NCBI RefSeq assembly: GCF_041648055.1
Contig: NZ_JBAZPS010000008.1
Span: forward strand, 28,742-92,741
Length of the DNA: 64,000 bases
Source of the DNA: Brevundimonas sp.
GTDB lineage: Bacteria > Pseudomonadota > Alphaproteobacteria > Caulobacterales > Caulobacteraceae
Reading direction: 5' to 3'
Shown: positions 1 through 64,000 of the stretch, in pieces
How positions within the stretch are numbered: position 1 is the stretch's first letter
Layout of the letters: each line of letters begins with the position of its first letter
Notes under the pieces: generated by a model
Database searches by the model: none
What the model saw: the letters and a program-made list of their open reading frames with translations, nothing else
What the model was told of the DNA's origin: nothing
Program-made: the position numbers and the translations under genes

Positions 1-1
1 C

Positions 2-544
2 GCCGGGGTGCTCGGAGCCTTTCTGGGTTCGAGCCTGGGCAAGGCCGTGGATGGTCAGAAGCTGCTGGCCCTTTTCGCCGTCCTGATGCTGGTCGTCGGC
101 GTACTGATGTTGCGGGGCCGCTCCGCCGGCGGAGACCCGAACGTCCAGCTTGATCGGCGCAATGCACCCAAGCTCGTCGGCACGGGCCTGGCCACGGGCG
201 TGATGTCGGGCTTCTTCGGCATCGGCGGCGGCTTCCTTATCGTGCCCAGCCTGATGTTCTCGACCCGCATGCCGATCTACTATGCCGTCGGCTCTTCCTT
301 GGTCGGCGTCACCGCCTTCGGCCTGACCACGGCCTTCAACTACGCCCTTGATGGCTGGGTCGACTGGCCCCTGGCGGCCGTCTTCATCGGCGGCGGCGTG
401 CTGGGCGGTCTGGTCGGCGCACGGCTCGCCAAGGCCCTGTCGGGACAGAAAGGCGTCTTGAATACCGTCTTCGCGGGGCTGATCTTCGTCGTCGCCTTAT
501 ATATGCTTTACCGCAGCGCCGGCGCGCTCGGCTTGATCGGTTGA
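2..544 (+). CDS. TSUP/TauE-SafE family membrane permease (5' end outside window)
   Basis: Frame open to window edge; multi-TM glycine-rich sequence with GFFGIGGGFLIVP motif typical of TauE/SafE-type exporters. Confidence 0.7.
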   Translation, partial: AGVLGAFLGSSLGKAVDGQKLLALFAVLMLVVGVLMLRGRSAGGDPNVQLDRRNAPKLVGTGLATGVMSGFFGIGGGFLIVPSLMFSTRMPIYYAVGSSLVGVTAFGLTTAFNYALDGWVDWPLAAVFIGGGVLGGLVGARLAKALSGQKGVLNTVFAGLIFVVALYMLYRSAGALGLIG

Positions 545-553
545 AACGCTTCC

Positions 554-1981
554 ATGGAACTTGACGCCCTGATCCTGGCTCGGATGCAGTTCGCCTTCAC
601 CGTCGCCTTCCACATCGTCTTCCCGACCTTCTCTATCGGCCTGGCCAGCTATCTGGCCGTGCTGGAGGCCCTGTGGCTGAAGACAGGGCGCGAGCTCTAT
701 CTGAACCTTTTCAAATACTGGCTGAAGATCTTCGCCGTCGCCTTCGGCATGGGCGTCGTCTCGGGTCTGGTGATGTCCTATCAGTTCGGCACCAACTGGT
801 CGGTCTTCTCCGACAAGGCCGGACCCGTCATCGGCCCCCTGATGGCCTATGAGGTGCTCAGCGCCTTCTTCCTCGAGGCGGGCTTCCTGGGCGTGATGCT
901 GTTCGGCCTGAACCGGGTCGGCAAGAAGCTGCACTTCCTGGCCACCCTGATGGTCGCCATCGGCACCTTCGCCTCGGCCTTCTGGATCCTGTCCGTCAAC
1001 AGCTGGATGCAGACGCCGCAAGGCTACGCCATCAACGAGGTCGGCCAGTTCATCCCGGCCGACTGGTTCAAGATCGTCTTCAACCCGTCCTTCCCCTATC
1101 GCCTCGCCCACATGCTGCTGGCGGCCTACCTGACGACCGGTCTGGTGGTCGGCGCGGTCGGCGCCTGGCACCTCATGAAGGAGCGGACCAACAAGGGCGC
1201 GCGCAAGATGTTCGCCATGGCCATGGGCATGATCCTGGTCGCCGCTCCGGTGCAGATCTTCATCGGCGACATGCACGGGTTGAACACCCTGGAGCACCAG
1301 CCCGCCAAGGTCATGGCGATGGAAGGCCACTTCGAAAGCCACCCGGACGGGGCGCCGCTGATCCTGTTCGGCCTGCCCGATCGCGAGGCCGCCACCGTCC
1401 ATGGCGCGGTCGAGGTTCCGAAGCTGTCGTCCCTGATCCTGAAGCATGATCCAAACGCGCCTCTGGCCGGTCTCGACACCGTCGCCCGCGCCGACTGGCC
1501 GCCGGTGGAGATCGTCTTCTGGTCCTTCCGCGTCATGGTGGGACTGGGCATGGCCATGCTGCTGCTGGGGCTATGGGGGTTGTACGCCCGCCTGCGCAGC
1601 CGCCTCTATGACGCCCCCTGGCTGCACCGCTTCGCCCTGATCATGGGACCGATGGGGTTCGTCGCCGTGCTGGCGGGCTGGATCACCACGGAGGTCGGCC
1701 GCCAGCCCTGGACCGTCTACGGCCTGCTGCGCACCGCCGACAGCGCCGCGCCTCTGGCGGCGCCTGCCGTCGCGACTTCCTTGGCCGCTTTCGCCGTGGT
1801 CTATTTCACCGTCTTCGGCGCCGGGGTCTTCTACATCCTGCGTCTGATGAGCCATGCGCCTCATCGCGGCGAGCCGGGCGTGGCGGAAACGCCGATCCGC
1901 ACGGCGGGCATCACGCCTGCCCCCGCCATCGACCCCGACCGTCCCATCCCGACTGGCGAGGAGACTGATCATGAGCGTTGA
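554..1981 (+). CDS. cydA: cytochrome bd-type ubiquinol oxidase subunit I
   Basis: 475-aa ORF; N-terminus MELDALILARMQFAFTVAFHIVFPTFSIGL and GTNWSVFS / EVLSAFFLEAGFLG motifs characteristic of CydA/CioA. Confidence 0.95.
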   Translation: MELDALILARMQFAFTVAFHIVFPTFSIGLASYLAVLEALWLKTGRELYLNLFKYWLKIFAVAFGMGVVSGLVMSYQFGTNWSVFSDKAGPVIGPLMAYEVLSAFFLEAGFLGVMLFGLNRVGKKLHFLATLMVAIGTFASAFWILSVNSWMQTPQGYAINEVGQFIPADWFKIVFNPSFPYRLAHMLLAAYLTTGLVVGAVGAWHLMKERTNKGARKMFAMAMGMILVAAPVQIFIGDMHGLNTLEHQPAKVMAMEGHFESHPDGAPLILFGLPDREAATVHGAVEVPKLSSLILKHDPNAPLAGLDTVARADWPPVEIVFWSFRVMVGLGMAMLLLGLWGLYARLRSRLYDAPWLHRFALIMGPMGFVAVLAGWITTEVGRQPWTVYGLLRTADSAAPLAAPAVATSLAAFAVVYFTVFGAGVFYILRLMSHAPHRGEPGVAETPIRTAGITPAPAIDPDRPIPTGEETDHER

Positions 1982-2972
1982 TCTGACCCTGGTCTGGGCC
2001 GGTCTGCTGGCCTTCGCCGTCTTCGCCTACATCGTCATGGACGGGTTCGACCTGGGTGTCGGCATCCTGTTCCCGACACTGAAGGCCGGCGATCAGCGCG
2101 ACAAGGCGATGAACTCGATCGCCCCGGTGTGGGACGGCAACGAGACCTGGCTGATCCTGGGCGGTGGCGGCCTGTTCGCGGCCTTCCCCCTCGCCTATGC
2201 GGTCCTGATGCCGGCGGTCTACACGCCGATCATCGCCATGCTGCTGGGGCTGGTCTTCCGGGGCGTCGCCTTTGAATACCGCTGGCGCACCGTGCGGGCC
2301 AAGCCCGTCTGGGATGTCGCCTTCTTCGGCGGCTCCCTCCTGGCCGCCTTCTCCCAGGGCGTCACCCTGGGGGCCATCCTGCAGGGGGTCGAAGTGTCCG
2401 GTCGCGCCTATGGCGGCGGCTGGTGGGACTGGCTCAGCCCCTTCAGCCTGCTGACCGGTGTGGCCGTCGTCGTCGGCTACGCCCTTCTCGGCGCCACCTG
2501 GCTGAACATGAAGACGGATGGCGCGCTCCAGACCCACGCCCGGTCCCAGGCCTGGAAGTTGGGGCCGGCGACCTTGCTGATGATCGGCGCGGTCAGCCTG
2601 GCCACCCCGTTCCTCGACGGCGAATACGCCCGCCGGTGGTTCGACTGGCCCGGCGTGCTTCTGACGGCCCAGGTGCCGTTGCTCGTCCTGATCGTCGCGG
2701 CCGCCTTCTTCTGGACCATGCGTCAGAAGCGTGAGGTCTGGCCCTTCCTGCTGTCGCTGGGCCTGTTCGCGGTGACCTTCGCCGGGCTGGGCGTCAGCGT
2801 CTTCCCTTACGCCGTACCCGACGAGATCACCCTCTGGCAGGCCGCAGCTCCCGCCTCCAGCCAGCTGTTCATGCTGGTCGGCGCCCTGATCCTGATCCCG
2901 ATCATCCTAGCCTACACCGCCTACGCCTACTGGGTGTTCCGCGGCAAGGTCGGCGACGACGGTTACCACTGA
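1971..2972 (+). CDS. cydB: cytochrome bd-type ubiquinol oxidase subunit II
   Basis: In-frame ATG at 1971 overlapping the cydA stop; MSVDLTLVWAGLLAFAVFAYIVMDGFDLGVGILFP is the canonical CydB N-terminus; ORF-track start 1854 lies inside cydA and is rejected. Confidence 0.92.
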   Translation: MSVDLTLVWAGLLAFAVFAYIVMDGFDLGVGILFPTLKAGDQRDKAMNSIAPVWDGNETWLILGGGGLFAAFPLAYAVLMPAVYTPIIAMLLGLVFRGVAFEYRWRTVRAKPVWDVAFFGGSLLAAFSQGVTLGAILQGVEVSGRAYGGGWWDWLSPFSLLTGVAVVVGYALLGATWLNMKTDGALQTHARSQAWKLGPATLLMIGAVSLATPFLDGEYARRWFDWPGVLLTAQVPLLVLIVAAAFFWTMRQKREVWPFLLSLGLFAVTFAGLGVSVFPYAVPDEITLWQAAAPASSQLFMLVGALILIPIILAYTAYAYWVFRGKVGDDGYH

Positions 2973-3100
2973 TGCGTCGCGGCTCCACAAACGGGCTCCG
3001 GCAGGGCCTCTGGTTCGTCGCGCTCTGGGCGCTGGGCGTGGGCGTCCTGGGCATCGTCGCCTATCTGCTGCGCGGCGTTCTCAAGCTGGCCGGGGGGTGA
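2972..3100 (+). CDS. small single-TM protein trailing cydB (DUF2474/CydX-like position)
   Basis: Hand-translated 42 aa MRRGSTNGLRQGLWFVALWALGVGVLGIVAYLLRGVLKLAGG; ATG overlaps cydB stop (TGATG) and its TGA overlaps the next GTG start; below ORF-track cutoff. Confidence 0.5.
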   Translation: MRRGSTNGLRQGLWFVALWALGVGVLGIVAYLLRGVLKLAGG

Positions 3101-3582
3101 GCCCGCAGGCGCCGAACCGCTGGCCCTGGCCGCCGCTCATCACGGGCGGCGCCGTCCTTGTCGCGCTCATCACGGCGCGTCTGTGGTCCCCGCCCGCTCT
3201 CTTCCCCGGCGCCTTCGCCGCTGGCGGCCTCCTGGTCGGGCTCGCCCTTGGTTTGGACCTCTGGGCCATGCTGGTGATGCGGCGGTGGCGCGCCAACATC
3301 CTGCCGCACCGGGCGGCGACCGCTCTGGTCACGACCGGTCCGTTCGCCTGGAGCCGCAACCCGATCTATCTCGCCAACGGCCTGCTGCTGCTCGGCCTCG
3401 GCGGCCTGTTCGACAACGCCTGGTTCTTCGTGGCCGCCCCCGTCGCCGCCTTCGCCACCGACCGCCTCGCCATCCGGCGCGAGGAACGACACCTGACGGC
3501 CCTCTTCGGGCCAGCCTGGTCCGCCTACGCCGATCGCGTGGACCGCTGGTTTGGGCGGCGGATGCCGTCGCAATCACCTTAA
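3097..3582 (+). CDS. membrane methyltransferase family protein (ICMT/PEMT-like)
   Basis: 161-aa multi-TM ORF with GPFAWSRNPIYLANGLLLLG motif typical of isoprenylcysteine carboxyl / phospholipid methyltransferase family. Confidence 0.6.
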   Translation: MSPQAPNRWPWPPLITGGAVLVALITARLWSPPALFPGAFAAGGLLVGLALGLDLWAMLVMRRWRANILPHRAATALVTTGPFAWSRNPIYLANGLLLLGLGGLFDNAWFFVAAPVAAFATDRLAIRREERHLTALFGPAWSAYADRVDRWFGRRMPSQSP

Positions 3583-3683
3583 GGCTGGCTTAAGCTTGGC
3601 CCGGCCTGTTGCGACAAAACGCAGCAGGAAACGACGATGGGAGACATCAAGAGGCCCGCGCCAACCACGGGAACGCTTGTCCG

Positions 3684-4995
3684 GTGCTGATGGGCCTCCT
3701 CATGAGCGGTGCGATCGCCGCCGCCGGGCAACCCACGGACGCCCAGGATAGCTGGCGCGTCTCCGGATCGGCGCGCGCGCGGGGAGAGACGCTGTCAGGC
3801 CAGTTTTGTCCGATGGCGGAGCCAAGCGACGCCGTCCTGACGACGCGGCTGACGCTGGCCGTCGAGCGGGATGTGGGTCACGTGACGTTCGGGCGAGGTG
3901 TTCGATTCGCGGGCGTTCGGGCAAGGTCCGCTGTCGTCGGTCGGCGTTGGCGAGGTCAATGCGCTGGAGTTGGTTCAGGCCTACGCCAAGATCCGTCTCG
4001 GCGCGCGACGTGAGCGGACACTGAAACTCGGCCGCTTCACCATGGATCTGGGTTCCAAGCGTTTCGTTTCTCGCCAGAATTTTCGCAACACCACCAACGC
4101 CTATACCGGCGCCCGTTTCGACACGCCCCTGGCCGACGGCGCGCTGACGGCCTTCTGGGTCATGCCGCAGGTGCGGTTGCCGGACGACAGGGCCGCCATC
4201 GAGGACAATCGGATCGCGTGGGATCGAGAGAGTTCCAACCTGCAGTTCGCCGGCCTGTTTTGGACTCGCGACCTCGGCCAGCGGCGGTCGCTCGACCTCT
4301 ATGTCTACGGCCTGACCGAAAGCGATGACGCGGACCAGCAGACCCGAAACCGCCGGCTGGCGACGCCCGGCGTCCGTTGGCGCCATTCGCCGGCGGCCGG
4401 GGCGTGGGATGTCGAGGTCGAGGCGGCGGCCCAGGTCGGTCAGGTCCGGCGCTCGGCCTCGCCCGCAGACACCCAGGATGTGGATGTCAGGGCGGGCTTC
4501 ATTCATCTGGAGGCGGGACGTACCTTCGCCCACGACTGGTCGCCGAGACTCGCCGCCCAGTTCGACAATGTCACGGGCGATGGGGGACGGGGCGACTATG
4601 GCCGGTTCGACACCCTGTACGGCGCACGCCGCTTCGAGTTCGGCCCCGCCGGTCTCTACGGCCCGGTCTCGCGCGCCAACCTCGTGTCGCCCGGCGTTCG
4701 CCTCGAGGTAAAGCCCGACCGCAAGCTGGACGGCTTCGTCGCGGTGCGGGGCCTGTGGTTGGAAGACGCGCGCGACAGTCTGGGCGCGACGGGGGTCATC
4801 GACCCGTCGAGCGACAGCGGCCGCTTTGGCGGAACTCAGATCGAGGCGCGGGTCCGCTACAAGCTGACCCCCGACGTCACTCTGGAGACCGGCGGCGCCC
4901 GGCTCTTCAAGGGCGGCGCCCTGACCGATGCCCCGAACGCGCCGGCGACCGCCGACACCACCTACGGCTATGTGGACGTGACCTATGCCTTCTGA
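3684..4995 (+). pseudogene. alginate-export family outer-membrane porin, apparently frameshifted near 3885-3900
   Basis: N-terminal part (signal-like MGLLMSGAIAAAGQ, WRVSGSARARGETLSGQF) is in the frame of ORF 3609..4013; the remainder (EVFDSRAFGQ..., ends YVDVTYAF) is in the frame of ORF 3898..4995; the second frame only opens after TGA at 3883-3885. Confidence 0.55.
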
Positions 4996-5010
4996 CAGAG
5001 TCCTCGCCCC

Positions 5011-6615
5011 ATGTCGCTGACCATCGGCCTCCTGCTGGCGCTCAGCTTCCTCGTGTCCTTGCTGGCCCTCGCCTTTCTGATCTGGGCGGTGACGAACCGG
5101 CAGCTCCAACTACACCAGGGCCAGGCCTACACCGTCTTCACGCCCGGCGAGGCGGGCACGCCCGACGATGCGACGATGGCCGGCGAGGACACCCAGTCCG
5201 TCGGGCCGCATCACTATGACACCGAGCGCGAGGGCATCGATGCGGTCTCGCGCCGCCCCGTGATGATCCTGATCGGCAGCGGCATCACCTGGCTGGTCAT
5301 CGGCTCCATTTTCGGCCTGATGGCCTCGCTGAAGCTGCACTGGCCGGACTGGCTGACGGACGTCGCGCCGCTGACCTTTGGCCGGGTCCGCACGCTTCAT
5401 CTGAATCTCGTGATCTATGGCTGGCTGTCGATGACCGGCATCGGCGTGGCGCTCTGGATCGCCCCGCGCATCTTTCATACGGAGCTGCGACATCCCCGAC
5501 TGCCTGTGATCGGGGCCGTGCTCTGGAACATCGCCGTGGCCTGCGGCGCTCTGGCGATCGCCTCGGGCTGGACGGATGGCGAGGAATGGCTGGAGATCCC
5601 CTGGCAGATCGATGGGCTGTTGGCCCTGGCCGGGGCCTTCTTCGTCTGGCCGCTTCTCCACACAGCACTACGGCGCAACGTGGACCACATCTATGTGACC
5701 GGTTGGTACTATCTCGGGGCGCTGTGCTGGTTCCCCATTCTGTTCTTCATCGCCAATCTGCCGGGCATCCATTCGGGCGTGCAGGAGGCGACGGTCAACT
5801 GGTGGTTCGCCCACAATGTCCTGGGGCTCTGGCTGACCCCGCTGGGCGTTGGCGCGGCCTATTATTTCATTCCCAAGATCATCGGCAAACCCATCTACTC
5901 CTACAGCCTGTCGCTGCTCGGCTTCTGGGCGCTCGCCTTGTTCTACAGTCAGGTCGGCATCCACCATCTGATCGGCGGTCCGGTGCCGACCTGGGTGGTG
6001 ACCCTGTCGATCGTCCACAGTGTGATGATGTTCGTTCCGGTGATCGCCGTGGCCATCAACCAGCACGTCACGGTCGCCCGCAACCTGTGGGCCTTCAAGG
6101 CCTCGGTCCCTCTGCGGTTCATCTCGCTGGGGGCGGTCATGTATACCCTGGCGTCCTTCCAGGGGTCGATCGAAGCCTTGCGCACGATCAATACCGTGAC
6201 CCACTTCACCCAATACACGGTCGGGCACGCCCATCTCGGCGCCTATGGTTTTGTGTCCTTCATACTGTTCGGCGCGGTCTACCACATGGGCCCGCGACTG
6301 ACGGGACGGCAGTGGCCCGAACCGGCCCTGATCAAGGCCCATTTCTGGCTCGTGGTCATCGGCTTCGCCATCTACTTCTTCGCCCTGACCATCGGCGGCG
6401 TGCTGCAGGGTCTGGCCATGCTGGACGCGACGCGCCCCTTCGCCGACAGCGTCACCGTCCTGGCGCCCTATCTTGAGGCCCGGTCTGTCGGCGGCGGGCT
6501 GATGACCCTGGGTCACCTCATCTTCGCGGGCCATTTCATAGCCCTGCTGGCCAAGGGCCGCGCGCCCCAGGCCGGGGCCGTCCCCACCGACACCGTTCCG
6601 GCGACCACAGCATGA
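5011..6615 (+). CDS. ccoN: cbb3-type cytochrome c oxidase subunit I with N-terminal CcoS/FixS-like segment
   Basis: 534 aa; multi-TM with HLNLVIYGW, WFAHNVLGLWLTP, GHAHLGAYGF haem-copper oxidase motifs; first ~45 aa (LALAFLIWAVTNRQLQ) resemble CcoS; internal Met at 5176. Confidence 0.9.
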   Translation: MSLTIGLLLALSFLVSLLALAFLIWAVTNRQLQLHQGQAYTVFTPGEAGTPDDATMAGEDTQSVGPHHYDTEREGIDAVSRRPVMILIGSGITWLVIGSIFGLMASLKLHWPDWLTDVAPLTFGRVRTLHLNLVIYGWLSMTGIGVALWIAPRIFHTELRHPRLPVIGAVLWNIAVACGALAIASGWTDGEEWLEIPWQIDGLLALAGAFFVWPLLHTALRRNVDHIYVTGWYYLGALCWFPILFFIANLPGIHSGVQEATVNWWFAHNVLGLWLTPLGVGAAYYFIPKIIGKPIYSYSLSLLGFWALALFYSQVGIHHLIGGPVPTWVVTLSIVHSVMMFVPVIAVAINQHVTVARNLWAFKASVPLRFISLGAVMYTLASFQGSIEALRTINTVTHFTQYTVGHAHLGAYGFVSFILFGAVYHMGPRLTGRQWPEPALIKAHFWLVVIGFAIYFFALTIGGVLQGLAMLDATRPFADSVTVLAPYLEARSVGGGLMTLGHLIFAGHFIALLAKGRAPQAGAVPTDTVPATTA

Positions 6616-7232
6616 ACCGCGTCATTCCTCTGGGCGTCCTCGCCCTCGCCATCCTGGCCTTCGCCACCCTGATGCTGGTCATCCTTCCCGGCATCCAGAT
6701 CCGCGAGCAAGCGCCCACGCCGGGTCTGCTGCCCTACACGGAGGCGGAGCTTCGGGGACGGGCGGCCTATGTCTCCGAAGGCTGCGTCTATTGTCACAGC
6801 CAGCAGCCCCGCGCCCTGGACCAGGCGCCGGACAGCGAACGCGGCTGGGGCCGGGCCGCGGTGGCCTCCGACTATTTCTACGACCAGCCCCATCAACTGG
6901 GCACCATGCGCACCGGGCCGGATCTCCAGAATGTGGGCGCGCGACTGCCGAGCGAAGCCTGGCACATGACCCACCTCTATCAGCCGCGCGCGATCTACGA
7001 CTGGAGCATCATGCCGGCCTATCCTTATCTGTTCGAGGTCAAGGACAAGGCGGCGCCGGGCGACGTTGTCGTTGCGCTGCCGGAACGCTATGCGCCCAAG
7101 GGCAAGGTCGTCGTGGCCAGACCGCAGGCGCGCGACCTCGTGGCCTATCTGCGCAGCCTGGACCGGACCTTCCCTGCCCCGCCCACGGCCGTCCGCGACG
7201 ACGGATACAGCGAAAAGGGCGAGCCGAAATGA
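6612..7232 (+). CDS. ccoO: cbb3-type cytochrome c oxidase subunit II (mono-haem)
   Basis: 206 aa, N-terminal TM helix, CVYCHS haem-c site, GPDLQNVG motif; start overlaps ccoN stop. Confidence 0.9.
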   Translation: MNRVIPLGVLALAILAFATLMLVILPGIQIREQAPTPGLLPYTEAELRGRAAYVSEGCVYCHSQQPRALDQAPDSERGWGRAAVASDYFYDQPHQLGTMRTGPDLQNVGARLPSEAWHMTHLYQPRAIYDWSIMPAYPYLFEVKDKAAPGDVVVALPERYAPKGKVVVARPQARDLVAYLRSLDRTFPAPPTAVRDDGYSEKGEPK

Positions 7233-8461
7233 TCCGCAAAAGGCCGCCTGACGCCCCTCGGCCCCGCGAACCGGACGAGGCCTTCGAACCCTACGAGGAA
7301 TTCCGGCGCATTCCGCTGCCGGTCTACTGGATCGCCATCGCCCTGGCGATCTGGGGCGCGGTCACCTTGTGGGACAACGCCCAGGCGGTCAGCGTCGGGC
7401 GAGAAGAACGCGCCGAGCAGATCGAGGACATCCCCGCCCTCGCCTTGAACAGCGGCGCTCAGGTCTTCGAGGCGCGGTGTTCGACCTGCCATCAGCCCAA
7501 CGCCGTGGGCGTGCGCAGCGCCATCCCGCCGCTGGCGGGATCCCGGTTCGTCGCCGCCGATCCGGCCGTCATCGTGCAGATCCTGCTGCATGGGATCGAC
7601 GGCCCGATCGATGTCGGCGGCAAGGTCTTCGACGGCCATATGCCGAGCTTCGCAAGCGTGCTGTCCGACGCCCAATTGGCGCGGGTCGCCACCCATGTCC
7701 GCCAGACCTGGGGCGGCGATGACCAAGAGATCACGCCCGCCTTCGTGACGGCGCAGCGCGACCGCTTCCCCGGCCGCGGGGCCTGGCGCGGAGGCGAGGA
7801 GCTGGCTCGGGTCGTCGATCCCGGATTGGCGCCTCAACCTCCGGTCGGACCTGTCCGGATCTTCAGTTTCGACGATCCTGGCGTGATGCGTCTGGTCACA
7901 GAGGGCCGAGGCGAAGCCTGGGCCTGCGCCTCCTGTCACGGCGCCGCCGGCGAGGGCGGCGCCAACGTGCCCCGACTGGCAGGTCTGCCCGAGGGTTACA
8001 TCGTCAAACAGCTGCAGGACTATGTCTCGGGCCGCCGTCGCAATGAGACCATGCAGACCGTCGCCGGCGCCCTGAGCGACGCCGACCGACGCGGCCTCGC
8101 GCGATACTATTCGGCCCTGCGCACGCCCTCCACAGCGCGGCCGGAGCTTGGCGGCGGACTGAAGCGTGGCGAGCAGCTGGCGCTGTATGGCGACTGGTCC
8201 AAGAACCTTCCCGCCTGTTTCAGTTGCCATGGCCCCTCGGGCTTCGGCGTGGCGCCGAACTTCCCCTCCCTGGCGGCCCAGCATCCCGCCTATACGGCCT
8301 CGCAGCTGGCCGCTTGGGTCGGGGGGCAGCGCGACAACTCTGACGTCCAGCTGATGAACGAGGTCGCACGCAATCTGTCCGACGCGGACCGACGCGCGAT
8401 CGCCGACTATCTGGCGACCCTTCCGCCGGTGCCGGCCGCTTCCGATGATGAAAGGCGATGA
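7229..8461 (+). CDS. membrane-anchored tri-haem c-type cytochrome (in CcoP position)
   Basis: ATG at 7229 overlaps ccoO stop (ATGA); TM helix IPLPVYWIAIALAIWGAVTLW; three CxxCH sites (CSTCH, CASCH, CFSCH); ORF-track start 6791 overlaps ccoO and is rejected. Confidence 0.8.
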   Translation: MIRKRPPDAPRPREPDEAFEPYEEFRRIPLPVYWIAIALAIWGAVTLWDNAQAVSVGREERAEQIEDIPALALNSGAQVFEARCSTCHQPNAVGVRSAIPPLAGSRFVAADPAVIVQILLHGIDGPIDVGGKVFDGHMPSFASVLSDAQLARVATHVRQTWGGDDQEITPAFVTAQRDRFPGRGAWRGGEELARVVDPGLAPQPPVGPVRIFSFDDPGVMRLVTEGRGEAWACASCHGAAGEGGANVPRLAGLPEGYIVKQLQDYVSGRRRNETMQTVAGALSDADRRGLARYYSALRTPSTARPELGGGLKRGEQLALYGDWSKNLPACFSCHGPSGFGVAPNFPSLAAQHPAYTASQLAAWVGGQRDNSDVQLMNEVARNLSDADRRAIADYLATLPPVPAASDDERR

Positions 8462-9489
8462 CCATGGATGACGACGCTCCGCCTCCCGCACCGCAGGATC
8501 GGCCCGCCAAGGGCCGGTTCGCCCGTGACGTGATCTATGCCGTCGGCGGCGGCTTCGCCCTGTTCGCCATCGCCGCCTACGCCTTTGACGCGGGCTGGCT
8601 GCGGGATCGCAAGGCTGGCGAGGCCGACGGCGACAGGAACGTCCACGCAGCCCTGTTCCAGCCGCCGCCGGACAGCGCCATCCCCGACGGGCCGGAAGGC
8701 GATGCGATCCGGCGCGGCCAGGCGATCTTCATGAACACCTCGGCCAATGCCTCGGATTTTGTCGGCAACAATCTTTCGTGCTCGAACTGCCACCTCGACG
8801 GCGGTCGACGGGCCAACTCGGCGCCCATGTGGGCCGCCTGGACCGTCTATCCCAAATACCGTTCCAAGAATAAGCAGATCAACACCATGGAAGATCGGGT
8901 GAAGGGCTGTTTCACCTATTCGATGAACGCCCAGCATTCGCCGACCGGCGGCCCGCCGCCGGCCGGTCACGACGTCTACAAGGACCTGCAAATCTATATG
9001 CACTGGCTCGCCACCGGAGCCCCGACGGGCCAAGACTTGGAGGGCGCCGGCTATCCGGAGCTTGAAAAGACCGCGGCGGGTTACGACCCGGCGCGCGGGA
9101 GCCGGGTCTACGCCGCCAACTGCGCGACCTGCCATGGTGCGGACGGCCAGGGGCAGTACGACCTGAATGGACGGCCGGTCTTCCCGGCGCTCTGGGGCCC
9201 GCGGTCCTATAACTGGGGCGCCGGCATGGCGCGGGTGAACACCGCCGCCGGCTTCATCAAGGCCAATATGCCGCTCGGCCAGAGCGATCGTCTCACAGAC
9301 CAGCAGGCCTGGGACGTCGCCGCCTTCATCAACAGCCACGAGCGCCCCAAGGATCCCCGCCAGACCGGGACAGTGCAGGAGACGGCCCAAAAGAACCACA
9401 GCGGCGAGGAGACGTTTTACGGGCGCACCTACCAGGGCCGTCTGATCGGGGTGGGCACGCCTGAACCGGCCGCTCGCGCCCGGCCTTGA
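8458..9489 (+). CDS. di-haem c-type cytochrome, TsdA/thiosulfate-dehydrogenase-like
   Basis: 343 aa; N-terminal TM/signal; two CxxCH sites (CSNCH, CATCH); KGCFTYSMN and MPLGQSDRLTDQQAWDVAAFI motifs as I recall them from TsdA-type proteins. Confidence 0.65.
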   Translation: MTMDDDAPPPAPQDRPAKGRFARDVIYAVGGGFALFAIAAYAFDAGWLRDRKAGEADGDRNVHAALFQPPPDSAIPDGPEGDAIRRGQAIFMNTSANASDFVGNNLSCSNCHLDGGRRANSAPMWAAWTVYPKYRSKNKQINTMEDRVKGCFTYSMNAQHSPTGGPPPAGHDVYKDLQIYMHWLATGAPTGQDLEGAGYPELEKTAAGYDPARGSRVYAANCATCHGADGQGQYDLNGRPVFPALWGPRSYNWGAGMARVNTAAGFIKANMPLGQSDRLTDQQAWDVAAFINSHERPKDPRQTGTVQETAQKNHSGEETFYGRTYQGRLIGVGTPEPAARARP

Positions 9490-11588
9490 GCGCAGACCCC
9501 CGCCAGCAGCTGTTCGCCGTGGACGGCCTCTTCTGCGGCGGGTGCGCGCGCGGTCTAGAGCGTCGGCTTGGCGAAACCGACGGCGTCCTCCTGGCCCGGG
9601 TCCACCACCTTTCCGCCTCGGCCCTGGTGCGATGGGACACACAGCGCTGCGATACCGCTCATCTTCGCGCCGTCGTCCGTCAGGCCGGCTATCGCCTGAT
9701 CGAGCGCGCCGACCCTCAGGATGCGGTGGACCGGTTCGACGGTCAAATCCGCCAGTTGACGCTCAGGCTCGCCGTGTCGGTGGCCTTCGGCATGTGGGCG
9801 ATGGTCGCAGCGATCGTGATCTATGTGACTCCGAGCCTCGGCGCGAACCTCGGCTGGAGGCTGGCTATCGCCAGCGGTCTGCTGGCCTCGCCGGTGCTTC
9901 TCTATGGCGGTTGGGACATCGGCCGCATGGCGATCCGATCCCTGCGTCTCCGCGCGCCCGGGCTAGACCTCCTGGTCACGCTCGGCGTTCTGGGCGCCGT
10001 GGCGGCCTCGCTCGTTCATCTGGGGGCCGGCGATCGCCACGTCTACTTCGACACGGCGGTCATGCTGATCACCCTGCTGCTGACCGGACGTCTGATCGAG
10101 ACCCATATCCGCCGCAGGGCCGCCCAGGGCGTGGTGGCGATGGGCCGTTTGTTCGACGACACGGCCCTGGTCTGGCGGGAGGCGGACGGCTGGCAGGCGG
10201 CGCCCAGCGCCAGCCTCCGTCTTGGCGATCTCGTGCGGATCCCTGCCGGCGCCGTAGCGACCGTCGATGGCCTGATCTTGACCGGTAAGAGCCGCCTGAA
10301 CTCGGCCGTGCTGAACGGCGAATCCGCGCCGCGCGCCATCACTCCGGGAGACCGCATCAGCGCGGGGGCCGTCAATCTCGACCGGATGATCGAAGTCTCG
10401 GTTGATCGCGAAGCCGGAGATCGCGACGTGGATCGGATGGGGGGACGGGTGGCCCTAGAACTGGCGACGCGCGGCGGTGACGAGGACCGGATCGCGCGCC
10501 TGGCCGGCACGCTGACCCAGGGCCTGATCCTGGCGGCCGTCCTGGTGACGGCAGCGACGCTGGCGGTTATGGCCGACGGGGGCGAGGCGGTGATGCGCGG
10601 CCTGGTCGTGCTCCTGGCGGCCTGCCCCTGCGCCCTGGCCCTGGCCGCGCCCCTGGCGCAGGCGCGGCTCTCGGCCAAGGCCGCCGGGCACGGTCTGCGG
10701 TTTTCCGATCCCGGCGTCGTCGATCGCATGGCCGGGCTGCGCACCGCCTTTCTGGACAAGACCGGGACCCTGACCCTGGGCCGCCTCGAGGTGGTCGCCG
10801 TCGACCCCTGCCCCGGCTGGTCTGTGGCGCAGGTGCTGGACCTGGCGGCGCGTGCGGAGACCGGCATCGCCCATCCCCTTGCGCAGGCCGTCGTCGCCGC
10901 CGCGTCGATCGGCGACGCGGTCGTCGTCGGCGGTCAACGCCTGGATCGCGGCGCCGAGACGACGCTGGCGGACGGAACCCACGTCCATGTCGGCGGCGTC
11001 GCTAGTTTGCAGGGAGAAACCCGTCTTCGGGTCACCGTGGATGGTCTCGCGGTCGGCGACCTTCTGCTCGCCGATGCGCTGGACCCCAGCGCCGCCGACG
11101 GTGTGGCGCAGCTCAAACGGCGAGGATTGCGGGTCGCCATGGCCACCGGCGACGCCGACGGGCCGGCCCTGGCGGTCGCGCAGCGGATCGGCCTGGACGC
11201 CGCTGCGGTCCACTGGGGCTGCACCCCCGCCGACAAGGCCGACAGGATCAGGAACACGAGAGGACCTGTGCTCTTCGTCGGCGACGGCGTGAACGACGCC
11301 CCCGCCCTGACCGCCGCCGCCTGCGGGGTCTCGGTGGCCCGGGCGCATCCGGCCGCCGCGGCCACGGCGGCGATCGTCATCCTCGAAGGGGGTCTTGAAC
11401 AGGTCGACGTGGCGCTAAGCCTGGCCGCCGAGACACGCCGCAAAATCCGCCAGAATGTCGTCCTCGCCCTCGCCTACAACATCATCGTCCTGCCCCTGGC
11501 GGCTTTGGGCCTGCTTTCTCCCTTGGGGGCCGCAATCGCCATGACCGCGAGTTCCCTGCTGGTGCTGCTGAATGCGTTGCGAGATTGA
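9486..11588 (+). CDS. heavy-metal (Cu) translocating P1B-type ATPase, CcoI/FixI-like by context
   Basis: 700 aa; HMA domain CGGC, CPC in TM6, DKTGTLT phosphorylation site, GDGVNDAPAL; TTG start overlaps previous stop (alternative GTG at 9519). Confidence 0.9.
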   Translation: MSADPRQQLFAVDGLFCGGCARGLERRLGETDGVLLARVHHLSASALVRWDTQRCDTAHLRAVVRQAGYRLIERADPQDAVDRFDGQIRQLTLRLAVSVAFGMWAMVAAIVIYVTPSLGANLGWRLAIASGLLASPVLLYGGWDIGRMAIRSLRLRAPGLDLLVTLGVLGAVAASLVHLGAGDRHVYFDTAVMLITLLLTGRLIETHIRRRAAQGVVAMGRLFDDTALVWREADGWQAAPSASLRLGDLVRIPAGAVATVDGLILTGKSRLNSAVLNGESAPRAITPGDRISAGAVNLDRMIEVSVDREAGDRDVDRMGGRVALELATRGGDEDRIARLAGTLTQGLILAAVLVTAATLAVMADGGEAVMRGLVVLLAACPCALALAAPLAQARLSAKAAGHGLRFSDPGVVDRMAGLRTAFLDKTGTLTLGRLEVVAVDPCPGWSVAQVLDLAARAETGIAHPLAQAVVAAASIGDAVVVGGQRLDRGAETTLADGTHVHVGGVASLQGETRLRVTVDGLAVGDLLLADALDPSAADGVAQLKRRGLRVAMATGDADGPALAVAQRIGLDAAAVHWGCTPADKADRIRNTRGPVLFVGDGVNDAPALTAAACGVSVARAHPAAAATAAIVILEGGLEQVDVALSLAAETRRKIRQNVVLALAYNIIVLPLAALGLLSPLGAAIAMTASSLLVLLNALRD

Positions 11589-12117
11589 CCGACGGGGCAG
11601 TCCGGGGGCCATCCGCCCTCGGCGCCGGACGAACACCGACACCTCATGTCTTGCGTTGAGCGCCGGTTTCGACCCAGCACGGCTGTGGGATTTCGATAGA
11701 GGGCCTTTCGCGCGGGCGCTCGGACGACGGGGAACGTCCGGCGATCCTCAGATCTGGAGCCAAGAGACGCCAATGGCTCGGCAGCGATCGCGGGGAAGAT
11801 GTTGAGCGGAGCACGCTTGTTTCTAGCCCGCCGCTACGAACGATCTGATGGCGATTGCCATGGAGTTCCGCTCAGCAGCCTGCGCCAAAAGTCCGTTCTG
11901 CGAATTGGGCGCCCTAAGTCTGATCCGCACGATCCCATCCGCGCATGATGACCCCCTACTCGACGTCAAGATATGCTGATCGCGCATGCCGTCATCCTCC
12001 CGCCGAGCGCAGTCAGGAGGATGTGCCCCGGCTTCTTCGGCGCAGCGGTCAGATTCGCTCCGCCGAAAAGACATATATTCATTGGGCGTCACCCGTGGTT
12101 GTCTCGATCTGCGCCGG

Positions 12118-12939
12118 TTAGGGCGCCGCCTGTCGAGGCGCGACCAGCTTAGGGAAGTAGGGCGGCGGCTTGCAGGGCGCGCCGGCGATCAGCGGATGCA
12201 CCTTGGCGAGTTTCACACCGAGGCATTGCGTTACGAAATCGCCCGCGTCATAGGCCCCTGGCGCGCCTTCAAATGACTGGTGGTGATAGACGGCGTTTCG
12301 CGCATCCCGGATGCGGTCGAGCCAAGTCACCGCGAGTTGCTTCGGAACCATTTGCCCCTTGAAGACGAACTTGGGCGCGAAGAGCGACCAGTGGTCCTCA
12401 ATCAGGAAGACGAGGTGTCCGAAGTCGCAGGCTGTCAGGAGCTCGTTCCCGGTGCGAAAGCTGGTGACCGCGACCTTCTTGTCGATCAGGGACTGCAGGA
12501 TTCGCCCCATTCGGTAGGGAATCTCGCGGTTGATGTCGACGTTGCCGATGCGCGTCACCGACCGGGGATCCCACGCGCTCGACATCAGCCCTTTGAGTAC
12601 AGGGTTCCACCAACCTTGGATGCCGTAGTGGGTCTCCAGCTCGACGGCGAGGCTCGCGCGCAGGGCGGTCTCGACCGTGTGGAACATCGGGAACATCTGA
12701 GCGTGCTCAGCGACCTTGCGATTGTAGATTCGGTAGATCGCGTCGCGGATATCGCCCTCAGCCGGTTCTTCCGGCAGCTTCTTTTTCGCGGTCGCCGCGA
12801 TCTCCTGGATGGCGCCGCTCAAAAGCTGCGAGCTGACGACCGACAGGTCCGTTCGGAGACGGTCGATTACGGCTTGGTCGGGTCGCTGCGGCAGGGCGTC
12901 GATGAGGGCGTTCAGGGATTCTGTGATAGACTTGGTCAC
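12118..12939 (-). CDS. Abi2 (AbiD/AbiF-like) HEPN-family abortive-infection protein
   Basis: 273 aa; FGHLVFLIEDHW ... WLDRIRDARNAVYHHQ matches the Abi_2 pattern FGxL ... RNxxxH (Rx4H HEPN motif). Confidence 0.6.
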   Translation of the reverse strand: MTKSITESLNALIDALPQRPDQAVIDRLRTDLSVVSSQLLSGAIQEIAATAKKKLPEEPAEGDIRDAIYRIYNRKVAEHAQMFPMFHTVETALRASLAVELETHYGIQGWWNPVLKGLMSSAWDPRSVTRIGNVDINREIPYRMGRILQSLIDKKVAVTSFRTGNELLTACDFGHLVFLIEDHWSLFAPKFVFKGQMVPKQLAVTWLDRIRDARNAVYHHQSFEGAPGAYDAGDFVTQCLGVKLAKVHPLIAGAPCKPPPYFPKLVAPRQAAP

Positions 12940-13187
12940 GCGCCGACGCCCCCGCTCCAGCCCGGCGCATTGACGAACCGGGAAACAAACCTCATATTCA
13001 CGGCACTCCAGCCACGTCGTTCCGTGGGTTCGTTACCAGCCGCAAGGCTGGCGTGGAATGAGTCTAAACAGACTTCCAAGGGCCGCCGCGAGGCGGCCCT
13101 TCTACTTTGGGCCTCGATCCGAGCGGTCAGGCCGTCGCCTTCCACCTCGTGCGTCGAGACCGGATCGGTCACGGCTCCACCAAGGGT

Positions 13188-15311
13188 TCAAGTCTTGAGC
13201 GAGAGCTGCAGCTTGTCCTGATAGACCCTGATGCGCTTTTTCGCCCTGGCGACGACGTCGTCGTAGAAGAGGATTTCGGAATAGGTCTCGCCCAGTTGTC
13301 GCCTGGCCACCGGGTCGCGGAGCTCACCTGAGGAAAACCAGCCCGTGCCGGTCGGAAACTGGGTCCAGGTCTCGCCGAGCCGCAGCGGGTTGAGCGTGTC
13401 GCCGATCAGATAGCAGTAGAAACGGTTGAGCTTGCCGCCGGACTTGGCCGCAAGGAGATGGGCGTACTCCCGCAGGTCGCCGGTGTGATCGTCCATCGAC
13501 ACGCCAGGCGCCTTGAACTCGACAATGATCGCCGACCCCTCCTTGCTGAAGAGCGCGATATCGGGGCGTTTCGCGGCATGGTCATTGGAACGCTCGACCA
13601 ACAGCTTGGCGAACTCGCGATCGATATCGTCCTCGAAGACGGTCTCGTCCCCCTCCCAGACGATACTGGCCAGCGGAACATCCGACGCGATGTAGTCGTA
13701 GTACTGGTAATCCTCGCTCAGCAGCCAGATGTCGTGATCGGTGACGTCGGTGCTGTCCCGCCGCATCGGGAAGAAAATGCTGTGAATGATCCGTTCGTCC
13801 TTGCGGCGGACACCATCCGCCAACGACTGCATGGCGAGGTTCTTGCCGCAGGCCAGGGCGAGAATTTCCACGATGGCGGCGCGGCGAACGACGAGCTGGG
13901 ACAGGTTCGCCATGTCGAAATTCTTGAGCGACGAGGTGTACTTCCAGGCCAGCTGGTTGATCTTCGCACGGAACTCCTCGGAATCCGGTTCGGCGCGGAT
14001 GATCTCCTCCTTCAAGTCGAAGATTTCCGCCGTCTCCTCGATGACCCGCTCCTGGTACTTCTTGAGCACGCGCTCGACCACGGACTGCGCCGGCTCGCCA
14101 TAGACGATGCGCGTCGAGGTGTCGGCCAACATGGCTTCGCTCACACCGAACTGGTCGGTGAGCTCCTTGATCACGACCTCCTTCGTCCAATCCGCCGGAA
14201 CGACCATCTCCTCGATCACGGGATCGATGGCGGCATGGATGTCGGCGTAGGAGAGGGGGTCCGAGGCGAAGAGGTCCGTGGTCGGGATCTCGGCGGGAAT
14301 GTCGTCGAAGCCGTCGCGCTGTTCGTTCACCCGTTGGTCGAGGAAGTCGCTCTCCACGAGGACGATGTGGTGAAAGCCGCCGACAGGGTTGTTCTGCTCG
14401 GTCTTCGTACGGAGGTAATAGCCTGTGATGTCCTGCACCGGAGAGGATTTGGCGCAGAAGGCGATCGCATTCCTGGGCAGGCCGAACTCGGCGGCGTCCA
14501 GCTGATAATGCGAGAGCCGGAAGGTCTGATGGACCCCGGTCCCCTCGCCCGTCGACGGATTCCGCTCCTCGACCTCTACCGACCGTGTCGCGGTCACTTT
14601 CGGAAGATCGGCCCGCTTCAGCACTTCTGTGTTGGCGTCGCCGTCGCCATGGCGGGTCACAAAGGCGATGCCGAAATCCCCCAGGCGTTCATCCAGCCCG
14701 ACGAGACGCTGGAGGAAGGCCATGAGCATCTGACGCTTCAGCGCTGCAGCGGAGAAGAGCGTGCTGGGGGCCGCCCCCGCGAAGCGCGGCCGCGCCGTCT
14801 CCTTGAAGGCGCCGAGCGACAGCGCCGTGCCGATAACCGTCTCAGCGCCGGGCGTTTCCGAGAAGTCCTCGAAATCGATCTGCTTGGTCGGCTCGGCATA
14901 ATCCATGCGACGATGGATCGCCTCCCCGCCCCGCCTGAACGTGCTCTCGATCGATAGCGAACCGAAGTAGTGGAAATACTGAATGCGCCCCGCGCCCTTA
15001 CACTTGCCGATCCCGGCGATGTGCAGGTCGTCCTTGTATGACGTGTCCTTGGTGAGGAACGCCTTCAGCTGATCGTCACCGAGCCCGCAACCGTTGTCGC
15101 GACAGCGCACCGACATCACCTCGAGCTCGCCGAACAGATCGCTCGTCCTGAACACCACGTCCACACGGACATCGAGCGCCGGCGCCGAAGGCTCGGCATC
15201 CTTCCGGATCAGGTAGGAGTCGATGGCATTCGAGATCAGTTCCTCGAACACAACATAGGGGTTCGTACTGAGCTTCGTATTCTTGATGCTGCCCCGGATA
15301 TCGAGCGTCAT
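13188..15311 (-). CDS. GHKL (HATPase_c_3/MORC-like) ATPase with C-terminal PD-(D/E)xK, Shedu/DUF4263-like nuclease domain
   Basis: Start set at ATG 15311 (MTLDIRGS); Bergerat-fold motifs EELISNAIDS and CRDNGCGL; C-terminus RPDIALFSKEGSAIIVEFKAP preceded by IIHSIFFP...DIWLLSEDYQYYDY. Confidence 0.75.
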   Translation of the reverse strand: MTLDIRGSIKNTKLSTNPYVVFEELISNAIDSYLIRKDAEPSAPALDVRVDVVFRTSDLFGELEVMSVRCRDNGCGLGDDQLKAFLTKDTSYKDDLHIAGIGKCKGAGRIQYFHYFGSLSIESTFRRGGEAIHRRMDYAEPTKQIDFEDFSETPGAETVIGTALSLGAFKETARPRFAGAAPSTLFSAAALKRQMLMAFLQRLVGLDERLGDFGIAFVTRHGDGDANTEVLKRADLPKVTATRSVEVEERNPSTGEGTGVHQTFRLSHYQLDAAEFGLPRNAIAFCAKSSPVQDITGYYLRTKTEQNNPVGGFHHIVLVESDFLDQRVNEQRDGFDDIPAEIPTTDLFASDPLSYADIHAAIDPVIEEMVVPADWTKEVVIKELTDQFGVSEAMLADTSTRIVYGEPAQSVVERVLKKYQERVIEETAEIFDLKEEIIRAEPDSEEFRAKINQLAWKYTSSLKNFDMANLSQLVVRRAAIVEILALACGKNLAMQSLADGVRRKDERIIHSIFFPMRRDSTDVTDHDIWLLSEDYQYYDYIASDVPLASIVWEGDETVFEDDIDREFAKLLVERSNDHAAKRPDIALFSKEGSAIIVEFKAPGVSMDDHTGDLREYAHLLAAKSGGKLNRFYCYLIGDTLNPLRLGETWTQFPTGTGWFSSGELRDPVARRQLGETYSEILFYDDVVARAKKRIRVYQDKLQLSLKT

Positions 15312-15515
15312 AGTCGTGTCGGCCCGTCTTCGAGGTGTCGCCCTTCCCTCTCCAGACCAGCGCCCAGAGGGCAAGTCAAGACGACTTTCTTCGCTCCACG
15401 AGACGTCCGCGACCGCACCTGGCGCAGGCGAACGACTCTGGAACACTCGCGCAATGCGGGTATCATCGCCCCTCGTTCAAGCCGCTGGAATCACTCCGGC
15501 GGATCGGGGGAAGTC

Positions 15516-17948
15516 TTGACGGCGTTCGAAATCCAGAATGAGAACCGGAACCCGGGCTCCGCTCTTCGGAACGAGGCGGCGAACTACCTCAGCGGTCTCT
15601 ACGGAAACGGCCGCACCGAGATCCTGATCGCTGGAAAGAAGGTCGACGGCGTTTTCGAGCGAGACGACTTCGGAAGCCGCGAGACGATCATCCTTGAGGC
15701 GAAGGACTACGCGCGCCCCCTCCATCGGGACGACCTCAAAGCAATCTGGTCGGACTATGAGACGGTTCTGGATGAAGTGCGGCCGGCCAAGCTTCTGGTC
15801 ATCTCCCGTCACGGTCTGGCTCCCGGCGCACAGGCCTATCTCGATACCCGCCCGCCGATGCGGCACCGCACGATCTGGGAGCTGGAAGACGAGGTGCTGG
15901 GCCTGCGACCTCACACCCAGGCGATGGCGGCCGCCTTTGAGGAGGGCGGGCTCAGCCGGTTCTACATCGAGGCCCGAGCCGCCGAGGTCGCGTATGATGC
16001 CGACATGGCCGAATCCGAAGGCGAGGTCGTCGGTCTGATCGACGAGGTCGTGGCATGGCTGGCTACGGAAGACCCCACGCCGCTGGCGATCCTCGGCGGT
16101 TACGGGGCCGGCAAATCGAGTTTCGCCAAACGCCTCGTGACGCAGCAGGCGGCGCAGGCTCTGACGGATCCCAGCGCTCGCCGTCCGATCCTGATCAAGC
16201 TCGGCGGGCTGTCCCGCTACAGCGATCTGGAGGGCTTCCTCGGCGCGATGCTGACGAGTCAGCACAATGTCCGGGGATACAACTTCACCCGCTTCCTGGA
16301 CTTCAACAGCAAGGGCCGTTTCCTGATCGTCCTCGACGGCTTCGACGAGATGAAGCACGCGATGTCCTTCTCGGAGTTCCGCGCGCAGGTCGGTCAGTTC
16401 AATCAGCTCATCACACCGGGGGCGAAGGTGGTTCTGCTGGGCCGCCCCTCCGCATTCACCACCGACGCCGAACACCACTATGTACTGAAAGGGCGCATCC
16501 CTGCGCAGGATCGCTGGCGCAAGCTGCCGGGCTGGCCCGAGTTCAGGGAGTACCGCCTCGCCGATTTCAGCGACGCGGAGCGCGATCTCTTCATCGCCGG
16601 CTTTCTGGCCTATCAGGCCGGAACCTCGGGCGATGGGGGTGCGGATGCGGAGTGGGTCGACAAGCGTCGCCAGGAGGTGTCCGAACTCGCGGCGGCGGAC
16701 CCTGCGGTTTTCGGACGCCCCGTCCATCTGAAAATCCTCGCCGAAATGGCGGCGGACCGCGAACAGGATCTGACCCGACTGCGCCGAAGCCCGTCGCGCT
16801 GGTCGCTTTATGATGAGTTCTTTCAGTCGCTGGCGCGCCGTGAGGCCGAGAAGCCCGCCCGCACCCCCATCGGCGAGAAAGATCGACTTCGTTTCCTGGC
16901 CGAACTCGCCTTTTGGCTTTGGAGAGATCGGGCCGCAGCAACGAGCTTCGTCGCGGAGGTCATTCCATCGGACCTTCTCGCGGACTTGCCGGATGGAGAC
17001 GCGCACGAGGTCGAACACAAGCGTCGGGAGTATCTCGCCGGGGCCTTCCTGGAGCGGAAAGCCGGCGACATCTATTATTTCCCGCACCGGTCGTTCGCCG
17101 AATTCCTCGTGGCCTCCCGGATGTTGAGCTGCCCGCCGCAGGCAGGCGACCATGTCCTCTACGGGACCCTCGCGCAGGAGGGCGTTCTGGAGTTTCTCCA
17201 GACCCCCGAAAACCAGCCCCGCCTCCGCGCCTGGGCGGAAACCTTCGTCTCGGCGCAGGGCTCGCTCCGGCCGAGTTACATCCGCCTTTTGATCGATGCT
17301 TTCGGCGGACCAAACCCGCTCATCCAGCACATTCCTTCAACCTACTGGACATTGCCGATCCGACTGATCGGCGGATCGTTGAAGATCGATCCGTCGAACC
17401 TGGCGCCTCTGCGGACCGCGATGATGCAGGCTCGCGTTCCCGAGCTGGCGCTCGCACTGCAGTTGCTCGAGCCTCACGGCGTTCTCGCCTCTGAAGACAC
17501 TGTCCGTCAGGCGCTGGAGCCGATGATCGCCGGCGTCCTGATCGAACGAACCCTGGGACACGTCCGAGAGCTGCCGCAGAATGATCGGCTCTCGGTCGAT
17601 GGCGAAGAGGGCGAGCGCATGCGTGCGCTTGCGACCGCGGGGGTAAAGGAAATCGCGGCCGGCCGCACAGGGCGCGTGGTGTCCATGAACTGGCTTGGAC
17701 TGCTTGAAGGGGCCTGGGCGGCGAGCCAGGCGCACGGCGTCGTCCTCAAGACCCACGCCCCTCAACAAGCCTCGGGTTACCCACCCCTCGAACTGCCTCT
17801 CGATGTCGTGCTCTCGACGATCCCGGTGGCATCCCGCCCACGGATTCAAGGGTTTCTGCATAAGCTTTCCGACCTGCGGCACATCATCGTTGTCGCGCGC
17901 CGTAACCCGCGCACGATCGCAGCGGATCGGCCAATCCGGAGGCCCTGA
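15516..17948 (+). CDS. STAND NTPase: N-terminal Mrr-type restriction-endonuclease-fold domain + NACHT ATPase + helical C-terminal region
   Basis: 810 aa; TTG start 5 nt after GGGGGA; VDGVFER...IILEAKDY (D..ExK); Walker A GGYGAGKSSF; Walker B FLIVLDGFDEM typical of NACHT. Confidence 0.8.
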   Translation: MTAFEIQNENRNPGSALRNEAANYLSGLYGNGRTEILIAGKKVDGVFERDDFGSRETIILEAKDYARPLHRDDLKAIWSDYETVLDEVRPAKLLVISRHGLAPGAQAYLDTRPPMRHRTIWELEDEVLGLRPHTQAMAAAFEEGGLSRFYIEARAAEVAYDADMAESEGEVVGLIDEVVAWLATEDPTPLAILGGYGAGKSSFAKRLVTQQAAQALTDPSARRPILIKLGGLSRYSDLEGFLGAMLTSQHNVRGYNFTRFLDFNSKGRFLIVLDGFDEMKHAMSFSEFRAQVGQFNQLITPGAKVVLLGRPSAFTTDAEHHYVLKGRIPAQDRWRKLPGWPEFREYRLADFSDAERDLFIAGFLAYQAGTSGDGGADAEWVDKRRQEVSELAAADPAVFGRPVHLKILAEMAADREQDLTRLRRSPSRWSLYDEFFQSLARREAEKPARTPIGEKDRLRFLAELAFWLWRDRAAATSFVAEVIPSDLLADLPDGDAHEVEHKRREYLAGAFLERKAGDIYYFPHRSFAEFLVASRMLSCPPQAGDHVLYGTLAQEGVLEFLQTPENQPRLRAWAETFVSAQGSLRPSYIRLLIDAFGGPNPLIQHIPSTYWTLPIRLIGGSLKIDPSNLAPLRTAMMQARVPELALALQLLEPHGVLASEDTVRQALEPMIAGVLIERTLGHVRELPQNDRLSVDGEEGERMRALATAGVKEIAAGRTGRVVSMNWLGLLEGAWAASQAHGVVLKTHAPQQASGYPPLELPLDVVLSTIPVASRPRIQGFLHKLSDLRHIIVVARRNPRTIAADRPIRRP

Positions 17949-18130
17949 ATTCCGCTCGCGCGAAGCCCTTCCCGGCGTCGTGCGGCGCGGTTGTGCAGGC
18001 GACGCGCGATCATCGGAGAATGGCCGACCGAGGCCGTGGGTGCGTGGTGAGGTGACGTGGGCGCCGAACGTTTGCACCTGATCGACGGACCGGGACCGCC
18101 GACAGGAGCGGCGCGCCGCCCAGCCGTCAC

Positions 18131-18973
18131 TCAAAAGGGCGAGAGCGCCAGGTCGACCCTCTCGATCAGGGCCCGAAAGAGTTCAGCCGTTTCGGTCACA
18201 TAGGCTTTGGTGAAGACCGTCAGCTTCTCGTTGTTCTTGTCGCGGCCGTTTCGATGGACGCAGTCGTGACGATGCTGAATCGCGACAAACAGCTTCTCCC
18301 TCTGTGTTTGCTCCTTGAGGAGTTCGACCTCCAGAGCGATCCGGTACAGCGTGTCGACCTTCGCGAGGTTGTGGTAGCGGATGTCGGCCAGATAGGCCCC
18401 GACCCTGTCTCGGATCAGGCCGGGATTTTCCTGGATCTCCGCCAGGGTGAACCTTTCCTTCGCCAGTTCCTTGTCGCCGGCGAGAAGCCGCCCCAGACGC
18501 TTCTCGTCGCCCAGCACTTCCTTGAGAAGCGTGTCGCCGAGGAAGGCTTCGAGAGCCGCAACGTGCTGAGAGAAGACCATCCGATTGATCAGGGCGCCGC
18601 CGTCGTCCGAGCCGTGGGCATCGAGATAGGCCTGCGCCTGCTCGAACGACTCCGCCCAGATTGAGAGCGGGTTTTCCGGGAGAGCGTAGTCGGACCAATC
18701 CTCCTCGGGAGAGTAGAAGGCGACATCCGCCGAAACCGCCGTCTCAGGATGGGCGTTGAGCCTGACCTCGCAACTGCCTGCGCTGTTCACGACATAGGCC
18801 TCAAAGACGGTTTCGCAGTGGGGGCATTCGACCTCGGTTTCGCCCTCGGAGTTCAGGTCCGACATGCTTTCGGCTGCGCTCCAGTCCGGCTCGGGCACCT
18901 CCGCGCTCGTGACCGCCAGGGCGTGGCAATCCGGGCATGTGAACTGGATCTGCGTCTCGAAACGTTGGGTCAT
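18131..18973 (-). CDS. zinc-ribbon + HEPN-like (Rx4H) domain protein
   Basis: 280 aa; CPDC ... CPHC pair in first 65 aa; C-terminal helical domain with IQHRHDCVHRNG (R-x4-H). Confidence 0.5.
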   Translation of the reverse strand: MTQRFETQIQFTCPDCHALAVTSAEVPEPDWSAAESMSDLNSEGETEVECPHCETVFEAYVVNSAGSCEVRLNAHPETAVSADVAFYSPEEDWSDYALPENPLSIWAESFEQAQAYLDAHGSDDGGALINRMVFSQHVAALEAFLGDTLLKEVLGDEKRLGRLLAGDKELAKERFTLAEIQENPGLIRDRVGAYLADIRYHNLAKVDTLYRIALEVELLKEQTQREKLFVAIQHRHDCVHRNGRDKNNEKLTVFTKAYVTETAELFRALIERVDLALSPF

Positions 18974-19295
18974 GCGGGCGCGGTCCTCTTGAATGGGCGG
19001 GGGTCGGCATTGGGCCGACCGCGCGAACGCCAGATATCGCGGAACAGGACCGACTTCGCCCCCCAGTTGCTGTCTCTGGACAGACTATCACACGACCGGA
19101 GTAGAACGACGCCCTCCGAAGCTCCCAATACGCAAGAAGTTCGGTGATCGTCCGCAAAAAAGTTGCGGGTCACACGCAATCTATTGGCGGTCAAAATATA
19201 ACCTTGCATTGCATCAAATATATCTGCACTAACTTGTGTAATCGGATCGGCCTCCCCCCGTTTCCCGGTCCGCCCATTGTTCAGTCGAGGGCGTC

Positions 19296-19898
19296 ATGCA
19301 GACTTCCGAACCACGAGACCCCTATGGAGCGGCTCTGGGTGCTCTAAAGCGGTTCGCCGAGGCGGGCCGGTTTGTTCCGGGCGAGCCGATCGTGGTGACG
19401 GAGCTGGCGGCGGAGGTGGGATTGAGCGCCACGCCGGTCCGGGAAGCCCTGGCCTGTCTCGCGGGACAAGGGCTCATCGAGCGCAGACGCGGACGCGGCT
19501 ACTTCTACCCGTCGCTGAGCCCGGCGGAGATCATCGACCTGTTCGAACTCCAGCTCGCCTATCTCCACGCCGCGCTGACCCTCTACCCCCGCGGGCTCAC
19601 ACCTTTGCGCAAGGCGGCCGTTGCGGTCGATCCGCTCGACGGCGTTCAGGCCCTTTTCGACGCGATCATCAACCAGTCGACCAACGCCGCGCTTGTGCTG
19701 GCCCATCAACGTGTCGTCGACCGGCTCAAGGCCGTTCTCAAGGCCGAGCGCATCCATGAAGAAACTGACGGCGCGACCGTAAGGACCATGGTGGAGGTGA
19801 TCGTCGACGGGCGGATCCCGGCGCTCCTGGGTCTGCTGGAATCCTATCACGAGCGCCGCTGCTCACGCACAACGATCCTGGTGATCGAGGCCGCCTGA
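19296..19898 (+). CDS. GntR-family transcriptional regulator
   Basis: 200 aa; wHTH VTELAAEVGLSATPVREALACLAGQGLIERRRGRGYF. Confidence 0.8.
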   Translation: MQTSEPRDPYGAALGALKRFAEAGRFVPGEPIVVTELAAEVGLSATPVREALACLAGQGLIERRRGRGYFYPSLSPAEIIDLFELQLAYLHAALTLYPRGLTPLRKAAVAVDPLDGVQALFDAIINQSTNAALVLAHQRVVDRLKAVLKAERIHEETDGATVRTMVEVIVDGRIPALLGLLESYHERRCSRTTILVIEAA

Positions 19899-19903
19899 TC
19901 CCC

Positions 19904-20554
19904 TCACTCCGTCCCACTTCGCGCCACCTCTTCCCGAGGCCCGACGCCGGCGAAGACCAGAGCGGCCAGTGCGCCAGCCGCCCCGATGCGCCGGTCATGG
20001 TAGCGCCCGACGGTCGCAGCGAACGCGGGCGCGGCCTCCTCATTGTAGGCGGTATAGAGCCCTATCGCCTCGTCACAGAGATCGTCAAACAGGGTCGCCT
20101 CATGGCGGCGCACCAGATCGAGCTGTCCGCTCACCTTCTGAAATCCGTCCCACAAGGCCTGATTGCCGGCGCTGCAGACGATGGTCGCGAACAGCCGGTT
20201 CACGGCCGCTATGGGACGACCGTGTTCGTAAGCGGGCGCCGGCGGACGCACGGCTCCGAGGGCGCGCAGGTTCACCTCGACGGCGATGCGGACGTAGTGG
20301 CCATGCATCGCCCAACGGTCACGGGCTGCGGTGGCGTCCAGCCGCAGGGTGACATAACCGCCGGTCGACGCACGCTCGACCAGTCCTTCTCCGCTCAGCC
20401 GAGCAAGAGCCTCTCGGATCGGCGTGGTCGACAGGCGCAGCCGCCGGGCCTCGTCCTGAACAATGACCGGCGACCCGCCGGCCAGGGCTCCCGAATGAAT
20501 ACGCTCACGCAAAGACGACAGCGCCTGGGTGAACGGGTCGCGATTACGCGCCAT
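19904..20554 (-). CDS. GntR-family transcriptional regulator
   Basis: Start set at ATG 20554 (MARNRDPF); wHTH EARRLRLSTTPIREALARLSGEGLVERASTGGY; upstream part of the 468-aa track ORF is low-complexity. Confidence 0.8.
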   Translation of the reverse strand: MARNRDPFTQALSSLRERIHSGALAGGSPVIVQDEARRLRLSTTPIREALARLSGEGLVERASTGGYVTLRLDATAARDRWAMHGHYVRIAVEVNLRALGAVRPPAPAYEHGRPIAAVNRLFATIVCSAGNQALWDGFQKVSGQLDLVRRHEATLFDDLCDEAIGLYTAYNEEAAPAFAATVGRYHDRRIGAAGALAALVFAGVGPREEVARSGTE

Positions 20555-20800
20555 GTTCAGATTCCGATCTGCTCGGACCCCGGTCCGCCCCCTGATCGTC
20601 CACCCAAGCATCGTTCCCCAGACCGGCGAGTTCGTCTGCGAAAATCTTCTTCGGACAGGCCGCCATGCTCTGGCGCGCGCCCCGCCGATTTCTTGCGGGT
20701 TCTTCGTCTCGCTCCGGAACCATTCAAAAAAGTCGCACACGCCTGCATTGATTCGACACACCCAACACAGCACCTTCAGTGGTGAAAGGTCGAATCGCCT

Positions 20801-21289
20801 ATGCTTTCCGATCCACCAGAAAAGTTGAGTGATGCACGGCTGATCGGTCTGGCGGCGCGGACGGTGCGGCGTGCCCGAAACATGACCGCCCAGCAGGTGG
20901 CGACCGCCATGAACCTGCCGCTTCGCACCTACGAATACTTTGAAGCCGGCGCTGGCCGGGTGAACCTCGACTACGTTCACCGGTTCGCCGTCGCGACGAA
21001 CTGCGACCCGTGGTCGCTCTTGCTCGGCCCTTCGCTCGGCTCGATCGAGTTCGCGCGTCAGACGGCTGACAGCAAGCTCATGCTGATCTTCCTCATCGCC
21101 CTGGGCGAGTTCGTCCGGAAGATGGGAGACCGGCTTTTGACGCTCGATCCCCGCGCCCTGATCGAGGCCTTCACCGAGACCTTCCGCAAGCTGGAGGAAG
21201 AGAACCGGGCCAAGAGCGAGGAAACCGAGTCCTGGCTCGACGCGGGCCGCGACCGTCTGGCGGGCAAACCGCCGGAAGATGAGGTCTGA
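20801..21289 (+). CDS. XRE-family helix-turn-helix regulator
   Basis: 162 aa; RRARNMTAQQVATAMNLPLRTYEYFEAG HTH_3-like. Confidence 0.75.
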   Translation: MLSDPPEKLSDARLIGLAARTVRRARNMTAQQVATAMNLPLRTYEYFEAGAGRVNLDYVHRFAVATNCDPWSLLLGPSLGSIEFARQTADSKLMLIFLIALGEFVRKMGDRLLTLDPRALIEAFTETFRKLEEENRAKSEETESWLDAGRDRLAGKPPEDEV

Positions 21290-21302
21290 GCCGCAGCAGT
21301 TG

Positions 21303-21326
21303 AAATACACGACAGATATAGATTGC
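21303..21326 (+). promoter_or_regulatory. conserved 24-nt element AAATACACGACAGATATAGATTGC, copy 1, 91 nt upstream of precursor A1
   Basis: Identical 24-mer at 21632-21655, the same 91-nt distance from the A2 ATG; A/T-rich in a GC-rich context. Confidence 0.45.
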
Positions 21327-21393
21327 CGCTGGGGTCACCGCGGGCGCTCCATGACCTGCCGCAATCCGCGGCGACTTGCGAATGGAGGCTACC

Positions 21394-21513
21394 ATGACCA
21401 GCACCGTTCAGATCCGACTGATCGGCTTCGGACCCGTCACCGCCCTCACCCGGGGCGCCATCGTCGGGCCGCCGCTGGAGATCGAAGAGACGCCGTTCGA
21501 CGGCGTGGCCTGA
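21394..21513 (+). CDS. lasso peptide precursor A1 (39 aa)
   Basis: Hand translation MTSTVQIRLIGFGPVTALTRGAIVGPPLEIEETPFDGVA; GGAGG 5 nt upstream; Thr at -2, Gly1 and Glu9 of putative core; directly upstream of B/C genes. Confidence 0.8.
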   Translation: MTSTVQIRLIGFGPVTALTRGAIVGPPLEIEETPFDGVA

Positions 21514-21521
21514 TCGCCCGG

Positions 21522-21547
21522 GACGAGCGTCGTTCGCGGCGCTCGTC
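21522..21547 (+). terminator. stem-loop after precursor A1 (possible attenuator)
   Basis: GACGAGCG (21522-21529) pairs with CGCTCGTC (21540-21547), 10-nt loop; no long U tract. Confidence 0.45.
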
Positions 21548-21631
21548 TTGCCCCACATTGAGGATGACCGGTCGCCCGACAGCCGTCGCGGCGACGTTTG
21601 TGCATTCGCTCCTGTCCGATCGACAAGGCTC

Positions 21632-21655
21632 AAATACACGACAGATATAGATTGC
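21632..21655 (+). promoter_or_regulatory. conserved 24-nt element, copy 2, 91 nt upstream of precursor A2
   Basis: Identical to 21303-21326. Confidence 0.45.
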
Positions 21656-21722
21656 GACCGCCGGCTTCGGAGCGGCTCCATAGGCTGCCGCAATCCTGCG
21701 GCCTCACAACCTGGAGGCTCTC

Positions 21723-21842
21723 ATGACTGGCATCGCTCAGATCCGACTGATCGACCTCGGTCCCGTCACTGTTCTGACGAGGGGCGCGGTGATCGGCCCG
21801 CCCCTCGAACACGAGGAAATGCCGTACGACGGCGGGGCCTGA
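21723..21842 (+). CDS. lasso peptide precursor A2 (39 aa)
   Basis: Hand translation MTGIAQIRLIDLGPVTVLTRGAVIGPPLEHEEMPYDGGA; GGAGG 5 nt upstream; same leader/core logic as A1. Confidence 0.8.
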   Translation: MTGIAQIRLIDLGPVTVLTRGAVIGPPLEHEEMPYDGGA

Positions 21843-21849
21843 CGGCCTC

Positions 21850-21881
21850 GGGGACGAACGCCTTTTGCGGCGCTCGTCCCC
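21850..21881 (+). terminator. stem-loop between precursor A2 and the B gene (possible attenuator)
   Basis: GGGGACGA (21850-21857) pairs with TCGTCCCC (21874-21881); inner CGCC/GGCG pairing; TTTTGC loop. Confidence 0.45.
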
Positions 21882-21901
21882 AGCCGCCGCGCGCGTGCCT
21901 C

Positions 21902-22588
21902 ATGGAGAACCAGACCTTCGATTCCCCCACGCCCTTCGTCGCCGAGCCGGGGAGCGCTCTCGCCCACCTTTGGGAGCATCTGCATTTTGCTGTCGTCGAT
22001 GAAGACGTCATTGTGCTCGATGAACGGACGGACGCTTACAGCTGCCTGCCCGGCGCCGGAACGGTGATACAAGTCCGTGGCGACCTTATCGTCGCCCCCG
22101 AACCCGTGCTGGAGCAACTTCGGGACGGCGGGTTTCTCGGCCCCTCGGGTGAGACCCGGGCCGTCGCGCCGCCGGCGCCGACCCGAGCCCTTCCCCTGCC
22201 GCCGTCGCCTGCGATCGATGTGGTTGCGACCACGCGGTTCTGGTGGTCCTGGTGGCGCGAGGGACGGAATTTCGAATCCCGATCCCTCGCGAGTCTGCTC
22301 GCCACGCACCGCCGGCGCTCCCCCTCCTCGAGCCTGTCCGAAGAGGAGGTCGCCCGTCTGACGGCGGCCTTCGTGCGCCTCCTGCCTTGGGCGCCGGGAC
22401 AGGGCGCCTGCCTCTACCGGGCGCACCTGCTGAGGACCTTGATCCGGGACGCAGGCGGAGACGTGCGATGGGTGTTCGGGGTTCGCACCTGGCCATTTTC
22501 CGCCCACTGCTGGCTGCAGGTCGGCGACGCGGTGCTCGACGACGAGCCGGACCGGGTCGCCGTCTACACCCCGATCATGGTCGTCTGA
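21902..22588 (+). CDS. lasso peptide maturation protein B (PqqD-like RRE fused to transglutaminase-like Cys protease)
   Basis: Start at ATG 21902 (MENQTFD); N-terminal FAVVDEDVIVLDERTDAYSCL (PqqD-like); C-terminal GACLYRAH ... FSAHCWLQVGDAVLDDEPD (Cys/His/Asp); the track ORF start 21548 reads through A2 in another frame. Confidence 0.85.
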   Translation: MENQTFDSPTPFVAEPGSALAHLWEHLHFAVVDEDVIVLDERTDAYSCLPGAGTVIQVRGDLIVAPEPVLEQLRDGGFLGPSGETRAVAPPAPTRALPLPPSPAIDVVATTRFWWSWWREGRNFESRSLASLLATHRRRSPSSSLSEEEVARLTAAFVRLLPWAPGQGACLYRAHLLRTLIRDAGGDVRWVFGVRTWPFSAHCWLQVGDAVLDDEPDRVAVYTPIMVV

Positions 22589-22589
22589 G

Positions 22590-24350
22590 GTGGGGCATTT
22601 TCTGCATCTCGCCTGGTCCGACACCAGCAACCTTGCTCTCGCCGAAGGCCTTGTGGCTGAAGCCCAGGCCCGAGGGTTTGTCCCGGTCCAGGTCATGGAG
22701 CAGGCGTGGCTCGGCACGAAGGGGCCGAGGCCCCTGGCGGTCCACCATCCCGCCGGCGAGCATCTGCTCGTCCTCGGCGACCTGTTCGATGCCCTCGACG
22801 GGGATCGAACCCCTATCCCGACGCACGGCGACGACGCCGACCGCGCACGCGCCCTGATCCGGCGGTACTGGGGGCGGTACATCGGGATGTTCAGGACGCC
22901 GCGAGGCCAGGTCCGCCAGATCCTGCGGGACCCTTCCGGCGCCCATGAATGCGCGGCCTGGCGGTACGAAGGTGTCCAGGTCGTCACCTCCGAACTCTCC
23001 GACTGGCTGCTGGAAAGCGCCGCGCCGCCGGTCCAGATCGACTGGGACGTGGTGGGCGGTCTGCTGCGCGACCCCATCAATGCGACCGCGGCCAGTCCGT
23101 TGATCGGGATCAGGGTCGCCGAGGCCGGCGACCTGACCGATCTCAACGCCCGGCGAACGACTCCGCTGTGGCGTCCGGTAGACTTCACCGCCTCGGTCAC
23201 CTCCGATCCCCGCGAAGCCGCAGCCTGGCTGAGAGGCCGGATCGACGGCTGCCTCGCCGCCTTCGCCAAGGTCATCGAACGGCCGGGCGTCGAAGTGTCC
23301 GGCGGGCTCGATTCTGCGATTGTCGCCGGCGGCTTTCAGGCTGGGGGAGCGACCCCGCACCTCTGGTTCAACATGTTCGGCCCGTTCGCCGAAGGCGACG
23401 AGCGTCGGTTCGTTCGAACCCTCGGAGATCGCCTCGGCTTCGAACCGCACTGCGTTCAACGCGCGATCAGGCCGATGACGACGGAAGGGTTCGAGGTCAC
23501 CGCTCGAGGTCCCAGACCCGGAGTGAATGGAAGAGATTACTCGTTCGACACGGCCGTCGCGGAAGCCTGCCGGGAGGCCGGCGTCGACGCCCTCCTGACC
23601 GGGAAGGGTGGCGACGGGGTCTTCTTCCAGATGGGGGTTCCGGACATCTTCACCGACGTCCTTCGCGAGCGGGGTCTCGGCGCTGTGTTCAGCCCCGCAC
23701 TACCGCAACTGGCGCGGTGGACACGCCGATCGACCTGGTCCCTTCTGCGCACCGCCCTGAGCACACCGCGACGCGCTCCGCTCGACCGGTCGGCACGCAG
23801 ACTGTCCATCTTCAATCCGGAGAGCGTTTCGCACGATGCAGAAAGGGATCTGCATCCGTGGCTACGCGGGCTGGAAACGGTCCCGCCGGCCAAACGTCTC
23901 CAGATCGAATCCGTGGCGGCGGGCCTGGCCTATCAGAGCCAGTGCCGCCGAACGGAGGCTGCCGACCTGATCCATCCGCTTCTGGCTCAGCCCGTTGTCG
24001 AACTGGCGCTCGGACTGTCCGTTCCCCTCCTCACCGACGACGGTCGGGCCGATCGAAGGCTGGCGCGCGCGGCCTTCGCCGACAGACTGCCGCCCGAAAT
24101 CCTGCACAGGCGATCCAAGGGTGAGATGACCGCCTACTTCGGGCGCCAGGCGGCCGCGAGCATTCCGTTCCTGAGAGACCACCTGCTCGGGGGTCGCCTC
24201 GCTGCGCGCGGACTTATCGACCGGGGTCGTACGGAAGCCCTCCTCGACCCTGACCGTCTGCTCTGGAAAGGCAGCGTCCCGGACTTCACGATGGCGGCAG
24301 TGATGGAGAGCTGGGTCCGGCGCTGGGAGGCGATCGGGGCTGGGGTCTGA
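22590..24350 (+). CDS. lasso peptide cyclase C (asparagine synthetase B-like)
   Basis: 586 aa; PP-loop VEVSGGLDSAIVAG; position immediately after B. Confidence 0.88.
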   Translation: MGHFLHLAWSDTSNLALAEGLVAEAQARGFVPVQVMEQAWLGTKGPRPLAVHHPAGEHLLVLGDLFDALDGDRTPIPTHGDDADRARALIRRYWGRYIGMFRTPRGQVRQILRDPSGAHECAAWRYEGVQVVTSELSDWLLESAAPPVQIDWDVVGGLLRDPINATAASPLIGIRVAEAGDLTDLNARRTTPLWRPVDFTASVTSDPREAAAWLRGRIDGCLAAFAKVIERPGVEVSGGLDSAIVAGGFQAGGATPHLWFNMFGPFAEGDERRFVRTLGDRLGFEPHCVQRAIRPMTTEGFEVTARGPRPGVNGRDYSFDTAVAEACREAGVDALLTGKGGDGVFFQMGVPDIFTDVLRERGLGAVFSPALPQLARWTRRSTWSLLRTALSTPRRAPLDRSARRLSIFNPESVSHDAERDLHPWLRGLETVPPAKRLQIESVAAGLAYQSQCRRTEAADLIHPLLAQPVVELALGLSVPLLTDDGRADRRLARAAFADRLPPEILHRRSKGEMTAYFGRQAAASIPFLRDHLLGGRLAARGLIDRGRTEALLDPDRLLWKGSVPDFTMAAVMESWVRRWEAIGAGV

Positions 24351-26889
24351 GTACCGGCGGGACCTCGCCCGAGCTGAGGGTGCGGTCGAGGAAGGCCACG
24401 ATCTCCGTGTAAAGATCCCGGATATTGTCCGGGCTCCAGAGGTGATGGCCCTCGCCCCAGTAGGTGAGAAGCCGTGCATCCTTGTTCTGTCGCCAGAGCG
24501 CCGAGAACATGATCTCGGACTGGGTGCTCGGCAGAAGATCGCGGTCACCGTGGACGAGAAGAACCGGTGCCGAGATCCGGTCCGCGCCGAACAGGGGACT
24601 GTTCCGGACATAGAGGTCAGGCGCGGTCCAGGGCGGCGCGCGCATTCGCCCCTGGCTTTCCTCGGCCCATCCGATGCGCTGGCGCAAGGAGAGTCCGAAC
24701 TCCGGATTGTCCCGGTTGGCGGGAGAAAACTCGCCCCAGGCGGTCGCAAGATCTGACAGGCCCGCAACGGAGATGATGGCCTTGAACCGGTCCGTCTGCG
24801 TGGCGGCGACCAACCCAGCATAGCCGCCGAAACTGTGTCCCCAGTGCGCGACGCGGTCCGGATCCAGATCCGGGTACTGCGCGAGGGCGGCGTCGACCAC
24901 CGCCAGGACATCCTCAGCGTAGTCCTCCGCGGGCTCCTTCTCCCGGTCGAGAGGCACGATCGGGATCAGCACTGCATATCCGCCGGAGACGACAAGCTGG
25001 GGGTTGGCCCAGGCGTTGAGCGCGGCGGGTTCCGACGGCGCGGCCGCAGGGCCGCCTGGGTAGGAGAGAACGACCAGAGGCGTCTTCTCCCCCCGCCACT
25101 GCCGGGGGCGATAGAGCCAACTGAACCGCTCTACGCCGTCCGCCCCCCGATGGCGGACCCGTTCGGGCTCGGGGAAGTCGATCTCTCCCATCCATGCGTT
25201 GATCATCGACAGTGTCCGGTCGGGGCGACCCGGCTGCTGAAGGCGCAAGGTCTGGACCCCGTTTTCCACGGTGCGGACGATGACGCCGTCGGCGCCGGCG
25301 TAGACGCCGGAGACGAAGGCGTCGCCCGTCGCCATCACGTCAGGATCGAGGTCCGGGCGGGCGATCGCACCATCGGACAGGCGCACCGCCATCCAGCCCC
25401 GCCGGGGTGGAGAGTTCCGCTGGCGTCGCTGCGACTCCAGATAGCCTGCGCCGTCGAAGCCGGTCACGACGCCGGTCGGAGCGACCATCGGCGCGGCTTC
25501 GCCAGAGACGGTCACGGCCCAAGGGCGGCCTCCGGCGACCAGCAATAGCCGCTCCCCGTCGATGGCCCCGATGTCGACGGACGGCGGACTGAGCGCCGCC
25601 GTCAGGTTGACGGCGCCCTGGCGTCCGAGCCGGTGCCAGTCGTTGCGCTCGCCCGTCGCGGTGTGGGCGAAGAGGACAGGCCAGTCTCCCAGCCAGTCCG
25701 CATAGACGCTGTTGAATGTGGCCACCCCGCCGCCGGTGTAGGGCCTGAGACCGCCGAGATCGTAGCGCTGCACGGCGTCACCGTCCGGGTCGACGCCGAG
25801 AAGGTCGCCGGCCTCCCATCCTTCGGCGCCGCGCGCCCACACCAGCAGACGATCCGAGGCCGGCGACCAGGCCAGCAGGCTCGGGGCGATATCGGCGTCG
25901 CCCAGCGGCGAGGTCACGGCGCCCGTCCGCAGGTCGGCAATGCGAAGCCTTCGCTCCCGATCAATGGCCTGCGGCTCGAACGCTGTTGTCGGGTCGAAGG
26001 TCGCCGCCGTGGCGGTCTCGACCAGCGCCAGGCGATCTCCGTCCGGGGAGAGTTCGAGGTCGTAGAACCAGCCTGCGGCGAGCGGGGTGGCGATGCCTGA
26101 ACGAACGTCGAGTCTGACCGCCTGGTTCTGCGGAGGCTGGGGCATGTCGCCGGCGAAGGCGCCGCTGCCGAGGGAGGTCCGCTGCGCCGGTCCACCGGCG
26201 TCCGTCGCACGCCAGCGCGCCTCGAGCGCTCGCCTGCCTCGCGCACCGCTGGCCAACCATTGCGGCAACGATCCATCGGGTCTCACCAGCAGCAGGAGCT
26301 CGTCGTCCGAACGCCATTGCGCCGCCTCCCCGAAGACAGAGAGCTCCGGCGACAGGGAAAACCAGTGGACCGTCCGATCCGACATTTCCACGACCCCGGC
26401 CTGCCACCGGTGATCTCTGAGACGGAAGATCAGGAGTCTGCGCCCGGACGGCGACCAGGGCCCCAGGACGTGGCCGTCTCTCTCCTCCGGCCGAAGGAGG
26501 CTCTCAGCAGGCCGGCCCGAGGCCAGATCCACCACTTTCAGACGGCTCACGGTCCATGGGTTGCGGAGACCGAACTCGAACGACGTCGCCTGGTCGTAGG
26601 GCGCGCGTTGTTCAAACACCGCCCACCGCCCCGTCGGATCGATGGTGGCGTTGCCGAAGGACTCCGCCGCGAGCATGTCATCCGTGCGATAGGGACGACC
26701 CGGTGTTGCGGGCGAGGGAGATCCGGTGGCGACCTCAACTCCCGCCGGAGCGTTCTGTGGGATCTGCGCGGCAGCACCCCATCCCGCGCCCGACAGTAGG
26801 ATGAAGGCCGAGGCGGCGACAAATGCGCGCGAACGCGCGCGGCGTCCTGCGGACGCCGTCTGGCGTACGCTCGAAGCAGCTCGGGGCAT
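24286..26889 (-). CDS. S9 prolyl-oligopeptidase-family serine peptidase, lasso-peptide isopeptidase-like by context
   Basis: 867 aa; signal peptide; beta-propeller-like N-half; HWGHSFGGYAG nucleophile elbow, HGDRDLL, GEGHHLW; 3' end overlaps the cyclase 3' end by 65 nt. Confidence 0.8.
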   Translation of the reverse strand: MPRAASSVRQTASAGRRARSRAFVAASAFILLSGAGWGAAAQIPQNAPAGVEVATGSPSPATPGRPYRTDDMLAAESFGNATIDPTGRWAVFEQRAPYDQATSFEFGLRNPWTVSRLKVVDLASGRPAESLLRPEERDGHVLGPWSPSGRRLLIFRLRDHRWQAGVVEMSDRTVHWFSLSPELSVFGEAAQWRSDDELLLLVRPDGSLPQWLASGARGRRALEARWRATDAGGPAQRTSLGSGAFAGDMPQPPQNQAVRLDVRSGIATPLAAGWFYDLELSPDGDRLALVETATAATFDPTTAFEPQAIDRERRLRIADLRTGAVTSPLGDADIAPSLLAWSPASDRLLVWARGAEGWEAGDLLGVDPDGDAVQRYDLGGLRPYTGGGVATFNSVYADWLGDWPVLFAHTATGERNDWHRLGRQGAVNLTAALSPPSVDIGAIDGERLLLVAGGRPWAVTVSGEAAPMVAPTGVVTGFDGAGYLESQRRQRNSPPRRGWMAVRLSDGAIARPDLDPDVMATGDAFVSGVYAGADGVIVRTVENGVQTLRLQQPGRPDRTLSMINAWMGEIDFPEPERVRHRGADGVERFSWLYRPRQWRGEKTPLVVLSYPGGPAAAPSEPAALNAWANPQLVVSGGYAVLIPIVPLDREKEPAEDYAEDVLAVVDAALAQYPDLDPDRVAHWGHSFGGYAGLVAATQTDRFKAIISVAGLSDLATAWGEFSPANRDNPEFGLSLRQRIGWAEESQGRMRAPPWTAPDLYVRNSPLFGADRISAPVLLVHGDRDLLPSTQSEIMFSALWRQNKDARLLTYWGEGHHLWSPDNIRDLYTEIVAFLDRTLSSGEVPPVLRPQPRSPPSAGPSSPSLPPS

Positions 26890-26895
26890 GACGGC

Positions 26896-29847
26896 CTACC
26901 AGCGCTTGATCAGCTGGAACGCCGCGACCCGGCCAAGCGGACCCGCCTGCCCCGGATCGAAGCCGAAGCCTTGCGGGGAGTCATAGAAGGGCGGGTCCGC
27001 GTCGAAGACGTTCTGGATCGTCAGGGCCACCTCGACGCCCTCGGCCAATCCGGTTCCGACCCCCGCCCAGCGCAGCTGAAGATCGGCGGTCGTGAAGGCG
27101 TCGATGGTCCGCCCCGCCGCGTCGCGGTAGTCGGCGGCATGGTTGACGCCGATCCGCGTCGACCAGTCCCCGCGCGTCCAGGTTGCGGCGGCCTGGGCGC
27201 GGAGATCGACGGGGAAGCCCACCAACCCGAGAACGTCCTCGCGAACGGCCACCGGGGTCACCCGACGGCTGTAGTCCAGCAGGTAGGATGCCGAGAGGGA
27301 GAGACCGAAAGCGTTGTCTCCTACGTCGAAGTCGTAGCTGCCCGCCAGATCGATCCCCTCGACGTTCAGTTCGCCGGTGTTGGCCCATCGGCCGTCGAGG
27401 ATCACCGAGTAGGACGACGCCGGATAAAGGGTTGGCGAGACGAAGCGCGGGTCGGCGAGGAAAGCCTGGACGCGAGCCAGATCGGCCGCATTCCCGGGCG
27501 TGAGACGGGTGACGAACGGCGACAGGCTCGGATCGACGAGGATGCTGGTGATGTTCTCCAGCGCCGGTCGACCGATCTTGTTCTCGAAACGGATGTCAAA
27601 ATAGCCCGCGCTGAACCGCATGCCGGGCCGGGGCGCCCATTCGACCCCGAGGGTGAGGCTATCGGCCGTTTCCGGTTCGAGGTCGGTATTCCCGCCGGAC
27701 TGCAGGATCGCCACGCGGCTGACCCCGGAGTCGGACACGGTCAGGGGACCGAGCTGGACCCGATCGAAGACTTCGGTGAGGGCGGGGGCGCGAAAGGACG
27801 TCCCCCAGCTGGCGCGAACCGTGAACGGGTCCGAGGGCTGCCAGATCAGGCCGATCTTGGGATTGGAGGTCGTGCCGACGTCGTCATAGTCCTCGGCGCG
27901 CCCCGCCAGGGTAAGCTCCAGACGCTTGATCCCGGGCATTGCATTGGCCTCGCCCACCAGCGGCGCCCGCACCTCCATGAAGACGGCGCCGATGTCGCGG
28001 ACCTGGGGGTCGCCGATGGTGATGACCGGAGCCACGCCCGAAGCGAAGTTCTGGCTGCGACGGTTGAACTCCTCGCGCCGGAACGACGCGCCGATCGCAA
28101 TCCGGAGGTCCCCGCCCGGCAGTCTCAGGGGTGAGCCGTCCAGCATCAGATTGGCGGAGCTGATACGGCTGCGGTAGCGGGACCAGGTGTAGCCCTGCGA
28201 GATAAAATCCAGAACCGCGTCGCCGTTGGCCCCGCCCGACCCGAAGGGATTGAAGTATCCGTCCCGGGCTGCGTTGTAGGAGGTCGCCGGATTGTCGACG
28301 GCGTTGCCCAGCGCTTCGGCGAGGAAGGTGCTGTTAAGCTGGTTGTTCGTGCCGCCTTCGCTGAGCTCCTCGGCGAAGGCGCCGTAGGCTTCCAGCGTCC
28401 AGTCCCTCGGCAGCGCGATCTCGATCCCGGCGGTCCCGCCGAGGCTGCGCGACATGCCGTAGCTCTCGGTCGGACCGAGGTCGCCGATGAAATTGTAGGC
28501 GATCAGGTGGGAGGCCGAACCGGTCGGCGATACGAAGAAGGGGTTGTTGCGTCCGATGGTGAGAATGCTCACGGGCGCGAGGTTGGCGTATTCGAACGTC
28601 CGCCGGCTGAAGCGGGCGTCGGCGGACACTTCGATGTGCGAACCGAGGTCTTGGCGGACGCTCGCATAAGCGCTGTGGCGCTCCTGGAGCGGGAGGATGT
28701 CGACGTCGGCCCGCCGGTTGCCGAGGTTGGCGCCGCCTGCCTCGAAGTCCGACGGCGTGCGCGCCGTGCCGTCGGGACCGGGTCGGATCGCATAGGTGCT
28801 GCGATAGGCGCCGCGAGACGCGTCGAACACAACGATGCTGCCGGGCGGCCCGTAGAAGCTGCGGCGATCCGTGCCGCCCCAGGGCCTCAGATCGCCGGTG
28901 GCGGTGTAGTCGCGGTCCGCCGAGTTGAGCGCCGATTGATGCTGATACTCGTAGGACAGGAGCGCCGAGCCGGTCTCCCACCGCGTCCCGAACAGGTGGG
29001 ACGCCAGCAGGTCCTCGCCCCCGCCTTGCGCCGCAGAGGCGCGCAGCCGGGTTTCCTGACCCTCATAGCTCCGCCGCAGGATGACGTTCACCACGCCGGC
29101 CACCGCGTCAGATCCATACAGGGCCGAGGCGCCGTCGAGCAGCACGTCCACGCGCTCGACCGCTCCACCCGGGATCGCCGAGACATCGGCGAACTCCCCC
29201 TTCATTCCGGTCCCCGCCAGGCGCCGCCCATTGACCAGAACGAGCGTCGCGTCCGCCCCGAGCCCTCGGAGGTTCACGCCCGTCGCCGTCGAGGTGTTGC
29301 TTCCTAGCGAGTCGGCGCCCAGCAGCAGGCTGTTGGGTGTCGCGTTGCCCGAATAGGACTGAGGCAGCCGAACGAGGGCGTCGGCGACCGTGGCGTCGCC
29401 GCGCCGGTCGAGGTCCGAGCGCGAGATCACGGTCACGGGGGACGGCGATTCCCCGGGGCCTCTCAAAAGCGTCCCAGTGACGACAACCTCGTCGATGACG
29501 GTGGCGTCGTCGGTCGCCGCCTGCTGCGCCGAAGCCCGGCGCAGAACTATCACGCCCGGCCGACTGCGCGACCAGACGACGCCGCTTCCGGCGAGCAGGC
29601 GATCCAGCGCCGTGTCCGGCGCATGCCGTCCGCTCAGTCCCGGTGTCCGAAGGCCGGCCACGAGGTCGGCGGTATAGAGCATCTGCACATTGGCCTGCCG
29701 GGCGTAGGCGATGAGCGCCGCGTCCAGCGAGCCGCTGGAAATATTGAACTCGCGGGCCTCTTGGGCCTGCACGTCGGTGGCGAAGGCCACGGCGGCGATG
29801 GGCACGAGCGCGACGCCGGCAAGCAGGCTTCGGGTGCAGATGGTCAT
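26896..29847 (-). CDS. TonB-dependent receptor with N-terminal STN signalling domain (FecA-type transducer)
   Basis: 983 aa; signal peptide, FNISSGSLDAALIAYARQANVQMLY STN domain, plug, beta-barrel ending ...AAFQLIKRW. Confidence 0.92.
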   Translation of the reverse strand: MTICTRSLLAGVALVPIAAVAFATDVQAQEAREFNISSGSLDAALIAYARQANVQMLYTADLVAGLRTPGLSGRHAPDTALDRLLAGSGVVWSRSRPGVIVLRRASAQQAATDDATVIDEVVVTGTLLRGPGESPSPVTVISRSDLDRRGDATVADALVRLPQSYSGNATPNSLLLGADSLGSNTSTATGVNLRGLGADATLVLVNGRRLAGTGMKGEFADVSAIPGGAVERVDVLLDGASALYGSDAVAGVVNVILRRSYEGQETRLRASAAQGGGEDLLASHLFGTRWETGSALLSYEYQHQSALNSADRDYTATGDLRPWGGTDRRSFYGPPGSIVVFDASRGAYRSTYAIRPGPDGTARTPSDFEAGGANLGNRRADVDILPLQERHSAYASVRQDLGSHIEVSADARFSRRTFEYANLAPVSILTIGRNNPFFVSPTGSASHLIAYNFIGDLGPTESYGMSRSLGGTAGIEIALPRDWTLEAYGAFAEELSEGGTNNQLNSTFLAEALGNAVDNPATSYNAARDGYFNPFGSGGANGDAVLDFISQGYTWSRYRSRISSANLMLDGSPLRLPGGDLRIAIGASFRREEFNRRSQNFASGVAPVITIGDPQVRDIGAVFMEVRAPLVGEANAMPGIKRLELTLAGRAEDYDDVGTTSNPKIGLIWQPSDPFTVRASWGTSFRAPALTEVFDRVQLGPLTVSDSGVSRVAILQSGGNTDLEPETADSLTLGVEWAPRPGMRFSAGYFDIRFENKIGRPALENITSILVDPSLSPFVTRLTPGNAADLARVQAFLADPRFVSPTLYPASSYSVILDGRWANTGELNVEGIDLAGSYDFDVGDNAFGLSLSASYLLDYSRRVTPVAVREDVLGLVGFPVDLRAQAAATWTRGDWSTRIGVNHAADYRDAAGRTIDAFTTADLQLRWAGVGTGLAEGVEVALTIQNVFDADPPFYDSPQGFGFDPGQAGPLGRVAAFQLIKRW

Positions 29848-29929
29848 GAGTTAGGTCCTCTCTGACGCAACGGCGCGTCGAACAGGAGACGCAGGGCCGT
29901 CATCTCATCTGAGTTGGAGCCTGAAATTT

Positions 29930-30925
29930 TTATCCGCCGACGGATCGCGCGGTGAGGCGGACGCCGCCGTCGGCCTGCGGCTGGGCGGTCAGACCGAAGA
30001 GATCCGAGACGGCCGCGACGAAGGCGTCCCTGTCACCCGTGGCGAAGGAGCCGTTGACCGCGACCTCCGATGCAGGCCCGGCCGCCAGGACAATCTTGTC
30101 CGGAAGGTAGCGATTGACCTCGGCGACGGCGTCGCGCAGCGGCGTGCCCCGGAAGACCAGGTGACCCTGCGACCAACTCGTCTCGACCGTCGCATCGACA
30201 GCAACCGGCGCAGGGTCACGACGCGATGTCTGGACCTGTTGCCCCGGGGTCAGGCGCCAGTTGCGGGTCTCGGCCTGGACATCGGTGACCGCGACCGATC
30301 CCTCGACGAGGGTCACACGCGCCCCGGTGGATTCGCGCCGGACGTCGAAGACGGTGCCCAGGGCCGTGACCTCCGTGCCCCCGGCCTCGACCCTGAAGGG
30401 GCGGGTCGCATCGTGGGCGACGGTGAACAACGCCTGACCCTGTTCGAGCACGATCCGCCGTTCGCCAGAGGCGAACCGCACCCTGATCCGCGTGTCCGTA
30501 TCCAGCCGGACCTGGGTCCCGTCGTCGAGCGCGACGACCCGTTGGCCGCCGATCTCCGTTTCGTACAGGCCTCGCGTGGGCAACCAGAAGACCAGCGCTA
30601 GCGCCAGGGCGGCCACGGGGACGAGGACGACCGCGACCGGGAAGAGCCGTCTGGACCATTCGCGTTTCGTCCTTGGCCTTGAGGTCCGCAAGGTGGCCTG
30701 GGTCAGGTTCTGGATGTCGCCATCCGACGAGAGGGATCCCGTGCTCCGCCAAAGACGCTCGACCTTGTGATAGGCCTCCACGTTGCCAGCGGTCTCGCGC
30801 CACGTCTTGAACGCATGGAGCGTGTCGGCGGACACGGGGCGTTCCCCGAGTCGGACATGCCACTCGACCGCTTCACGGTCCGCAACGCCTGTCGCGCTCT
30901 GCGGGTCGCTCATGGCGTTCCCCAT
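29930..30925 (-). CDS. FecR-family anti-sigma/transmembrane sensor
   Basis: 331 aa; EAVEWHVRL ... FKTWRE N-terminal pattern, central TM helix, FecR periplasmic domain. Confidence 0.85.
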   Translation of the reverse strand: MGNAMSDPQSATGVADREAVEWHVRLGERPVSADTLHAFKTWRETAGNVEAYHKVERLWRSTGSLSSDGDIQNLTQATLRTSRPRTKREWSRRLFPVAVVLVPVAALALALVFWLPTRGLYETEIGGQRVVALDDGTQVRLDTDTRIRVRFASGERRIVLEQGQALFTVAHDATRPFRVEAGGTEVTALGTVFDVRRESTGARVTLVEGSVAVTDVQAETRNWRLTPGQQVQTSRRDPAPVAVDATVETSWSQGHLVFRGTPLRDAVAEVNRYLPDKIVLAAGPASEVAVNGSFATGDRDAFVAAVSDLFGLTAQPQADGGVRLTARSVGG

Positions 30926-30928
30926 CGG

Positions 30929-31429
30929 CTACAGCCGCAACTGGGCTGCGCAGTACTCGAGCGCCTTGATCATCCGCCATTGGACCGTGGTCACGGGGAT
31001 GTTCAGCCGCTCGCCTATCTCTTGATACTCCAGATGCGCGAAACGGCTCAAGACGAACACGTCCCTTAGTCGGGGCGGCATCGTCATAACGATCTGCTTG
31101 AGAAGGACCATGTCGATCTGAGAGGCGGGATCCACGAGCGGATCAGGGTCCAGCCGATCGTTGGCCCCGAGAGGCGCTGGCCCCCGCCGCCTGGCCTTAT
31201 CAATGATCAGGTTGTCGACGATCTTCAAAAGCAGCGCCTTGGGATGCTCGATCAGACCCTTGCGACTGTATGGCGCGGCCCGGATCCAGGCCTCCTGGGC
31301 GAGGTCCTCGGTTTCGTCGCCGAAGCGCTGCCTCAGCCGCGCCGTGAGCCAACCGGAATAGGCGCGATAGAGATCGTGAAGGCCGTGATCGGCCTCCTTG
31401 TCTCCCACACCTCCAGTTCGATCCGACAC
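30929..31429 (-). CDS. ECF (FecI-type) RNA polymerase sigma factor
   Basis: Start set at GTG 31429 (GGAGG 7 nt upstream); sigma-70 region 2 (DLAQEAWIR) and region 4 (EIGERLNIPVTTVQWRM); longer track start 31558 possible. Confidence 0.85.
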   Translation of the reverse strand: MSDRTGGVGDKEADHGLHDLYRAYSGWLTARLRQRFGDETEDLAQEAWIRAAPYSRKGLIEHPKALLLKIVDNLIIDKARRRGPAPLGANDRLDPDPLVDPASQIDMVLLKQIVMTMPPRLRDVFVLSRFAHLEYQEIGERLNIPVTTVQWRMIKALEYCAAQLRL

Positions 31430-31787
31430 GGGCTCGCCTCCAGATGATGAGGCGAGCCCGGCCGAAGCACCGGGTGTTGAGACCATGCTTGAGGCATGCG
31501 CCGACGCCTTTAGCCCCCAAGTCGTTGTCCGAGGGGCCTGGACATACGCGCCAGCCACACCGCTGCCGCGGAGCGAAGATGTAGAATGATCGTCTCAAGC
31601 GAGGTTCTCACGCCTCGGCGCCGCCCGAAGGCGACGCACTCAAAGCTTGAATCATGGCGGCGGGGTTTGCAAGCGGTGGCGCATTGGGTGCGCATGTCAT
31701 CCACGACAAGCCAGCCGCGCGAGCCTCACCGCGCCTAAGCGCCCCATCGGGACACGCGCGTCTTGTCTGAATTCGCTGTCGCGGTCT

Positions 31788-32378
31788 TCAGGCGGTGAAC
31801 GGTCTCATCGATGCGACCTTGCGTATCCGATCGACGACCTCCTTCGCCGCTCGCTTGGCCTCCCCTCGTTTCATGCCCTTTCGGCGCAGCTTCAGGGCGG
31901 TGTGGGCGAGGAAGAGCCGGTCCCAGGTCGCCTTGAAGCCCGTGTCCGCCACCTCGACGATGATCTTCGGCTTCTGTGGATCGTCCTTGAGACGATCCCC
32001 TGGCCGGCCAGGTTGCACATAGAGGCCGCGATTCTGGAGGATCTGCTCCACGATGACCCCATGGTTCTTGTTGAGATCGAATTCCACCATCACCACTGCT
32101 TCCACCGGGCGAAGAAGGGTCAGGATGAGGGTCACCGTCTCCTCACGGTGCGGAAGCCTACCCCACTGGACCCGGACGTCTCCCGGCGGCCCATGGTCGT
32201 GAGCTGCGATCGCCGCGTCGATATCGGGACGCTCCGTGGTGTCGAGGATGACCAGGGGAAACATCCGACCGTCGCCCACCCCCACGGTGGCGAGCGATCC
32301 GTCGGCGATGATCGGCGCGATCAGCTTCTCGTGGCTATGGTTCAGGGCGATCATCGCCTTGCGGAACGCTCCGATCAT
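31788..32378 (-). CDS. hypothetical protein (196 aa), third gene of coupled operon
   Basis: ATG 32378 overlaps upstream stop (ATGA); no motif recognised; basic helical C-terminus. Confidence 0.6.
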   Translation of the reverse strand: MIGAFRKAMIALNHSHEKLIAPIIADGSLATVGVGDGRMFPLVILDTTERPDIDAAIAAHDHGPPGDVRVQWGRLPHREETVTLILTLLRPVEAVVMVEFDLNKNHGVIVEQILQNRGLYVQPGRPGDRLKDDPQKPKIIVEVADTGFKATWDRLFLAHTALKLRRKGMKRGEAKRAAKEVVDRIRKVASMRPFTA

Positions 32379-32896
32379 CGGAGACTCCAGGTCAGCATGT
32401 GGGTCTCGAGCGTCGTCTTCTCCTGATGCGTATCGGTCGCGACCAGCTCGTAGCCCTCGATGGTCGAGCCCTTCAAAAGGTCGGCGGCGACCGCGAACCG
32501 CACCCAACCTTCGACGGTGTGATGGGCGTCGATGCGCAACGGCATCAGGAGCATCGGCACGCTCTCGTCGGCATTGGGGATCGCCGGCGCCAACAAGGTC
32601 AACGGAATCTCGCGGCGGTGGCGGATGCACAGTTCCAGCCCGGCGACACTGTTGGCTGTGTCGGTTGGGTTGGCGATCTGGAGGTGGATGGCGAACGATC
32701 TCTTCCCGTCGATGTCGGAGACCTTGGAGTCGATGAGGCGGAGATCCAGCCGGGGCGCGCGACGGGCTTCCTGCCGCTCCGCCAGTCGCTGAGCGCGGTG
32801 CGCAGTGATCCAGCTCATGATCGCAACGACAAAGGCGGCGAGGGAGACGAGACCGGTCGCGATGGCGATCACGTCAGACGAGGTGAGACCTTTCAT
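32375..32896 (-). CDS. hypothetical single-pass membrane protein (173 aa)
   Basis: N-terminal TM helix VIAIATGLVSLAAFVVAIMSWI followed by a probably beta-rich domain; ATGA overlaps at both ends. Confidence 0.6.
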   Translation of the reverse strand: MKGLTSSDVIAIATGLVSLAAFVVAIMSWITAHRAQRLAERQEARRAPRLDLRLIDSKVSDIDGKRSFAIHLQIANPTDTANSVAGLELCIRHRREIPLTLLAPAIPNADESVPMLLMPLRIDAHHTVEGWVRFAVAADLLKGSTIEGYELVATDTHQEKTTLETHMLTWSLR

Positions 32897-33756
32897 CCGA
32901 TCGCCTCGCGCTTGCGGGCGATGCGCACTTCGGCAGCCGCATCCTGTGACGCCCTGAAAGGCCCATAGTCGGCCGAGATTTCCCCGAGGCGAGTGTTGTT
33001 CTCCTCATCGCCGACGATCTGGGTGAAGGCGACTCCCAGGGCGATCCCGATCATCAGGATGCGATCGAGCGTGTCGGCGATCCGCTCGGGATCCTCGGGA
33101 CCGACCAGATAGCCGTTCCAGCTCTCACCGTCGTCAGCCATCCTCATGTGCCGCTGCAGGGACTTGCCGGAGGGGTGAACGGCATCGTCCGACATCACGC
33201 GATAAAGGAGGTACAGGTGTCCCAGAGGGCCGAGCTCCGCGAGCTTCGAGATGTTCAGGTTCGACACGGATCCGATGCTGTCCACAACATCCTGAAGCAT
33301 CGCGGCGTCCGCGGACATACCGCTGCGGAGGATCGTTTTCGCCTGCCCCTTCTTGGCGGCGGCGGCATCCTCGATCATCACCGCGCGCGCCTTGTCCGGA
33401 TTGTCGTGAAGCGCGGCCATCAGCAGGGTGTTCTCCAGCAGTCCGCGCGCCAGTGTCCGCGCCTCAACATCCATGCCGCGTTCGGCCATCAGCACCGCTC
33501 CCTGCAACTGGGCGCAGGACCGATGCAGGAGAAGCAGGGCCATCGGCTCGCGGTCGAACGGCATGCCCCGCACGGTTTCGCAGGCCGCGGTGGCGGCCTT
33601 CTGAAGGCAGGCATTGAGGGCTTCGACGAGTTCGAACCCGAGGGCGTTGCCGTTCCGCCTGGCCTGGATGCGGTCCGAGATCGCCGTCGACAGAAAGCCT
33701 GCTTCGTTGAAAGTCGTCATGCTGCGGATAACACGGTCGTCCCGTCTTGAAGGCAA
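32893..33756 (-). CDS. hypothetical all-helical protein (DUF5677/AbiV-like impression only)
   Basis: TTG 33756 has GGGAGAG 7 nt upstream; alternative ATG 33720; helical sequence with ARGLLENTLLMAAL and SDDAVHPSG; family assignment from memory and weak. Confidence 0.55.
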   Translation of the reverse strand: MPSRRDDRVIRSMTTFNEAGFLSTAISDRIQARRNGNALGFELVEALNACLQKAATAACETVRGMPFDREPMALLLLHRSCAQLQGAVLMAERGMDVEARTLARGLLENTLLMAALHDNPDKARAVMIEDAAAAKKGQAKTILRSGMSADAAMLQDVVDSIGSVSNLNISKLAELGPLGHLYLLYRVMSDDAVHPSGKSLQRHMRMADDGESWNGYLVGPEDPERIADTLDRILMIGIALGVAFTQIVGDEENNTRLGEISADYGPFRASQDAAAEVRIARKREAIG

Positions 33757-33818
33757 GGGTCGTCTCTCCCTACCTAGGATTCACGCCCAGGGCGCACGGG
33801 GAGGGACTATTCGGCGGG

Positions 33819-36800
33819 ATGACGCAGCAAGGGTTCAGCGCGAAGGACATGGTCGGGGCCCGCGCCTTGTTGGCGTGGTCGCAAGCTGACCTGGCCAAGG
33901 CGGCGAATATTCACCCCAGCGAGGTCGCTGACTTCGAGCTCGATCGGCGTGAGGTCAGGCCTGCCGCCATCGAGGCCATGACTGAGGCGATCGCAGACGC
34001 CGGCGTCCGGAACGACGATCAAGGCCTCAGCCTCATTGAAGATCCCGCTGCGCCGACCCCCTTCTCCGGCGGGAACCCGACCCGCTTGATCGAGGCTTCC
34101 GACCTCGTCGTCTGGGCCGACAGCCGCGACGGCCAGGCTGGCATGCCCGAGCTTCTGAGCCGTTTGATCCGCGCCGAGCGCGGGGTCGCCGCCAGAGTTC
34201 GATTCCCGTCCGGCGACAGCGTCGCTCAACATGGCTGGGACGGCGAGGTCCGCGTTGTCGGCGCGTCGGTCAGGATTCCGGATGGCCAGTCGGGGTGGGA
34301 AACCGGGACCGACCAGAACAAGAAGTCAAAAGCCGATGGAGACATAGAGGCCCGAACGACGGATCACGGCGACCTCGACCCGGCGGATACGACGTTCGTC
34401 TTCGTAACGCCCCGTCGTTGGGCAAAGCAGAAGGACGTCTGGGCCAAGGCGCAGCGCGCCAAGCGCATCTGGAAGAACGTCCTGGCCTATGACGCCGACG
34501 ACCTGGTGGACTGGATCGAGTGCCATCCCGGCGTCGGCCAGTGGCTCGCAGTCCGCCTTGGCAAGCGCCCTAGAGATCTGAAGTCACTCGCGGACCTCTG
34601 GGCGGACTGGTCGGGCGCGACCCAGGTTCCGTTGAGCGGAGAGCTTACATGCATCGGACGCGACGAGGATGCTGCGGTCGTCCTGCGGTGGCTTTCGGCC
34701 CCCGCCTCAGAGCCGCTGTTCGTTCAGGCCGAGTCCGTCGAAGAGGCGGCGGCCTTTTTCCATGCGACGATCGAGATGTTGCCTGATCGGTACTATCGCG
34801 CCGTGGAAACCCGCGTCCTGGCGCCGGAAACATCGGCAGCGGCGGCGGAGCTTGCCGACGGCCTGACGCCGCTCATCCTCATCCTCAACGAGACGGAAGC
34901 CGGCGTCGCTCAGCGGCTCTCTCGAAAGGGCCATTATATCTACGTCGCCCTGGGCCCGAACTCGGAGGCGCCTGACTCAGCGCGTCGGTTGGCGAAGCCG
35001 ACCCGGAACCAGCTGCAGCAAGTGTTGGAGCGGATGGGCCTCGAGTACGGCCAGGCGCAGAATCTCTCGCTCGACGCCGGCCGTAGCCTCGCCGTCCTTC
35101 GCCGTCTCATGCCTGCGGCACCGGGCAGCCGTCCATCCTGGTCGATCCCGCAGCCGCCTCGTCCGATGCTGGGTGCGCTTCTCGCCGGCGGATGGCTCGA
35201 GACGCTGGACGGCGACAAGGCCGTCATCGAACAGCTGGCCGGCGTCCCGTACGAAGAGGCCGTCAGAGCGCTCGGGCCATACGCGACCGCTCTGGACGGG
35301 CCTCTGCGCAAGCGCGAAGACGCGTGGCGACTGAAATCGCCTCGCGACGCCTGGACCCTCCTCGCGCATAGTCTGACGGCTCCGGACATCGACCGCTTCC
35401 TGTCCGTCTATTGCGAAGTCTGCGCCGAGATCGATCCGACATGGGACATGGCGCCGGACGAGCGCTGGCTGGCTCCCATTCGGAACATCCACCCGCGTTT
35501 CTCGTCATTCCTGAAACAGTCGATGACGGAAACGATGGCGCTTCTGTCGTTGTACGGCGACCGGGCGGGTCTGGTGGACGGCGTCGAGGCGAAAGTCGCC
35601 AGGTCCCTCACCACAATTCTGGACGGCGCCACGGAGGCGATCTGGTGGTCCCTCGGACCCGTCCTGCCGAAGCTGGCGGAGGTCGCGCCTTCGGCCTTCC
35701 TTGGCGGCATCGAACGTGCGCTCGGCCCGACGCCCAGCCCACTGATCGCCTTCTTCGAGCCCGAGACGTCGACCCACACCGTCACGCGGCTTCCCCAGCT
35801 GATGTGGGCCTTGGAAAGACTGGCCTGGGATCCGGCTCTTCTGCCTCGGGTCGCCGACGTCCTGGCGCGGCTCGATGCGCTGGATGGGGGCGGCAACAAC
35901 GTCGCCCGTCCGAAGCAGGTTCTCACCACGATCTTCCTGTCGTGGTCTCCTCAAACCCACGCGACGCTGAAGCAGCGGCTGGCCGTCATCGACGGCCTGC
36001 GCAAACGACATGGAGACATCGCCTGGGATCTCATGATCTCACTCCTGCCGCGCTCGCACGCGATCACGATGCCGACGTCGTCTCCGCATTGGCGCAAGGC
36101 CGCGCCAACCGACCGCGAGGCGTCGCCTGAGACGGTCGTCCACGACTGCGTCGTAGAGGTCTCAGACCGGCTGATCGAGGATGTCGGCAATCGGCCAAAG
36201 CGTTGGAAGGCTCTGCTCAAGGCCATGGAGCTCCTTCTGCCCGACGCTCGGGCTGGGATCGGCCAGAAGTTGCTGGAGGCGGAGCCGACGATCATCGGCG
36301 AAGAGGATCGCGACTTCACGCGCACGGCCCTTCGGAAGGTCCTGGCTCGCCACCTGGAATTCCAGGACGCGGACTGGTCGATCCCGGCGGATGAATTGAC
36401 GGTCTTCCAGACCACCCTCGAGCGGTTCAAACCCGAGGATGTCCTCTGGAGGCATGCCTGGCTGTTTTCCAACGGCACCGGCTGGATGGGTTCCGTGCGC
36501 GAGTGGCGTCAGTCGCTGGACGAAGCGACCGCCGCCCGTGCGGCGGCCTTCGAGGAGATCGTCGAGGTGCGCGGAATCGACGGCGCGCTGGCCCTCCTCG
36601 ACCGATGCGATCAACCCCGGTGGGTGGGAGAGGCGGTAGCGCACTCGCCCGCCGCAGCGTCCTGGCGGTCAGACTTCATCGAACGCGGACTGGCCTCCGA
36701 TGACGGGCCGCTCTGGCAGGCCGCAGCCGAAGCGATCGGCCTTCTACGCGAGAAGGAAGGCGGCGCCGATTTCGTCACCCGCCTGCTGCCGGCGCCGGCC

Positions 36801-37871
36801 CCCCAACTGGACGAACGCGTGGTCGGACGCCTGCTCCACTTCCTCCCGGCGCGCCCCGAGACCTGGTCGGCGGTCGCGGCCTACGGCCTCTCGTCAGAAG
36901 ATCGCTACTGGCGTACTCTCGCGGGGTGGGCGGTGGCTGAGACCAAAGAGGAAACCGAGCACGCGATCCGGCGCTTCAACGTCGTCGATCGCGCTCGTGA
37001 CTCTCTCCATCTGATCGGAAGCCGCCTTGAAGTCGACCTCGATCCAAAGCTGATCGTCGAGACGCTCCACTTGGCGCTGAAGACGATGAACCAGGCGAGC
37101 GAGGACACGAACGAGCCGGTGATGCGGCTCCACTACCTCACGCGGATCCTCGCCCACCTCGAAAACCATCCCGAGGTGTCGGACGAAACCTTGGTCCTGC
37201 TCGAGTGGTACTACTTCCACATGCTGCGGTACTCCGAGCGACCCAGCCCGGCTTTACACCGCGAACTGGCGAGGAACCCGGACTTCTTCCTCCAGGTGCT
37301 GACCATGGTCTTCCTGCGGGACGACGACGGCGGCGGCGCAGACGAGGACCTCCCGGGCGGACCCGCGACGCCGGAACAGCGGGCCGCCATGGCCCGGCAC
37401 GGCTACGATGTGCTGGATGCTTGGAACCGCATCCCCGGCGCAGACGACAAGGGGCGGATCGACGGCGCCGAACTCGAGCGGTGGGTCACGGAAGTGCGCC
37501 GCCGCGCGTCGGAACTGGGACGCAGCCTGCCGGCTGACCTCCGGATCGGCCGCATCCTCGGGATGAGCGCAAAACCAGCCGGCGAGGTTTGGCCTCCCAT
37601 CGCCATCCGCGAGATTCTCGAGAGCGCAGGATCAGAGACCCTGGAGGATGCTTTCGTCTCGGGTGCGTATTCATCGCGCGGAGTGATCACCCGTGACCTG
37701 AGGGAAGGCGGTCGCAAGGAGCGGACGCTGTCTGACCGCTACAGAGATCACTCGTCGGCGATGGCGTCAGACTACCCCGTCACCGCCCGGCTACTGAATG
37801 ACATCGCCGATATCTACGACGGGCGGGCGAAGCGCGAAGATGACGAGGTCGAGGAGCGGAGCTGGCACTGA
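33819..37871 (+). CDS. very large (1350 aa) HTH-domain protein of unknown function
   Basis: Start set at ATG 33819; N-terminal XRE-like HTH ([27 protein letters not shown]); no Walker A seen by eye; long helical remainder. Confidence 0.75.
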
Positions 37872-37889
37872 GATGCCAGCCGAGCGTGA

Positions 37890-38813
37890 TCAGCTTGCTG
37901 CGCCTCGAAGCTGATTGAGGCGCTCGCGGCAGACTTCGGCGACGACGGCCCCGAGGCGGCGGGCCGAAATCGCCAGCATTTCGAGGTCTTCCCGGCTGAC
38001 ATCGTACTGGTCCGAATAGCGGGCCTCGACATAGGCGCGCTTCAGCGTCTCGAACCGCCGCCGTTCGGCCCGCTGCTCACGCGGCCACGCCTCGACAAGG
38101 CGCTTGTCGATGTCCTCGGCCAGCGACCTCAGGAACTTGATGTTGTGGGACCGCGGGAAATAGAACGTGTGGACGAGCAGGAAACAGATGTAAGCCGCCT
38201 CCACAGTCTGGTGGAGTTGGAACGCTGCGTTCTTACGCCTCGAAAGCGTCGACTCCTGCGCCAGCAGGTGCGCGACGGTGTCGAGCCAGACTTCAATGTC
38301 CGCCTGCTTCGTATCGAAGTACCGCTGCGCCATCTCCAAGGCGTCAGCCGGCGTCATCGGCTTGGGAGTCGCCAACGGATGGCCCGGCAGCTCGTAGAGC
38401 ATGACCCCGTCGCGGGCGATGTCGGTCCAGAAGTATTCGCCGCGTCCGAGAGCCTGGTTCACCTCGGCGAGGTCGTGCACGATGATGTTGACGATCCGGC
38501 CAACCGACGGGTCGTGGAGGATCTTATTCTCGGCCTCCCACCAGTAGTCGGCGATGTCGGTCAGCTTGGGGTGGCTGACGATGACCAGCAGATCAAAGTC
38601 CGAGAGGTAGCCGTTGTCCGGTTCGTCCACCCAGTCGGTGCGGGCGTAGCTGCCGAACAGGATGATCTTGAGGACCTTGCCGCCCTTGCGCCAATCCGAC
38701 GTGCCGCCCGCGCCTTTCCGGAGCGCCGCTTCGAACTCCGTCAGCAGGGTCGCGCGGACGTGCGCCAGCTCCTGCTGCTGACGTTCGGGGAGATGGTCGA
38801 GGGTCGTTTTCAT
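37890..38813 (-). CDS. fused minimal nucleotidyltransferase (MNT) + HEPN domain protein
   Basis: 307 aa; LFGSYARTDW ... SDFDLLVIV (GS..DxD NTase motifs); C-terminal helical HEPN-like domain with AYVEARY. Confidence 0.75.
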   Translation of the reverse strand: MKTTLDHLPERQQQELAHVRATLLTEFEAALRKGAGGTSDWRKGGKVLKIILFGSYARTDWVDEPDNGYLSDFDLLVIVSHPKLTDIADYWWEAENKILHDPSVGRIVNIIVHDLAEVNQALGRGEYFWTDIARDGVMLYELPGHPLATPKPMTPADALEMAQRYFDTKQADIEVWLDTVAHLLAQESTLSRRKNAAFQLHQTVEAAYICFLLVHTFYFPRSHNIKFLRSLAEDIDKRLVEAWPREQRAERRRFETLKRAYVEARYSDQYDVSREDLEMLAISARRLGAVVAEVCRERLNQLRGAAS

Positions 38814-39165
38814 CGCGATGACTCTAGCGAGAAATTCGCGTTCTGCCGGATATATTTTGGCCGACCGGCACAGATACCCACGAAGCTAGGCTGGAGGCCG
38901 CACAACCGTTAGTCTCACTCCGAGAGCGGCGGTCACGCCGGTGGGATCATCGCTGAAAACCACCCTAGAACCTGCCCCTCGCGCCACAGAGGCCGTCGCC
39001 AGGGAGCCGCGCATTCTTCGAGTCTTCGCCCACCTCGCCAACCTCACCCAAGGACTGGCCGCACTTCGAAAGCCGTCGCTCCAGCGGATCACGACACGGC
39101 TCCACCGCGAGCATCTCCGGCGGAACGTCGCGTCCGCCGGGCTGCGGCATGGATCGGGCCGTCGC

Positions 39166-42100
39166 ATGCTCGCGTTCGTCCGTCGACACTGGCGGGTGTC
39201 GCTCCTTGTGGCGATCGCCCTCTACGGCGTTGTCGGCACGATCACCGCCCTTGTGCCGCCCACCGATTACGGACCGCAAATACCGGGCGATCTGGCCGAC
39301 TATTTCCGCGATCTCCAGACCATCAACCTGGCCCTGCTGGGCGCGCAGGCGACCTTGCTGGGCCTGGTCTATCCCCTGGTGATCGCCTTGGTCGGAATGC
39401 TGTTTGAGACGCGGTCCTCGACCGGCCACCGGCTTCAGATCTATTTCTCCGAGACCGAGGCGGCTTCCGTAGGCGGCCTGGCGCTGACCTACATCGCCTT
39501 CGTGGCCCTGCAGTCGCTCCTCTACGCCCAGCTCGAGCTCAAGGTCGTCGGCGCGATCACCGTGCTCAACGTGATCTGGTTCGCCATCAATCTCCTGGGC
39601 CTGGCCTTCTTTGTTCTGAGAAGCCTGGATTTCATCCAGCCGACCCGCCGCGTTCGACTGACGCGGAGCTACATCGCCAACATCGCCTGGCGCGATCAGT
39701 TGCGCGGCCTGATGCTCGCGAACCGCTGGGTGAACGCCGCGAGGTACAAATATCTGCCCGAGGACGCGGCCGAGTCCGAGTTCACCATCACGCCTTTCAT
39801 CAGCGACGCCGACCTCGTCGCCCGCGAATTCTCCAGCCCACGCCGGCTGCGTGACATCCGCTTCGGCGTACTGTCCGTGGCCCTCAAAGCCAGAACGAAG
39901 CGCGCTTCGGCCGAGGACAAGGAAATCCGCACGACGTTAGCGGGATGGCCCGGTCAGGACTACGCCAGCCGCGCGGTCCTGGTTCGAGGCGTGGGTGAAG
40001 CGAGCTGGTCCGAACGCCGGCTATTCCTCGCCGCCTTCCGGTTCGGTCCCGTCTCACACGCGGACCCAATCCCGACGACCGAGGGCCTTCTGGCGGAGGG
40101 CGCCGCCGATCTCGTCTCGCTGTTCGATGCTGGTCGGCTCGATGATTTCAAGGCGCGCCTGAGGGAACTGCTCGAACAGCACGCGCTCTACTATCAGCTG
40201 GCGCAAACGCCCCAGAACCCCGGCGACCCACCCTTCAACTACGGCGCCATGGACGCCGGTTTCCAATCGCTCGCGATGGAATGGGTGCGCGCCTACATCC
40301 CCTTGCTGGACCGTCTTGCGGAACGGCTGAGCAGCGACCCCAAGTTTCTGGAGAGCGCGGCCTCGCTTGCCGCCCGGCTTCAGCACCGTGTTGGGAGCGC
40401 TCCGCACGAAGCGACCCGCGCATTGTTCTTCCCGACCATGTATCTGGTGCGCGGCCTGCTCCTCACCGCGACGCGCAGTCGAACCCTGTCGCCAGGGACG
40501 ACGCCCGAGCCGACCTTCGCGTTCTCGGGTCCGAAGGCGGACGCCTATACCCGCGCCTGGCAAGATGTTGTCGGGGGCTGGGAGACCTTCGCCGAAGCTC
40601 TCGCTCCGCTCGGGACCAGCAAGCCGGCGCCAGGATGGCCCCAGATCCGGGCCCTGGCGCCGGGTTTGGCGCGACATCTGCGCGACACGGCGATGATGGT
40701 CGCCGTGGCGGCTCAATCCGGCGAGACCATCGCCATCCGCTGGACCATCGATCTCATGCTCAAATGGGACGAGCGCAATCGGCGGATCTGGCCGACGTCA
40801 AGCCAGGGTTGGGCCGTCGGGCGCGCACTGCCTACTCTGGAGCTGACGTCCCGGGAATGGGAGGCCGTGCCCGCCTCTCTCTACCGTCACGACGATCGCC
40901 CCGCAGAACCGATCGATGTCTTCGACGCGGCGATCGAGAACGCCTGGCGAGACACCCTTCTGGTGCTCGTCTGCAGCCTGATCGGACGCTCCGTTTCTCC
41001 CGCTCCCGGCGTGGTGAATGACGGCGCGGCCATGGCCGCCTGCGCCCTGTTCCAGAATCGGGAGTTCGACGCCGGCGCCTCCTATCACCCGCGTTCCGCC
41101 CCGCTGGTCACGGAGGAAATCCTGCGCTCGATCCTCCGCCTCGTCGGCGAGTCCGGTCGTGACGACGCAGCCTACGGGCGGTCCATCGAGGAGCTCGCCG
41201 AGCAAATCAGCCGCCTGGAGGGGCCGAACTACATCTCCGGTCGGGTCTATGGGTGGTCGGGAGAGGCGTCTCTCTGGGGTCAGAACACGACCCATGGCCT
41301 GCTGATCGCCGCCAGCCTGAATACACTGCCCGCCGGAAGAACGGGCAAGATCGGCGTGTCGGGCACGATCAGAACCCTTCTTCTGCCAGCCTCCGATGAA
41401 GCGCGACGAGCGATCATCCGGCATCTGGAGGGAATCCGCGATGCATTGCCCGGGATCGATCGTGTCCACGGAGCGGGGATAGCGTCCGCACTGACCGCAT
41501 CCGTGATCGATGTGCCCGAGCTCGAGACACGTCTGGACCGGGTGCGGGAGTGGTTGGAGGAATGCCTTTCGCTCATCCACGTCGCGCGTGAGCAGGTCCT
41601 GTTGTCCGCTCCAGTCGACACCGCCGCGCTGAGGGCGATTTCCGACGCCGCCCAAACCAAGGGCTTCTCCAAGGCAGAAGGGGCCTTCCCGGTATCGGCC
41701 TTCGCCGTGATCGATCAATCCTCCGACGCTCTGAAGCCTAGGGTCTATCGCCAGACGCACGTCCGCCGAGGAAGCTACGTCTTGCCCCCGATGGACGACC
41801 GGATGGGCAGCGAGGGAGAGTGGTGGGCGCACGAACTCGTGGGTCGCGTGGGCGAGATCGTGCTTCTCGATGTGCTCGAGGCCTCCACCCCGTCGCGACG
41901 ATCCCCGCGCAGCGCAGCGACCTATTGGAAGGCTCTGTCCGAAGCGCTCGAGGCCGTGCGCGCGACCGGGCAATCACCCGTGGTGATCCGGCCTCATCGG
42001 CAGGACCCTAAATGTCTCTGGGACTGGACCCACGGCAGCGGCGATCGCCCATCGGACTTCGCCTTCGTGCGCCAGCCGAATGAAGACGACAGCTACGACT

Positions 42101-42345
42101 TCCATCTCAACGGTACGCCCGTCTACTCGTCGAGAGCCGCGAACGGAGCCACATGGGTGTTCGGCGTGGAGCGGCTGGATCGGCTGACGTTCCAATCCTT
42201 CGGCGAAGAGGGTCTGACGAAACTGACGCTGGAGCCGGATGCGGCGAATCCGTGGTCGGCCTCCCTGCGTCTTGAGTGGGCACGCAGGGTCCGCCTGTCC
42301 GACGGCCCGGCGTTCCGCATCTCGCACCCCAAGCCATCGTCGTGA
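39166..42345 (+). CDS. large membrane-anchored protein (about 1059 aa; four predicted N-terminal TM helices) of unknown function
   Basis: Start uncertain (ATG 39166; track GTG 38941); hydrophobic segments SLLVAIALYGVVGTITALV, LALLGAQATLLGLVYPLVIALVGML, VGGLALTYIAFVALQSLLY, ITVLNVIWFAINLLGLAFFVL; no catalytic motif recognised. Confidence 0.7.
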   Translation: MLAFVRRHWRVSLLVAIALYGVVGTITALVPPTDYGPQIPGDLADYFRDLQTINLALLGAQATLLGLVYPLVIALVGMLFETRSSTGHRLQIYFSETEAASVGGLALTYIAFVALQSLLYAQLELKVVGAITVLNVIWFAINLLGLAFFVLRSLDFIQPTRRVRLTRSYIANIAWRDQLRGLMLANRWVNAARYKYLPEDAAESEFTITPFISDADLVAREFSSPRRLRDIRFGVLSVALKARTKRASAEDKEIRTTLAGWPGQDYASRAVLVRGVGEASWSERRLFLAAFRFGPVSHADPIPTTEGLLAEGAADLVSLFDAGRLDDFKARLRELLEQHALYYQLAQTPQNPGDPPFNYGAMDAGFQSLAMEWVRAYIPLLDRLAERLSSDPKFLESAASLAARLQHRVGSAPHEATRALFFPTMYLVRGLLLTATRSRTLSPGTTPEPTFAFSGPKADAYTRAWQDVVGGWETFAEALAPLGTSKPAPGWPQIRALAPGLARHLRDTAMMVAVAAQSGETIAIRWTIDLMLKWDERNRRIWPTSSQGWAVGRALPTLELTSREWEAVPASLYRHDDRPAEPIDVFDAAIENAWRDTLLVLVCSLIGRSVSPAPGVVNDGAAMAACALFQNREFDAGASYHPRSAPLVTEEILRSILRLVGESGRDDAAYGRSIEELAEQISRLEGPNYISGRVYGWSGEASLWGQNTTHGLLIAASLNTLPAGRTGKIGVSGTIRTLLLPASDEARRAIIRHLEGIRDALPGIDRVHGAGIASALTASVIDVPELETRLDRVREWLEECLSLIHVAREQVLLSAPVDTAALRAISDAAQTKGFSKAEGAFPVSAFAVIDQSSDALKPRVYRQTHVRRGSYVLPPMDDRMGSEGEWWAHELVGRVGEIVLLDVLEASTPSRRSPRSAATYWKALSEALEAVRATGQSPVVIRPHRQDPKCLWDWTHGSGDRPSDFAFVRQPNEDDSYDFHLNGTPVYSSRAANGATWVFGVERLDRLTFQSFGEEGLTKLTLEPDAANPWSASLRLEWARRVRLSDGPAFRISHPKPSS

Positions 42346-42430
42346 CAGCCCGGCGATCGCGTTCCCGCCATGGACGGCGCTCGGCCGTGTTCCTACAGTT
42401 GCCCCACCTGAATGTTCGGAAGGTCACGCA

Positions 42431-43108
42431 GTGACAGAGGCGCTCCTCAATCAACTGGTCGAAACGGTAGAGGCGCACTACGCCGCCCCCGAGGCGCCGC
42501 CGCTGCTCGCATCGCGCTTTGGGCATAGCAACAAGGCCCTCCTGAACGACCTGAAGGGCGCCTATGGCGGACTGCTGGCTGCCGTCCGGGCCGCCGGCGA
42601 GGACCGCCTCAGGATCGCCGACACCCGCCCCGGGCGGGAGGTCATCGCGCCGGCGGACCGGGCCGCCGATATCGGCAATGAGGTGCAGCAACTGTCTGCG
42701 ACGGCGCGGGCGGCCGGCTCCAGTTTCGACAGTCTTCCGAAGTCCGTTCAGATCGCCTTCTGTGTTCGGACCGAGGCCGGGGAAGTCGTCACCCTTCGTG
42801 TGACCTCGCCCTACGACTACAAACGCATCAAGGCCGGTGAAATGGTTCGGCCCGGCTTCCGCATCATCGCGGAAGAATATCGCAAGCCCGGTCTCGCCCT
42901 CGCTTCAGCCACCGTCCAGGACAAGCAGGCTTTGTGGCGACAGTTCCTCGCCTGGGCCCAGCAGGAGCAGCTCGACCCTGCGACCTTCCAGGCCGCCAAG
43001 AAAGACAGCAACGCCCTGGCCCGGTTCCTCGCCGCCCAGCCTTCGGACATTATCGGCCGCATCGTCATTCCGGCCGATATCGCAGAGATGCTTCTTCGGC
43101 GGAGCTAG
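42431..43108 (+). CDS. hypothetical protein (225 aa)
   Basis: GTG 42431 with GGAAGG 7 nt upstream; the track start 42239 overlaps the preceding gene. Confidence 0.6.
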   Translation: MTEALLNQLVETVEAHYAAPEAPPLLASRFGHSNKALLNDLKGAYGGLLAAVRAAGEDRLRIADTRPGREVIAPADRAADIGNEVQQLSATARAAGSSFDSLPKSVQIAFCVRTEAGEVVTLRVTSPYDYKRIKAGEMVRPGFRIIAEEYRKPGLALASATVQDKQALWRQFLAWAQQEQLDPATFQAAKKDSNALARFLAAQPSDIIGRIVIPADIAEMLLRRS

Positions 43109-43110
43109 GC

Positions 43111-44148
43111 GTGGCGGGGAAGGTCAAGACCAAGGCGAAGCCTGTTTCGCGAGCGAAGACACGCGGCGTCGCCGGCCGAGCGCCGCTGCTTGTGCTCGCG
43201 GGCTTGCCGCAAGCCAGCGCCGCCGCCGCCGCGAACACGATCAACAACGACGGAAGGACGCCGTGGCGGGCGACTACGGTCGCCTTCCCGGATCGCGACC
43301 CCGTTTACGACGTCGCAGCCGTCGAGGAGCTCGCTGCTCAGGTTCTCGCCTATGCCAGGGAGAACTATCAGGGCGAAGAGAACCCGGTGAACCCGACCCG
43401 CATCGTTCTCGCCTATGTCGACGATGAGTGGACCCAACCGTTATGGGAGGTCTTCGGCAGCGCCGTCTTCCCGATACGCATGGCGGACCCTGGCTGGGAG
43501 TGGCCGGACGGTCGCCCATGGCGTTTTGACGCTGATGCCGTGCATGCAGCCGTGAACCGCGCACGCGTCACCGCCGAAAGTGAGGAGGTGAACGGCACCC
43601 GGCGAAGGCTCGAAGCCCATCGTCGCGACGATCCGTTGCTTCTGCCGGCCCGAAACTTCGAGCTGGCCCGAAATGCGGTGTTTCATGACCGCTTCCTCGC
43701 CCTGCTGGAGAGCGGGATCGCACCTGCGGACATCGCCGCGATCGACGAGGACGTCGAGCGCCGCAAGTTCCCGTTCAAGCATCTGCCGAAATTCTACGCC
43801 AAGACAGGCGGGCAGAATAAGAGCTTCGCAATCGACCGACGCGACCTCGTCTTTGCGAAGGCTCATGTGGGCCAGGACGGAGGGGTCCACGATATCCCTG
43901 CGGACGCCGAAGAGGACCTGACCGCGGCCAGGCTGCGTCGGGAACTTGAAAGCCGCTTCCGGTTCGGGACCCCGCTTCAGCCCCCCGGCTTTCAGCACGA
44001 TGTTCAGAGGGAGTTCGGCACCCCTCTGGTCCGGGAGCGCATGTTCTGCATCGATCGCGGCCCGGTGCATGTGTTTGGGGATCACGCCAACGTCTTCGGC
44101 AGCGACATGATCACCGCACACCGGATCGAAGACGCCCAGAATGAGTAA
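43111..44148 (+). CDS. hypothetical protein (345 aa)
   Basis: GTG 43111 two nt after the preceding TAG, GGAG 6 nt upstream; lysine/arginine-rich N-terminus; no motif recognised. Confidence 0.6.
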   Translation: MAGKVKTKAKPVSRAKTRGVAGRAPLLVLAGLPQASAAAAANTINNDGRTPWRATTVAFPDRDPVYDVAAVEELAAQVLAYARENYQGEENPVNPTRIVLAYVDDEWTQPLWEVFGSAVFPIRMADPGWEWPDGRPWRFDADAVHAAVNRARVTAESEEVNGTRRRLEAHRRDDPLLLPARNFELARNAVFHDRFLALLESGIAPADIAAIDEDVERRKFPFKHLPKFYAKTGGQNKSFAIDRRDLVFAKAHVGQDGGVHDIPADAEEDLTAARLRRELESRFRFGTPLQPPGFQHDVQREFGTPLVRERMFCIDRGPVHVFGDHANVFGSDMITAHRIEDAQNE

Positions 44149-44149
44149 A

Positions 44150-44173
44150 GGGCGGGTGCTGGTGCACCCGCCC
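44150..44173 (+). terminator. perfect 10-bp GC-rich stem-loop directly after the operon stop
   Basis: GGGCGGGTGC tggt GCACCCGCCC starting 2 nt after TAA 44146-44148; no U tract. Confidence 0.5.
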
Positions 44174-44591
44174 GATACATAGTCGCGTTATCTTCGTTTA
44201 CCGCCGATTCAGTTGAGGTCTCAACTGCGTCGGCCCCAAAGCTCCAAGGCCCTATGTCCCCAGTGCCCGGTTTCAACGGATCCAAGATCCTCGGCGACGG
44301 CGAGAGAGGTGTTATCCCCTCGTCAGTCCCGTGCACTTCCACCAAAAATGGCTCAGGTGCGAATTAGGATAACGCAAAAACCTGCGTACTATTTAGGCGC
44401 AAACCGCCTTCACGACAAGCCGCACGCTTTAAAGCGCGCTGTGGAGGTGCGCCGGGCGTTGAGAACATGTGAGATTCGCATGCGCTCACGCCTTTAGCCG
44501 AAGCCTGTACATACGCGTGAGCCGCACCGGGCGGCGCCATTCTAACGTAGAGACAGGCCGACAGGTAGGTCGCGGCGATCGTGAACCGTCG

Positions 44592-45257
44592 TCAGGCCAA
44601 GAGCACAGCGGCAGCCTCGGCCGGCGTATGGACCATGTAGTCCGGCACGGCGGCGCTGAGAGCCGAGGCCGCTCCGTATCCCCAGGACACGGCCATGGCG
44701 GCCACATGAACGTGGTGCGCCGCTTCGATGTCCCGCACCTCGTCGCCGACGGCGCAGACGCGGGCCGGTTCGACATCCAGTTTACGGATCAGGGAAGAGA
44801 AGCGCGCCCCCTTGCCGAACAGCGACGCGCCGCAGCTAAAGGCGGAGATCAACGCCGCCGATGGCCCGAGCACCGCGCGGACGTTCTCTTCGCTGTTGGA
44901 GCTGACCACGGCAGACCGGACGCCGCCGTCATGCAGCCGCCGCAGAAGATCGGGGACGCCTTCGAACAGCGCGATCTGGTGCGCCTCATCGGCCATTCGC
45001 TTGCGCAAATCGGCGGCGATCCCCGGCAGGCGGAGCGGCGACACGCCCAACGCCTTGACGACGTCTCGGGTCGGCAGGCCCCGAAGACGTTCGATCTCCG
45101 CCACATCGGGAGACCGGAAACGATGAGCCTCGGCGAGGCTCGGCAGCTGGGCGATGAACCATGCCGCGCTGTCGGCGAGCACGCCGTCGAAGTCGAACAG
45201 GACGAGTTTGTATTGGGCCATTCGGATCGCCATAGCGGGAATACGGTCGGCGGGCAC
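44592..45257 (-). CDS. HAD-superfamily hydrolase (phosphoglycolate-phosphatase-like)
   Basis: LVLFDFDGVLADS motif I; start ambiguous (45257, 45233 or 45221). Confidence 0.85.
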   Translation of the reverse strand: MPADRIPAMAIRMAQYKLVLFDFDGVLADSAAWFIAQLPSLAEAHRFRSPDVAEIERLRGLPTRDVVKALGVSPLRLPGIAADLRKRMADEAHQIALFEGVPDLLRRLHDGGVRSAVVSSNSEENVRAVLGPSAALISAFSCGASLFGKGARFSSLIRKLDVEPARVCAVGDEVRDIEAAHHVHVAAMAVSWGYGAASALSAAVPDYMVHTPAEAAAVLLA

Positions 45258-45354
45258 GGGGTCCCGCCCCGCTACGTCCCGCTGGCGATAAGAAACAGGG
45301 TGAATGGGGCCGTTAACGGCGACGCTTAAACGAGCCTTCAGCGCCTCGCACTAG

Positions 45355-45663
45355 GTGTCGGGAATGAGCTTCCCCGTCGCCAGACCCGATCGCCGCATTC
45401 TCGCGCGCCGCCGGTGCGCCGAACAGTGCGTCATCGAGTACGGCCAGGGAGAGACAGCGCCCGGGGTGCTGCGCCAGCTCGATCTGCACGGCGCTCGCGT
45501 CAGATTGCTCCAACGGGGCGCCTCGCTCTCGGGCGATGTCCGCATCCTCACGCAGGCCGGCGACGAGGTTTTCGGCGCGACGGCCTGGCGCATCGGCGAC
45601 GTGCTCGGCGTGCGGCGGCACTCCCGATCCGAAGCCAGGATCAGGGCGCTCGGGGCAAGCTGA
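45355..45663 (+). CDS. small PilZ-domain-like protein
   Basis: Strong third-position GC bias in this frame; DRRILARRR (RxxxR) and VLRQLDLHGARVRL (D-x-S/H-x-x-G-like); preferred over antisense ORF 45313..45717. Confidence 0.45.
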   Translation: MSGMSFPVARPDRRILARRRCAEQCVIEYGQGETAPGVLRQLDLHGARVRLLQRGASLSGDVRILTQAGDEVFGATAWRIGDVLGVRRHSRSEARIRALGAS

Positions 45664-45685
45664 ACCCCGCACTAGACCCAAGGCG

Positions 45686-46069
45686 CTAGAAGTCGAAGCC
45701 AAGCTGACCCTCTGCAATGACAGGGCCGCTCCGACGCCGGGGGCGCGACTTCGGCTTGCTTCCTCGCGGTGACGGCGACGGGTTCGGCTTTGCCGTCGGC
45801 GTCGCGATGACGCGGTCTTCGCGAGGACGGGGCGGCGTCGGCCTGATCGGTCGTGTCGCCGGCTGGGGTTCCGGTGCCGTGGAACCGCGGCTCTCGTTCC
45901 AGCGGGCGATATCGCGCTCGCGCCAGGCCACCCGTCCGGGCGAGATCGACACCGGCTCCGGAAAGTCTCCGGCCTGACGCATGCGCCAGGCGGTCGTGCG
46001 GCCGAGGCCCGTCAGGTCCCGGACCTGCCGCCAGCCCAGGAACCGCTCGAGCCCGTCGTCATGGGCCAT
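45686..46069 (-). CDS. AlpA-family (phage/ICE) HTH transcriptional regulator with Pro-rich basic tail
   Basis: Start ATG 46069; FLGWRQVRDLTGLGRTTAWRMRQAGDFPEPVSISPGRVAWRERDIARW. Confidence 0.75.
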   Translation of the reverse strand: MAHDDGLERFLGWRQVRDLTGLGRTTAWRMRQAGDFPEPVSISPGRVAWRERDIARWNESRGSTAPEPQPATRPIRPTPPRPREDRVIATPTAKPNPSPSPRGSKPKSRPRRRSGPVIAEGQLGFDF

Positions 46070-46244
46070 GACGCTGCTCCAGAAGCGCCGTCGCGCGATC
46101 CCCCATGACCGAGGCGAGCGCCGCCGCATCGTTGGCCGCGTCCAGGGGATCCCGGCTCCACCAGACCAGCAGCACGGCCTTGAGCGGATAGCTGACCGTC
46201 GGATCGTTCATCAGGGTCTCGAGACTGGGGCGGGTGGTCGTCAT
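46059..46244 (-). CDS. small hypothetical protein (61 aa)
   Basis: ATG 46244 with GGGAGG 6 nt upstream, ATGA overlap with the upstream gene. Confidence 0.5.
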   Translation of the reverse strand: MTTTRPSLETLMNDPTVSYPLKAVLLVWWSRDPLDAANDAAALASVMGDRATALLEQRHGP

Positions 46245-46552
46245 GGGGTCGCCTCCCGACGCCGGGCCTCCCGCCGCAGCCGCTGGCGCTCGCTGGATGA
46301 GGCGGCGGGCGCCGTGATCTGGGCCTCGGCCCAGGTCTCCAGCAAGTCCAGCGGGTAGTAGGGCTTGTTTCGGATGTGCCGGCACGGCGGGCCGCCCGAC
46401 CCGGTCGAATAGGCGCGCGCCAGGGTCGTCGGCTTCATCCGGATGCCTTTGCCCTCCAGGAATACGGACGCCTCCGCGCGGGTCAGGAGCGTCTCCCGGG
46501 GCGACGACGCGGCCGCCTCCGCGCCGTCATGAGGGGCCGTCGCGAAGGTCAC
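46241..46552 (-). CDS. HTH_17/excisionase-like DNA-binding protein
   Basis: GTG 46552 overlaps SLT stop (GTGA), GGAGG 7 nt upstream; LLTRAEASVFLEGKGIRMKPTTLARAYSTGSGGP. Confidence 0.65.
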   Translation of the reverse strand: MTFATAPHDGAEAAASSPRETLLTRAEASVFLEGKGIRMKPTTLARAYSTGSGGPPCRHIRNKPYYPLDLLETWAEAQITAPAASSSERQRLRREARRREATP

Positions 46553-47157
46553 AGCCCGGCCTCCGCCGGGACGCATTCCCGCGACGATCGCACCCCGCGC
46601 CCCGCCGTGAGCGCCAGGTAGCAGTTGATCACCGAGACGACGTAATTCTGGGTCTCGGTGATGTTCGGGATCCGGCCCAGCCGGGCGACCCGATCCGGTC
46701 CCGAATTATAGGCCGCGAGGGCAAGGCGGAGGTCGCCGAAGCGGAGGATCTGCCGGGCCAGATAGTCGGCCCCTCCCCGCAGATTCTCATAGGGATCGAA
46801 ACGGTCGCGCACGTCGAGATCCGCGGCGGTGCCCGGCATCAGCTGGGTCAGGCCGCAGGCGCCGGCGTGAGAGCAGGCCTGGGCGCGATAGGCGCTTTCC
46901 ACCACGACCAGGGCATGGAGCAGCTTGCGATCCAGACCATGCCGGTCGGCCGCTTCGGCGATGGCGTCGGCGAAGGGCTGGTCAAGGTCCGCCAGACGAA
47001 CGGCCTCGAGGCCAGCGGCCTCCGGTGCGGGTGCTTCCGGAACGACGCCCACGAACAGGTCGCCGCCGGCCGGACGCCAGTCGACGCGGGTCTGGGCCGC
47101 GACCGGCGTCGCCGCCATGGCGATGACGGCGGCAAGAGGAAGAAGGTGGCTCACCAT
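46549..47157 (-). CDS. lytic transglycosylase (SLT domain, VirB1-like)
   Basis: Signal peptide; ESAYRAQACSHAGACGLTQLMPGTA ... AYNSGP. Confidence 0.85.
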   Translation of the reverse strand: MVSHLLPLAAVIAMAATPVAAQTRVDWRPAGGDLFVGVVPEAPAPEAAGLEAVRLADLDQPFADAIAEAADRHGLDRKLLHALVVVESAYRAQACSHAGACGLTQLMPGTAADLDVRDRFDPYENLRGGADYLARQILRFGDLRLALAAYNSGPDRVARLGRIPNITETQNYVVSVINCYLALTAGRGVRSSRECVPAEAGL

Positions 47158-47654
47158 GTCAGGGTCTCCCGATAGACGCCCTCGATCTGGGCGGTCCTCA
47201 CCGGCCCGAAGTACCGGCTGTCCAGGCTGGACGGCGTATCGCCGAGCAGAAGTCGTTCGTCGGCGGCGAGCCTGCGACAGCCTCGCCAGGCCGGAAGCGC
47301 GACGCCCGCGCTATCCCGGGCGTGGATGCGGACGGTGCGCATCGGCGCGATCAGCCACCGGCCGTCCGAACACACCATCTCGCCGCCCGTCGCCGCCACC
47401 CGTTTGATCAGCCGCACCTCGCCGGGCATCCCCTGGCGCGAGAGATAGGGCCGCACGATCTCGGGCTGACGAATGGCGACCACCGCGCCGCGCTCGATGT
47501 CCCGGGCGTCGGCGCGGACATAGACGCCCCGAGGCAGGCTCGGGCTCTCATTGATCAGGGCGACGGCGGGCCGCTGCGCCGCGACCCCGCCGACGGCGAA
47601 GAGGCCGACGGCGGGCGCGACGGCCGCCACGAGAAGACAACGAAGACGGGTCAT
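47151..47654 (-). CDS. traF: conjugative-transfer signal peptidase TraF (S26 family)
   Basis: 167 aa; SPSLPRGVY ... IKRVAATGGEMV ... LDSRYFGPV. Confidence 0.8.
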   Translation of the reverse strand: MTRLRCLLVAAVAPAVGLFAVGGVAAQRPAVALINESPSLPRGVYVRADARDIERGAVVAIRQPEIVRPYLSRQGMPGEVRLIKRVAATGGEMVCSDGRWLIAPMRTVRIHARDSAGVALPAWRGCRRLAADERLLLGDTPSSLDSRYFGPVRTAQIEGVYRETLTW

Positions 47655-48829
47655 CGGCGGTACGGCTCCAGAATGAGGTCGCGGGTGATCATCACCCGAA
47701 CCGGAGCCCCCGCCCGGACCCTTATGGACGGCTGGACGCCGAGCTCGCGATCGACGAGCCGTCCGCCGACCTGGGAGGCCTCGATCGAGGCTGCGCTCCC
47801 CGCACTGGCGGCGAACGAGCGGTCCTCGGATCCGCCGCGCGCCAGTTCGCCCAGGGTCGTGATGGCGCCCGCGAACAGGGTCGCCACGCCGAGCGGCAGA
47901 AGCCTTCGATCCACCTCTCCCCGCACGCCGACCGCGCCCTGCGCGTCCACGCCCGGTTCTTCGGACAGGATCAGGCTCTTGCCGTTGGGAAGGATCAGCC
48001 GATCCCAGACCAGGAAGGCCCGACGGTCGCCGTGGGCGCTCTCGCCTTCGTGGCGTCCGATCAGGCGCGTCCCCTGCGGGACGACGAGATGGCGACCGGT
48101 GATGGAGTCGAACACATTCTGGCTGACCGTGGCCACGACCGGGCCGGGACGCGAGGTGTCCACGGCCGTCAGCAGCACGCCCGGGATGATGGCGCCGGCC
48201 TTCAGCTCATAGGGGGAAACCGGCGCCAGGAGGCCGTGGGGACTGTAGATCGCGCCATAGTCCCGCATCGCCGGGGACGGCGGCGCATCCGATCGCCCGC
48301 CTCCGGCCGGAGCGGCGGCCCCGCTCGACGGGCCTCCGAAGAACAGCCCGGACGCCGCCGCCTGCTCCACCGGTCGCGGCCCTCTGGGCGTCGCGGCGTA
48401 TGAGGGCGCCGGCACGCGAGCGGGCGGCGGCGAGGCGACGGGAGGTTCATCTTCCGGCGTGGCGCCCCGGCGCTCCGGCAAGGCGTCCGCCCGGGCGAGC
48501 CGGTCATAGCTCGCGGGCTGGTCGGTCACCCGCTCCGAGGGTCGAACGCTGCCCCGGGCCTCGCCCGCGCCACCGGCCTCGGCGGCGTCCCGGGCCTGAC
48601 GCGTCATCTGCGGCTGGACGACGAAGGCCCAGGCGAGCGAGCCGGACACAAGCAGGGCGGCGACCATCACCGCGCCCTGGACGACGAGCTTGCGGATGCG
48701 GACGGCGCCCGGCCGCGGCGCCCGGCCCATCAGGGGCGGCGGAGGCGCCTTGGGCGTCGCTGTCGGGGTGGACGGAGGCGGGGCGACGTCGTCGCGAGGG
48801 GTGTCTGGAGAGAGATTGGGATCGGTCAT
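47651..48829 (-). CDS. trbI: conjugal transfer protein TrbI (VirB10 family)
   Basis: 392 aa; Pro-rich N-terminus, TM helix, conserved C-terminal VirB10 domain; operon position. Confidence 0.9.
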   Translation of the reverse strand: MTDPNLSPDTPRDDVAPPPSTPTATPKAPPPPLMGRAPRPGAVRIRKLVVQGAVMVAALLVSGSLAWAFVVQPQMTRQARDAAEAGGAGEARGSVRPSERVTDQPASYDRLARADALPERRGATPEDEPPVASPPPARVPAPSYAATPRGPRPVEQAAASGLFFGGPSSGAAAPAGGGRSDAPPSPAMRDYGAIYSPHGLLAPVSPYELKAGAIIPGVLLTAVDTSRPGPVVATVSQNVFDSITGRHLVVPQGTRLIGRHEGESAHGDRRAFLVWDRLILPNGKSLILSEEPGVDAQGAVGVRGEVDRRLLPLGVATLFAGAITTLGELARGGSEDRSFAASAGSAASIEASQVGGRLVDRELGVQPSIRVRAGAPVRVMITRDLILEPYRR

Positions 48830-49875
48830 CGGGCGGCTCCCGGAATGCGACGGATGCGGACGATTTGCGGACGACGGTCTCCGAGCCGGAGCTCGGCTTC
48901 GTCGAACAGCCTGTCGACGATCAGGACGCCGTCTGCCTGCCGGTAGTTGACCAGCTGGAGTTCCTCGCCGGCCCGGACGAAGAGGGCCGGCGCCTCATCG
49001 ATCGAGGCTCCCGGCGACAGGGTGATGAAGGTCCGTGCGCCGTCATTGAAGACGGCGGTCGGAGCCCAGCGCGGGGAGCGGCCTCGCGCCTCGATCCTGT
49101 AGCGGGCGTCGAGGGGCCCCTGAGGCGTCGCCGCCTGCACATCGACCGGCGGCAGGCCCGACAGCGGGTCGGCGACCGGGCGGCTCGAGGCGGCGAAGCC
49201 ATAATCCCAGGCGATGGCGGCGTTGAAGGCGTCGGCGGCGCCGCTGCGCAAGGTCAGGAGATAGACCCGCTGGCTGGTGGTCAGGACGAGGTTGGTCTCC
49301 AGACCCGCCTGCAGGGGTTTGATCAGGACATGGGTCCGGGCGGAGGCGCCGGCGCCCGACTGGCTCTCGCCGATCTGCCAGCGCACCGTATCCCCGGCCG
49401 CCTTGGCCGTGACCGTCTCGCCCGGCGCCAGGGTGAGGGTCGTGACCCGCAGGGGGGCGGTCCAGACCTCGTAGACCCGACCGTCGGACCAGCCGAACAC
49501 CTGGACTCCGCCCACGAAGCCGTCGGCGCTGGAGGCGGCGCGAGCGGATCGATTGGCTTGTGCGATCGCGGCGCGTCCGGACGGCGTCTCCGGCGGCGGC
49601 GTCTCGGCACGACGTCGACGCGGCGGCTCCGCCTGGGCGACCGCCTCGAGGTAGGGTCGTGCGGTGGAGTCCGGCTCTACGGGAGGCGGAGCCGGGTCCG
49701 CCTCAGACGAAAGGACGGGCTCGGGCGCGACTTCGGGGGTCGGGACCTCGGGCGTGATCGCCTCGGCCAAAATGACGGGGTCGGCGTCCGGCCCTCGCAG
49801 CAGGGCGCAGCCGGAGAGCGCGATAGCGGCGAACGCCGAAAGGGCGGTCACGCTCAGGAAGCGTCGGGGGTCCAT
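48826..49875 (-). CDS. trbG: P-type conjugative transfer protein TrbG (VirB9 family)
   Basis: Start ATG 49875 gives lipoprotein-type signal MDPRRFLSVTALSAFAAIALSGC; VRWQIGESQSG ... HVLIKP. Confidence 0.9.
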   Translation of the reverse strand: MDPRRFLSVTALSAFAAIALSGCALLRGPDADPVILAEAITPEVPTPEVAPEPVLSSEADPAPPPVEPDSTARPYLEAVAQAEPPRRRRAETPPPETPSGRAAIAQANRSARAASSADGFVGGVQVFGWSDGRVYEVWTAPLRVTTLTLAPGETVTAKAAGDTVRWQIGESQSGAGASARTHVLIKPLQAGLETNLVLTTSQRVYLLTLRSGAADAFNAAIAWDYGFAASSRPVADPLSGLPPVDVQAATPQGPLDARYRIEARGRSPRWAPTAVFNDGARTFITLSPGASIDEAPALFVRAGEELQLVNYRQADGVLIVDRLFDEAELRLGDRRPQIVRIRRIPGAAR

Positions 49876-50543
49876 GAGACATCCTCGATCTTGAGGCCAA
49901 GGGGATTGCGCATCAGCTCGGCCTCGTTGCGCGGCGGCTGATGGGCGACGGTGATCAGGGCGCGCCAACGCTCGGCCCCGGCCTGCTGGCCGTTCACGAA
50001 CCGGGTCTCACGCCATTGCAGGTCGAAGGTGCGGTCGCTGCGGCGGACCACGTTCAGCACCTCGACATTGACCGCCTCGCGGCCGGCCTCCGCGAACGGA
50101 TCATTGGCCTGGGCCCAGTCGTTCAGAAAGGCCGAGGCCTTCGGCGTGAGGAGGTCGTAGGCGCGCAGCCAGTTCTGCCGGATCACGATCGGATCGATCG
50201 ATTTCGACCGAACGTCCCGGATCCATTGCGCGAGGGCATAACCGGTCTGGGCCTCGGTCGGTTCGTACCGGCCGTCCAGGGCCGTGATCCTCTGGGTCTG
50301 CCCCCAGTCGGACACCTCCACGACGAAGGGCCGCACCACCGCCCGATCGGCCTGGACCCACCAGCCGGCGCCGAGAAAGGCCGCCAGCGCGAGGTTGGCC
50401 AGGGCGATACGGCGCCAGTTGCGGGCATGGGCGATGGAGAGCCCCATCCGGTCGTCCCAGACCTGGCCTGCCCTCTGGTAGGGAGTGGCCTCGGGCGACG
50501 CAGTCAGGGCGCGCTTGGGCTTGAAGAAGGGATGCATGCTCAA
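49854..50543 (-). CDS. trbF: conjugal transfer protein TrbF (VirB8 family)
   Basis: 229 aa; YQRAGQVWDDRMGLSIAHARNWRRIA, TM helix. Confidence 0.9.
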   Translation of the reverse strand: MSMHPFFKPKRALTASPEATPYQRAGQVWDDRMGLSIAHARNWRRIALANLALAAFLGAGWWVQADRAVVRPFVVEVSDWGQTQRITALDGRYEPTEAQTGYALAQWIRDVRSKSIDPIVIRQNWLRAYDLLTPKASAFLNDWAQANDPFAEAGREAVNVEVLNVVRRSDRTFDLQWRETRFVNGQQAGAERWRALITVAHQPPRNEAELMRNPLGLKIEDVSWTPDAS

Positions 50544-51925
50544 TCCTCGGATCTGACGGTGGGCTTGAGGGCGCCGCTGTTCTCGCCGGCCGGCATCAGG
50601 GCGCGACCGGAGTTGGCGATAAAGAAGGCCTGGAGGGCGGCGGATCGGCCGGCGGCGCGTCCCCCCTTCGCGCCCCCGCCCAACGACCGGTCCTCGGACA
50701 GGGACGGCCGGGAACGGGTCTCAGCCTGGGGCCCGGCCTGGCCCGGAGGCGGCCCGGACGAATCCGGCTGAGGGGGCGGCGCCTCCGACGGCGCCGGGGT
50801 GGGAGAACTCGGGGCCGCCGCAGCGCCCGAGGTCGGCGCGGCGCCGCCGGTGGAGGGCGCCGGATCTCGCGTGCGCCCGGCGGGCCCCAATCCGGGTCCA
50901 GGGCCCGGTGATGGCCGCGGTCCGCCGCCCGAGGGCGCGCCTCCCGAGGAAGGGCCGGGTCCCGATGGTCGCGCCGCGGACGCGGCCCCGGCGGCGGATC
51001 GCGACGACCCGCCGATCGCCGCGGCCCGTCCGGCCATGGCGCCGACGCCCGCGACCCCGCCGGCGACGAGGGCTCCCGCCCCGGCGACGGCGAGCCCGCT
51101 GGTCAGGGCCGCGCCCGCCCCGAGGGCGGGGCCGCCGGTCACCAGGGCCGAGGCCAGGTTGGGGATGAAGATCGCCAACATCGCCAGCAGCAGGGCAGCG
51201 ACCAGGATCGTGAGGGCTTCATAGATGTCGGGATTGGCGGAGGGCTGAAGCTGGTCGAAGATCGTCCGCGCGCCGGAGACGACGATGGCCAGGGCCAGCA
51301 CCTTGAGCCCCGAGGAGACGACATAGCCGAGCGGTCGTTCGGCCAGGAAGGCGGTCTTGTTCCAGATGCCGAACGGCAGGAGGACGAAGCCGCCCAGGGT
51401 GACGATCTTGAACTCGAGCAGGGAGACGATGATCTGCAGGGCCAGGATGGCGAAGGCCAGCATGATGCCGATCATCGCCAGACCGAGAATCAGGGCGTCG
51501 GCCATATTGCCCATGACGTCGAGCGGGTTCTCGACCGGGGCCGGCGTCTCTCCCAGGGCCTTCACGATCTCCCAGCCCTGCTGAAGGATGGCTCCAGGGT
51601 TGAGGAACTCCTCGCGCGACAGCGAGCCTCCCCCGGCCGTCAGACCCAGCTCCAGAAACCCGGCGTAGAGGGTCTCGGACAGGGCCTGCCAGTCGTTGAT
51701 GATCCAGGCGAAGGCGCCGATCAGCAGGACCTTTCCGAAGCCGGACGCCAGGACCTCCCTGTTGGGCGAGAGCGCCCACTGGATCCCTGTCAGGGCCACG
51801 ACGAGCGCGATCAGCAGACCGAAGACACCGTTGACCGACCCGGACAGGGCGTCGAAGCCGGCGGTGACGGTGTTGGAAAACACCACCATCAGCTCGTTCG
51901 GGGTCTCCATTCCGGGGCCGGCCAT
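50540..51925 (-). CDS. trbL: P-type conjugative transfer protein TrbL (VirB6 family)
   Basis: 461 aa multi-TM with Gly/Pro/Ala-rich C-terminal tail. Confidence 0.9.
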   Translation of the reverse strand: MAGPGMETPNELMVVFSNTVTAGFDALSGSVNGVFGLLIALVVALTGIQWALSPNREVLASGFGKVLLIGAFAWIINDWQALSETLYAGFLELGLTAGGGSLSREEFLNPGAILQQGWEIVKALGETPAPVENPLDVMGNMADALILGLAMIGIMLAFAILALQIIVSLLEFKIVTLGGFVLLPFGIWNKTAFLAERPLGYVVSSGLKVLALAIVVSGARTIFDQLQPSANPDIYEALTILVAALLLAMLAIFIPNLASALVTGGPALGAGAALTSGLAVAGAGALVAGGVAGVGAMAGRAAAIGGSSRSAAGAASAARPSGPGPSSGGAPSGGGPRPSPGPGPGLGPAGRTRDPAPSTGGAAPTSGAAAAPSSPTPAPSEAPPPQPDSSGPPPGQAGPQAETRSRPSLSEDRSLGGGAKGGRAAGRSAALQAFFIANSGRALMPAGENSGALKPTVRSED

Positions 51926-51936
51926 GACAGCGCTCC

Positions 51937-52710
51937 TCAGTCCCGGGCGTGGGGCAAGGGGTTGAAGGACGGAGCGGCCGGCGTGGCGGTCCCCCGTTCC
52001 CAGAAGCGGCGGCGCGCCTCGATCGCGGCTTCGCGGTCGGCGGCCTGACGCGCCGCGCCCTCGGCCATCAGCCGGGACTGGGCCAGAAGCACGGTCCGCA
52101 TGCTGGCCAGATCCTCGGCCAGAACGGACAGCATCTGGGTCGAGGACTGGATCGCGGCCGTCTCGCCCTCCGCCGCCTCGCTCGCGGCCATGGCCCCGCG
52201 CAGGCGGCCGTCGCGGCTCTGGGCCAGTCGCTCCAGCTCGGCCGCCGTGCGCGCCAGGTCCTCGGCGGTCCGGCGCGCGGTCGTGGACCGATCGGCGCCG
52301 AGGGCCGTGAGGTCCGAGAGGGAGAGATCGTCCGGATACAGATCCGCGAACTGCCGCTGAACGCCATCGAGGGTCGAGGCCGTCCCCCGGACCGTGCGCG
52401 CCAGCTCGCCGATGTCGCGCAGGGTCTCAGACGATCCCGCGAGATGGCTGTAGGGCGAAGCGGCGAGGCTGCGGGCCTGATTGGCCAGAGTGCGAGCCTC
52501 ATTGGCGAGGCTCTCGATCTGCCTGGCGGCCGAGAGCATCGCCTCGACATCGGCCTTGGCGTCATACACCGCCCATTGCGCGCTCGCCGGCTGGGGCGCC
52601 GCCGCAAGGGTCAGCGAAAGCGCTGCAAGCCCGCAGAGCCAGCGTCGGCTATTCGGCCGCGAGACGATGGGCGACGGCCGGATCGAAGCTGTCGAAGACG
52701 TTGTCGACAT
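51937..52710 (-). CDS. trbJ: P-type conjugative transfer protein TrbJ (VirB5-like)
   Basis: Signal peptide then coiled-coil AQWAVYDAKADVEAMLSAARQIESLANEARTLANQARSL; start overlaps the trbE 3' end by 62 nt, exact start uncertain. Confidence 0.8.
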   Translation of the reverse strand: MSTTSSTASIRPSPIVSRPNSRRWLCGLAALSLTLAAAPQPASAQWAVYDAKADVEAMLSAARQIESLANEARTLANQARSLAASPYSHLAGSSETLRDIGELARTVRGTASTLDGVQRQFADLYPDDLSLSDLTALGADRSTTARRTAEDLARTAAELERLAQSRDGRLRGAMAASEAAEGETAAIQSSTQMLSVLAEDLASMRTVLLAQSRLMAEGAARQAADREAAIEARRRFWERGTATPAAPSFNPLPHARD

Positions 52711-55102
52711 GATGGACTCCCTTGGCTTTGAGGAATTCGCGGGCGAAGCGGTCAGGCCGCGGATCGGCCGGATCGAGAGCCGCCAGCACGCTCTCGATGA
52801 GAGTCTGGTCCTCGGGAGACGAGGCGCCGCAGAGGGCGAGCCCGGCTCCGCTGAGCTTGAGGTCGAAAAGCCGCCGCCCTTCGGGCTGACGCAGGTAGTA
52901 GGTGCGCTTGGGGGTGGCCCAGGCGATCAGCTCCAGCTGGCGGCGGTTGAGACCGAACATCCGGTAGAGGTCCGCCGAGGCCGGCTCGAGCGCGCGGGGG
53001 TTGGGCAGGAAGATCTGGGTCGGGCAGCTTTCGATCAGGGCCGAGGCGATCGACGAGCGCACGACGTCGTCGAGCGACTGGGTGGCGAAGACCACCGCCA
53101 CGCCCTTCTTGCGGAGCGTCTTCAGCCACTCGCGGATACGGGCGGCGAACGCCGTCTCGCCGAGGAACAGCCAGGCCTCGTCGAGGATCAACAGGGTCGG
53201 CCGGCCGTCGAAGCCGCGCTCGATCTCGTGGAACAGCGCCGCGAGTACAGGCGCGACCGCCGACGGGGTCGCCATCAGGCTCTCGAGCTCGAAGCATTCG
53301 AAGGCGGCGAGCGTCTCGTCTTCCGGAGCGACGCCGTCGATCAGGGCGCCATGAGGCCCCTTGAGCGTCAGGGGCTCGAGAGCCGCGGCCACGGCCTTGT
53401 CCTGGACCAGGGCCGTGAAGACGGTCAGCGTCCGCTGCGCCACGGGGGCCTGGGCCAGGGCGCCGAGCGCGGCCCAGATCTCCTCGCGAATGCGCGGCGT
53501 CGGCTCGAGGCCCGCGAGCCGGACGGCATCCGCCAGCCACTCCGAGGCCCAGGCCCGTTCGCCGTCATCCTCGATGCGCGCCAGGGGCTGGAGGGTGAAC
53601 GCGCCGCCGGGCTGGAGCGGATGCCAGCGCCCGCCGACCGCCAGGGCCGCGGCCCGCGCGCTGCGGCCCTTGTCGAAAACCACGACCCGCCCCTCGGGAT
53701 AGCGGAACCATTGAAGGGCGAGGAAGGCGAGCAGCGCGCTCTTGCCCGAGCCGGTCGGCCCAACGACCATCGCATGGCCGACGTCGCCCACATGCAGGGC
53801 CAGCCGGAACGGCGTCGATCCACTGGTCCTCGCGACCGCGAGCGGCGGCCCCTGCAGGCGCGGGTCCGATGTCGGTCCGGCCCAGACCGCCGAGACCGGC
53901 AGGAGGTCGGCGAGGTTCAGGGTGGAGACCAGAGGCCGACGCACATCCGCATAGGGCTCGCCCGGCAGGGAGCCCAGCCAGGCCTCCACGGCGTTCAGGT
54001 CCTCGGTGCGGGCGACGAAACCCTGGGCGTTGAGCGTCGCCTCGATCGCCCGGGCCTGTTCCGCCGCCCGTTCGGGATCGCGCGCCATCACCGTGATCGT
54101 CGTGGTCAGATAGCCGTAGGCGCAGGCGTCCGAGCCGAGGGCTTCGAGCGCGCCGTCGCACTCGTCGGTCTTGGCCGCCGCATCCGTATCGAGGAGCGGG
54201 ACCTCCTCCTTGGTGATGGCCTCGCGCAGGAGAACCCCGACCCCCTTGCGCTTGGCGAACCAGCGCTTGCGCAACTTGACGAGCTCCACCTCGGCGTCCG
54301 CCTTGTCCAGACCGATCCAGCGCGCGCTCCAGCGATAGGGGAAGGGCAAGGCCCCGAGGGCGTCGAGCAGTCCCGGCCGCGTGCTCGCCGGAAGCCCCCG
54401 CACCGAGACCACCTTGAGCGTCTGGCCGTCCAGTGTCGGAGACACGCCGCCGAGCAGGGGCGCGTCCGCCAGCCAGGCGTCGAGGAACATCGGCGTCGCG
54501 GGCAGCGCGAGCCGGACCGACCTCGGAGACACGCAGTCGTGCAGCCAGGTCAGGATCTCCACGTCGTCGAGCATCGCGACTTCCGGAAGGGCGTCGGCCA
54601 GAAGGTCGACGATCTGCGCGGTCTCGCGGGCGAAGGCGTCCAGGGCGGTGCGCCAGTCCCGGCTCGCCGGATCTGCGCCGTCGAACAGGACGCGCTCCAC
54701 CCGGCGGGTCTGGTCCGCCGGCGGAAGCCAGGTCAGGGCCGCCCGATAGTCGGTCTCGTAGGCCGGCTCGCTGGTCTCGAAGAGGGAGCGGCGCTCGGCG
54801 TCGACCAGCCAGGCCGCGGCGATCTCGAACTCACTCGTGGGATAGGGCTGGGCGGGGCGGCGACGGGCCTCGACATGGAGGCACCATCCGCTGCCCAGAC
54901 GCTTCAGGGCGTTGTTGAGCCGCGCTCGAACCGACATCAGCTCCAGGTCGGAGGCTGACTCCAGATCCGGCCCCCGGAACCGCAGGCCGCAGGTGAAGGA
55001 GCCGTCCTTGTTCAGCACCACCCCGGGAGCGACCATGGCCGCCCAGGGCAGATGATCGGCCAGAAGCGCGGGCCGGCGGCGATGTTCATCCAGAAAGCGC
55101 AT
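52649..55102 (-). CDS. trbE: conjugal transfer ATPase TrbE (VirB4 family)
   Basis: 817 aa; MRFLDEHRRRPALLADHLPW N-terminus, Walker A GPTGSGKS, Walker B LLILDEAW. Confidence 0.95.
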   Translation of the reverse strand: MRFLDEHRRRPALLADHLPWAAMVAPGVVLNKDGSFTCGLRFRGPDLESASDLELMSVRARLNNALKRLGSGWCLHVEARRRPAQPYPTSEFEIAAAWLVDAERRSLFETSEPAYETDYRAALTWLPPADQTRRVERVLFDGADPASRDWRTALDAFARETAQIVDLLADALPEVAMLDDVEILTWLHDCVSPRSVRLALPATPMFLDAWLADAPLLGGVSPTLDGQTLKVVSVRGLPASTRPGLLDALGALPFPYRWSARWIGLDKADAEVELVKLRKRWFAKRKGVGVLLREAITKEEVPLLDTDAAAKTDECDGALEALGSDACAYGYLTTTITVMARDPERAAEQARAIEATLNAQGFVARTEDLNAVEAWLGSLPGEPYADVRRPLVSTLNLADLLPVSAVWAGPTSDPRLQGPPLAVARTSGSTPFRLALHVGDVGHAMVVGPTGSGKSALLAFLALQWFRYPEGRVVVFDKGRSARAAALAVGGRWHPLQPGGAFTLQPLARIEDDGERAWASEWLADAVRLAGLEPTPRIREEIWAALGALAQAPVAQRTLTVFTALVQDKAVAAALEPLTLKGPHGALIDGVAPEDETLAAFECFELESLMATPSAVAPVLAALFHEIERGFDGRPTLLILDEAWLFLGETAFAARIREWLKTLRKKGVAVVFATQSLDDVVRSSIASALIESCPTQIFLPNPRALEPASADLYRMFGLNRRQLELIAWATPKRTYYLRQPEGRRLFDLKLSGAGLALCGASSPEDQTLIESVLAALDPADPRPDRFAREFLKAKGVHHVDNVFDSFDPAVAHRLAAE

Positions 55103-55111
55103 GCTCAGGTC

Positions 55112-55390
55112 TCACGCATCGAGATGGCCCGGCAGGGCCAGATGGCGGCGAAGGACGTCGAAGAACCGCTTGTCAGCCCGTGCGGCGTAGAGTCCGATCG
55201 CGTGGGCGACCGCCCACCACAGGAGGCCCAGCCACCAGATCCGCAGCGCCAGCCCCAACACAACCGCCACGGTGCCCATCAGGATGGCGTAGTCGCGAGG
55301 CATCCCCGCCAGGGTGACCGGCTCGGTCAGGGCTGCCGCGACCGGAAGATCCCAGCCTGGCGGGCGGTGATCGGACGACGTCTCGGACAT
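55112..55390 (-). CDS. trbD: conjugal transfer protein TrbD (VirB3 family)
   Basis: Start ATG 55390 (92 aa), two TM helices; ATGA overlap with the trbC stop. Confidence 0.85.
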   Translation of the reverse strand: MSETSSDHRPPGWDLPVAAALTEPVTLAGMPRDYAILMGTVAVVLGLALRIWWLGLLWWAVAHAIGLYAARADKRFFDVLRRHLALPGHLDA

Positions 55391-55710
55391 CAGGCGATCT
55401 CCGCCCCGCCGGCGAAGCCGAAGAACTGCAGGAAGAAGGTCGAGGCGGCGAAGGCGATCGAGAGGCCGAAGAGTATCCCGAGCCCTCGCCGCATGGACGA
55501 TCCGTTCTCGCTCATGGCGACCCCGGCGCCGAACAACACCACCGCCACGACGGCGGCGGCCTGGACGACCGGCCCGGTGATCGATTCCACGATCTGCTGG
55601 AGCGGTCCCTCCCAGGGCATCCCGGATCCGCCCGCCAGGGCCTGTCCGGCAAAGAACAGGCCGCAAGTCACCGTCGCGGCCGAAAGGCCACGTTGAAGTA
55701 AACGTCGCAT
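55390..55710 (-). CDS. trbC: TrbC/VirB2-family pilin precursor
   Basis: Start ATG 55710 (106 aa); signal-like N-terminus, two hydrophobic helices. Confidence 0.85.
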   Translation of the reverse strand: MRRLLQRGLSAATVTCGLFFAGQALAGGSGMPWEGPLQQIVESITGPVVQAAAVVAVVLFGAGVAMSENGSSMRRGLGILFGLSIAFAASTFFLQFFGFAGGAEIA

Positions 55711-55743
55711 GGTTTGAGTTCCTGTGGTCGGGCCGGAAGGTCG

Positions 55744-55790
55744 GCGTTGACGATCCACAGCAAGCAAAACCATCCACAGCCTGTCAACGC
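55744..55790 (-). promoter_or_regulatory. inverted repeat GCGTTGAC/GTCAACGC enclosing two direct ATCCACAGC repeats, 34-80 nt upstream of trbC
   Basis: Read directly; the minus-strand arm contains TTGACA; lies at the junction between the inserted cargo and trbC. Confidence 0.4.
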
Positions 55791-56223
55791 GGCCTGTGAA
55801 TATATTTTTACGGCGGAGTCTTGCTTCTAGATCGCCCTCGAAATCCAGCGACCGTTCATCAAAGTCTTGCAACGGCGCAAGTCGTCCGCGACTTTCTTCG
55901 ATTCACCCGGAGGGCCCGTCATCATTGACTTCAGACCTCAATGCGTCCGGATTTCGCCGGAATGCGCGACAGGGCGCCGACGAGAGAATCGGATCGACGC
56001 CAGGCCTCCCGAAAGCGCGAAGCGCATGACGTCAGAAGCTTGTCGGACCGCCGAATATTGTCGGGCGTGGCCTGCGACGGATCAGCATGGGACCGGCGGA
56101 TGCCGGCGGCCCCTTAAACAGGGGCCCGCCAAGACGTCCGCGACCGCCTGGAAGACGGCGGACACGCGGTCGAGGCGGTCGTCCATCGATGTCGACGATC
56201 GCGCCGACAGTCTCTGAGCCGAG

Positions 56224-58065
56224 TCAGGCGGTCTCGCGCAGGAAGTCGTCCTCGTCCTCGACCTGCGCCTCCTCCCCCTGTCGGTTGGGACGGAACTGAC
56301 GCCCCATGCTTCGACGGGCGCTCTGGATGGAGTCGTAGAAATCGTCGGCCGCCAGGCTCAGGCTTTCCGGCGCGAGGGCGTGACGCACGGCGTCGGGATC
56401 CCATTCCTTGTTGAGCTGCTTGGCCAGGGCGAACACCACCGCCCGACCGACGCGCAGGACCATGCTCTTCTCCGCCTGTCTAACGGCGGCTTCACGCATG
56501 GTGTCGAGGTCGGCGACGGTCGCATAGGAGGCCTCGAGCGCATCCTTCATCTCGCCGATCGACGGATAGAGCATGTTGAGAAACAGCTGGCCGTTCTCAT
56601 AATACCGACCGGCCCGCCCCTTCAGCTGCTTCTCCTCGATCTCCTCGGCTGTCCTCAGCAGGACGATCTCGGGCGCGCGTTCGCGGTCTTTCCAGAGATC
56701 GGCCGCCTTCGACCCCTGCGGGGCAAGGTTCAGATCGATATGCTTTGTCTTCGGCCTGGAGGCCCCGCCGGCTCCGCCCTCGCCGTCACGCTGGGGTTGG
56801 GCGCCCACGCCGCTCGCTGTATCGACCAGACGGATTCCCGTGGTCGTCGGCCTCGGGGAGACCCGGCGAACCCGCAGGTCGTCGAGCAGCTTCTGAAGTT
56901 CGTCACGGATGTCGTCGCTGGAGGTGCTCTCCGGCGCGAACGACCGAATGACGTCGATGAGCCACTGGGGGCGATGCTGGGCGACGAGGTCGCCGAAATG
57001 GGCGGCTTGAACGGTGTCCTGCTCACCAGCCTGGTATCGCAGGAACTGACGGTAGGCCTCCGGCAGCACGTCTGCGTCGTCCGGCAGTTCGATATGGACA
57101 GAGATGTGCTTCGATCCGAAGGGGATGCCGAACAGGGGGGCGTTGATGGACCAGCCGCGCCCGGTTTTCACATCATAAAGCTCGTCGCGATAGACGACGC
57201 CGGCGAGACTCAGGGCCGACTGGATGGCGCCGCTGATCGAGCGGTTATGGCTCGGCGACTTCTCATAGGGCGGGTCGTAGAAATAGTGAATCTTCACGCC
57301 GCCCGGCGCCTCGACCGTCTCGGTCCGCTCAAAGGCTCCGGCGGCGGCGCGTCGCGGCAGGGGCTCGAAAGCCCGGGTCCCGTCTCCGAGCTTGTGCGTT
57401 CCAGCCAGCAGGGTCACGCGCACGCCTTCAGGCAGGCGGTAGAACCGGTGATACAAGTAGGTGGCCAGCCACTGCGCATCGACCACCGGATCGCCGTTGT
57501 AAGGCGCACGGGCGGTCTCCTGATCCGCCTCGTTCCCCAGCAGGCGAACTTCCGTCCAGTCCTCCGTCAGGTCGTATCCTTCCTCGGCGGCCAGCTCGGT
57601 CACATCGATGACCTCGACGAGGTCGCCGTTCTCCAGCGTTCGCCGAAGACGCCCGTACCGCCCGTCGCGCTCGCAGAGGATCACCTCATTGACCGCGCCG
57701 GATTTGCAGGAGCGATAGACCATCCCCAGTCGGTTGGACGGCAGGGACGCCACCTTCGCGCCCATCCCGAAGTTCGCGTCCAGGCCCTTCTGCTTGCGGA
57801 TGGACGAGGCTAGATCGCACATCCGGTAGAGCTCGGCGGCGTCCATCCCCGGTCCGGTGTTCCAGATCGCAAGCTTGGGCGTGTCGTTGAACGTCACAGT
57901 GCGGAAGATGACCTGACGACTGCCTTCGGGCGCGAGGGACGCGGCCTCCATTGCGTTCTTGGCCAACTCCCGCACCATCATGGTGCGCGGGCAACGCTCG
58001 ATGGTGGTCGAGACGAGGAAATCGACATCGTCGATAAGGATCGGGGTGATGCTGGACTGGGTCAT
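56224..58065 (-). CDS. GHKL (HATPase_c_3-like) ATPase, 613 aa, cargo inside the trb operon
   Basis: MVRELAKNAMEA (N box), IWNTGPGMD (G1), NFGMGAKVAS (G2); remainder unrecognised. Confidence 0.75.
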   Translation of the reverse strand: MTQSSITPILIDDVDFLVSTTIERCPRTMMVRELAKNAMEAASLAPEGSRQVIFRTVTFNDTPKLAIWNTGPGMDAAELYRMCDLASSIRKQKGLDANFGMGAKVASLPSNRLGMVYRSCKSGAVNEVILCERDGRYGRLRRTLENGDLVEVIDVTELAAEEGYDLTEDWTEVRLLGNEADQETARAPYNGDPVVDAQWLATYLYHRFYRLPEGVRVTLLAGTHKLGDGTRAFEPLPRRAAAGAFERTETVEAPGGVKIHYFYDPPYEKSPSHNRSISGAIQSALSLAGVVYRDELYDVKTGRGWSINAPLFGIPFGSKHISVHIELPDDADVLPEAYRQFLRYQAGEQDTVQAAHFGDLVAQHRPQWLIDVIRSFAPESTSSDDIRDELQKLLDDLRVRRVSPRPTTTGIRLVDTASGVGAQPQRDGEGGAGGASRPKTKHIDLNLAPQGSKAADLWKDRERAPEIVLLRTAEEIEEKQLKGRAGRYYENGQLFLNMLYPSIGEMKDALEASYATVADLDTMREAAVRQAEKSMVLRVGRAVVFALAKQLNKEWDPDAVRHALAPESLSLAADDFYDSIQSARRSMGRQFRPNRQGEEAQVEDEDDFLRETA

Positions 58066-58071
58066 GGCGGC

Positions 58072-58290
58072 CTACAGCTTGAAGCCGGACTTGCGGGTCC
58101 GGGGAGCCTCGAAGCGGGCCTCGACCTCCGCGACGGCGTCACGCAGCGCCCGCATGATCTTCTTCACCTCCACGTCCTCGTACTCATAGACCTGCCGGTT
58201 CGACAGGTTGCCGATCCGGGCGATCGCATCGAGCGCCTTGGTGGTGCGACCTTCCGCCAGTTCACGGAATTTTTCGCGTTTCTGAGTCAC
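58072..58290 (-). CDS. small helical protein (72 aa) preceding the GHKL ATPase
   Basis: GTG 58290 with AAGGA 9 nt upstream; the alternative GTG 58344 would force the palindrome to be coding (RIRRKYRRIRS). Confidence 0.5.
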   Translation of the reverse strand: MTQKREKFRELAEGRTTKALDAIARIGNLSNRQVYEYEDVEVKKIMRALRDAVAEVEARFEAPRTRKSGFKL

Positions 58291-58309
58291 GAATGAGCAT
58301 CCTTGTGAT

Positions 58310-58338
58310 CGTATTCGTCGATATTTTCGTCGAATACG
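58310..58338. promoter_or_regulatory. 29-bp near-perfect palindrome CGTATTCGTCGATATTTTCGTCGAATACG (operator-like)
   Basis: 12 of 14 arm positions pair; located 20-48 nt upstream of the proposed start of the small gene in an A/T-rich spacer. Confidence 0.5.
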
Positions 58339-58425
58339 AACCACACATCCGCACGATTTGCAATCACGCGGATATTTCAGGCCTATGGGGGAGCTGCCTC
58401 TCAGCTCCAGCGCGCGGTACCCTCG

Positions 58426-59346
58426 TCAGCTTTCAAGGGGCAGCAGGTCATCGACGACCCGGCCCGTCCGGGTCCGGCGGATGTGGACGATGATGTCGAT
58501 GGACTGGGTGATCATACGGTGCGGGATCGCTGGCCCGACCTCGGCGATCAGATCCTCGATCCGGGACACAGCCTCGCGGGCGGAATTCGCGTGGATCGTC
58601 GAAAGGCCGCCCGGATGCCCGGTGTTCCAGGCCTTGAGGGTTTCGAGCGCCGCCGACCCTTCGCGCATTTCTCCAACGACGATCCGATCAGGTCGCATGC
58701 GCAAAGCGTCACGGACCAGGTCGACGACCCCGATCGGCACAGGGTGGCGGCGTGTGAGGGTGGCGACGAGATCCCACGCGGAACATTGAAGTTCGGGCGT
58801 ATCTTCAATCAGGAAGACACGGTCGTTCGCAAACGCCGGCTCTGCGAGCAGCGCATTGGCCAGCGTCGTCTTCCCCGAACCCGTACCGCCCGAGATCAGC
58901 AGATTCCGGCGATCCCGCACCGCGGCGCGCAGGACCTCGGCCTGCCCCTCCGTCACCACGCCGTCACGGACATAGTCATCCAGGGTCCAGATCACGGCGG
59001 GTCGTTTCCGGATCGAAAAGGCAGGCGCGGCGGTTACCGGCGGGAGAAACCCCTGGAACCGCTCCCCGGTGACCGGAAGTACCCCTGCCAGACGTGGATT
59101 CTCCCGGGTGACCGGATCCCCGACATAGTCCGCGATCAACCGGATGACCCGTTCCCGGGCTTCTGACTCCAACTCGTGGCCGGTATCGGCGCGCCCGGTC
59201 CCGACGCGATCCAGGACCAGGCGCCCATCCGGGTTGACGAGGACTTCGACCACAAGCGGATCGGTGAGCGCCTCCAGGATGTCGGGCCCCAGCGCGTGGC
59301 GAAGCGCCTCCAGCTTCCGTTCGCCGACGATAGGATGGACGCTCAT
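58426..59346 (-). CDS. trbB: P-type conjugative transfer ATPase TrbB (VirB11 family)
   Basis: 306 aa; Walker A SGGTGSGKTT; IVVGEMR; His-box region. Confidence 0.93.
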   Translation of the reverse strand: MSVHPIVGERKLEALRHALGPDILEALTDPLVVEVLVNPDGRLVLDRVGTGRADTGHELESEARERVIRLIADYVGDPVTRENPRLAGVLPVTGERFQGFLPPVTAAPAFSIRKRPAVIWTLDDYVRDGVVTEGQAEVLRAAVRDRRNLLISGGTGSGKTTLANALLAEPAFANDRVFLIEDTPELQCSAWDLVATLTRRHPVPIGVVDLVRDALRMRPDRIVVGEMREGSAALETLKAWNTGHPGGLSTIHANSAREAVSRIEDLIAEVGPAIPHRMITQSIDIIVHIRRTRTGRVVDDLLPLES

Positions 59347-59756
59347 TCGGCCGTCCCGCGCTGCGGCCTGCCGCCCGAGATCAACCGGGCGGCCGTGTCA
59401 TCGAGAAGCTGTTCGATCCGGCGGTCCACTGCGGCGCGGGCGACAGGATCCTGATCCGTGACGGCGTCCGGCAAACGCATGAAGAAGGCGCGGGCGACCT
59501 CGATGACCAGCTCCTGGATGATTTGCACGTCTCGCGCCGTCGACCGCATGTGGTCTCTTAGCGCGCGGTCGAGCTGAAGCAGACGGTCGTCCGGATCGGC
59601 GGGGAGGCTTCTGGCCAGGCCCTTCGCAAGCGAGCGTCCGGCGGCCTGGCTGATCGGAATATTGGCCGAGCGCGCTTCCCGCTGCAGGGCGGCGACCACG
59701 CGGGGGTCGGTGAGATAGACCTGAACCCGCGTCGCCCCGGTCTCACGCCCGCCCAT
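59343..59756 (-). CDS. CopG/ribbon-helix-helix-like protein between traG and trbB
   Basis: Start ATG 59756 (MGGRETGATRVQVYLTDPRVVAALQREA); the upstream part of the track ORF lies inside traG. Confidence 0.6.
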   Translation of the reverse strand: MGGRETGATRVQVYLTDPRVVAALQREARSANIPISQAAGRSLAKGLARSLPADPDDRLLQLDRALRDHMRSTARDVQIIQELVIEVARAFFMRLPDAVTDQDPVARAAVDRRIEQLLDDTAARLISGGRPQRGTAE

Positions 59757-61644
59757 CCCCGCCTCCCTGCAACCCGTCAAGCACCGCCTGTTCCGCCGCG
59801 AAGGCGGTCGAAATCCGCTCGTAGGTCTCGGCCGCCCTGGCGGCGACGCGTCGGTCATGGATCGCCGCCTCCACCTCTTTGAACAGCGGCAGGGCCGCCT
59901 CCGGATCCTCGCCCAGCCCCCGTCGTCCCGCCCATGGGTGAACCGGTGCGCCAGGCGTGTCGACGCCAGCCGCCTGATCCGGCGGCGGCAGGTCCGCGCG
60001 CGTCCGGAAGGGCCGCTCCCTGTCGTAGAGGACCTTGCGTGTCCGCAGCGGTCTGTGCCCTGCCGCAAAGGTCAGCTGCACCTCGTCCGGCAGCGCCCGG
60101 ACTTCGCCCGGCTCCAGCAGGGGCCGTTCGATCTCGGAGCGGGACACCGAGCTCCGGCCGGCGCCCAGCCCCGCCGGACCGCTGCGGCTGGTCTTCCGCT
60201 CCAGCACGGTGCCGGTGAGCTTGGACACCTTGTCCTGTGTTAGCGGATCGAGAGCGCTGAAGGCGGTGTAGACATGGCAGTTGTCGAGGATGGTGTTGTT
60301 GGCCCCATAGGTCTCGACGATGTCGTTCAGGGACTGGGCGACGAACATTGTCTTGATGCCGTAGCCGCTCATCAGGCGCAGGGACTTCTCGAAGAAGGCC
60401 AGTCGGCCCAGCAGCGGGAACTCGTCCATGAGCATCAAAAGGCGCCGGCGCTTCTCGCGGCCCGCGTCGTCGGCGTGCTCTGCGGCGGTCAGGGCCTGGG
60501 CCGCCGCGTAGAAGAGAAGCCGGATCACCGGTCGCAAGGCGACGGCGTCGGCCGGAGCGACCTGCACATAGAGGGAGACCGGCGCCTCGGCGCACATCAG
60601 ATCGCCGAGCGCGAAATCCGATGCCGACATCGCCCGAACCAGATCGTCGCCGGCCAGCCATTTGAGATAGCTGCGCGCCGTGCCCTGCACCGAGGTGCGA
60701 AAGCGGTCGTGCATCGCCGCGTAGCCCTTCACCGCCGTGGAGATGAACGGATGGACCTCGGGGACGCCCTCGGGACCCAGACGATGAAGGGTCCGGACCA
60801 TGACGTCGGCGGCGGCGTCCAGATCGGCGAGGATCGTTCTCACCGTCAACAACGTCTTGTCCGCGTCCGGCGCCGTGTAGAGGACGTGCAGGATCACGGC
60901 TTCGAGAATCTCGGACGCCGCCTTGTCCCAGATGGCCTCGTCGTCCCGTGCGCCTCCCGGATCGCTGAGGATGGCGACCAGCCGCTGGACCTGCGCCAGT
61001 TCCTGGGGCCCCGGTCTGATCTCCGCCAGAGGATTGAAGCGCGCGGACGCCGGGTCTCGCGGGTTGAAGTAGAGCGCATGACTGTGCTGGGCGCGCCAAC
61101 CGGCGGTCACCCGCCACAGCTCCCCCTTGGGATCATGGACCAGGACGCTGTCGGTCCAGCTCAACAGGGTGGGGACGACATGGCCCCGTCCCTTCCCCGC
61201 GCGGGTCCCGCCCGTCACGAGCGTCGGGCGCAGGTCGGTCGTCGCCAGAAGACGGCCCTGCAACCGCCCGAGGACGCACCCCGCGTCGTGCCTCAGGCCC
61301 GCACGGCGAGCCTCCGCCAGGCCGCCCCACCCGCGCGTTCGCTTCACGGCGCCGCCGTCGAACAGAAGCAGGCCCCCGGCGCCCGCGGCCATCACGAGCA
61401 TGAAGACCGAGAGCGGCAGGGCGAAGGCGTCCCCCTCCGCCGCCCCGAACCTCTGGCGCCAGACGAGGATCATCCAGGGCCAGTAGACGCCTGTCTCGTC
61501 CAGCCGGAGCGCCGGCCCCAGCGTCACATGATAGCGATAAAGCCAGGCGAAGGTCTGGGTGGACGCCTGAAGCGCGACTAGTAGTGCGGCGACAAGACCG
61601 GCGAGGCGTGCTGGCGGCATGACGACCATCCGTTCGAAGACCAT
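59743..61644 (-). CDS. traG: type IV secretion coupling protein TraG (VirD4 family)
   Basis: 633 aa; two N-terminal TM helices; TGGTRAGKGRGHVVPTLL Walker A; LLMLMDEFP Walker B. Confidence 0.92.
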   Translation of the reverse strand: MVFERMVVMPPARLAGLVAALLVALQASTQTFAWLYRYHVTLGPALRLDETGVYWPWMILVWRQRFGAAEGDAFALPLSVFMLVMAAGAGGLLLFDGGAVKRTRGWGGLAEARRAGLRHDAGCVLGRLQGRLLATTDLRPTLVTGGTRAGKGRGHVVPTLLSWTDSVLVHDPKGELWRVTAGWRAQHSHALYFNPRDPASARFNPLAEIRPGPQELAQVQRLVAILSDPGGARDDEAIWDKAASEILEAVILHVLYTAPDADKTLLTVRTILADLDAAADVMVRTLHRLGPEGVPEVHPFISTAVKGYAAMHDRFRTSVQGTARSYLKWLAGDDLVRAMSASDFALGDLMCAEAPVSLYVQVAPADAVALRPVIRLLFYAAAQALTAAEHADDAGREKRRRLLMLMDEFPLLGRLAFFEKSLRLMSGYGIKTMFVAQSLNDIVETYGANNTILDNCHVYTAFSALDPLTQDKVSKLTGTVLERKTSRSGPAGLGAGRSSVSRSEIERPLLEPGEVRALPDEVQLTFAAGHRPLRTRKVLYDRERPFRTRADLPPPDQAAGVDTPGAPVHPWAGRRGLGEDPEAALPLFKEVEAAIHDRRVAARAAETYERISTAFAAEQAVLDGLQGGGDGRA

Positions 61645-61813
61645 CGAGACTTCGAGGGAGAGGGCCGTTTGAGGCGACTTTCTGGCCGCAAATCCGGTCC
61701 TCGGGCGCCGTCGACGCCGATATAGAGGCGTGTCACGCGGGTGAGCCGTTTTGCCCGATCCGGCCGGACCGCAATATATTCTCGCTGTCGGCTCGTCTCC
61801 GAGCCGTGACGGG

Positions 61814-62218
61814 TCAGTTGCCGCCTTCGCGCACCCCGGCGGCCCTCAGGAGGTCGCCGACACGACGACCGTCGAGCCGGCAGGTCGCGATCACCCGATC
61901 ATAGACGATCACCCGGCCGCTACGTCCTCGCGTCGCCACGCATTCGAGGCGTCGGCCCATCACCAGACGGCGCAACTGGTCCCGGGCGGCGCGTCCGCCC
62001 GGTGCGTTGAGCTCCGGGGCATTGAAGTCCGCGAGCCTCACCTCGATCCAGGTGGAGGGGTTCGTGCTGTCGCCGACGCAGAGCCCGTCGCCATCGCCGA
62101 CATAGCGGGTTTGCCCCGAGAAAACCTGTCCGGCGCGATCTGGCAGTCGCCCCTCGCACGGATCGGCATGGGCGATCGCGGGCGCGGCGAGGAGCGGGAG
62201 GATGAGCCACCATTTCAT
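61814..62218 (-). CDS. secreted thermonuclease (SNase)-family protein
   Basis: Start ATG 62218 gives signal peptide MKWWLILPLLAAPAIAHA; VRLADFNAPE ... typical SNase-like core. Confidence 0.7.
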   Translation of the reverse strand: MKWWLILPLLAAPAIAHADPCEGRLPDRAGQVFSGQTRYVGDGDGLCVGDSTNPSTWIEVRLADFNAPELNAPGGRAARDQLRRLVMGRRLECVATRGRSGRVIVYDRVIATCRLDGRRVGDLLRAAGVREGGN

Positions 62219-62286
62219 CGGATCAACCTGGGCCGATCCGGTCGGATCGAAAAGCGCGATCGGGAAGAAAGGAAGGGCGGCCGGGA

Positions 62287-63000
62287 ATGCTCCGCTTGGG
62301 AGCCTTGCTGGAGACCGCCATGCGCCCGCTTCCTGACCTCGAACCCGCGATCGCCGCGGCTGGGCGTTCGCCCGACACGAGTTCCCTCGCCAACCTCGAC
62401 GACCGCGCCCTCCTCGCGCTTCTGCTGGGCCGCAGCATGCGACAGACATCAATGCCCGCCGTGGACGCCCTGTTCGACCGGTTCGGCGACATCGCCGCCA
62501 TTGCTTCCGCCGATGTGCCGGAACTGGCGCGCGCCAGCGGACTGGGACCAGCGGCTCTCACCGACCTGAAACTGCTTCGTGTGCTCAGCGAACGGCTGGT
62601 CCGCGCCGAGGCTTCGAGACGGCCCGTCATCACCAGCTGGACGGCCTTGCTCGCCTATGTTCGGGTCGCATTGGCCGAGGAACCCCGCGAGCAGTTCCGG
62701 GCCCTGTTCCTCGACAAGCGCAACCGGCTCCTGAGCGACGAACTGGTCGCCCAGGGCACGATCGACCATGCCCCCGTCTATCCGCGCGAGGTCGTGCGGC
62801 GGGCGCTGGAGGGGTCGGCCGCGTCCATCATCCTCGTGCACAATCACCCTTCGGGCGATCCCGAGCCGTCCCGCGCCGACATCGAGATGACGCGGAAGAT
62901 CGTCGACGCCGCCAAGGTCTTCGACATCCAGGTTCACGATCATCTGGTCGTCGGGAGGGACGGTACGGCCAGCCTGCGCACCCTCGGGCACTTCCGGTGA
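62287..63000 (+). CDS. radC: RadC-family JAB-domain protein
   Basis: 237 aa; ILVHNHPSGDPEPSRADIEMT JAMM motif. Confidence 0.9.
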   Translation: MLRLGALLETAMRPLPDLEPAIAAAGRSPDTSSLANLDDRALLALLLGRSMRQTSMPAVDALFDRFGDIAAIASADVPELARASGLGPAALTDLKLLRVLSERLVRAEASRRPVITSWTALLAYVRVALAEEPREQFRALFLDKRNRLLSDELVAQGTIDHAPVYPREVVRRALEGSAASIILVHNHPSGDPEPSRADIEMTRKIVDAAKVFDIQVHDHLVVGRDGTASLRTLGHFR

Positions 63001-63908
63001 GCCTGCGCCAGATCGTGGCGATCCTCGGCGGAGACCTCTACCAGAACGGCTTGCGCGCCAATGTGCCGGCGCCCGGCCATGGGAAGGCGGACCGTTCCGT
63101 CTCGCTCCTGCTCGATGGCGGCCGTGTCGTCATCCACACCTTCGGCGCGGCCGATTGGCGGGAGGTGCGCGACGACCTGCGGCGTCGCGGACTGGTCGAT
63201 CACGGCGGTCGGCTCATGGGTGTCGCGGACACGCCGGACAGGCCCGTGATCGACCACCCCCGACGGCGGGCGGTCGCGGGTGCGCTCTGGCAGGATGGGG
63301 TAAGGCCCGCCCGGACCGGCGTGGTCGCACGTCACCTCGCCGTGCGCGGCGTCGCTTGGCGGGAAGACCTCGACGACCTGCTCGAACATCCCCGCGCGCC
63401 CCTCTCGGTCTACCGGCCGGGGCGGCGCGTCGGACGCGCGATGATGACCGGGATCCGGTCGCCCTCGGGGGATCTCACGGCCGTCGAGCTCACCTATCTC
63501 GCGACCAACGGGCAGGTCGCATCGGGTCTGAGCGTTCCCCGCAAGACCGTGGGCCAAGTCCCGCCGGGATCGGCCGTACGGCTGCGTCCCGCGGCGGCGC
63601 GGATGCTGGTGGCCGAAGGCGTCGTCACCACCCTGTCCGCCATGGTCCGCTTCGACCTGCCGGGCTGGGCGCTCATGTCAGCCGGAAACCTCTCGCGGTG
63701 GCATGCACCCCACCATGTTTCGACGGTTCTAATCGCCGGAGACCGGGGCGAAGCCGGGGAGATCGCCGCGATGCGGCTGGCCAGGCGGCTCGAGCGCGAT
63801 GGCGTGGAAGCGATCGTCGCCTTTCCCCCAGCCCCGTTCGGCGACTGGAACGAGGCCGCTCGAGACCATCAGAAAGCGGGAAAGGAAGGGCGCGGACGGG
63901 CGCCGTAA
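62997..63908 (+). CDS. toprim-domain protein (ICE-associated, DUF7146-like)
   Basis: 303 aa; C-terminal MLVAEGVVT ... VLIAGDRGEAG ... toprim-like E and DxD motifs; overlaps radC stop. Confidence 0.55.
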   Translation: MSLRQIVAILGGDLYQNGLRANVPAPGHGKADRSVSLLLDGGRVVIHTFGAADWREVRDDLRRRGLVDHGGRLMGVADTPDRPVIDHPRRRAVAGALWQDGVRPARTGVVARHLAVRGVAWREDLDDLLEHPRAPLSVYRPGRRVGRAMMTGIRSPSGDLTAVELTYLATNGQVASGLSVPRKTVGQVPPGSAVRLRPAAARMLVAEGVVTTLSAMVRFDLPGWALMSAGNLSRWHAPHHVSTVLIAGDRGEAGEIAAMRLARRLERDGVEAIVAFPPAPFGDWNEAARDHQKAGKEGRGRAP

Positions 63909-63946
63909 AGGCGGGGATGGACCTCGCCTACGGCAGGAGAGCCCTC

Positions 63947-64000
63947 ATGTCCCGTTCCACCGCCGTCGCCGTCGTCGCCACCCCCTTCCAGGTCGCGTCG
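63947..64000 (+). CDS. 5' end of an unidentified gene (truncated by window)
   Basis: ATG 63947 with AGGAGA 6 nt upstream; MSRSTAVAVVATPFQVAS. Confidence 0.3.
   Translation, partial: MSRSTAVAVVATPFQVAS

Follow-up and report, generated by a model that had tools for sequence, protein, structure and literature searches.

We identified, in the 64,000-nucleotide stretch of Brevundimonas sp. DNA that was analysed as a whole (hereafter the window), a gene on the reverse strand for a stand-alone, horizontally mobile enzyme of the paraMORC3 type. By analogy with VcSduA, a phage-restricting protein of the same layout, the enzyme is most likely a single-gene innate immune nuclease acting against phage or plasmid DNA, a reading to which we assign a probability of roughly 0.6. 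The architecture itself is already known, from the definition of paraMORC3 in 2008 and from the phage-blocking protein reported in 2025, and the window protein is a new, uncharacterised member.

The reading frame was intact, with its ATG at 15311 and its stop codon at 13188-13190. Upstream of the ATG the frame remained open as far as a GTG at 15446; we placed the start at 15311 rather than at this GTG because 30 homologues begin at the same MTLD... N-terminus, in which M1, T2, L3 and D4 are invariant. The codon composition (GC3 of 0.82 versus GC2 of 0.42), together with the existence of homologues of the same length, ruled out a chance ORF. A first-pass annotation, made from the sequence alone, had singled out several motifs in this gene, and all of them were indeed present in the 707-aa protein, namely EELISNAIDS (aa 23-32), CRDNGCGL (aa 70-77) and RPDIALFSKEGSAIIVEFKAPGV (aa 582-604), as well as IIHSIFFP and DIWLLSEDYQYYDY, as read from the translation. 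Promoter and terminator scans of the flanks gave scores no better than those of shuffled sequences, and no tRNA genes, which could mark possible integration sites, were present in the 64,000 nt of the window. The features of the gene and protein are listed in Table 1.

Table 1. Positions of the gene and its protein features in the window. Residue counts are out of 48 relatives that share 20-55% identity with the window protein.
Feature	Position	Strand	Basis
Entire gene including stop codon; its 707 aa run from the GHKL ATPase through transducer and helical region to the PD-(D/E)xK nuclease	13188..15311	-	ORF, same-length homologues, invariant N-terminus
N-terminal ATPase domain of the GHKL (Bergerat) fold, aa 1-185, beginning with a conserved segment, aa 1-19	14757..15311	-	Pfam, PDB profile matches, Foldseek
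GHKL motif I (EELISNAIDS), with E24 as catalytic base and N28 as Mg2+ ligand	15216..15245	-	E24 and N28 each in 47/48 distant relatives
GHKL motif II, CRDNGCGL (D72-x-G74-x-G76, adenine binding)	15081..15104	-	D72, G74 and G76 in 48/48 relatives
Glycine-rich ATP-lid, GIGKCKGAGR (G106, G108, R109)	14985..15014	-	G106 and G108 in 48/48; position 109 R in 43, K in 5
Middle domain, aa 186-325, a beta-rich, S5-like transducer	14337..14756	-	Predicted secondary structure and Foldseek
Disordered linker, aa 326-354, and helical region, aa 355-500	13812..14336	-	pLDDT and DSSP of predicted structure
PD-(D/E)xK nuclease domain, aa 501-707, RecB/HsdR-N-like; motifs E533 ... D584 ... E598-x-K600 ... (Q/D)612-xxx-Y616	13191..13811	-	Separate structure model, Foldseek, Pfam on relatives, conservation
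Catalytic core strands, RPDIALFSKEGSAIIVEFKAPGV (D584, E598, K600)	13500..13568	-	D584 in 48/48, E598 in 47/48, K600 in 48/48 relatives

Searches with Pfam, NCBIfam and PADLOC 2.0 returned nothing above threshold for the window protein, in which Pfam placed HATPase_c at aa 19-93, and no model recognised the family as a whole; HSDR_N and HATPase_c_3 became visible only when the 48 relatives were scanned with Pfam. Among these relatives, HATPase_c was detected in 19 and HATPase_c_3 in 8. A close-family profile gave only chance matches to PDB sequences, and a diverse profile matched GHKL proteins exclusively (Topo VI-B with an E value of 5e-4, TRAP1, PMS2 and MutL). With Foldseek, the best structural matches (E values of 2e-10 to 1e-7) covered aa 1-330 or longer and were to the two-domain GHKL and transducer modules of MutL/PMS2, GyrB, Hsp90/TRAP1, SMCHD1 and Topo VI-B, with alignments of 330-470 columns spanning both domains of the MutL/PMS2, GyrB, Hsp90 and SMCHD1 modules and a TM-score to the target of up to 0.51; for N-terminal fragments of MutL/PMS2, the alignments ran over 330-396 columns of both domains with TM-scores of 0.44-0.51. 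The N-terminal Bergerat-fold ATPase put forward in the first-pass annotation was thus borne out by domain matches in family members, by PDB profiles and by structural matches in the 1e-10 to 1e-7 range. T162 was likewise conserved among the 48 relatives, and the segment aa 1-19 may, given its invariance, serve as a dimerisation strap.

Some 350 aa between the two terminal domains had previously been described as unassigned helical sequence. This held for approximately aa 355-500, while aa 186-325 formed a beta-rich transducer and aa 326-354 were disordered. Within the transducer, position 288 (codon 14448-14450) was lysine in 38 and arginine in 7 of the 48 relatives, i.e., basic in 45; K288 is a candidate for the gamma-phosphate-sensing lysine of this domain. 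No Pfam match was obtained for aa 326-500, and R477 was invariant in the relatives (n = 48); the helical region could possibly act as a clamp arm or as a second dimer interface.

The C-terminal domain, modelled separately, reached a pLDDT of 86.5 and a pTM of 0.84. Its top Foldseek matches were all PD-(D/E)xK nucleases (NucS/EndoMS, R.BspD6I, SfsA, McrC and SgrAI), but weak, with a best E value of 0.025 and none at E ≤ 1e-3. Pfam identified HSDR_N in 34 of the 48 relatives (best E value of 1e-6), HSDR_N_2 in 7 and VRR_NUC in 5; matches to Cas4 were weak. Furthermore, E533 and Y616 showed little or no variation, and 40 of the 48 had Q at position 612. We conclude that this nuclease is closest to the HsdR-N/RecB type. 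The PD-(D/E)xK nuclease that had been proposed for the C-terminus, with intact catalytic residues, is supported by fold matches, HSDR_N and conservation. The residues required for catalysis were intact and conserved in both enzymatic domains, and the counts indicate strong constraint on the two active sites.

The same annotation had likened this nuclease to Shedu and DUF4263. We rejected membership at the family level on the basis of Pfam, PADLOC, NCBIfam, Foldseek and hhalign comparisons that included a positive control and reversed-profile decoys. SduA_C (DUF4263, PF14082) was found in none of 48 family members at E ≤ 0.01, and not in the window protein at E ≤ 1, whereas 34 of 48 carried HSDR_N; the Shedu models of NCBIfam and PADLOC did not match the family either. 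When the window clade and a merged superfamily profile were each compared by hhalign with a 58-sequence SduA_C profile, the probabilities were just 4.6-7%. No Shedu chain appeared in the PDB searches with the close-family and diverse profiles, and none was among the 50 matches that Foldseek listed for aa 501-707, though a real Shedu protein retrieved 8ti8, 8ti9 and 8ps4 from the same PDB sequence library with E values of 5e-34 to 4e-7. As a positive control, a Shedu protein of V. fluvialis matched SduA_C with an E value of 1e-25.

It could nevertheless be hypothesized that the window protein is a true Shedu family member of type I-D, like VcSduA, with a divergent SduA_C/DUF4263 nuclease at the C-terminus and the GHKL part as sensor or regulator. 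The domain order is identical to that of VcSduA and Shedu type I-D, and the window clade showed a weak remote similarity to the SduA_C profile that was above the decoy (P of 0.0087, versus 0.33 for the reversed profile). A Vibrio-type clade of 672-aa proteins, whose homology to the window family is clear (hhalign probability of 99.3%), came closer, with a probability of 41% and a P of 2.9e-4 over 95 collinear columns comprising the ExK strand, the next helix, and the terminal strand with its F/Y-D-E/D-L helix. Relatives in this clade have E27 together with K556 or K557, a numbering the same as or adjacent to that of the inactive VcSduA mutants. However, the sole relative with exactly E27 and K557 was from Photobacterium damselae, in a non-VSP-II context and with no DUF4263 match. 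Cluster look-up showed that V. cholerae has a Vibrio-type protein, but with K556 instead of K557; the relatives in IMG/VR were not in VSP-II, and DGQQR/DUF262 neighbours were not found beside them. Taken with the negative profile and structure searches above, this makes true Shedu membership improbable.

By architecture, the window protein is of the paraMORC3 type, an assignment made by matching features. paraMORC3, described by Iyer, Abhiman and Aravind as a computational prediction, combines GHKL and S5 domains with a C-terminal E-D-ExK nuclease and includes stand-alone members in proteobacteria (PMC2292703). Shared with it are the N-terminal GHKL domain, here with intact ATP-binding motifs, the S5/transducer-type second domain with its conserved basic residue (K/R288), the restriction-endonuclease fold of the C-terminal domain, with its E-D-ExK motifs and its affinity to RecB-type nucleases, the prevalence in Proteobacteria with lateral mobility, and the stand-alone occurrence without a conserved neighbourhood; the window family differs in having roughly 150 aa of additional helical sequence that separates the transducer from the nuclease. 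Fusions of GHKL and nuclease domains also constitute Shedu type I-D. The earlier statement that the architecture could not be assigned to a named family was thus not upheld, since it corresponds to paraMORC3 (PMC2292703) and to Shedu type I-D, with VcSduA validated (PMC12137116).

VcSduA, which combines GHKL and PD-(D/E)xK domains and was reported with DUF4263/SduA_C (PMC12137116), protects from T1-like phages and phage X29, and loses its activity when mutated to E27A or K557A (PMC12137116; bioRxiv 10.1101/2023.08.10.552793). It therefore provides an experimental precedent for direct phage restriction that depends on ATP and on the nuclease. Both proteins carry a GHKL ATPase, a clamp-like middle domain and a C-terminal PD-(D/E)xK nuclease on one polypeptide, both are encoded by stand-alone genes on mobile islands, and their catalytic residues are equivalent (E24 here to E27 there, and K600 to K557). 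In contrast to VcSduA, the window protein and 47 relatives lack an SduA_C match (5-7% probability by profile comparison), and K600 sits 43 residues beyond K557 of VcSduA. Because the nuclease fails the SduA_C test, we draw the analogy at the level of architecture only.

Canonical Shedu SduA (8ti8/8ti9 of B. cereus, 8ps4 of E. coli) is likewise a defence system made up of one gene, whose N-terminal regulatory part varies, and it shares the PD-(D/E)xK nuclease, the ExK-P strand and the terminal strand-helix element; it is, however, a tetramer under a non-ATPase N-terminal domain, whereas a dimerising GHKL ATPase is expected here. The HsdR N-terminal nuclease (HSDR_N, HSDR_N_2) gave the best sequence-profile match of the C-terminal domain and has the same E-D-ExK-QxxxY arrangement, but in the window protein the nuclease is C-terminal and the GHKL ATPase replaces the DEAD-box motor; neither the window protein nor any of 48 relatives matched an SF2 motor (ResIII, DEAD or Helicase_C). 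Motifs I-III, along with a second domain that carries a conserved basic residue, are common to MutL, GyrB, Topo VI-B, Hsp90 and SMCHD1, from which the proposed mechanism of ATP-driven N-terminal dimerisation into a clamp is taken. The effectors of those modules are the C-terminal metal-binding endonuclease of MutL, TOPRIM or client-binding domains, unlike the PD-(D/E)xK nuclease here, and they are vertically inherited housekeeping genes, whereas the window family is mobile cargo. No Pfam MutL_C match was found in the window protein or 48 relatives, and the C-terminal 207 aa were modelled as a PD-(D/E)xK fold.

By analogy, the enzyme is probably a nuclease directed against phages or plasmids and gated by ATP. 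One polypeptide unites the GHKL ATPase and transducer, through the helical spacer, with the RecB/HsdR-N-like nuclease. Binding of ATP would close the lid and cause the N-terminal ATPase domains to dimerise, as in MutL, GyrB and Topo VI-B, giving a clamp in which the middle and helical parts could hold DNA. Closure of this clamp might then position or license the two C-terminal nuclease domains, resulting in cutting of the trapped DNA, and ATP hydrolysis, presumably sensed by the candidate transducer lysine K288, would reset the enzyme.

The family was large and strongly conserved. Homologues equal in length to the window protein formed 712 clusters with 65-94% identity to it (the clusters, >700 in all, being counted at 90% identity) and were joined by a further 961 representatives down to 22% identity, with 65-73% identity kept across alpha-, beta- and gammaproteobacteria. 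A diverse-profile search of a database of 5.8 billion proteins mostly recovered the close clade again, with no gain in annotation, and 50,697 phage genomes contained no homologue. In the databases, the proteins of this family are annotated merely as "hypothetical" or "ATP-binding protein".

Family genes were located on ICEs, on plasmids and in defence islands, and the defence-type island location proposed for the window gene was upheld. The ICEs and integrative elements that carry a family gene also encode an integrase, ArdA, ParB_N/DUF932/RadC and ImuAB-DnaE2, and Hachiman HamA lies in the vicinity; of the 25 plasmids with a family locus, 13 were conjugative or mobilizable. One close homologue adjoins SIR2 and DarT, and distant relatives lie within type I R-M operons (hsdR-hsdM-hsdS) and beside a true Shedu gene. 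The nearest neighbours at 60 loci included integrases, PtuA/AriA-like ATPases, MmeI, HsdS, RES and MADS genes, a descriptive census in which the association with defence is one of neighbourhood. The distribution was sporadic and tied to mobile elements, without a fixed genomic position or partner.

An enzyme with a MutL-like combination of ATPase and nuclease on ICEs and plasmids could, on the other hand, process intermediates of element or host DNA, i.e., serve in DNA repair, recombination or element maintenance rather than in immunity. In Caulobacter the family gene adjoins an imuA-imuB-dnaE2 mutagenesis cassette, which fits a role in DNA repair, and such a role was raised by Iyer et al. for the stand-alone paraMORC3 members (PMC2292703). 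The proximity of the GHKL and transducer fold to MutL/PMS2, GyrB and Topo VI-B and the unusually high identity across three proteobacterial classes are also consistent with it. We consider this explanation unlikely, given the sporadic, mobile-element-linked distribution, the dominance of defence and mobile-element genes over repair genes among the neighbours, and the R-M operons that house distant relatives; no conserved partner of the MutS, helicase or repair type was found.

The gene had been suggested to act either alone or with partners, in an island of HEPN and NACHT genes. All-against-all clustering of the ORFs within 4 kb at 82 loci yielded no neighbour family that exceeded 6 loci, and no cluster containing a window neighbour (the HEPN-like gene, the small ORF or the NACHT gene) reached 4 of the 82. 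Since no neighbour family occurs at more than 6 of 82 loci, we regard the gene as stand-alone; the HEPN/NACHT partnership was rejected for want of recurrence across these loci. A multi-gene system, in which the protein works with the adjacent HEPN-like or NACHT-Mrr gene, or relies on a restriction-modification system encoded elsewhere to mark self and non-self, would be in keeping with several local observations. A 94%-identical relative retains the NACHT neighbour and the downstream small ORF and has a 291-aa ORF that resembles the HEPN-like gene of the window in size, and the gap from the stop codon to the next small ORF (15 bp in the window and 34 bp in that relative) would permit co-transcription. 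In addition, paraMORCs were first defined from R-M neighbourhoods (PMC2292703), and distant relatives are embedded in hsdR-hsdM-hsdS operons. What lay downstream, however, differed between the lineages examined (a gene of 174 aa, one of 99 aa, a T6SS Hcp gene, or no gene), the three families next to the window gene did not recur, and VcSduA was sufficient alone after transfer into E. coli (PMC12137116), making a multi-gene system very improbable.

Going beyond the single-gene immune nuclease favoured here, we tentatively propose, at somewhat less than even odds, that the family is a distinct and widespread single-gene immune system missed by current defence finders, in which a GHKL clamp ATPase drives a RecB/HsdR-N-type nuclease that is kin to Shedu at the superfamily level only. 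Such a system might recognise invaders by clamping, in an ATP-dependent manner, onto some structural feature of their DNA, for example ends, supercoils or replication intermediates, rather than by modification status. It would represent the stand-alone, ICE-borne branch of a larger superfamily, the other branch being embedded in the type I R-M operons that SXT/IncC-type elements carry in Vibrio, E. coli and Proteus.

If the protein is active, GHKL-driven immune nucleases would gain >700 clusters from soil, plant-associated and clinical Proteobacteria, the paraMORC3 design would be shown to work with a nuclease outside the SduA_C family, and a second, very well conserved model of ATP-driven GHKL dimerisation gating DNA cleavage would become available. 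The candidate is cheap and concrete to validate and holds no conceptual surprise. As cargo of ICEs and plasmids, it is also relevant to what limits gene transfer in rhizobia, Caulobacter, Burkholderia, Pseudomonas and Xanthomonas.

The 707-aa protein is a previously uncharacterised member of the paraMORC3-type GHKL-nuclease fusions. Its gene is no chance ORF, as seen from homologues of like length, which fell into 712 clusters (706 to 715 aa, 65 to 94% identity), and from a GC content by codon position of 0.61/0.42/0.82, as is usual for a true gene at a genomic GC of 67%. Searching 1.84 billion representatives exhaustively, we obtained 961 further ones, including full-length relatives at 22 to 30% identity. 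The frame is open upstream as far as a GTG at 15446; since 30 homologues share the N-terminus MTLDIRGS, with M1, T2, L3, and D4 invariant, we placed the start at 15311. All motifs quoted in the first-pass annotation were found, i.e., EELISNAIDS (aa 23 to 32), CRDNGCGL (aa 70 to 77), IIHSIFFP, DIWLLSEDYQYYDY, and RPDIALFSKEGSAIIVEFKAPGV, and its observation was thereby confirmed.

Genes in the window and regions of the 707-aa protein
Feature	Position	Strand	Remarks
HEPN-like gene	12118-13032	-	Weak HEPN_Swt1 match, Rx4H motif RNAVYH
GHKL-nuclease gene	13188-15311	-	Intact, 707 aa from ATG at 15311; stop 13188-13190
NACHT protein, 810 aa	15516-17948	+	NACHT NTPase E 8e-6; N-terminal Mrr_cat weak, E 7e-3
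DUF5677 gene	32893-33780	-	Second window cluster
HTH protein, 1379 aa	33732-37871	+	Second window cluster
HEPN-domain protein	37890-38885	-	Second window cluster
1151-aa protein	38890-42345	+	Without Pfam match; second window cluster
Alpha/beta N-terminal domain	aa 1-185		AlphaFold2 model
Beta-rich second domain	aa 186-325		AlphaFold2 model
Disordered linker	aa 326-354		AlphaFold2 model
Helical region	aa 355-500		AlphaFold2 model
RPDIALFSKEGSAIIVEFKAPGV	aa 582-604		

The AlphaFold2 model of the whole protein was built with 30 homologues as input (mean pLDDT 73) and falls into four parts, the linker and helical region together forming the third and the PD-(D/E)xK nuclease (aa 501 to 707) the last. 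In Foldseek searches against the PDB, its N-terminal half resembled the two-domain GHKL and transducer modules of Hsp90/TRAP1, GyrB, SMCHD1, MutL/PMS2, and Topo VI-B (330 to 470 columns aligned, E 2e-10 to 1e-7), and a sequence profile of 48 diverse relatives (20 to 55% identical) led to Topo VI-B (E 5e-4), TRAP1, histidine kinases, PMS2, and MutL. The middle of the protein had been described as unassigned and helical; part of it is a classical transducer domain, according to Foldseek and the beta-rich model, while the region after the linker is indeed helical. When the C-terminal 213 aa were modeled alone (64 sequences, pLDDT 86.5, pTM 0.84), the elements followed the alpha-beta-beta-beta-alpha-beta order of restriction-endonuclease-like enzymes; D584 opens one strand, and E598-x-K600 closes the following one. 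Foldseek gave weak matches to this part, with a best E of 0.025 and nothing at 1e-3 or lower; the top-ranked ones were all PD-(D/E)xK enzymes (NucS/EndoMS, R.BspD6I, SfsA, McrC, and SgrAI).

Residues of both centers were conserved among the 48 relatives. In the ATPase, D72, G74, G76, G106, and G108 were each present in 48/48, E24 and N28 in 47/48 each, and position 162 was T in 42 and S in 5; the transducer lysine K288 was K in 38 and R in 7. In the nuclease, E506, W529, D584, K600, and Y616 were found in all 48, H510 and E598 in 47, and E533 was E in 46 and D in 2, while position 612 was Q in 40 and D in the protein's own clade. Together, these nuclease residues form an E-D-ExK-QxxxY arrangement as in RecB/HsdR-N-type enzymes. 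Pfam searches of the same members returned HSDR_N for 34 (best E 1e-6), HATPase_c for 19, HATPase_c_3 for 8, HSDR_N_2 for 7, and VRR_NUC for 5. Given this conservation and these matches, both the ATPase and the nuclease center are under selection. The best-supported reading is that the protein works as an ATP-gated clamp nuclease. By analogy with MutL, GyrB, and Topo VI-B, ATP binding would dimerize the GHKL domains, with the highly conserved first 19 residues as a candidate strap; the transducer and helical parts would enclose DNA, the two C-terminal PD-(D/E)xK sites would cut it, and ATP hydrolysis would reset the enzyme. What the analysis itself establishes are the folds, the catalytic residues, the stand-alone status, and the mobile/defense context.

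The nuclease had also been called Shedu-like, and here the resemblance proved remote at best. None of the 48 members matched SduA_C (DUF4263, the Shedu nuclease domain) in Pfam, the Shedu models of NCBIfam and PADLOC gave no match, and Shedu chains were absent from both PDB sequence-profile searches and from the listed 50 matches of Foldseek. As a positive control, a bona fide Shedu protein encoded on a V. fluvialis plasmid matched SduA_C at E 1e-25 and retrieved 8ti8, 8ti9, and 8ps4 (E 5e-34 to 4e-7). Using hhalign against an SduA_C profile built from 58 homologues, we obtained probabilities of 4.6% for the window family (P 0.0087) and 7% for the merged superfamily (P 0.0049), compared to 0.2% for reversed decoys (P about 0.3). 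The Vibrio-type clade of 672-aa distant relatives, whose nuclease domain is homologous to that of the window family (99.3% probability by hhalign), reached 41% (P 2.9e-4, 95 collinear columns). These values point to a faint remote relationship, as expected within the PD-(D/E)xK superfamily, which may be somewhat closer than superfamily level without amounting to membership; the closest sequence neighbor was the HsdR N-terminal nuclease. Family-level membership was rejected on Pfam, NCBIfam, PADLOC, PDB profiles, the Foldseek matches listed, and hhalign, and we consider it unlikely that the protein is a true Shedu member.

The architecture had been considered unassignable to any named family. 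It has, however, been described as paraMORC3 (Iyer, Abhiman, and Aravind 2008, PMC2292703), which joins GHKL and S5 to an RE-fold domain at the C-terminus that carries E-D-ExK motifs and is RecB-like in its affinity. paraMORC3 is prevalent among Proteobacteria and Bacteroidetes and has a nuclease-bearing subset of stand-alone genes without conserved neighborhood; each of these features was reproduced for the family studied here. GHKL-fused nucleases were also assigned to Shedu type I-D (Gu et al. 2023). The domain calls of the first-pass annotation held, as did its idea of a stand-alone and probably immune protein, while Shedu-likeness and the lack of a named family did not. The family is notable mainly for its size and very high conservation and because it lacks annotation and escapes the defense-finder models tested.

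VcSduA, a GHKL-DUF4263 protein of V. cholerae, protects against T1-like phages and vibriophage X29 at every MOI tested, and activity is lost in the variants E27A, in the ATPase, and K557A, in the nuclease (Adams et al. 2025, PMC12137116). The Vibrio-type relatives, with a full-length identity of 22 to 23% to the window protein (pairwise E 2e-23), carry E27 with K556. A 673-aa relative from Photobacterium damselae (L098 5001-7022, called a provirus in IMG/VR) has E27 in motif I and K557 in ExK, exactly the residue numbers mutated in VcSduA; Pfam found no DUF4263 in it, and its locus (GC 38.6%), with an LPD38/LPD1 polyvalent protein and a HAD hydrolase as neighbors, is not VSP-II. The residue numbering may be a hint that VcSduA belongs to the same superfamily, or a coincidence.

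The Vibrio-type relatives lie inside type I R-M operons. On the V. fluvialis IncC plasmid pIDH5335-1 (L088 2619-6013), the end of the bona fide Shedu gene lies 4 bp past the start of the 672-aa relative (23% identity), both downstream of hsdM-hsdS; in Salinivibrio, the protein follows hsdR-AAA-hsdM-hsdS without a Shedu gene. Because their cluster at 90% identity or higher spans E. coli, Proteus, V. cholerae, V. parahaemolyticus, Shewanella, and Aeromonas, these data suggest cargo of SXT/IncC-type elements. Dependence of the window protein on its neighbors or on an unlinked R-M system would be a further explanation, and we regard it as improbable. When all ORFs up to 4 kb away from the gene were clustered for 80 genomic loci from different species (82 loci in total), no neighbor family occurred in more than 6/82 and no window neighbor recurred. 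This bears out the proposed stand-alone option and speaks against a partnership with the HEPN or NACHT neighbors, with neither of which the gene shares an operon. The nearest ORFs in 60 loci were a descriptive mixture of integrases, PtuA/AriA-type ATPases, MmeI, HsdS, RES, Schlafen-AlbA, and MADS genes.

Relatives with neighbors wholly unlike those in the window were found in a Caulobacter integrative element with integrase, ArdA, and imuA-imuB-dnaE2, in a Xanthomonas ICE region with ParB_N, DUF932, and RadC and with Hachiman HamA nearby, in a Chania island adjoining an integrase fragment, and on a Sinorhizobium conjugative plasmid beside SIR2 and DarT. Furthermore, 25 plasmids carry a homologue, and none was found in 50,697 phage genomes. 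The gene is a stand-alone unit of mobile and defense cargo. A role as a repair or element-maintenance factor has a small chance of being correct; the clamp nuclease remains the preferred reading. On Sinorhizobium sp. RAC02 pBSY16_2 (L093 7282-10625), a 69%-identical homologue is followed, on the opposite strand, by a SIR2-family gene that overlaps at its end with the start of another gene, for a second "ATP-binding protein" (672 aa), with a DarT ssDNA ADP-ribosyltransferase gene next; this locus is a dense defense island.

In the window, a drop in GC to 0.62 to 0.65 over 11600-22000 (vs 0.68 to 0.70), directly past the cbb3 oxidase/ccoI (P-type ATPase) cluster, marks the island holding the gene. 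tRNA genes were absent from the whole 64 kb, and integrases from the window ORFs scanned with Pfam. A 78-aa ORF, starting 15 bp past the stop of the GHKL-nuclease gene, precedes the HEPN-like gene; this pair (12118-13172, minus strand), with weak PADLOC matches to PDC-M34B and PD-T4-5, may form a small module of toxin-antitoxin-like or RNase type, not conserved beside the gene in other species. The divergent NACHT gene, which also adjoins the 94%-identical relative, encodes an NLR-like bacterial protein whose effector is of the nuclease type and had no PADLOC match. A second defense-like cluster lies at 32893-42345. In the 94% relative, a gene for DUF5677 and one for a 1354-aa product directly adjoin the NACHT/GHKL-nuclease pair on the contig, so that the two clusters of the window may belong to a single island, unbroken elsewhere.

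Follow-up and report, generated by a model that had tools for sequence, protein, structure and literature searches.

Tandem genes for two predicted acidic lasso peptides in an isopeptidase-type cluster of Brevundimonas

The window analysed here, a 64-kb stretch of a Brevundimonas contig, carries two small tandem genes, A1 and A2, of 39 codons each, which very probably encode the precursors of two lasso peptides that are new and strongly acidic. A1 and A2 are real genes, and the explanation that fits them best, in which we place high confidence, is that the two are paralogues, each encoding the precursor of a class II lasso peptide. Their translations match exactly those given in a preliminary description of this DNA, which had also placed a GGAGG exactly 5 nt before each ATG, where it is indeed seen (Table 1). 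Sequences, conservation, selection, domains and catalytic residues were obtained directly, and we infer from them and from knowledge of the family the cleavage site, ring, threading, regulation and uptake.

Table 1 Features of the lasso peptide cluster, with positions counted from the first letter of the window
Feature	Position	Strand	Remarks
GntR-family regulator 1, 200 aa	19296..19898	+	PF00392 (GntR) 4.3e-13; syntenic in L001-L004
GntR-family regulator 2, 216 aa, internal start of a 468-aa ORF	19904..20554	-	PF00392 3.3e-9 on the 216-aa form
XRE-like HTH protein, 162 aa, directly 5' of A1	20801..21289	+	GC3 0.82
AT-rich box AAATACACGACAGATATAGATTGC, copy 1	21303..21326	+	probable promoter or operator of A1 (predicted function)
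5'-leader hairpin GCCGC-AATCC-GCGGC, 5' of A1	21358..21372	+	conserved in 8 aligned copies
Shine-Dalgarno GGAGG of A1	21384..21388	+	5 nt 5' of ATG; invariant in 8 aligned copies
Predicted precursor A1	21394..21513	+	leader MTSTVQIRLIGFGPVTALTR; core GAIVGPPLEIEETPFDGVA; whole translation MTSTVQIRLIGFGPVTALTRGAIVGPPLEIEETPFDGVA, then stop
Stable hairpin 3' of A1, 14-bp stem, no U-tract	21519..21550	+	-23.9 kcal/mol, z -3.2
AT-rich box, copy 2, 5' of A2	21632..21655	+	
5'-leader hairpin GCCGC-AATCCT-GCGGC, 5' of A2	21687..21702	+	
Shine-Dalgarno GGAGG of A2	21713..21717	+	5 nt 5' of ATG
Predicted precursor A2	21723..21842	+	leader MTGIAQIRLIDLGPVTVLTR; core GAVIGPPLEHEEMPYDGGA; whole translation MTGIAQIRLIDLGPVTVLTRGAVIGPPLEHEEMPYDGGA, then stop
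Stable hairpin between A2 and B	21850..21881	+	-31.1 kcal/mol, z -3.0
B, fused leader peptidase, 228 aa	21902..22588	+	conserved N-terminal beta-rich domain and C-terminal Cys170/His202/Asp214 protease
C, Asn-synthetase-like lasso cyclase, 586 aa	22590..24350	+	PF00733; SGGLDS at residues 237-242 (23298-23315)
Secreted S9 serine peptidase, 867 aa, isopeptidase position	24286..26889	-	PF00326 7.5e-26; Ser686/Asp784/His815
TonB-dependent receptor with N-terminal STN signalling domain, 983 aa	26896..29847	-	STN 1.5e-11, Plug 5.8e-19, beta-barrel 9e-37
FecR-type anti-sigma factor, 331 aa	29930..30925	-	PF04773 2.4e-22; DUF4880
FecI-type ECF sigma factor, 209 aa or fewer	30929..31558	-	Sigma70_r2, r4_2; TIGR02937 51 bits (cutoff 42.9)

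Cluster layout and maturation proteins

Isopeptidase-type lasso clusters of alpha-proteobacteria have a nearly constant layout, in which a GntR-like regulator lies 5' of the precursor and a POP/S9 peptidase stands beside C, after which come a TonB-dependent transporter and a sigma/anti-sigma pair, without an ABC exporter (PMC9266682). The Brevundimonas cluster is of this published type, which includes the astexins and caulosegnins. Two GntR genes are found upstream of the precursors, and the S9 peptidase, TonB receptor, FecR and FecI genes occupy the minus strand beside C (24286-31558). Because of these flanking regulators and this operon, the astexin/caulosegnin-like assignment proposed at the outset holds (layout: PMC9266682). 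Variations on the archetype are the XRE-like gene between the GntR genes and A1 and the location of one GntR gene on the opposite strand. The 11-gene module from GntR regulator 1 to FecI keeps its order in three further Brevundimonas loci (L001-L003) and, in a fourth (L004), as far as the contig reaches (S9); no ABC transporter or exporter gene was found among the module's genes. GntR regulator 2 is 65-87% identical in L001-L004 and 34% identical to the precursor-adjacent GntR protein of locus L007, from a genome labelled Caulobacter segnis. The XRE-like protein has sub-threshold matches to HTH_31 (24.8 bits, cutoff 27) and HTH_3 (19.1 bits), is 78-90% identical in L001-L004, and has homologues beside the L007 cluster and that of B. 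diminuta SCAU 5 (L006). A megablast search of PLSDB for a plasmid origin gave no match to the 12.3-kb module, tRNA genes that might border an island are absent from the window, and PADLOC returned no solid match on the neighbouring large ORFs.

For the B protein, the preliminary description had proposed a PqqD-like RRE joined to a Cys/His/Asp protease. The transglutaminase-like cysteine protease is borne out by matches to NF033537 (lasso_biosyn_B2; 73 bits, cutoff 33) and PF13471 (79 bits, cutoff 26) and by a catalytic triad that is invariant in 46 homologues. The RRE found no such backing, as Pfam, searched up to E 10, gave no PqqD/RRE match, a PDB profile search with the N-terminal domain returned nothing, and Foldseek on the AlphaFold2 model (pLDDT 91) reached TbiB1 only at E 0.3. 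The N-terminal ~70 residues concerned are conserved (D35, L39, D40, Y46) and form a mostly beta domain in this high-confidence model. C is the Asn-synthetase-like protein with an SGGLDS motif that had been described (PF00733, Asn_synthase, 77.6 bits, cutoff 21, E 1.8e-21). Lasso C proteins are ATP-dependent macrolactam synthetases, homologues of asparagine synthetase B with an SGGxDS PP-loop. The C protein of the window lies far under the NCBIfam cutoffs for lasso and macrolactam cyclases (28 vs. 525 and 64 vs. 300 bits), and its subfamily is therefore not a curated one; it is 34% identical to its counterpart in L007. PDB sequence searches with B and with C gave no matches.

The S9 peptidase and the uptake operon

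The fecI-fecR-TonB receptor(STN)-S9 peptidase operon is convergent to the precursor-B-C genes, and the stop codon of the receptor gene lies 6 nt before the ATG of the S9 gene. The peptidase has a signal peptide, which is lost in databases where the gene is, as often, annotated 71 codons short. Its triad is conserved (GHS686FGG, D784, H815), and its model (pLDDT 84) combines a beta-propeller with an alpha/beta-hydrolase and aligns over the full length to two-domain S9 peptidases. Triad and two-domain fold are, however, common to all S9 peptidases and thus have no discriminating power for the Atxe2 family. The Atxe2 equivalog model NF033523 gives 41.4 bits against a cutoff of 400, over the catalytic domain only, and AtxE2 is not among the phmmer matches in the PDB even when E values up to 10 are admitted. 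In the profile search AtxE2 (5txc) likewise aligns over the catalytic domain only, and it does not appear among the first 50 Foldseek matches. The S9 peptidase is not a member of the Atxe2 family.

Most likely, the operon would sense the peptide and re-import it to the periplasm. Hydrolysis there, on the model of AtxE2 and the astexins, is the putative role to which gene position points for the secreted S9 enzyme. It is possible, if unlikely, that lasso peptides are made and the S9 enzyme is no isopeptidase, and instead acts in the periplasm, as a carboxypeptidase or oligopeptidase, to trim the C-terminal tail or to degrade peptides (linear or unthreaded) imported by the TonB-dependent receptor. 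The best sequence and fold match is an S9 carboxypeptidase, 8wt1 (profile E 3e-40; Foldseek E 4e-35), acylaminoacyl peptidases are also among the nearest solved structures, AtxE2 ranks only seventh in the profile search, and in five lineage members from other genomes NF033523 gives just 48-70 bits in four and no match in the fifth. Against this reading are the findings that the gene takes the atxE2-type position in a layout that is nearly constant in the literature (PMC9266682), that the lineage adjoins lasso B/C genes in at least seven loci of three genera, and that NF033523 is the top NCBIfam match for most of its members.

Precursor genes and predicted products

A Thr at position -2 of the leader is one criterion for a lasso precursor. 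Both ORFs carry it within an LTR-G junction, followed by a Gly-first core in which Glu9 is the sole acidic residue at positions 7-9, all as the preliminary description had it; the acidic residues of either core are E9, E11, E12 and D16. The definition of a lasso precursor also includes a small first core residue (Gly) and an Asp or Glu at position 7, 8 or 9 (PMC9266682). Cys is absent from both cores, which places them in class II and not in class I, III or IV.

By analogy with known family members, the fused B protein would bind the leader motif RL[IV]xLGxxxxLT[RK] and cut after Arg(-1) with its Cys170/His202/Asp214 protease, and C would adenylate the Glu9 side chain and join the Gly1 amine to it around the pre-threaded tail. 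The predicted products have 19 residues and a net charge of about -4. In each, Gly1 and Glu9 would close a ring of 9 residues, the loop (IEETP or HEEMP) is acidic and the tail would be 4 residues long. The calculated monoisotopic masses of the predicted lassos are 1891.957 Da (A1) and 1919.872 Da (A2). E11 and E12 are present in both cores, in agreement with the acidic loop (EIEE/EHEE) noted earlier. The suggestion that Phe15 or Tyr15 acts as plug gains from the family alignment, in which position 15 is always F or Y, and this invariant aromatic is the predicted main plug. Gly1, Ala2, Pro6, Pro7, Glu9 and Pro14 are invariant in the same alignment, and Thr(-2) is nearly so.

The translated ORFs might yield something other than a threaded Gly1-Glu9 lasso, namely a ring closed on Glu11 or Glu12 or an unthreaded branched-cyclic peptide. 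The acidic E11, E12 and D16 lie just beyond the ring window, each core offers a single aromatic (F15/Y15) as the bulky plug that a ring of 9 residues requires, and caulosegnin III, the nearest known core, also has a 9-residue ring and is heat-labile (PMC13352647). Yet known lasso rings close on Asp or Glu at positions 7-9 (PMC9266682), Glu9 never changes among the family variants whereas positions 11 and 12 do (D, G, V, F), and Pro14 and the aromatic at 15 are conserved, so that we consider such products improbable and the Gly1-Glu9 lasso the preferred structure.

Several lines of evidence put the two ORFs well beyond chance. They are the sole matches to the leader-motif regular expression in six frames of the whole window, and their GC3 (0.88 for A1 and 0.78 for A2) compares with ~0.8 in neighbouring genes. 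The exact peptides occur in 210 (A1) and 185 (A2) public contigs, and the tandem pair is kept in L001-L004. Comparisons with these loci give pN/pS of ~0.08-0.35, i.e., purifying selection in exactly the precursor frame; for A2, synonymous change far exceeds non-synonymous change between the window and L004 (pN 0.151, pS 0.645). The B frame extended upstream across A2 is unconserved, with 160 open codons in the window, 73 in L002 and 11 in L001. Both ORFs are labelled "hypothetical protein" in databases, and one RefSeq model over-extends B to 364 aa, running across A2. Neither reaches the threshold of a curated precursor family: A2 scores 16.2 bits against NF033522 (benenodin; cutoff 33) and 17.1 bits against PF24178 (subterisin; cutoff 27), both over the leader/core junction only, and A1 matches neither. 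An exhaustive HMMER search of 1.84 billion representatives with the precursor profile found only about five true relatives and hence no sequence link to a named family. That the ORFs are non-coding or regulatory uORFs, or by-products of duplication in the regulatory region 5' of B, would accord with these labels and scores and with the conserved non-coding elements in the duplicated unit, but is very improbable given the selection in the precursor frame, the unconserved B extension, the (nearly) invariant Thr(-2), Gly1, Glu9 and leader motif common to precursors of distant lasso clusters, and the finding of no other precursor candidate adjoining an intact B/C pair.

Each precursor gene is part of a duplicated unit of ~329 bp, in which the 39-codon ORF is preceded by an AT-rich box, a small 5'-leader hairpin and a strong ribosome-binding site and followed by a stable hairpin lacking a U-tract. 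The box occurs in two perfect copies in the window (0 expected by chance), with no further copies at up to three mismatches, and is conserved 5' of both precursors in four species. In the Caulobacter locus L007, too, the 5'-leader hairpin stands before the first precursor, in the GCCGCAATC..GCGGC form shared with the window. The 5'-leader RNA structure shows no covariation and has fold z-scores of -0.3 to -0.7, and on these grounds an anti-SD pairing (CUCCAU/AUGGAG) in this leader is not claimed. The post-gene hairpins are conserved, 5 of 14 pairs showing compensatory changes, and probably keep precursor mRNA in excess over B/C mRNA. A scan of 21.1-22.0 kb revealed neither a consensus sigma-70 promoter nor an intrinsic terminator, the post-gene hairpins being without a U-tract, and Rfam gave no match over 19-32 kb.

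Relation to known lasso peptides and possible role

The closest known peptides are the caulosegnins I-III of Caulobacter segnis (Hegemann et al. 2013, cited in PMC13352647 and PMC9266682), from the same order, Caulobacterales, and from a cluster that is counted as isopeptidase-type (PMC9266682). There, as here, several precursors are served by one B/C pair, and the caulosegnins have 19-residue cores with Gly first and Glu-closed rings of 8 or 9, to which A1 and A2 are similar. The nearest known core, caulosegnin III (GALVGLLLEDITVARYDPM), shares 8 of 19 residues with A1 and 7 of 19 with A2, at most 42%. The caulosegnin cluster has three precursors and the present one two; the loops here are strongly acidic (EIEE/EHEE, net charge about -4) without a basic residue; and each precursor here has its own copy of the upstream box, with an XRE-like gene and a second GntR gene further upstream. 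In gene order, the astexin-2/-3 cluster of Asticcacaulis excentricus (Maksimov and Link 2013, in PMC9266682) is alike in having two tandem precursors, a fused B and then C, together with an S9/POP peptidase, a TonB-dependent transporter, a sigma/anti-sigma pair, an upstream GntR and no ABC exporter. The astexin cores, however, are 24 residues long with Asp9 rings, in contrast to 19 residues and Glu9 in A1 and A2, and the S9 peptidase here exceeds the 705-residue PDB chain of AtxE2 by ~160 residues and resembles that enzyme in the catalytic domain alone.

Three loci share the architecture of the window cluster, from Phenylobacterium (L005), B. diminuta SCAU 5 (L006) and the genome labelled Caulobacter segnis (L007). 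Their S9 peptidases belong to the same lineage (33-37% identical over about 800 residues), and the leader motif with an LT[RK]-G/A junction is common to their precursors and A1/A2. The cores of these loci are unrelated to A1 and A2, e.g., GEFGQGDELITHKLRVA or Ala-first, and B and C are only 34-40% identical.

Brevunsin from Brevundimonas diminuta (Kodani et al. 2018), of the same genus, is likewise a class II, alpha-proteobacterial lasso peptide, with the core GDMGEEVIEGLVRDSLYPPAG (PMC12427821). Identity with brevunsin was rejected, its core being unrelated to A1 and A2, and neither the window nor loci L001-L006 contain a brevunsin-like sequence. The cores GAIVGPPLEIEETPFDGVA and GAVIGPPLEHEEMPYDGGA were not found in the searchable literature, which for Brevundimonas lasso clusters held nothing beyond brevunsin. 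The A1 and A2 peptides are thus very probably new lasso peptides in a genus with one described so far.

The cluster type is well known, and standard RiPP genome mining finds such clusters routinely, so that for the field this is an ordinary find. It exposes annotation faults, with the precursors recorded as hypothetical proteins, B over-extended over A2 and the S9 gene short. If expressed, the cluster would enlarge the set of some 60-70 characterised lasso scaffolds by two new class II members whose loops are unusually acidic.

The biological role of isopeptidase-type clusters has been called enigmatic (PMC9266682). A speculative reading, to which we give a low probability, is that the acidic pair, with EIEE/EHEE loops, Asp16 and, in A2, an additional His, serves as secreted carriers of a cargo such as a metal cation, or as signals. 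The STN-bearing TonB-dependent transducer would recognise the pair and switch on the FecI-type sigma factor, and the S9 lineage, distinct from AtxE2, would open the peptides in the periplasm. The genomic context is the more valuable part of this find. With its two substrates, signalling-type TonB receptor, FecIR pair and secreted S9 peptidase of a distinct lineage, the cluster offers a compact, well-conserved system in which uptake, signalling and linearisation can be tested. Were the carrier or signal reading true, it would supply the long-sought role of isopeptidase-type clusters and add a second, independent family of lasso-opening enzymes.

Tandem precursor genes in a probable lasso peptide module

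The 11-gene module from GntR1 to FecI has the published architecture of isopeptidase clusters, in which GntR, A, B, C, isopeptidase, TonB-dependent transporter and sigma/anti-sigma genes are nearly constant; these clusters, exemplified by the astexins and caulosegnins, have a biological role called enigmatic (PMC9266682). The layout thus agrees with the astexin/caulosegnin-like class proposed in the preliminary description. Two GntR genes and one XRE-like gene lie on the 5' side of the precursors, and an operon of four genes converges on C, with 6 nt between the receptor stop codon and the long-form S9 ATG. With C as the query, a scan of the species genomes in GTDB yielded four further Brevundimonas loci (L001–L004: UBA5936, B. 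huaxiensis, a MAG and B. vancanneytii; C identity 92–63%). Gene order from GntR1 to FecI is kept in L001–L003 and, in B. vancanneytii (L004), up to S9, where the contig ends; the general layout is seen again in Phenylobacterium, a second B. diminuta cluster and a genome labelled Caulobacter segnis. The XRE-like gene is part of the module, in contrast to the archetype of PMC9266682; it is kept in L001–L004, and homologues adjoin the lasso clusters of B. diminuta SCAU 5 and the Caulobacter genome.

Features of the lasso peptide module and its surroundings
Feature	Coordinates	Strand	Remarks
Large ORFs	13188-15446, 38941-42345		cargo-like; no Pfam or PADLOC match
NACHT + Mrr_cat protein	15516-17948		cargo-like
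XRE-like HTH protein	20801-21289	+	162 aa; Pfam matches sub-threshold; between GntR genes and A1
AT-rich 24-nt box	21303-21326, 21632-21655		AAATACACGACAGATATAGATTGC; perfect copies at unit starts, 68 nt before precursor ATGs
5'-leader hairpin	21358-21372, 21687-21702		GCCGC-AATCC(N)-GCGGC; 3' of each box
Shine-Dalgarno, A1	21384-21388		GGAGG, 5 nt 5' of ATG
Precursor A1	21394-21513	+	MTSTVQIRLIGFGPVTALTRGAIVGPPLEIEETPFDGVA, stop
Shine-Dalgarno, A2	21713-21717		GGAGG, 5 nt 5' of ATG
Precursor A2	21723-21842	+	MTGIAQIRLIDLGPVTVLTRGAVIGPPLEHEEMPYDGGA, stop
B	21902-22588		228 aa; lasso B2/transglutaminase-like domain (NF033537 73 bits, PF13471 79 bits)
C	22590-24350		586 aa; Asn_synthase 1.8e-21; SGGLDS at residues 237-242
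S9 peptidase	24286-26889	-	operon converging on C
TonB-dependent receptor, STN signalling domain	26896-29847		same operon
fecR	29930-30925		same operon
fecI	30929-31558		same operon
DUF5677	32893-33756		cargo-like
1374-aa HTH protein	33747-37871		weak PD-Lambda-4_A match
Nucleotidyltransferase-HEPN protein	37890-38813		cargo-like
Trb-type conjugation genes (SLT, TrbI, TrbL, TrbE/VirB4)	46549-55102	-	

Coordinates and translations of the two small ORFs match exactly those first described, as does the GGAGG before each ATG. Use of an upstream ATG at 21382 would lengthen A1 to 43 aa; because this start overlaps the Shine-Dalgarno site and has no counterpart in A2, the 39-aa product is the conserved form. 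Both ORFs are genes: they lie in tandem at the same position in all four Brevundimonas loci, with GC3 of 0.88 and 0.78 (~0.8 in flanking genes). As judged from codon-wise sequence comparison, the frame shows purifying selection (A1, window vs. B. huaxiensis, pS 0.152, pN 0.012; A2, window vs. B. vancanneytii, pS 0.645, pN 0.151; A1 vs. A2, both from the window, pS 0.455, pN 0.159). The sole competing frame extends B upstream over A2 (21548-22588, +), as in the 364-aa RefSeq model WP_156494706.1. Its open length is 160 codons in the window, 11 in L001 and 73 in L002; the preliminary description had regarded conservation of another frame as evidence against the small ORFs, and this one is not conserved, which speaks for the small ORFs. 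The 364-aa model is therefore probably an annotation error hiding A2.

The exact A1 and A2 peptides are present on 210 and 185 public contigs, and are deposited from Brevundimonas aurantiaca as "hypothetical protein" (MBB5741465.1, MBB5741466.1), which assigns the window to a Brevundimonas genome. A 495-kb contig filed under Actinomadura yumaensis carries exact or near-exact A1, B, C and S9 peptidase (GAA0203816.1, GAA0203824.1, GAA0203834.1, GAA0203844.1), probably because Brevundimonas DNA has contaminated that assembly.

Predicted cores and maturation

All precursor variants in the protein collection share a leader ending in IRLIxLGPVTxLT[RKQ] and the core GA[IVL][IV]GPPLE x [ED][EF][TM]P[FY][DNS]G.., with G1, A2 (position 2), P6, P7, E9 and P14 invariant and an aromatic residue always at position 15. 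Positions 11 and 12 are variable, so that Glu9, previously named as the only acid in the ring window (positions 7–9; PMC9266682), is indeed the sole conserved one. When 1.84 billion representative proteins were searched exhaustively with HMMER, only ~5 true relatives emerged, and the family is therefore a narrow Brevundimonas clade. Curated precursor models remained below threshold (benenodin 16 bits, cutoff 33; subterisin 17, cutoff 27), matching the leader/core junction only. The leader motif RL[IV]xLGxxxxLT[RK] and the junction recur in precursors of much more distant clusters, for example one in the Caulobacter locus (leader MTKTRKLRLVRLGDAKALTR, core GEWGPGDELVTMRRPQP) and three with Ala-first cores in the second B. 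diminuta cluster, which supports the predicted cleavage site.

B had been read as a PqqD-like RRE fused to a Cys/His/Asp protease. The protease part stands, with Cys170, His202 and Asp214 invariant in 46 homologues. Conservation also covers the first ~70 residues, which the model folds with confidence (pLDDT 91) into a mainly beta domain. For this candidate RRE, Pfam (E up to 10) and a PDB profile search gave no PqqD-like match, and Foldseek matched TbiB1 only at E 0.3. C follows as the expected Asn-synthetase-like cyclase with its SGGLDS motif, and shares 34% identity with its counterpart in the Caulobacter cluster.

Most likely, B would bind the leader and cut after Arg(-1), C would adenylate Glu9 and cyclize the core so that a 9-residue Gly1-Glu9 macrolactam encircles the tail, and Phe15/Tyr15 would be the main plug. 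The predicted products are 19-mers of net charge ~ -4 with monoisotopic masses of 1891.957 and 1919.872. As the module holds no transporter for export, its genes do not explain that step; re-uptake could proceed via the STN-type receptor, with signalling through FecR/FecI and hydrolysis of the peptide by the S9 enzyme in the periplasm.

A secreted S9 peptidase lineage

The S9 peptidase carries its catalytic residues in the nucleophile motif GHS686FGG and at Asp784 and His815, and has an N-terminal signal peptide (MPRAASSVRQTASAGRRARSRAFVAASAFILLSGAGWGAAAQ); many database entries start 71 codons late (796 aa) and lose it (affected stretch 26677-26889, -). Its model comprises two domains, propeller and hydrolase (pLDDT 84). 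Membership of the Atxe2 isopeptidase family is rejected by the curated model (NF033523; 41 bits vs. a cutoff of 400). Among PDB matches, phmmer did not find AtxE2; with a family profile it ranked seventh (E 1.6e-16), the match being confined to the catalytic domain, and the S9 carboxypeptidase 8wt1 ranked higher (3e-40); the Foldseek top 50 were carboxypeptidases, acylaminoacyl peptidases and DPP4s. In five relatives from other genomes the Atxe2 model scored 48-70 bits in four and found no match in the fifth. The relatives noted (P0212, P0218, P0223, P0236, P0247; loci L005–L007) belong to a lineage of 810-890 aa proteins, with a signal peptide in the three N-termini examined, which adjoins lasso B/C genes in Brevundimonas, Phenylobacterium and Caulobacter, and is closer to S9 carboxypeptidases and acylaminoacyl peptidases than to AtxE2. 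We therefore infer the isopeptidase role of S9 from gene position, not family membership. The nearest matches and the low Atxe2 score speak for a live rival, in which the enzyme would trim or degrade peptides and not be an isopeptidase.

Non-coding elements, genomic setting and novelty

A1 and A2 sit in a tandem duplication of ~329 bp per unit. The AT-rich box occurs twice in the window and nowhere else in it (0 expected by chance) and is kept before both precursor genes in the four species of L001–L004; it probably serves as a promoter, or as an operator for the neighbouring GntR or XRE regulators. The small hairpin of the 5' leaders (GCCGC-AATC(N1-2)-GCGGC) is kept before precursors in Brevundimonas and also precedes the first precursor of the Caulobacter locus L007 (~15170-15186, -), where enzyme identity is down to 34-40%. 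Folds of the 5' leaders did not reach significance, and covariation was absent. A strong hairpin without U-tract follows each ORF (-23.9 and -31.1 kcal/mol, z ~ -3) and is kept in eight copies; compensatory changes affect 5/14 pairs. In lasso clusters, A-B intergenic hairpins are familiar as an expression feature, one having been removed to improve astexin-1 expression (PMC7549694). Rfam, consensus promoter and terminator scans found nothing.

To judge from the Trb-type genes, the window may take in part of an integrative conjugative element, and the L007 cluster abuts ICE-type genes (SLT, Peptidase_S26, DUF2840, ParA, RPA, HTH_17); on these grounds the module may be carried on such an element. 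It matched no plasmids. Possibly defence-related or cargo-like genes lie on both sides (12118-18973 and 31647-44148), and the two compared, the NACHT protein and ORF 18131-18973, are absent from L001–L004. The genes further upstream at 6791-11588 (+), for two cytochrome c proteins of the multi-haem type and an HMA-domain heavy-metal P-type ATPase, seem unrelated to the module.

The A1 and A2 cores were found in no paper of the literature searched. Brevunsin (GDMGEEVIEGLVRDSLYPPAG), the sole lasso peptide that this literature describes from Brevundimonas, has an unrelated core and is absent from the window, and identity with it is rejected; the nearest of 31 lasso peptides compared is caulosegnin III (8/19 identical). 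A cluster of this type is one that any RiPP miner would flag. Mildly new are the chemistry of the acidic loops, the duplication of precursor units that are each self-contained, and the secreted S9 lineage outside the Atxe2 family, which may constitute a second, uncharacterised family of lasso-associated peptidases.

What the first reader, a model, noticed from the sequence alone, without database searches (positions are those of the whole stretch)
31788..33756. Translationally coupled three-gene operon of unknown function (helical protein, single-pass membrane protein, 196-aa protein)
Three minus-strand ORFs are chained by ATGA stop/start overlaps at 32893-32896 and 32375-32378, which is strong evidence for co-translation in fixed stoichiometry. 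The first (up to 287 aa) is all-helical; the weak DUF5677/AbiV-like resemblance is from memory only. The second has one N-terminal TM helix and a probably beta-rich ectodomain or cytoplasmic domain. The third has no motif I recognise. The operon sits between the lasso locus and a giant HTH protein in clearly accessory DNA. A small membrane component plus soluble partners is a common layout for abortive-infection modules.
Basis: partly seen in the sequence, partly recalled or inferred. Interest (0 to 1): 0.65.

Follow-up and report, generated by a model that had tools for sequence, protein, structure and literature searches.

The report
Mobile two-gene membrane cassette plus DUF5677
The three overlapping genes are real, but only the last two (a membrane-anchored beta-sandwich protein and a soluble protein with no solved or viral structural match) form a conserved unit, one that moves between bacterial phyla on prophages, plasmids and conjugative elements and sits among anti-phage genes, so it is probably an undescribed defence module that picked up a DUF5677 gene in Brevundimonas.

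Summary
Three minus-strand genes, A (32893-33720), B (32375-32896) and C (31788-32378), are chained by ATGA overlaps, have in-gene Shine-Dalgarno sites and are under purifying selection (dN/dS 0.08-0.26). The trio is not the conserved unit. B lies directly upstream of C in 128 of 129 loci with room for it, across nine bacterial phyla, one archaeal MAG, three plasmids and P2-like prophages. B and C co-evolve (r=0.83), and no third gene is conserved. A is a genuine DUF5677 protein (57 bits against a 27-bit cutoff), but it accompanies B-C only in Brevundimonas. Elsewhere the upstream slot is empty (77%) or holds unrelated conflict genes: AbiJ/Abi_C, PDC-S32, RES, a PDC-S24 Fic protein and DUF2321. 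B is an N-out/C-in single-pass anchor with a cytoplasmic Ig-like sandwich, the same architecture as mycobacterial Mpr. C has a confident model (pLDDT 89.7), no match in PDB or BFVD, a conserved polar residue set and a basic C-terminal hairpin. Pfam, NCBIfam, PHROGs, PADLOC and the literature I searched do not describe B or C. Best reading: an undescribed, autonomous two-gene anti-mobile-element cassette. The function is inferred from genomic context only.

The parts
32893..33720 (-). Gene A: DUF5677 protein, 275 aa from the ATG at 33720 (alternative TTG start at 33756 gives 287 aa). Lineage-specific first gene of the operon.
   Evidence: Pfam PF18928 at 57.1 bits against a 27.1-bit cutoff, covering profile positions 4-165 of 166. 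Conserved R67, R92, E96, Y170, Y173, S177 and H182 are shared with annotated DUF5677 proteins. dN/dS is 0.09-0.13. A is found with B-C only in Brevundimonas-type loci.
32375..32896 (-). Gene B: 173-aa single-pass membrane protein with a TM helix at about residues 9-30, a basic juxtamembrane helix to residue 45 and a cytoplasmic Ig-like beta-sandwich at 51-164.
   Evidence: AF2 model with pLDDT 84.9. Foldseek hits to ApaG, YcdA, TMEM106B and LEA_2 sandwiches at E 2e-4 to 4e-3. Positive-inside rule: 0.7 K/R before the TM helix against 5.1 after it. Conserved N76, L89, P119, G130, F134 and D155. Adjacent to C in 128 of 129 loci.
31788..32378 (-). Gene C: 196-aa soluble alpha/beta protein of an unannotated family, with a conserved polar residue set and a basic C-terminal helical hairpin.
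   Evidence: AF2 model with pLDDT 89.7 and pTM 0.86. No PDB match (best E 0.095, TM<0.2) and no BFVD match. No Pfam signal in any of 28 members. 691 representative clusters in 1.84 billion proteins; the 150 best are all 139-264 aa. Conserved D46, R50, H60, D67, Y120, Q122 and D128. The last 50 residues have mean net charge +5.6.
32893..32896 (-). ATGA overlap of the A stop and B start, with an SD-like GAGG at 32904-32907.
   Evidence: The overlap persists as GTGA in L040-type variants.
32375..32378 (-). ATGA overlap of the B stop and C start, with an SD-like GGAG at 32385-32388.
   Evidence: A B/C overlap is conserved across the family.
33721..33818 (.). Intergenic leader between A and the divergently transcribed giant gene. 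The 65 nt next to A are nearly invariant among Brevundimonas variants and are probably a shared promoter/operator.
   Evidence: 2 substitutions in about 65 nt, although dS in the genes is about 0.25-0.3. No Rfam family. Folding is not significant, z = -0.8. No sigma-70 consensus match.

Best explanation
The operon is a composite. Its conserved core is the B-C pair, an autonomous and horizontally mobile two-gene cassette. B is anchored in the inner membrane by one N-terminal helix (N-out, C-in) and holds an Ig-like beta-sandwich against the cytoplasmic face of the membrane. C is translated by coupling from the same mRNA. It probably docks onto B, and it carries the likely catalytic or ligand-binding site (D46, R50, H60, D67, Y120, Q122, D128) plus a basic helical hairpin that could bind nucleic acid or acidic lipid. 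I infer that the pair protects its carrier (prophage, plasmid, conjugative element or host) against incoming phages or other mobile DNA by acting at the membrane. It could attack or block the invader as it enters (non-abortive, as for Mpr), or it could damage the membrane or cell after sensing infection (abortive). In Brevundimonas a DUF5677 gene was fused upstream by a 4-nt overlap. It is most likely a second, separate conflict gene that is co-expressed with B-C, not an obligate subunit. Shown here: gene reality, translational coupling, B-C co-occurrence and co-evolution, B's topology and fold class, absence of known relatives, and the mobile/defence genomic context. Inferred: the physical B-C complex, catalysis by C, and the defence function and its mode.
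For: B is immediately upstream of C in 40 of 40 loci and in 128 of 129 loci, with overlapping stop and start codons. No third gene is conserved. B and C distances correlate at r=0.83, Mantel 0 of 2000, and nearest neighbours cross phylum boundaries, for example Gemmataceae with Haloechinothrix at 57%. The contexts are: the window's conjugative element with NTase-HEPN, AlpA, SLT, TraF-like and TrbI genes; a Rhizobium plasmid, between an ABC-three-component system and a PIN protein; a Clostridium plasmid, between rep and parA; TIR and Eco57I, ParE/resolvase, PIN/HEPN-NTase, and T4SS/PLD neighbours; ArdA, Fic and MobA; and P2-like prophages, between ogr and int and between gpV and gpS, positions reported as P2 defence hotspots (PMC13586616). 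PADLOC hits among the 132 neighbours include PDC-S24, PDC-M01A, SAVED-PDDEXK, DrmC, PtuA, MTases and mad3/8. Tightly coupled upstream genes are known or candidate defence genes: AbiJ-like, PDC-S32, RES and PDC-S24/SoFic. For B, see topology and fold. Mpr has the same TM + linker + DUF4352 layout and defends against phage D29 (PMC12596739). C has many conserved polar residues while B has few.
Against: No experiment links B or C to defence. The association is qualitative, because I could not compute a background rate or per-locus defence counts. PADLOC 2.0 has no model for either protein, and C is absent from 50,697 deposited phage genomes. Several loci have ordinary neighbours (aminotransferase, MMPL, amidohydrolase). 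The mirror-tree correlation can arise from shared inheritance alone. C's conserved residues were not mapped in 3D, so a single pocket is not shown. No B-C complex was modelled. The 4-nt overlaps with upstream genes in 7 lineages could mean that B-C does work together with upstream partners.
Confidence: 0.55

Rival explanations
1. One reading: A, B and C form one three-component abortive-infection system in which the DUF5677 protein is the effector or sensor, and B-C is its membrane partner in fixed stoichiometry.
For: ATGA overlaps chain all three genes. The trio, including the A/B overlap, is conserved in all Brevundimonas contigs examined. In 16 of 70 non-redundant loci another conflict-type gene sits tightly upstream of B, 7 of them with a 4-nt overlap, so B-C may cooperate with interchangeable upstream proteins.
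Against: A is absent from every B-C locus outside Brevundimonas, even at 74% C identity. 77% of loci have no coupled upstream gene. DUF5677 genes elsewhere are solo genes. The upstream partners are mutually unrelated, and several are stand-alone defence candidates in their own right.
Confidence: 0.15
2. B-C is an addiction (toxin-antitoxin-like) module that stabilises mobile elements. One partner, for example the membrane protein B, is toxic, and the other neutralises it. There is no anti-phage role.
For: It is a two-gene, translationally coupled cassette on plasmids, ICEs and prophages. On the Clostridium plasmid it sits between rep and parA. TA genes are frequent neighbours: ParE, PIN, YhaV/PrlF and HEPN-NTase.
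Against: Both proteins are larger (173-220 aa) than typical type II pairs. Neither shows an antitoxin-type DNA-binding domain or a known toxin fold. Its positions in P2-like prophages are defence hotspots. TA and defence roles are not mutually exclusive.
Confidence: 0.15
3. B-C is an ordinary accessory membrane function, such as envelope stress or ion homeostasis as suggested for ApaG/CorD-type sandwiches, and is carried on mobile DNA by chance.
For: B's best fold matches are ApaG-family proteins and generic Ig-like sandwiches. Some loci have metabolic neighbours.
Against: The distribution is sparse and patchy: 35 of 185,579 species representatives, a lower bound from a pattern-based scan. Nearest neighbours cross phylum boundaries. 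No metabolic or transport partner is conserved. Mobile and defence genes recur as neighbours.
Confidence: 0.08

Closest known systems
Mpr (multicopy phage resistance protein) of Mycobacterium smegmatis
   Same: B shares its architecture: one N-terminal transmembrane helix, a linker and a C-terminal beta-sandwich of the DUF4352 type. Mpr oligomerises in the membrane and protects against phage D29 without killing the cell (PMC12596739). Three of 36 B-family members weakly match Pfam DUF4352. B's model matches YcdA (4r4g) at E 6.9e-4, TMq 0.46; that YcdA carries DUF4352 is from my memory only.
   Different: The window's B does not match DUF4352 at E<=1. Mpr is a single-gene system of about 24 kDa with a reported N-terminal exonuclease and nucleotide hydrolysis, whereas B is shorter and always paired with C, which Mpr lacks. 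There is no detectable sequence similarity between B and phage proteins. Mpr's topology was not compared.
DUF5677 (PF18928), with AbiV and AbiJ-type HEPN abortive-infection proteins as proposed relatives
   Same: A is a bona fide DUF5677 member. Like AbiV and AbiJ genes, it is an all-helical protein of about 250-290 aa found on mobile DNA next to TA genes. In other lineages AbiJ/Abi_C-type genes occupy the same slot upstream of B.
   Different: A has no sequence link to AbiV or HEPN models or to the Abi_C and AbiJ-like partners. The candidate R...H pair is Rx7H, and the R is not conserved. The DUF5677 ORF tested in Enterococcus was not among the active defences (PMC12632615).
Two-gene defence systems that pair a membrane protein with a soluble partner (RexAB, Kiwa KwaAB), named from my own knowledge
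   Same: The layout is similar: a small membrane component plus a cytoplasmic partner, co-transcribed and carried on prophages or defence islands.
   Different: RexB and KwaA are multi-pass membrane proteins. No PADLOC model, Kiwa and the other catalogued systems included, matches B or C at E<=1. The folds differ.
Cargo genes of P2-like phages (old, tin, Z/fun and the hotspot systems)
   Same: B-C occupies cargo positions in P2-like prophages, next to the integrase and within the tail genes. These positions are listed as minor defence hotspots (PMC13586616; PMC9122126).
   Different: B-C is not one of the described hotspot systems. It is absent from E. coli complete genomes at the DNA level and from deposited phages.

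Membership tests
DUF5677 (Pfam PF18928), for protein A | Score above the Pfam gathering threshold over most of the model | tested here: met
   57.1 bits against a 27.1-bit cutoff, profile positions 4-165 of 166.
DUF5677 (Pfam PF18928), for protein A | Shares the conserved residues of proteins annotated as DUF5677 | tested here: met
   R67, G82, R92, E96, Y170, Y173, S177 and H182 are invariant in an alignment with three RefSeq 'DUF5677 domain-containing' plasmid proteins.
AbiV / HEPN RNases, for protein A | Match to an AbiV or HEPN sequence model or to a solved structure | tested here: not met
   No PADLOC family at E<=1. Pfam lists only DUF5677. PDB sequence and profile searches give nothing relevant.
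AbiV / HEPN RNases, for protein A | Conserved Rx4-6H catalytic motif | tested here: not met
   H182 is invariant. The nearest upstream R (R174) is 7 residues away in the window protein and is replaced by Q in one homologue.
AbiV / HEPN RNases, for protein A | HEPN four-helix fold and dimer | not tested
DUF4352 / Mpr-like membrane defence proteins, for protein B | Match to Pfam DUF4352 | tested here: not met
   The window's B has no DUF4352 hit at E<=1. Only 3 of 36 family members match weakly, best E 6.9e-5.
DUF4352 / Mpr-like membrane defence proteins, for protein B | N-terminal TM helix, then a linker, then a C-terminal beta-sandwich | tested here: met
   AF2 model: helix 6-45 and sandwich 51-164. 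One hydrophobic helix in 35 of 36 members. Sandwich fold hits.
DUF4352 / Mpr-like membrane defence proteins, for protein B | Exonuclease or nucleotide hydrolysis activity and membrane oligomerisation | not testable with these tools
   These are biochemical properties reported for Mpr (PMC12596739).
Catalogued anti-phage systems (PADLOC-DB 2.0.0) | Any component model matches A, B or C | tested here: not met
   0 families for each protein at E<=1.
Defence-island / mobile-element cargo cassette (guilt by association) | Recurrent neighbourhood of known defence, TA and mobile-element genes in unrelated genomes | tested here: met
   The result is qualitative, without a background rate.
Defence-island / mobile-element cargo cassette (guilt by association) | Genes inherited and transferred as a unit | tested here: met
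   128 of 129 adjacency. Mirror-tree r=0.83 and cross-phylum nearest neighbours.
Type II toxin-antitoxin pair, for B-C | Recognisable toxin fold plus an antitoxin with a DNA-binding domain | tested here: not met
   No Pfam, NCBIfam or PADLOC hits. The folds are a sandwich and an unmatched alpha/beta fold.
Pol-beta-type nucleotidyltransferases (cGAS/MNT-like), for protein C | hG[GS]x9-13Dh[DE]h motif and NTase fold | tested here: not met
   cGAS, MenT and Pol lambda appear only as noise (TM 0.12-0.14, prob <=0.06). There is no G[GS] or DxD in register: G37-R38 ... D46-T47, and D54 is not conserved.

The most novel reading that the evidence does not exclude
B-C defines an undescribed anti-phage or anti-plasmid system family present in at least nine bacterial phyla, on P2-like prophages, plasmids and conjugative elements. 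Its soluble subunit C would have a fold and active site with no solved or viral relative, meaning a new effector or sensor chemistry. The pair would also serve as a constant membrane module that can be plugged downstream of interchangeable toxin-domain proteins (DUF5677, AbiJ-type HEPN, RES, Fic and other upstream partners).
Probability: 0.25. Interest if true: 0.8.

Novelty: new variant of a known kind. Interest (0 to 1): 0.6.

Why it matters
If B-C is a defence system, it adds a compact cassette of about 1.1 kb, found in many phyla, built from two protein families that no database describes. C's confidently predicted fold has no solved or viral counterpart, so its structure and chemistry would be new information. 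The comparison with Mpr suggests that membrane-tethered Ig-like sandwiches may be a recurrent way to guard the site of DNA entry. The repeated tight fusion of B-C behind unrelated toxin-domain genes offers a testable case of how defence operons are assembled from modules. For annotation, the result turns a lineage-specific 'three hypothetical proteins' operon into a defined family with diagnostic features: gene order, overlap, TM + 'QExRR' + 'NPxD..N' + 'GW..F' + 'D.H' in B, and 'ILDT..RPD', 'GDV..W' and 'Y.Q.G.PGDR' in C.

Tried and rejected
1. Family libraries. Pfam, NCBIfam, PHROGs and PADLOC on A, B and C gave only DUF5677 for A. The weak hits for B (P2 GpR, DUF3301, holin) cover only the TM and juxtamembrane helix, and I rejected them. 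Scanning every family member gave nothing for C and only a weak DUF4352 signal for B.
2. Solved structures. PDB sequence and profile searches for A, B and C found nothing. Foldseek of C against PDB and BFVD found no usable match.
3. Fold ideas for C. I considered a nucleotidyltransferase and rejected it on motif and score. I considered a glyoxalase/VOC beta-alpha-beta-beta-beta module, but the hits have TM 0.14 over about 65 columns, so it stays a speculation. I also considered an H-Y-E ADP-ribosyltransferase reading of H60/Y120/E142 and rejected it, because H60 lies in a helix in the model.
4. A conserved third gene. Clustering genes within +-5 positions across loci found none. Pfam counts on 132 neighbours showed no recurrent partner.
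5. The DUF5677 link to upstream partners. hhalign of the A profile against the Abi_C and AbiJ-like partners gave probabilities of 0.2-0.3%. The profiles are shallow, so this is weak negative evidence.
6. Regulatory signals. The sigma-70 and terminator scans gave nothing on the operon strand. There is no Rfam family, and the conserved leader does not fold better than shuffles.
7. Literature. RefSeq accessions of B/C homologues appear in no paper. 'DUF5677' appears in two papers, neither showing a function.
8. Deposited phages and E. coli genomes. tblastn of A, B and C against the phage records found nothing. The L063 B-C DNA found nothing by blastn in the phage records or by megablast in the E. 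coli complete genomes.
9. Not done. 
Full report
OBSERVATION. The three minus-strand ORFs are present as described. A runs 32893-33720 from its ATG, or to 33756 from an upstream TTG. B runs 32375-32896 (173 aa) and C runs 31788-32378 (196 aa). The A stop and B start share ATGA at 32893-32896, and the B stop and C start share ATGA at 32375-32378. Each downstream start is preceded, inside the upstream gene, by a Shine-Dalgarno-like site: GAGG 7 nt before the B start and GGAG 6 nt before the C start (read). Third-position GC is 0.80-0.84 in the called frames. Compared with Brevundimonas variants recovered from public assemblies, dN/dS is 0.09-0.13 for A, 0.18-0.26 for B and 0.08-0.11 for C. All three are real genes under purifying selection. 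The long ORFs on the opposite strand are most likely by-products of the 67% GC content.

WHAT THE PROTEINS ARE. A scores 57.1 bits against Pfam DUF5677, whose cutoff is 27.1 bits, over nearly the whole model. It was not correct for AbiV. No PADLOC family (the library's AbiV model included) and no Pfam HEPN family matches A at E<=1. No solved structure is related by sequence or by profile. The only candidate R...H pair is spaced by seven residues, and its arginine is not conserved.

B and C match nothing in Pfam, NCBIfam, PHROGs or PADLOC. Scanning all 28 C-family and 36 B-family members changes this only slightly: C gets nothing, and B gets three weak DUF4352 hits. All public copies are named 'hypothetical protein'.

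AlphaFold2 gives B (pLDDT 84.9) a long helix at residues 6-45 followed by a beta-sandwich at 51-164. Foldseek places the sandwich among Ig-like folds: ApaG, YcdA, the TMEM106B luminal domain, a LEA_2 protein and Kir cytoplasmic domains, at E 2e-4 to 4e-3 and TM 0.3-0.46. Across the family, the 20 residues after the hydrophobic helix carry 5.1 Lys/Arg on average, against 0.7 in the 15 residues before it. The sandwich therefore faces the cytoplasm.

C gives a confident model (pLDDT 89.7, pTM 0.86) with the order beta-beta-alpha-beta-beta-beta-alpha-beta-beta-alpha-alpha. It has no significant match in the PDB (best E 0.095, TM below 0.2) or among predicted viral structures. In 141 diverse representatives, C keeps D46, R50, H60, D67, Y120, Q122 and D128 at 85% or more, and D26, D52, R129 and E142 at 77-82%. 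Its last 50 residues, a helical hairpin, have a mean net charge of +5.6. B keeps mostly structural residues (N76, L89, P119, G130, F134, D155). B therefore looks like an anchor or scaffold, and C looks like the subunit with a catalytic or ligand-binding site.

THE CONSERVED UNIT IS B-C, NOT A-B-C. The C family is real but uncommon. It has 691 representative clusters at E<=1e-3 among 1.84 billion, and the 150 best are all 139-264 aa (most about 190-200 aa), too short to hold a second domain. A pattern-based scan of one genome per species returned 35 loci. Together with the plasmid and prophage loci, the carriers come from Pseudomonadota, Acidobacteriota, Actinomycetota, Verrucomicrobiota, Planctomycetota, Gemmatimonadota, Cloacimonadota, Bacillota and the Syntrophaceae/Smithella group, plus one MAG labelled archaeon.

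In all 40 loci first examined, a B homologue lies immediately upstream of C on the same strand, and the C start almost always overlaps the B stop. After adding viral and metagenomic contigs, B is adjacent in 128 of 129 loci that have room for it. B and C distances correlate at r=0.83 (Mantel 0 of 2000). Nearest neighbours often cross phylum boundaries, which shows horizontal transfer of the pair as a unit. No third gene is conserved within five genes on either side, and Pfam counts on 132 flanking genes show no recurrent partner.

A is different. A jackhmmer search from A and a DUF5677 profile find it next to B-C only in Brevundimonas-type contigs. A locus whose C is 74% identical already lacks it.

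CONTEXT. In the window, the operon is transcribed divergently from a 1374-aa protein with a weak N-terminal HTH. Beyond that lie an NTase-HEPN fusion gene and then AlpA, SLT, a TraF-like S26 peptidase and TrbI. Related Brevundimonas contigs show the same block with variable flanks: YhaV/PrlF, RP-C, TrbI, and an inserted Peptidase_C1 pair. The operon is therefore cargo of a conjugative element.

Elsewhere B-C lies in these settings:
- between an ABC-three-component system and a 455-aa PIN protein on Rhizobium plasmids;
- between rep and parA on a 40-kb Clostridium plasmid;
- beside ParE, a resolvase and WGR; beside PIN, PDDEXK_3 and HEPN-NTase; beside a T4SS and a PLD nuclease; and beside TIR and Eco57I proteins;
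- beside ArdA, Fic and MobA.

Among the 132 flanking genes, PADLOC finds strong hits to PDC-S24, PDC-M01A, a SAVED-PDDEXK effector, DrmC, PtuA, methyltransferases and mad3/mad8.

Eight IMG/VR viral contigs also carry the pair. L063 is a P2-like prophage. Its tail module matches Erwinia phage ENT90 at 77% identity and many Peduovirus genomes, and B-C sits between ogr and the integrase. In L059 the pair sits between baseplate gpV and tail gpS (these gene identities are from my reading of the translations). The B-C DNA is absent from all 50,697 deposited phage genomes and, at the DNA level, from the E. coli complete genomes, so it is variable cargo. [quoted passage not shown]

THE UPSTREAM SLOT. 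Of 70 non-redundant loci with enough upstream sequence, 16 have a co-directional gene within 60 nt of B, and 7 of those overlap it by 4 nt. Some of the shortest upstream ORFs may be spurious. Besides DUF5677, the identifiable genes are:
- an Abi_C/AbiJ-like protein, with a 4-nt overlap;
- an AbiJ_NTD4/DUF7014 protein matching PADLOC PDC-S32;
- a 440-aa RES-domain protein, with a gap of about 4-12 nt;
- DUF2321;
- by my inspection only, a 662-aa P-loop ATPase, a protein with a PD-(D/E)xK-like C-terminus, and a helical protein shared by two loci.

One more locus (L035), not counted among the 16, has a Fic protein that is a strong PDC-S24/SoFic match about 43 nt upstream of B.

These proteins are unrelated to one another and to A. 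Several are candidate single-gene systems in their own right. The simplest reading is that B-C is an autonomous cassette that is often packed directly behind other defence genes. The repeated 4-nt overlaps keep open the idea that it cooperates with them.

MECHANISM. Shown: translational coupling; obligate co-occurrence and co-evolution; N-out/C-in topology with a cytoplasmic sandwich; and a conserved polar residue set and basic hairpin on C. Inferred: C binds B's sandwich at the inner face of the membrane, and the complex acts against incoming mobile DNA.

The nearest functional analogue of B is mycobacterial Mpr. Mpr has a single TM helix, a linker and a DUF4352 sandwich. It oligomerises in the membrane and destroys incoming D29 DNA without killing the cell (PMC12596739). 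B is not a demonstrable member of that family. The window protein does not match DUF4352, only 3 of 36 relatives do so weakly, and B is always paired with C, which Mpr lacks. I cannot tell whether B-C acts abortively or not.

I put about 0.55 on 'autonomous two-gene anti-mobile-element cassette with A as a separate co-expressed conflict gene'. The specific division of labour (B as anchor, C as catalyst) is much less certain. The rivals are the three-component reading (0.15), a pure addiction module (0.15) and a non-conflict membrane function (0.08).

NOVELTY AND VERDICT. A is a new member of a known but functionally uncharacterised family. B-C has no entry in Pfam (2025), NCBIfam (2026), PHROGs, PADLOC 2.0 or the literature I could search. 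I could not run the current DefenseFinder models or DefensePredictor. The layout of a membrane anchor plus a soluble partner on mobile DNA is a known kind, while the families, and C's fold, are not known. I therefore rate the finding as a new variant of a known kind, with interest 0.6. It is a solid, testable candidate system rather than a demonstrated one.

Noticed in passing
window 33747-37871 (+), probable start at the ATG at 33819: The giant 1374-aa protein transcribed divergently from A has only a weak N-terminal HTH_3/HTH_31 signal (about 20 bits, below cutoff) and a weak partial PADLOC hit to PD-Lambda-4_A (E 2.4e-7, residues 640-749). It is conserved next to A-B-C in Brevundimonas, but it is truncated to 543 aa in one contig (L049) where A-B-C stays intact.
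   Followed up: partly
window 37890-38813 (-): A 307-aa fusion of a nucleotidyltransferase domain (weak) and a HEPN domain (28 bits) lies on the far side of the giant gene. It resembles MNT-HEPN toxin-antitoxin pairs joined in one protein, and it is conserved in most Brevundimonas contigs.
   Followed up: partly
window 33721-33790: About 65 nt upstream of A's ATG are almost invariant among Brevundimonas variants (2 substitutions) although synonymous divergence in the flanking genes is 0.25-0.3. There is no Rfam match and no significant fold. This is possibly an operator for the HTH giant protein or a shared divergent promoter. An 8-nt direct repeat, GCAAGGGT, occurs at 33753 and 33827.
   Followed up: partly
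window 45686-48829 (-): AlpA, SLT transglycosylase, a TraF-like S26 peptidase and TrbI genes show that the region is part of an integrative conjugative element. The ORFs between 38941 and 45326 have no Pfam or PADLOC match, and their true gene calls are uncertain.
   Followed up: partly
L040-L045, between gene C and the ECF sigma gene (e.g. L040 9303-11938): One group of Brevundimonas variants carries an extra Peptidase_C1 gene (398 aa) plus a 479-aa gene inserted directly downstream of C. The window and the L046-L049 group lack it. This marks the C/sigma junction as a variable spot.
   Followed up: no
L140 577-1491: The gene upstream of B in this metagenome contig encodes a 304-aa protein with an N-terminal TM helix followed by RRK and a strand-rich region, the same general layout as B. 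It may be a distant B paralogue.
   Followed up: no
L076 4750-5442 and L081 273-1034: Two related (71% identical) helical proteins of 230-253 aa overlap the start of B by 4 nt. They carry a 'YRHHIELTLK' stretch that could be a HEPN-like R..H site.
   Followed up: no
L127 864-2852 and L105 4550-5464: By eye, the L127 upstream partner (662 aa, Walker A 'GKNESGKT', 'LLLDEPG') looks like an OLD/ABC-type defence ATPase. The L105 partner (304 aa) ends in a PD-(D/E)xK-like 'D...ELK' segment. Neither assignment was verified with a profile.
   Followed up: no
window 26896-31558 (-): The genes immediately next to C are an ECF sigma factor, a FecR-like anti-sigma protein and a TonB-dependent receptor, that is, an iron-uptake signalling cassette.
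   Followed up: no
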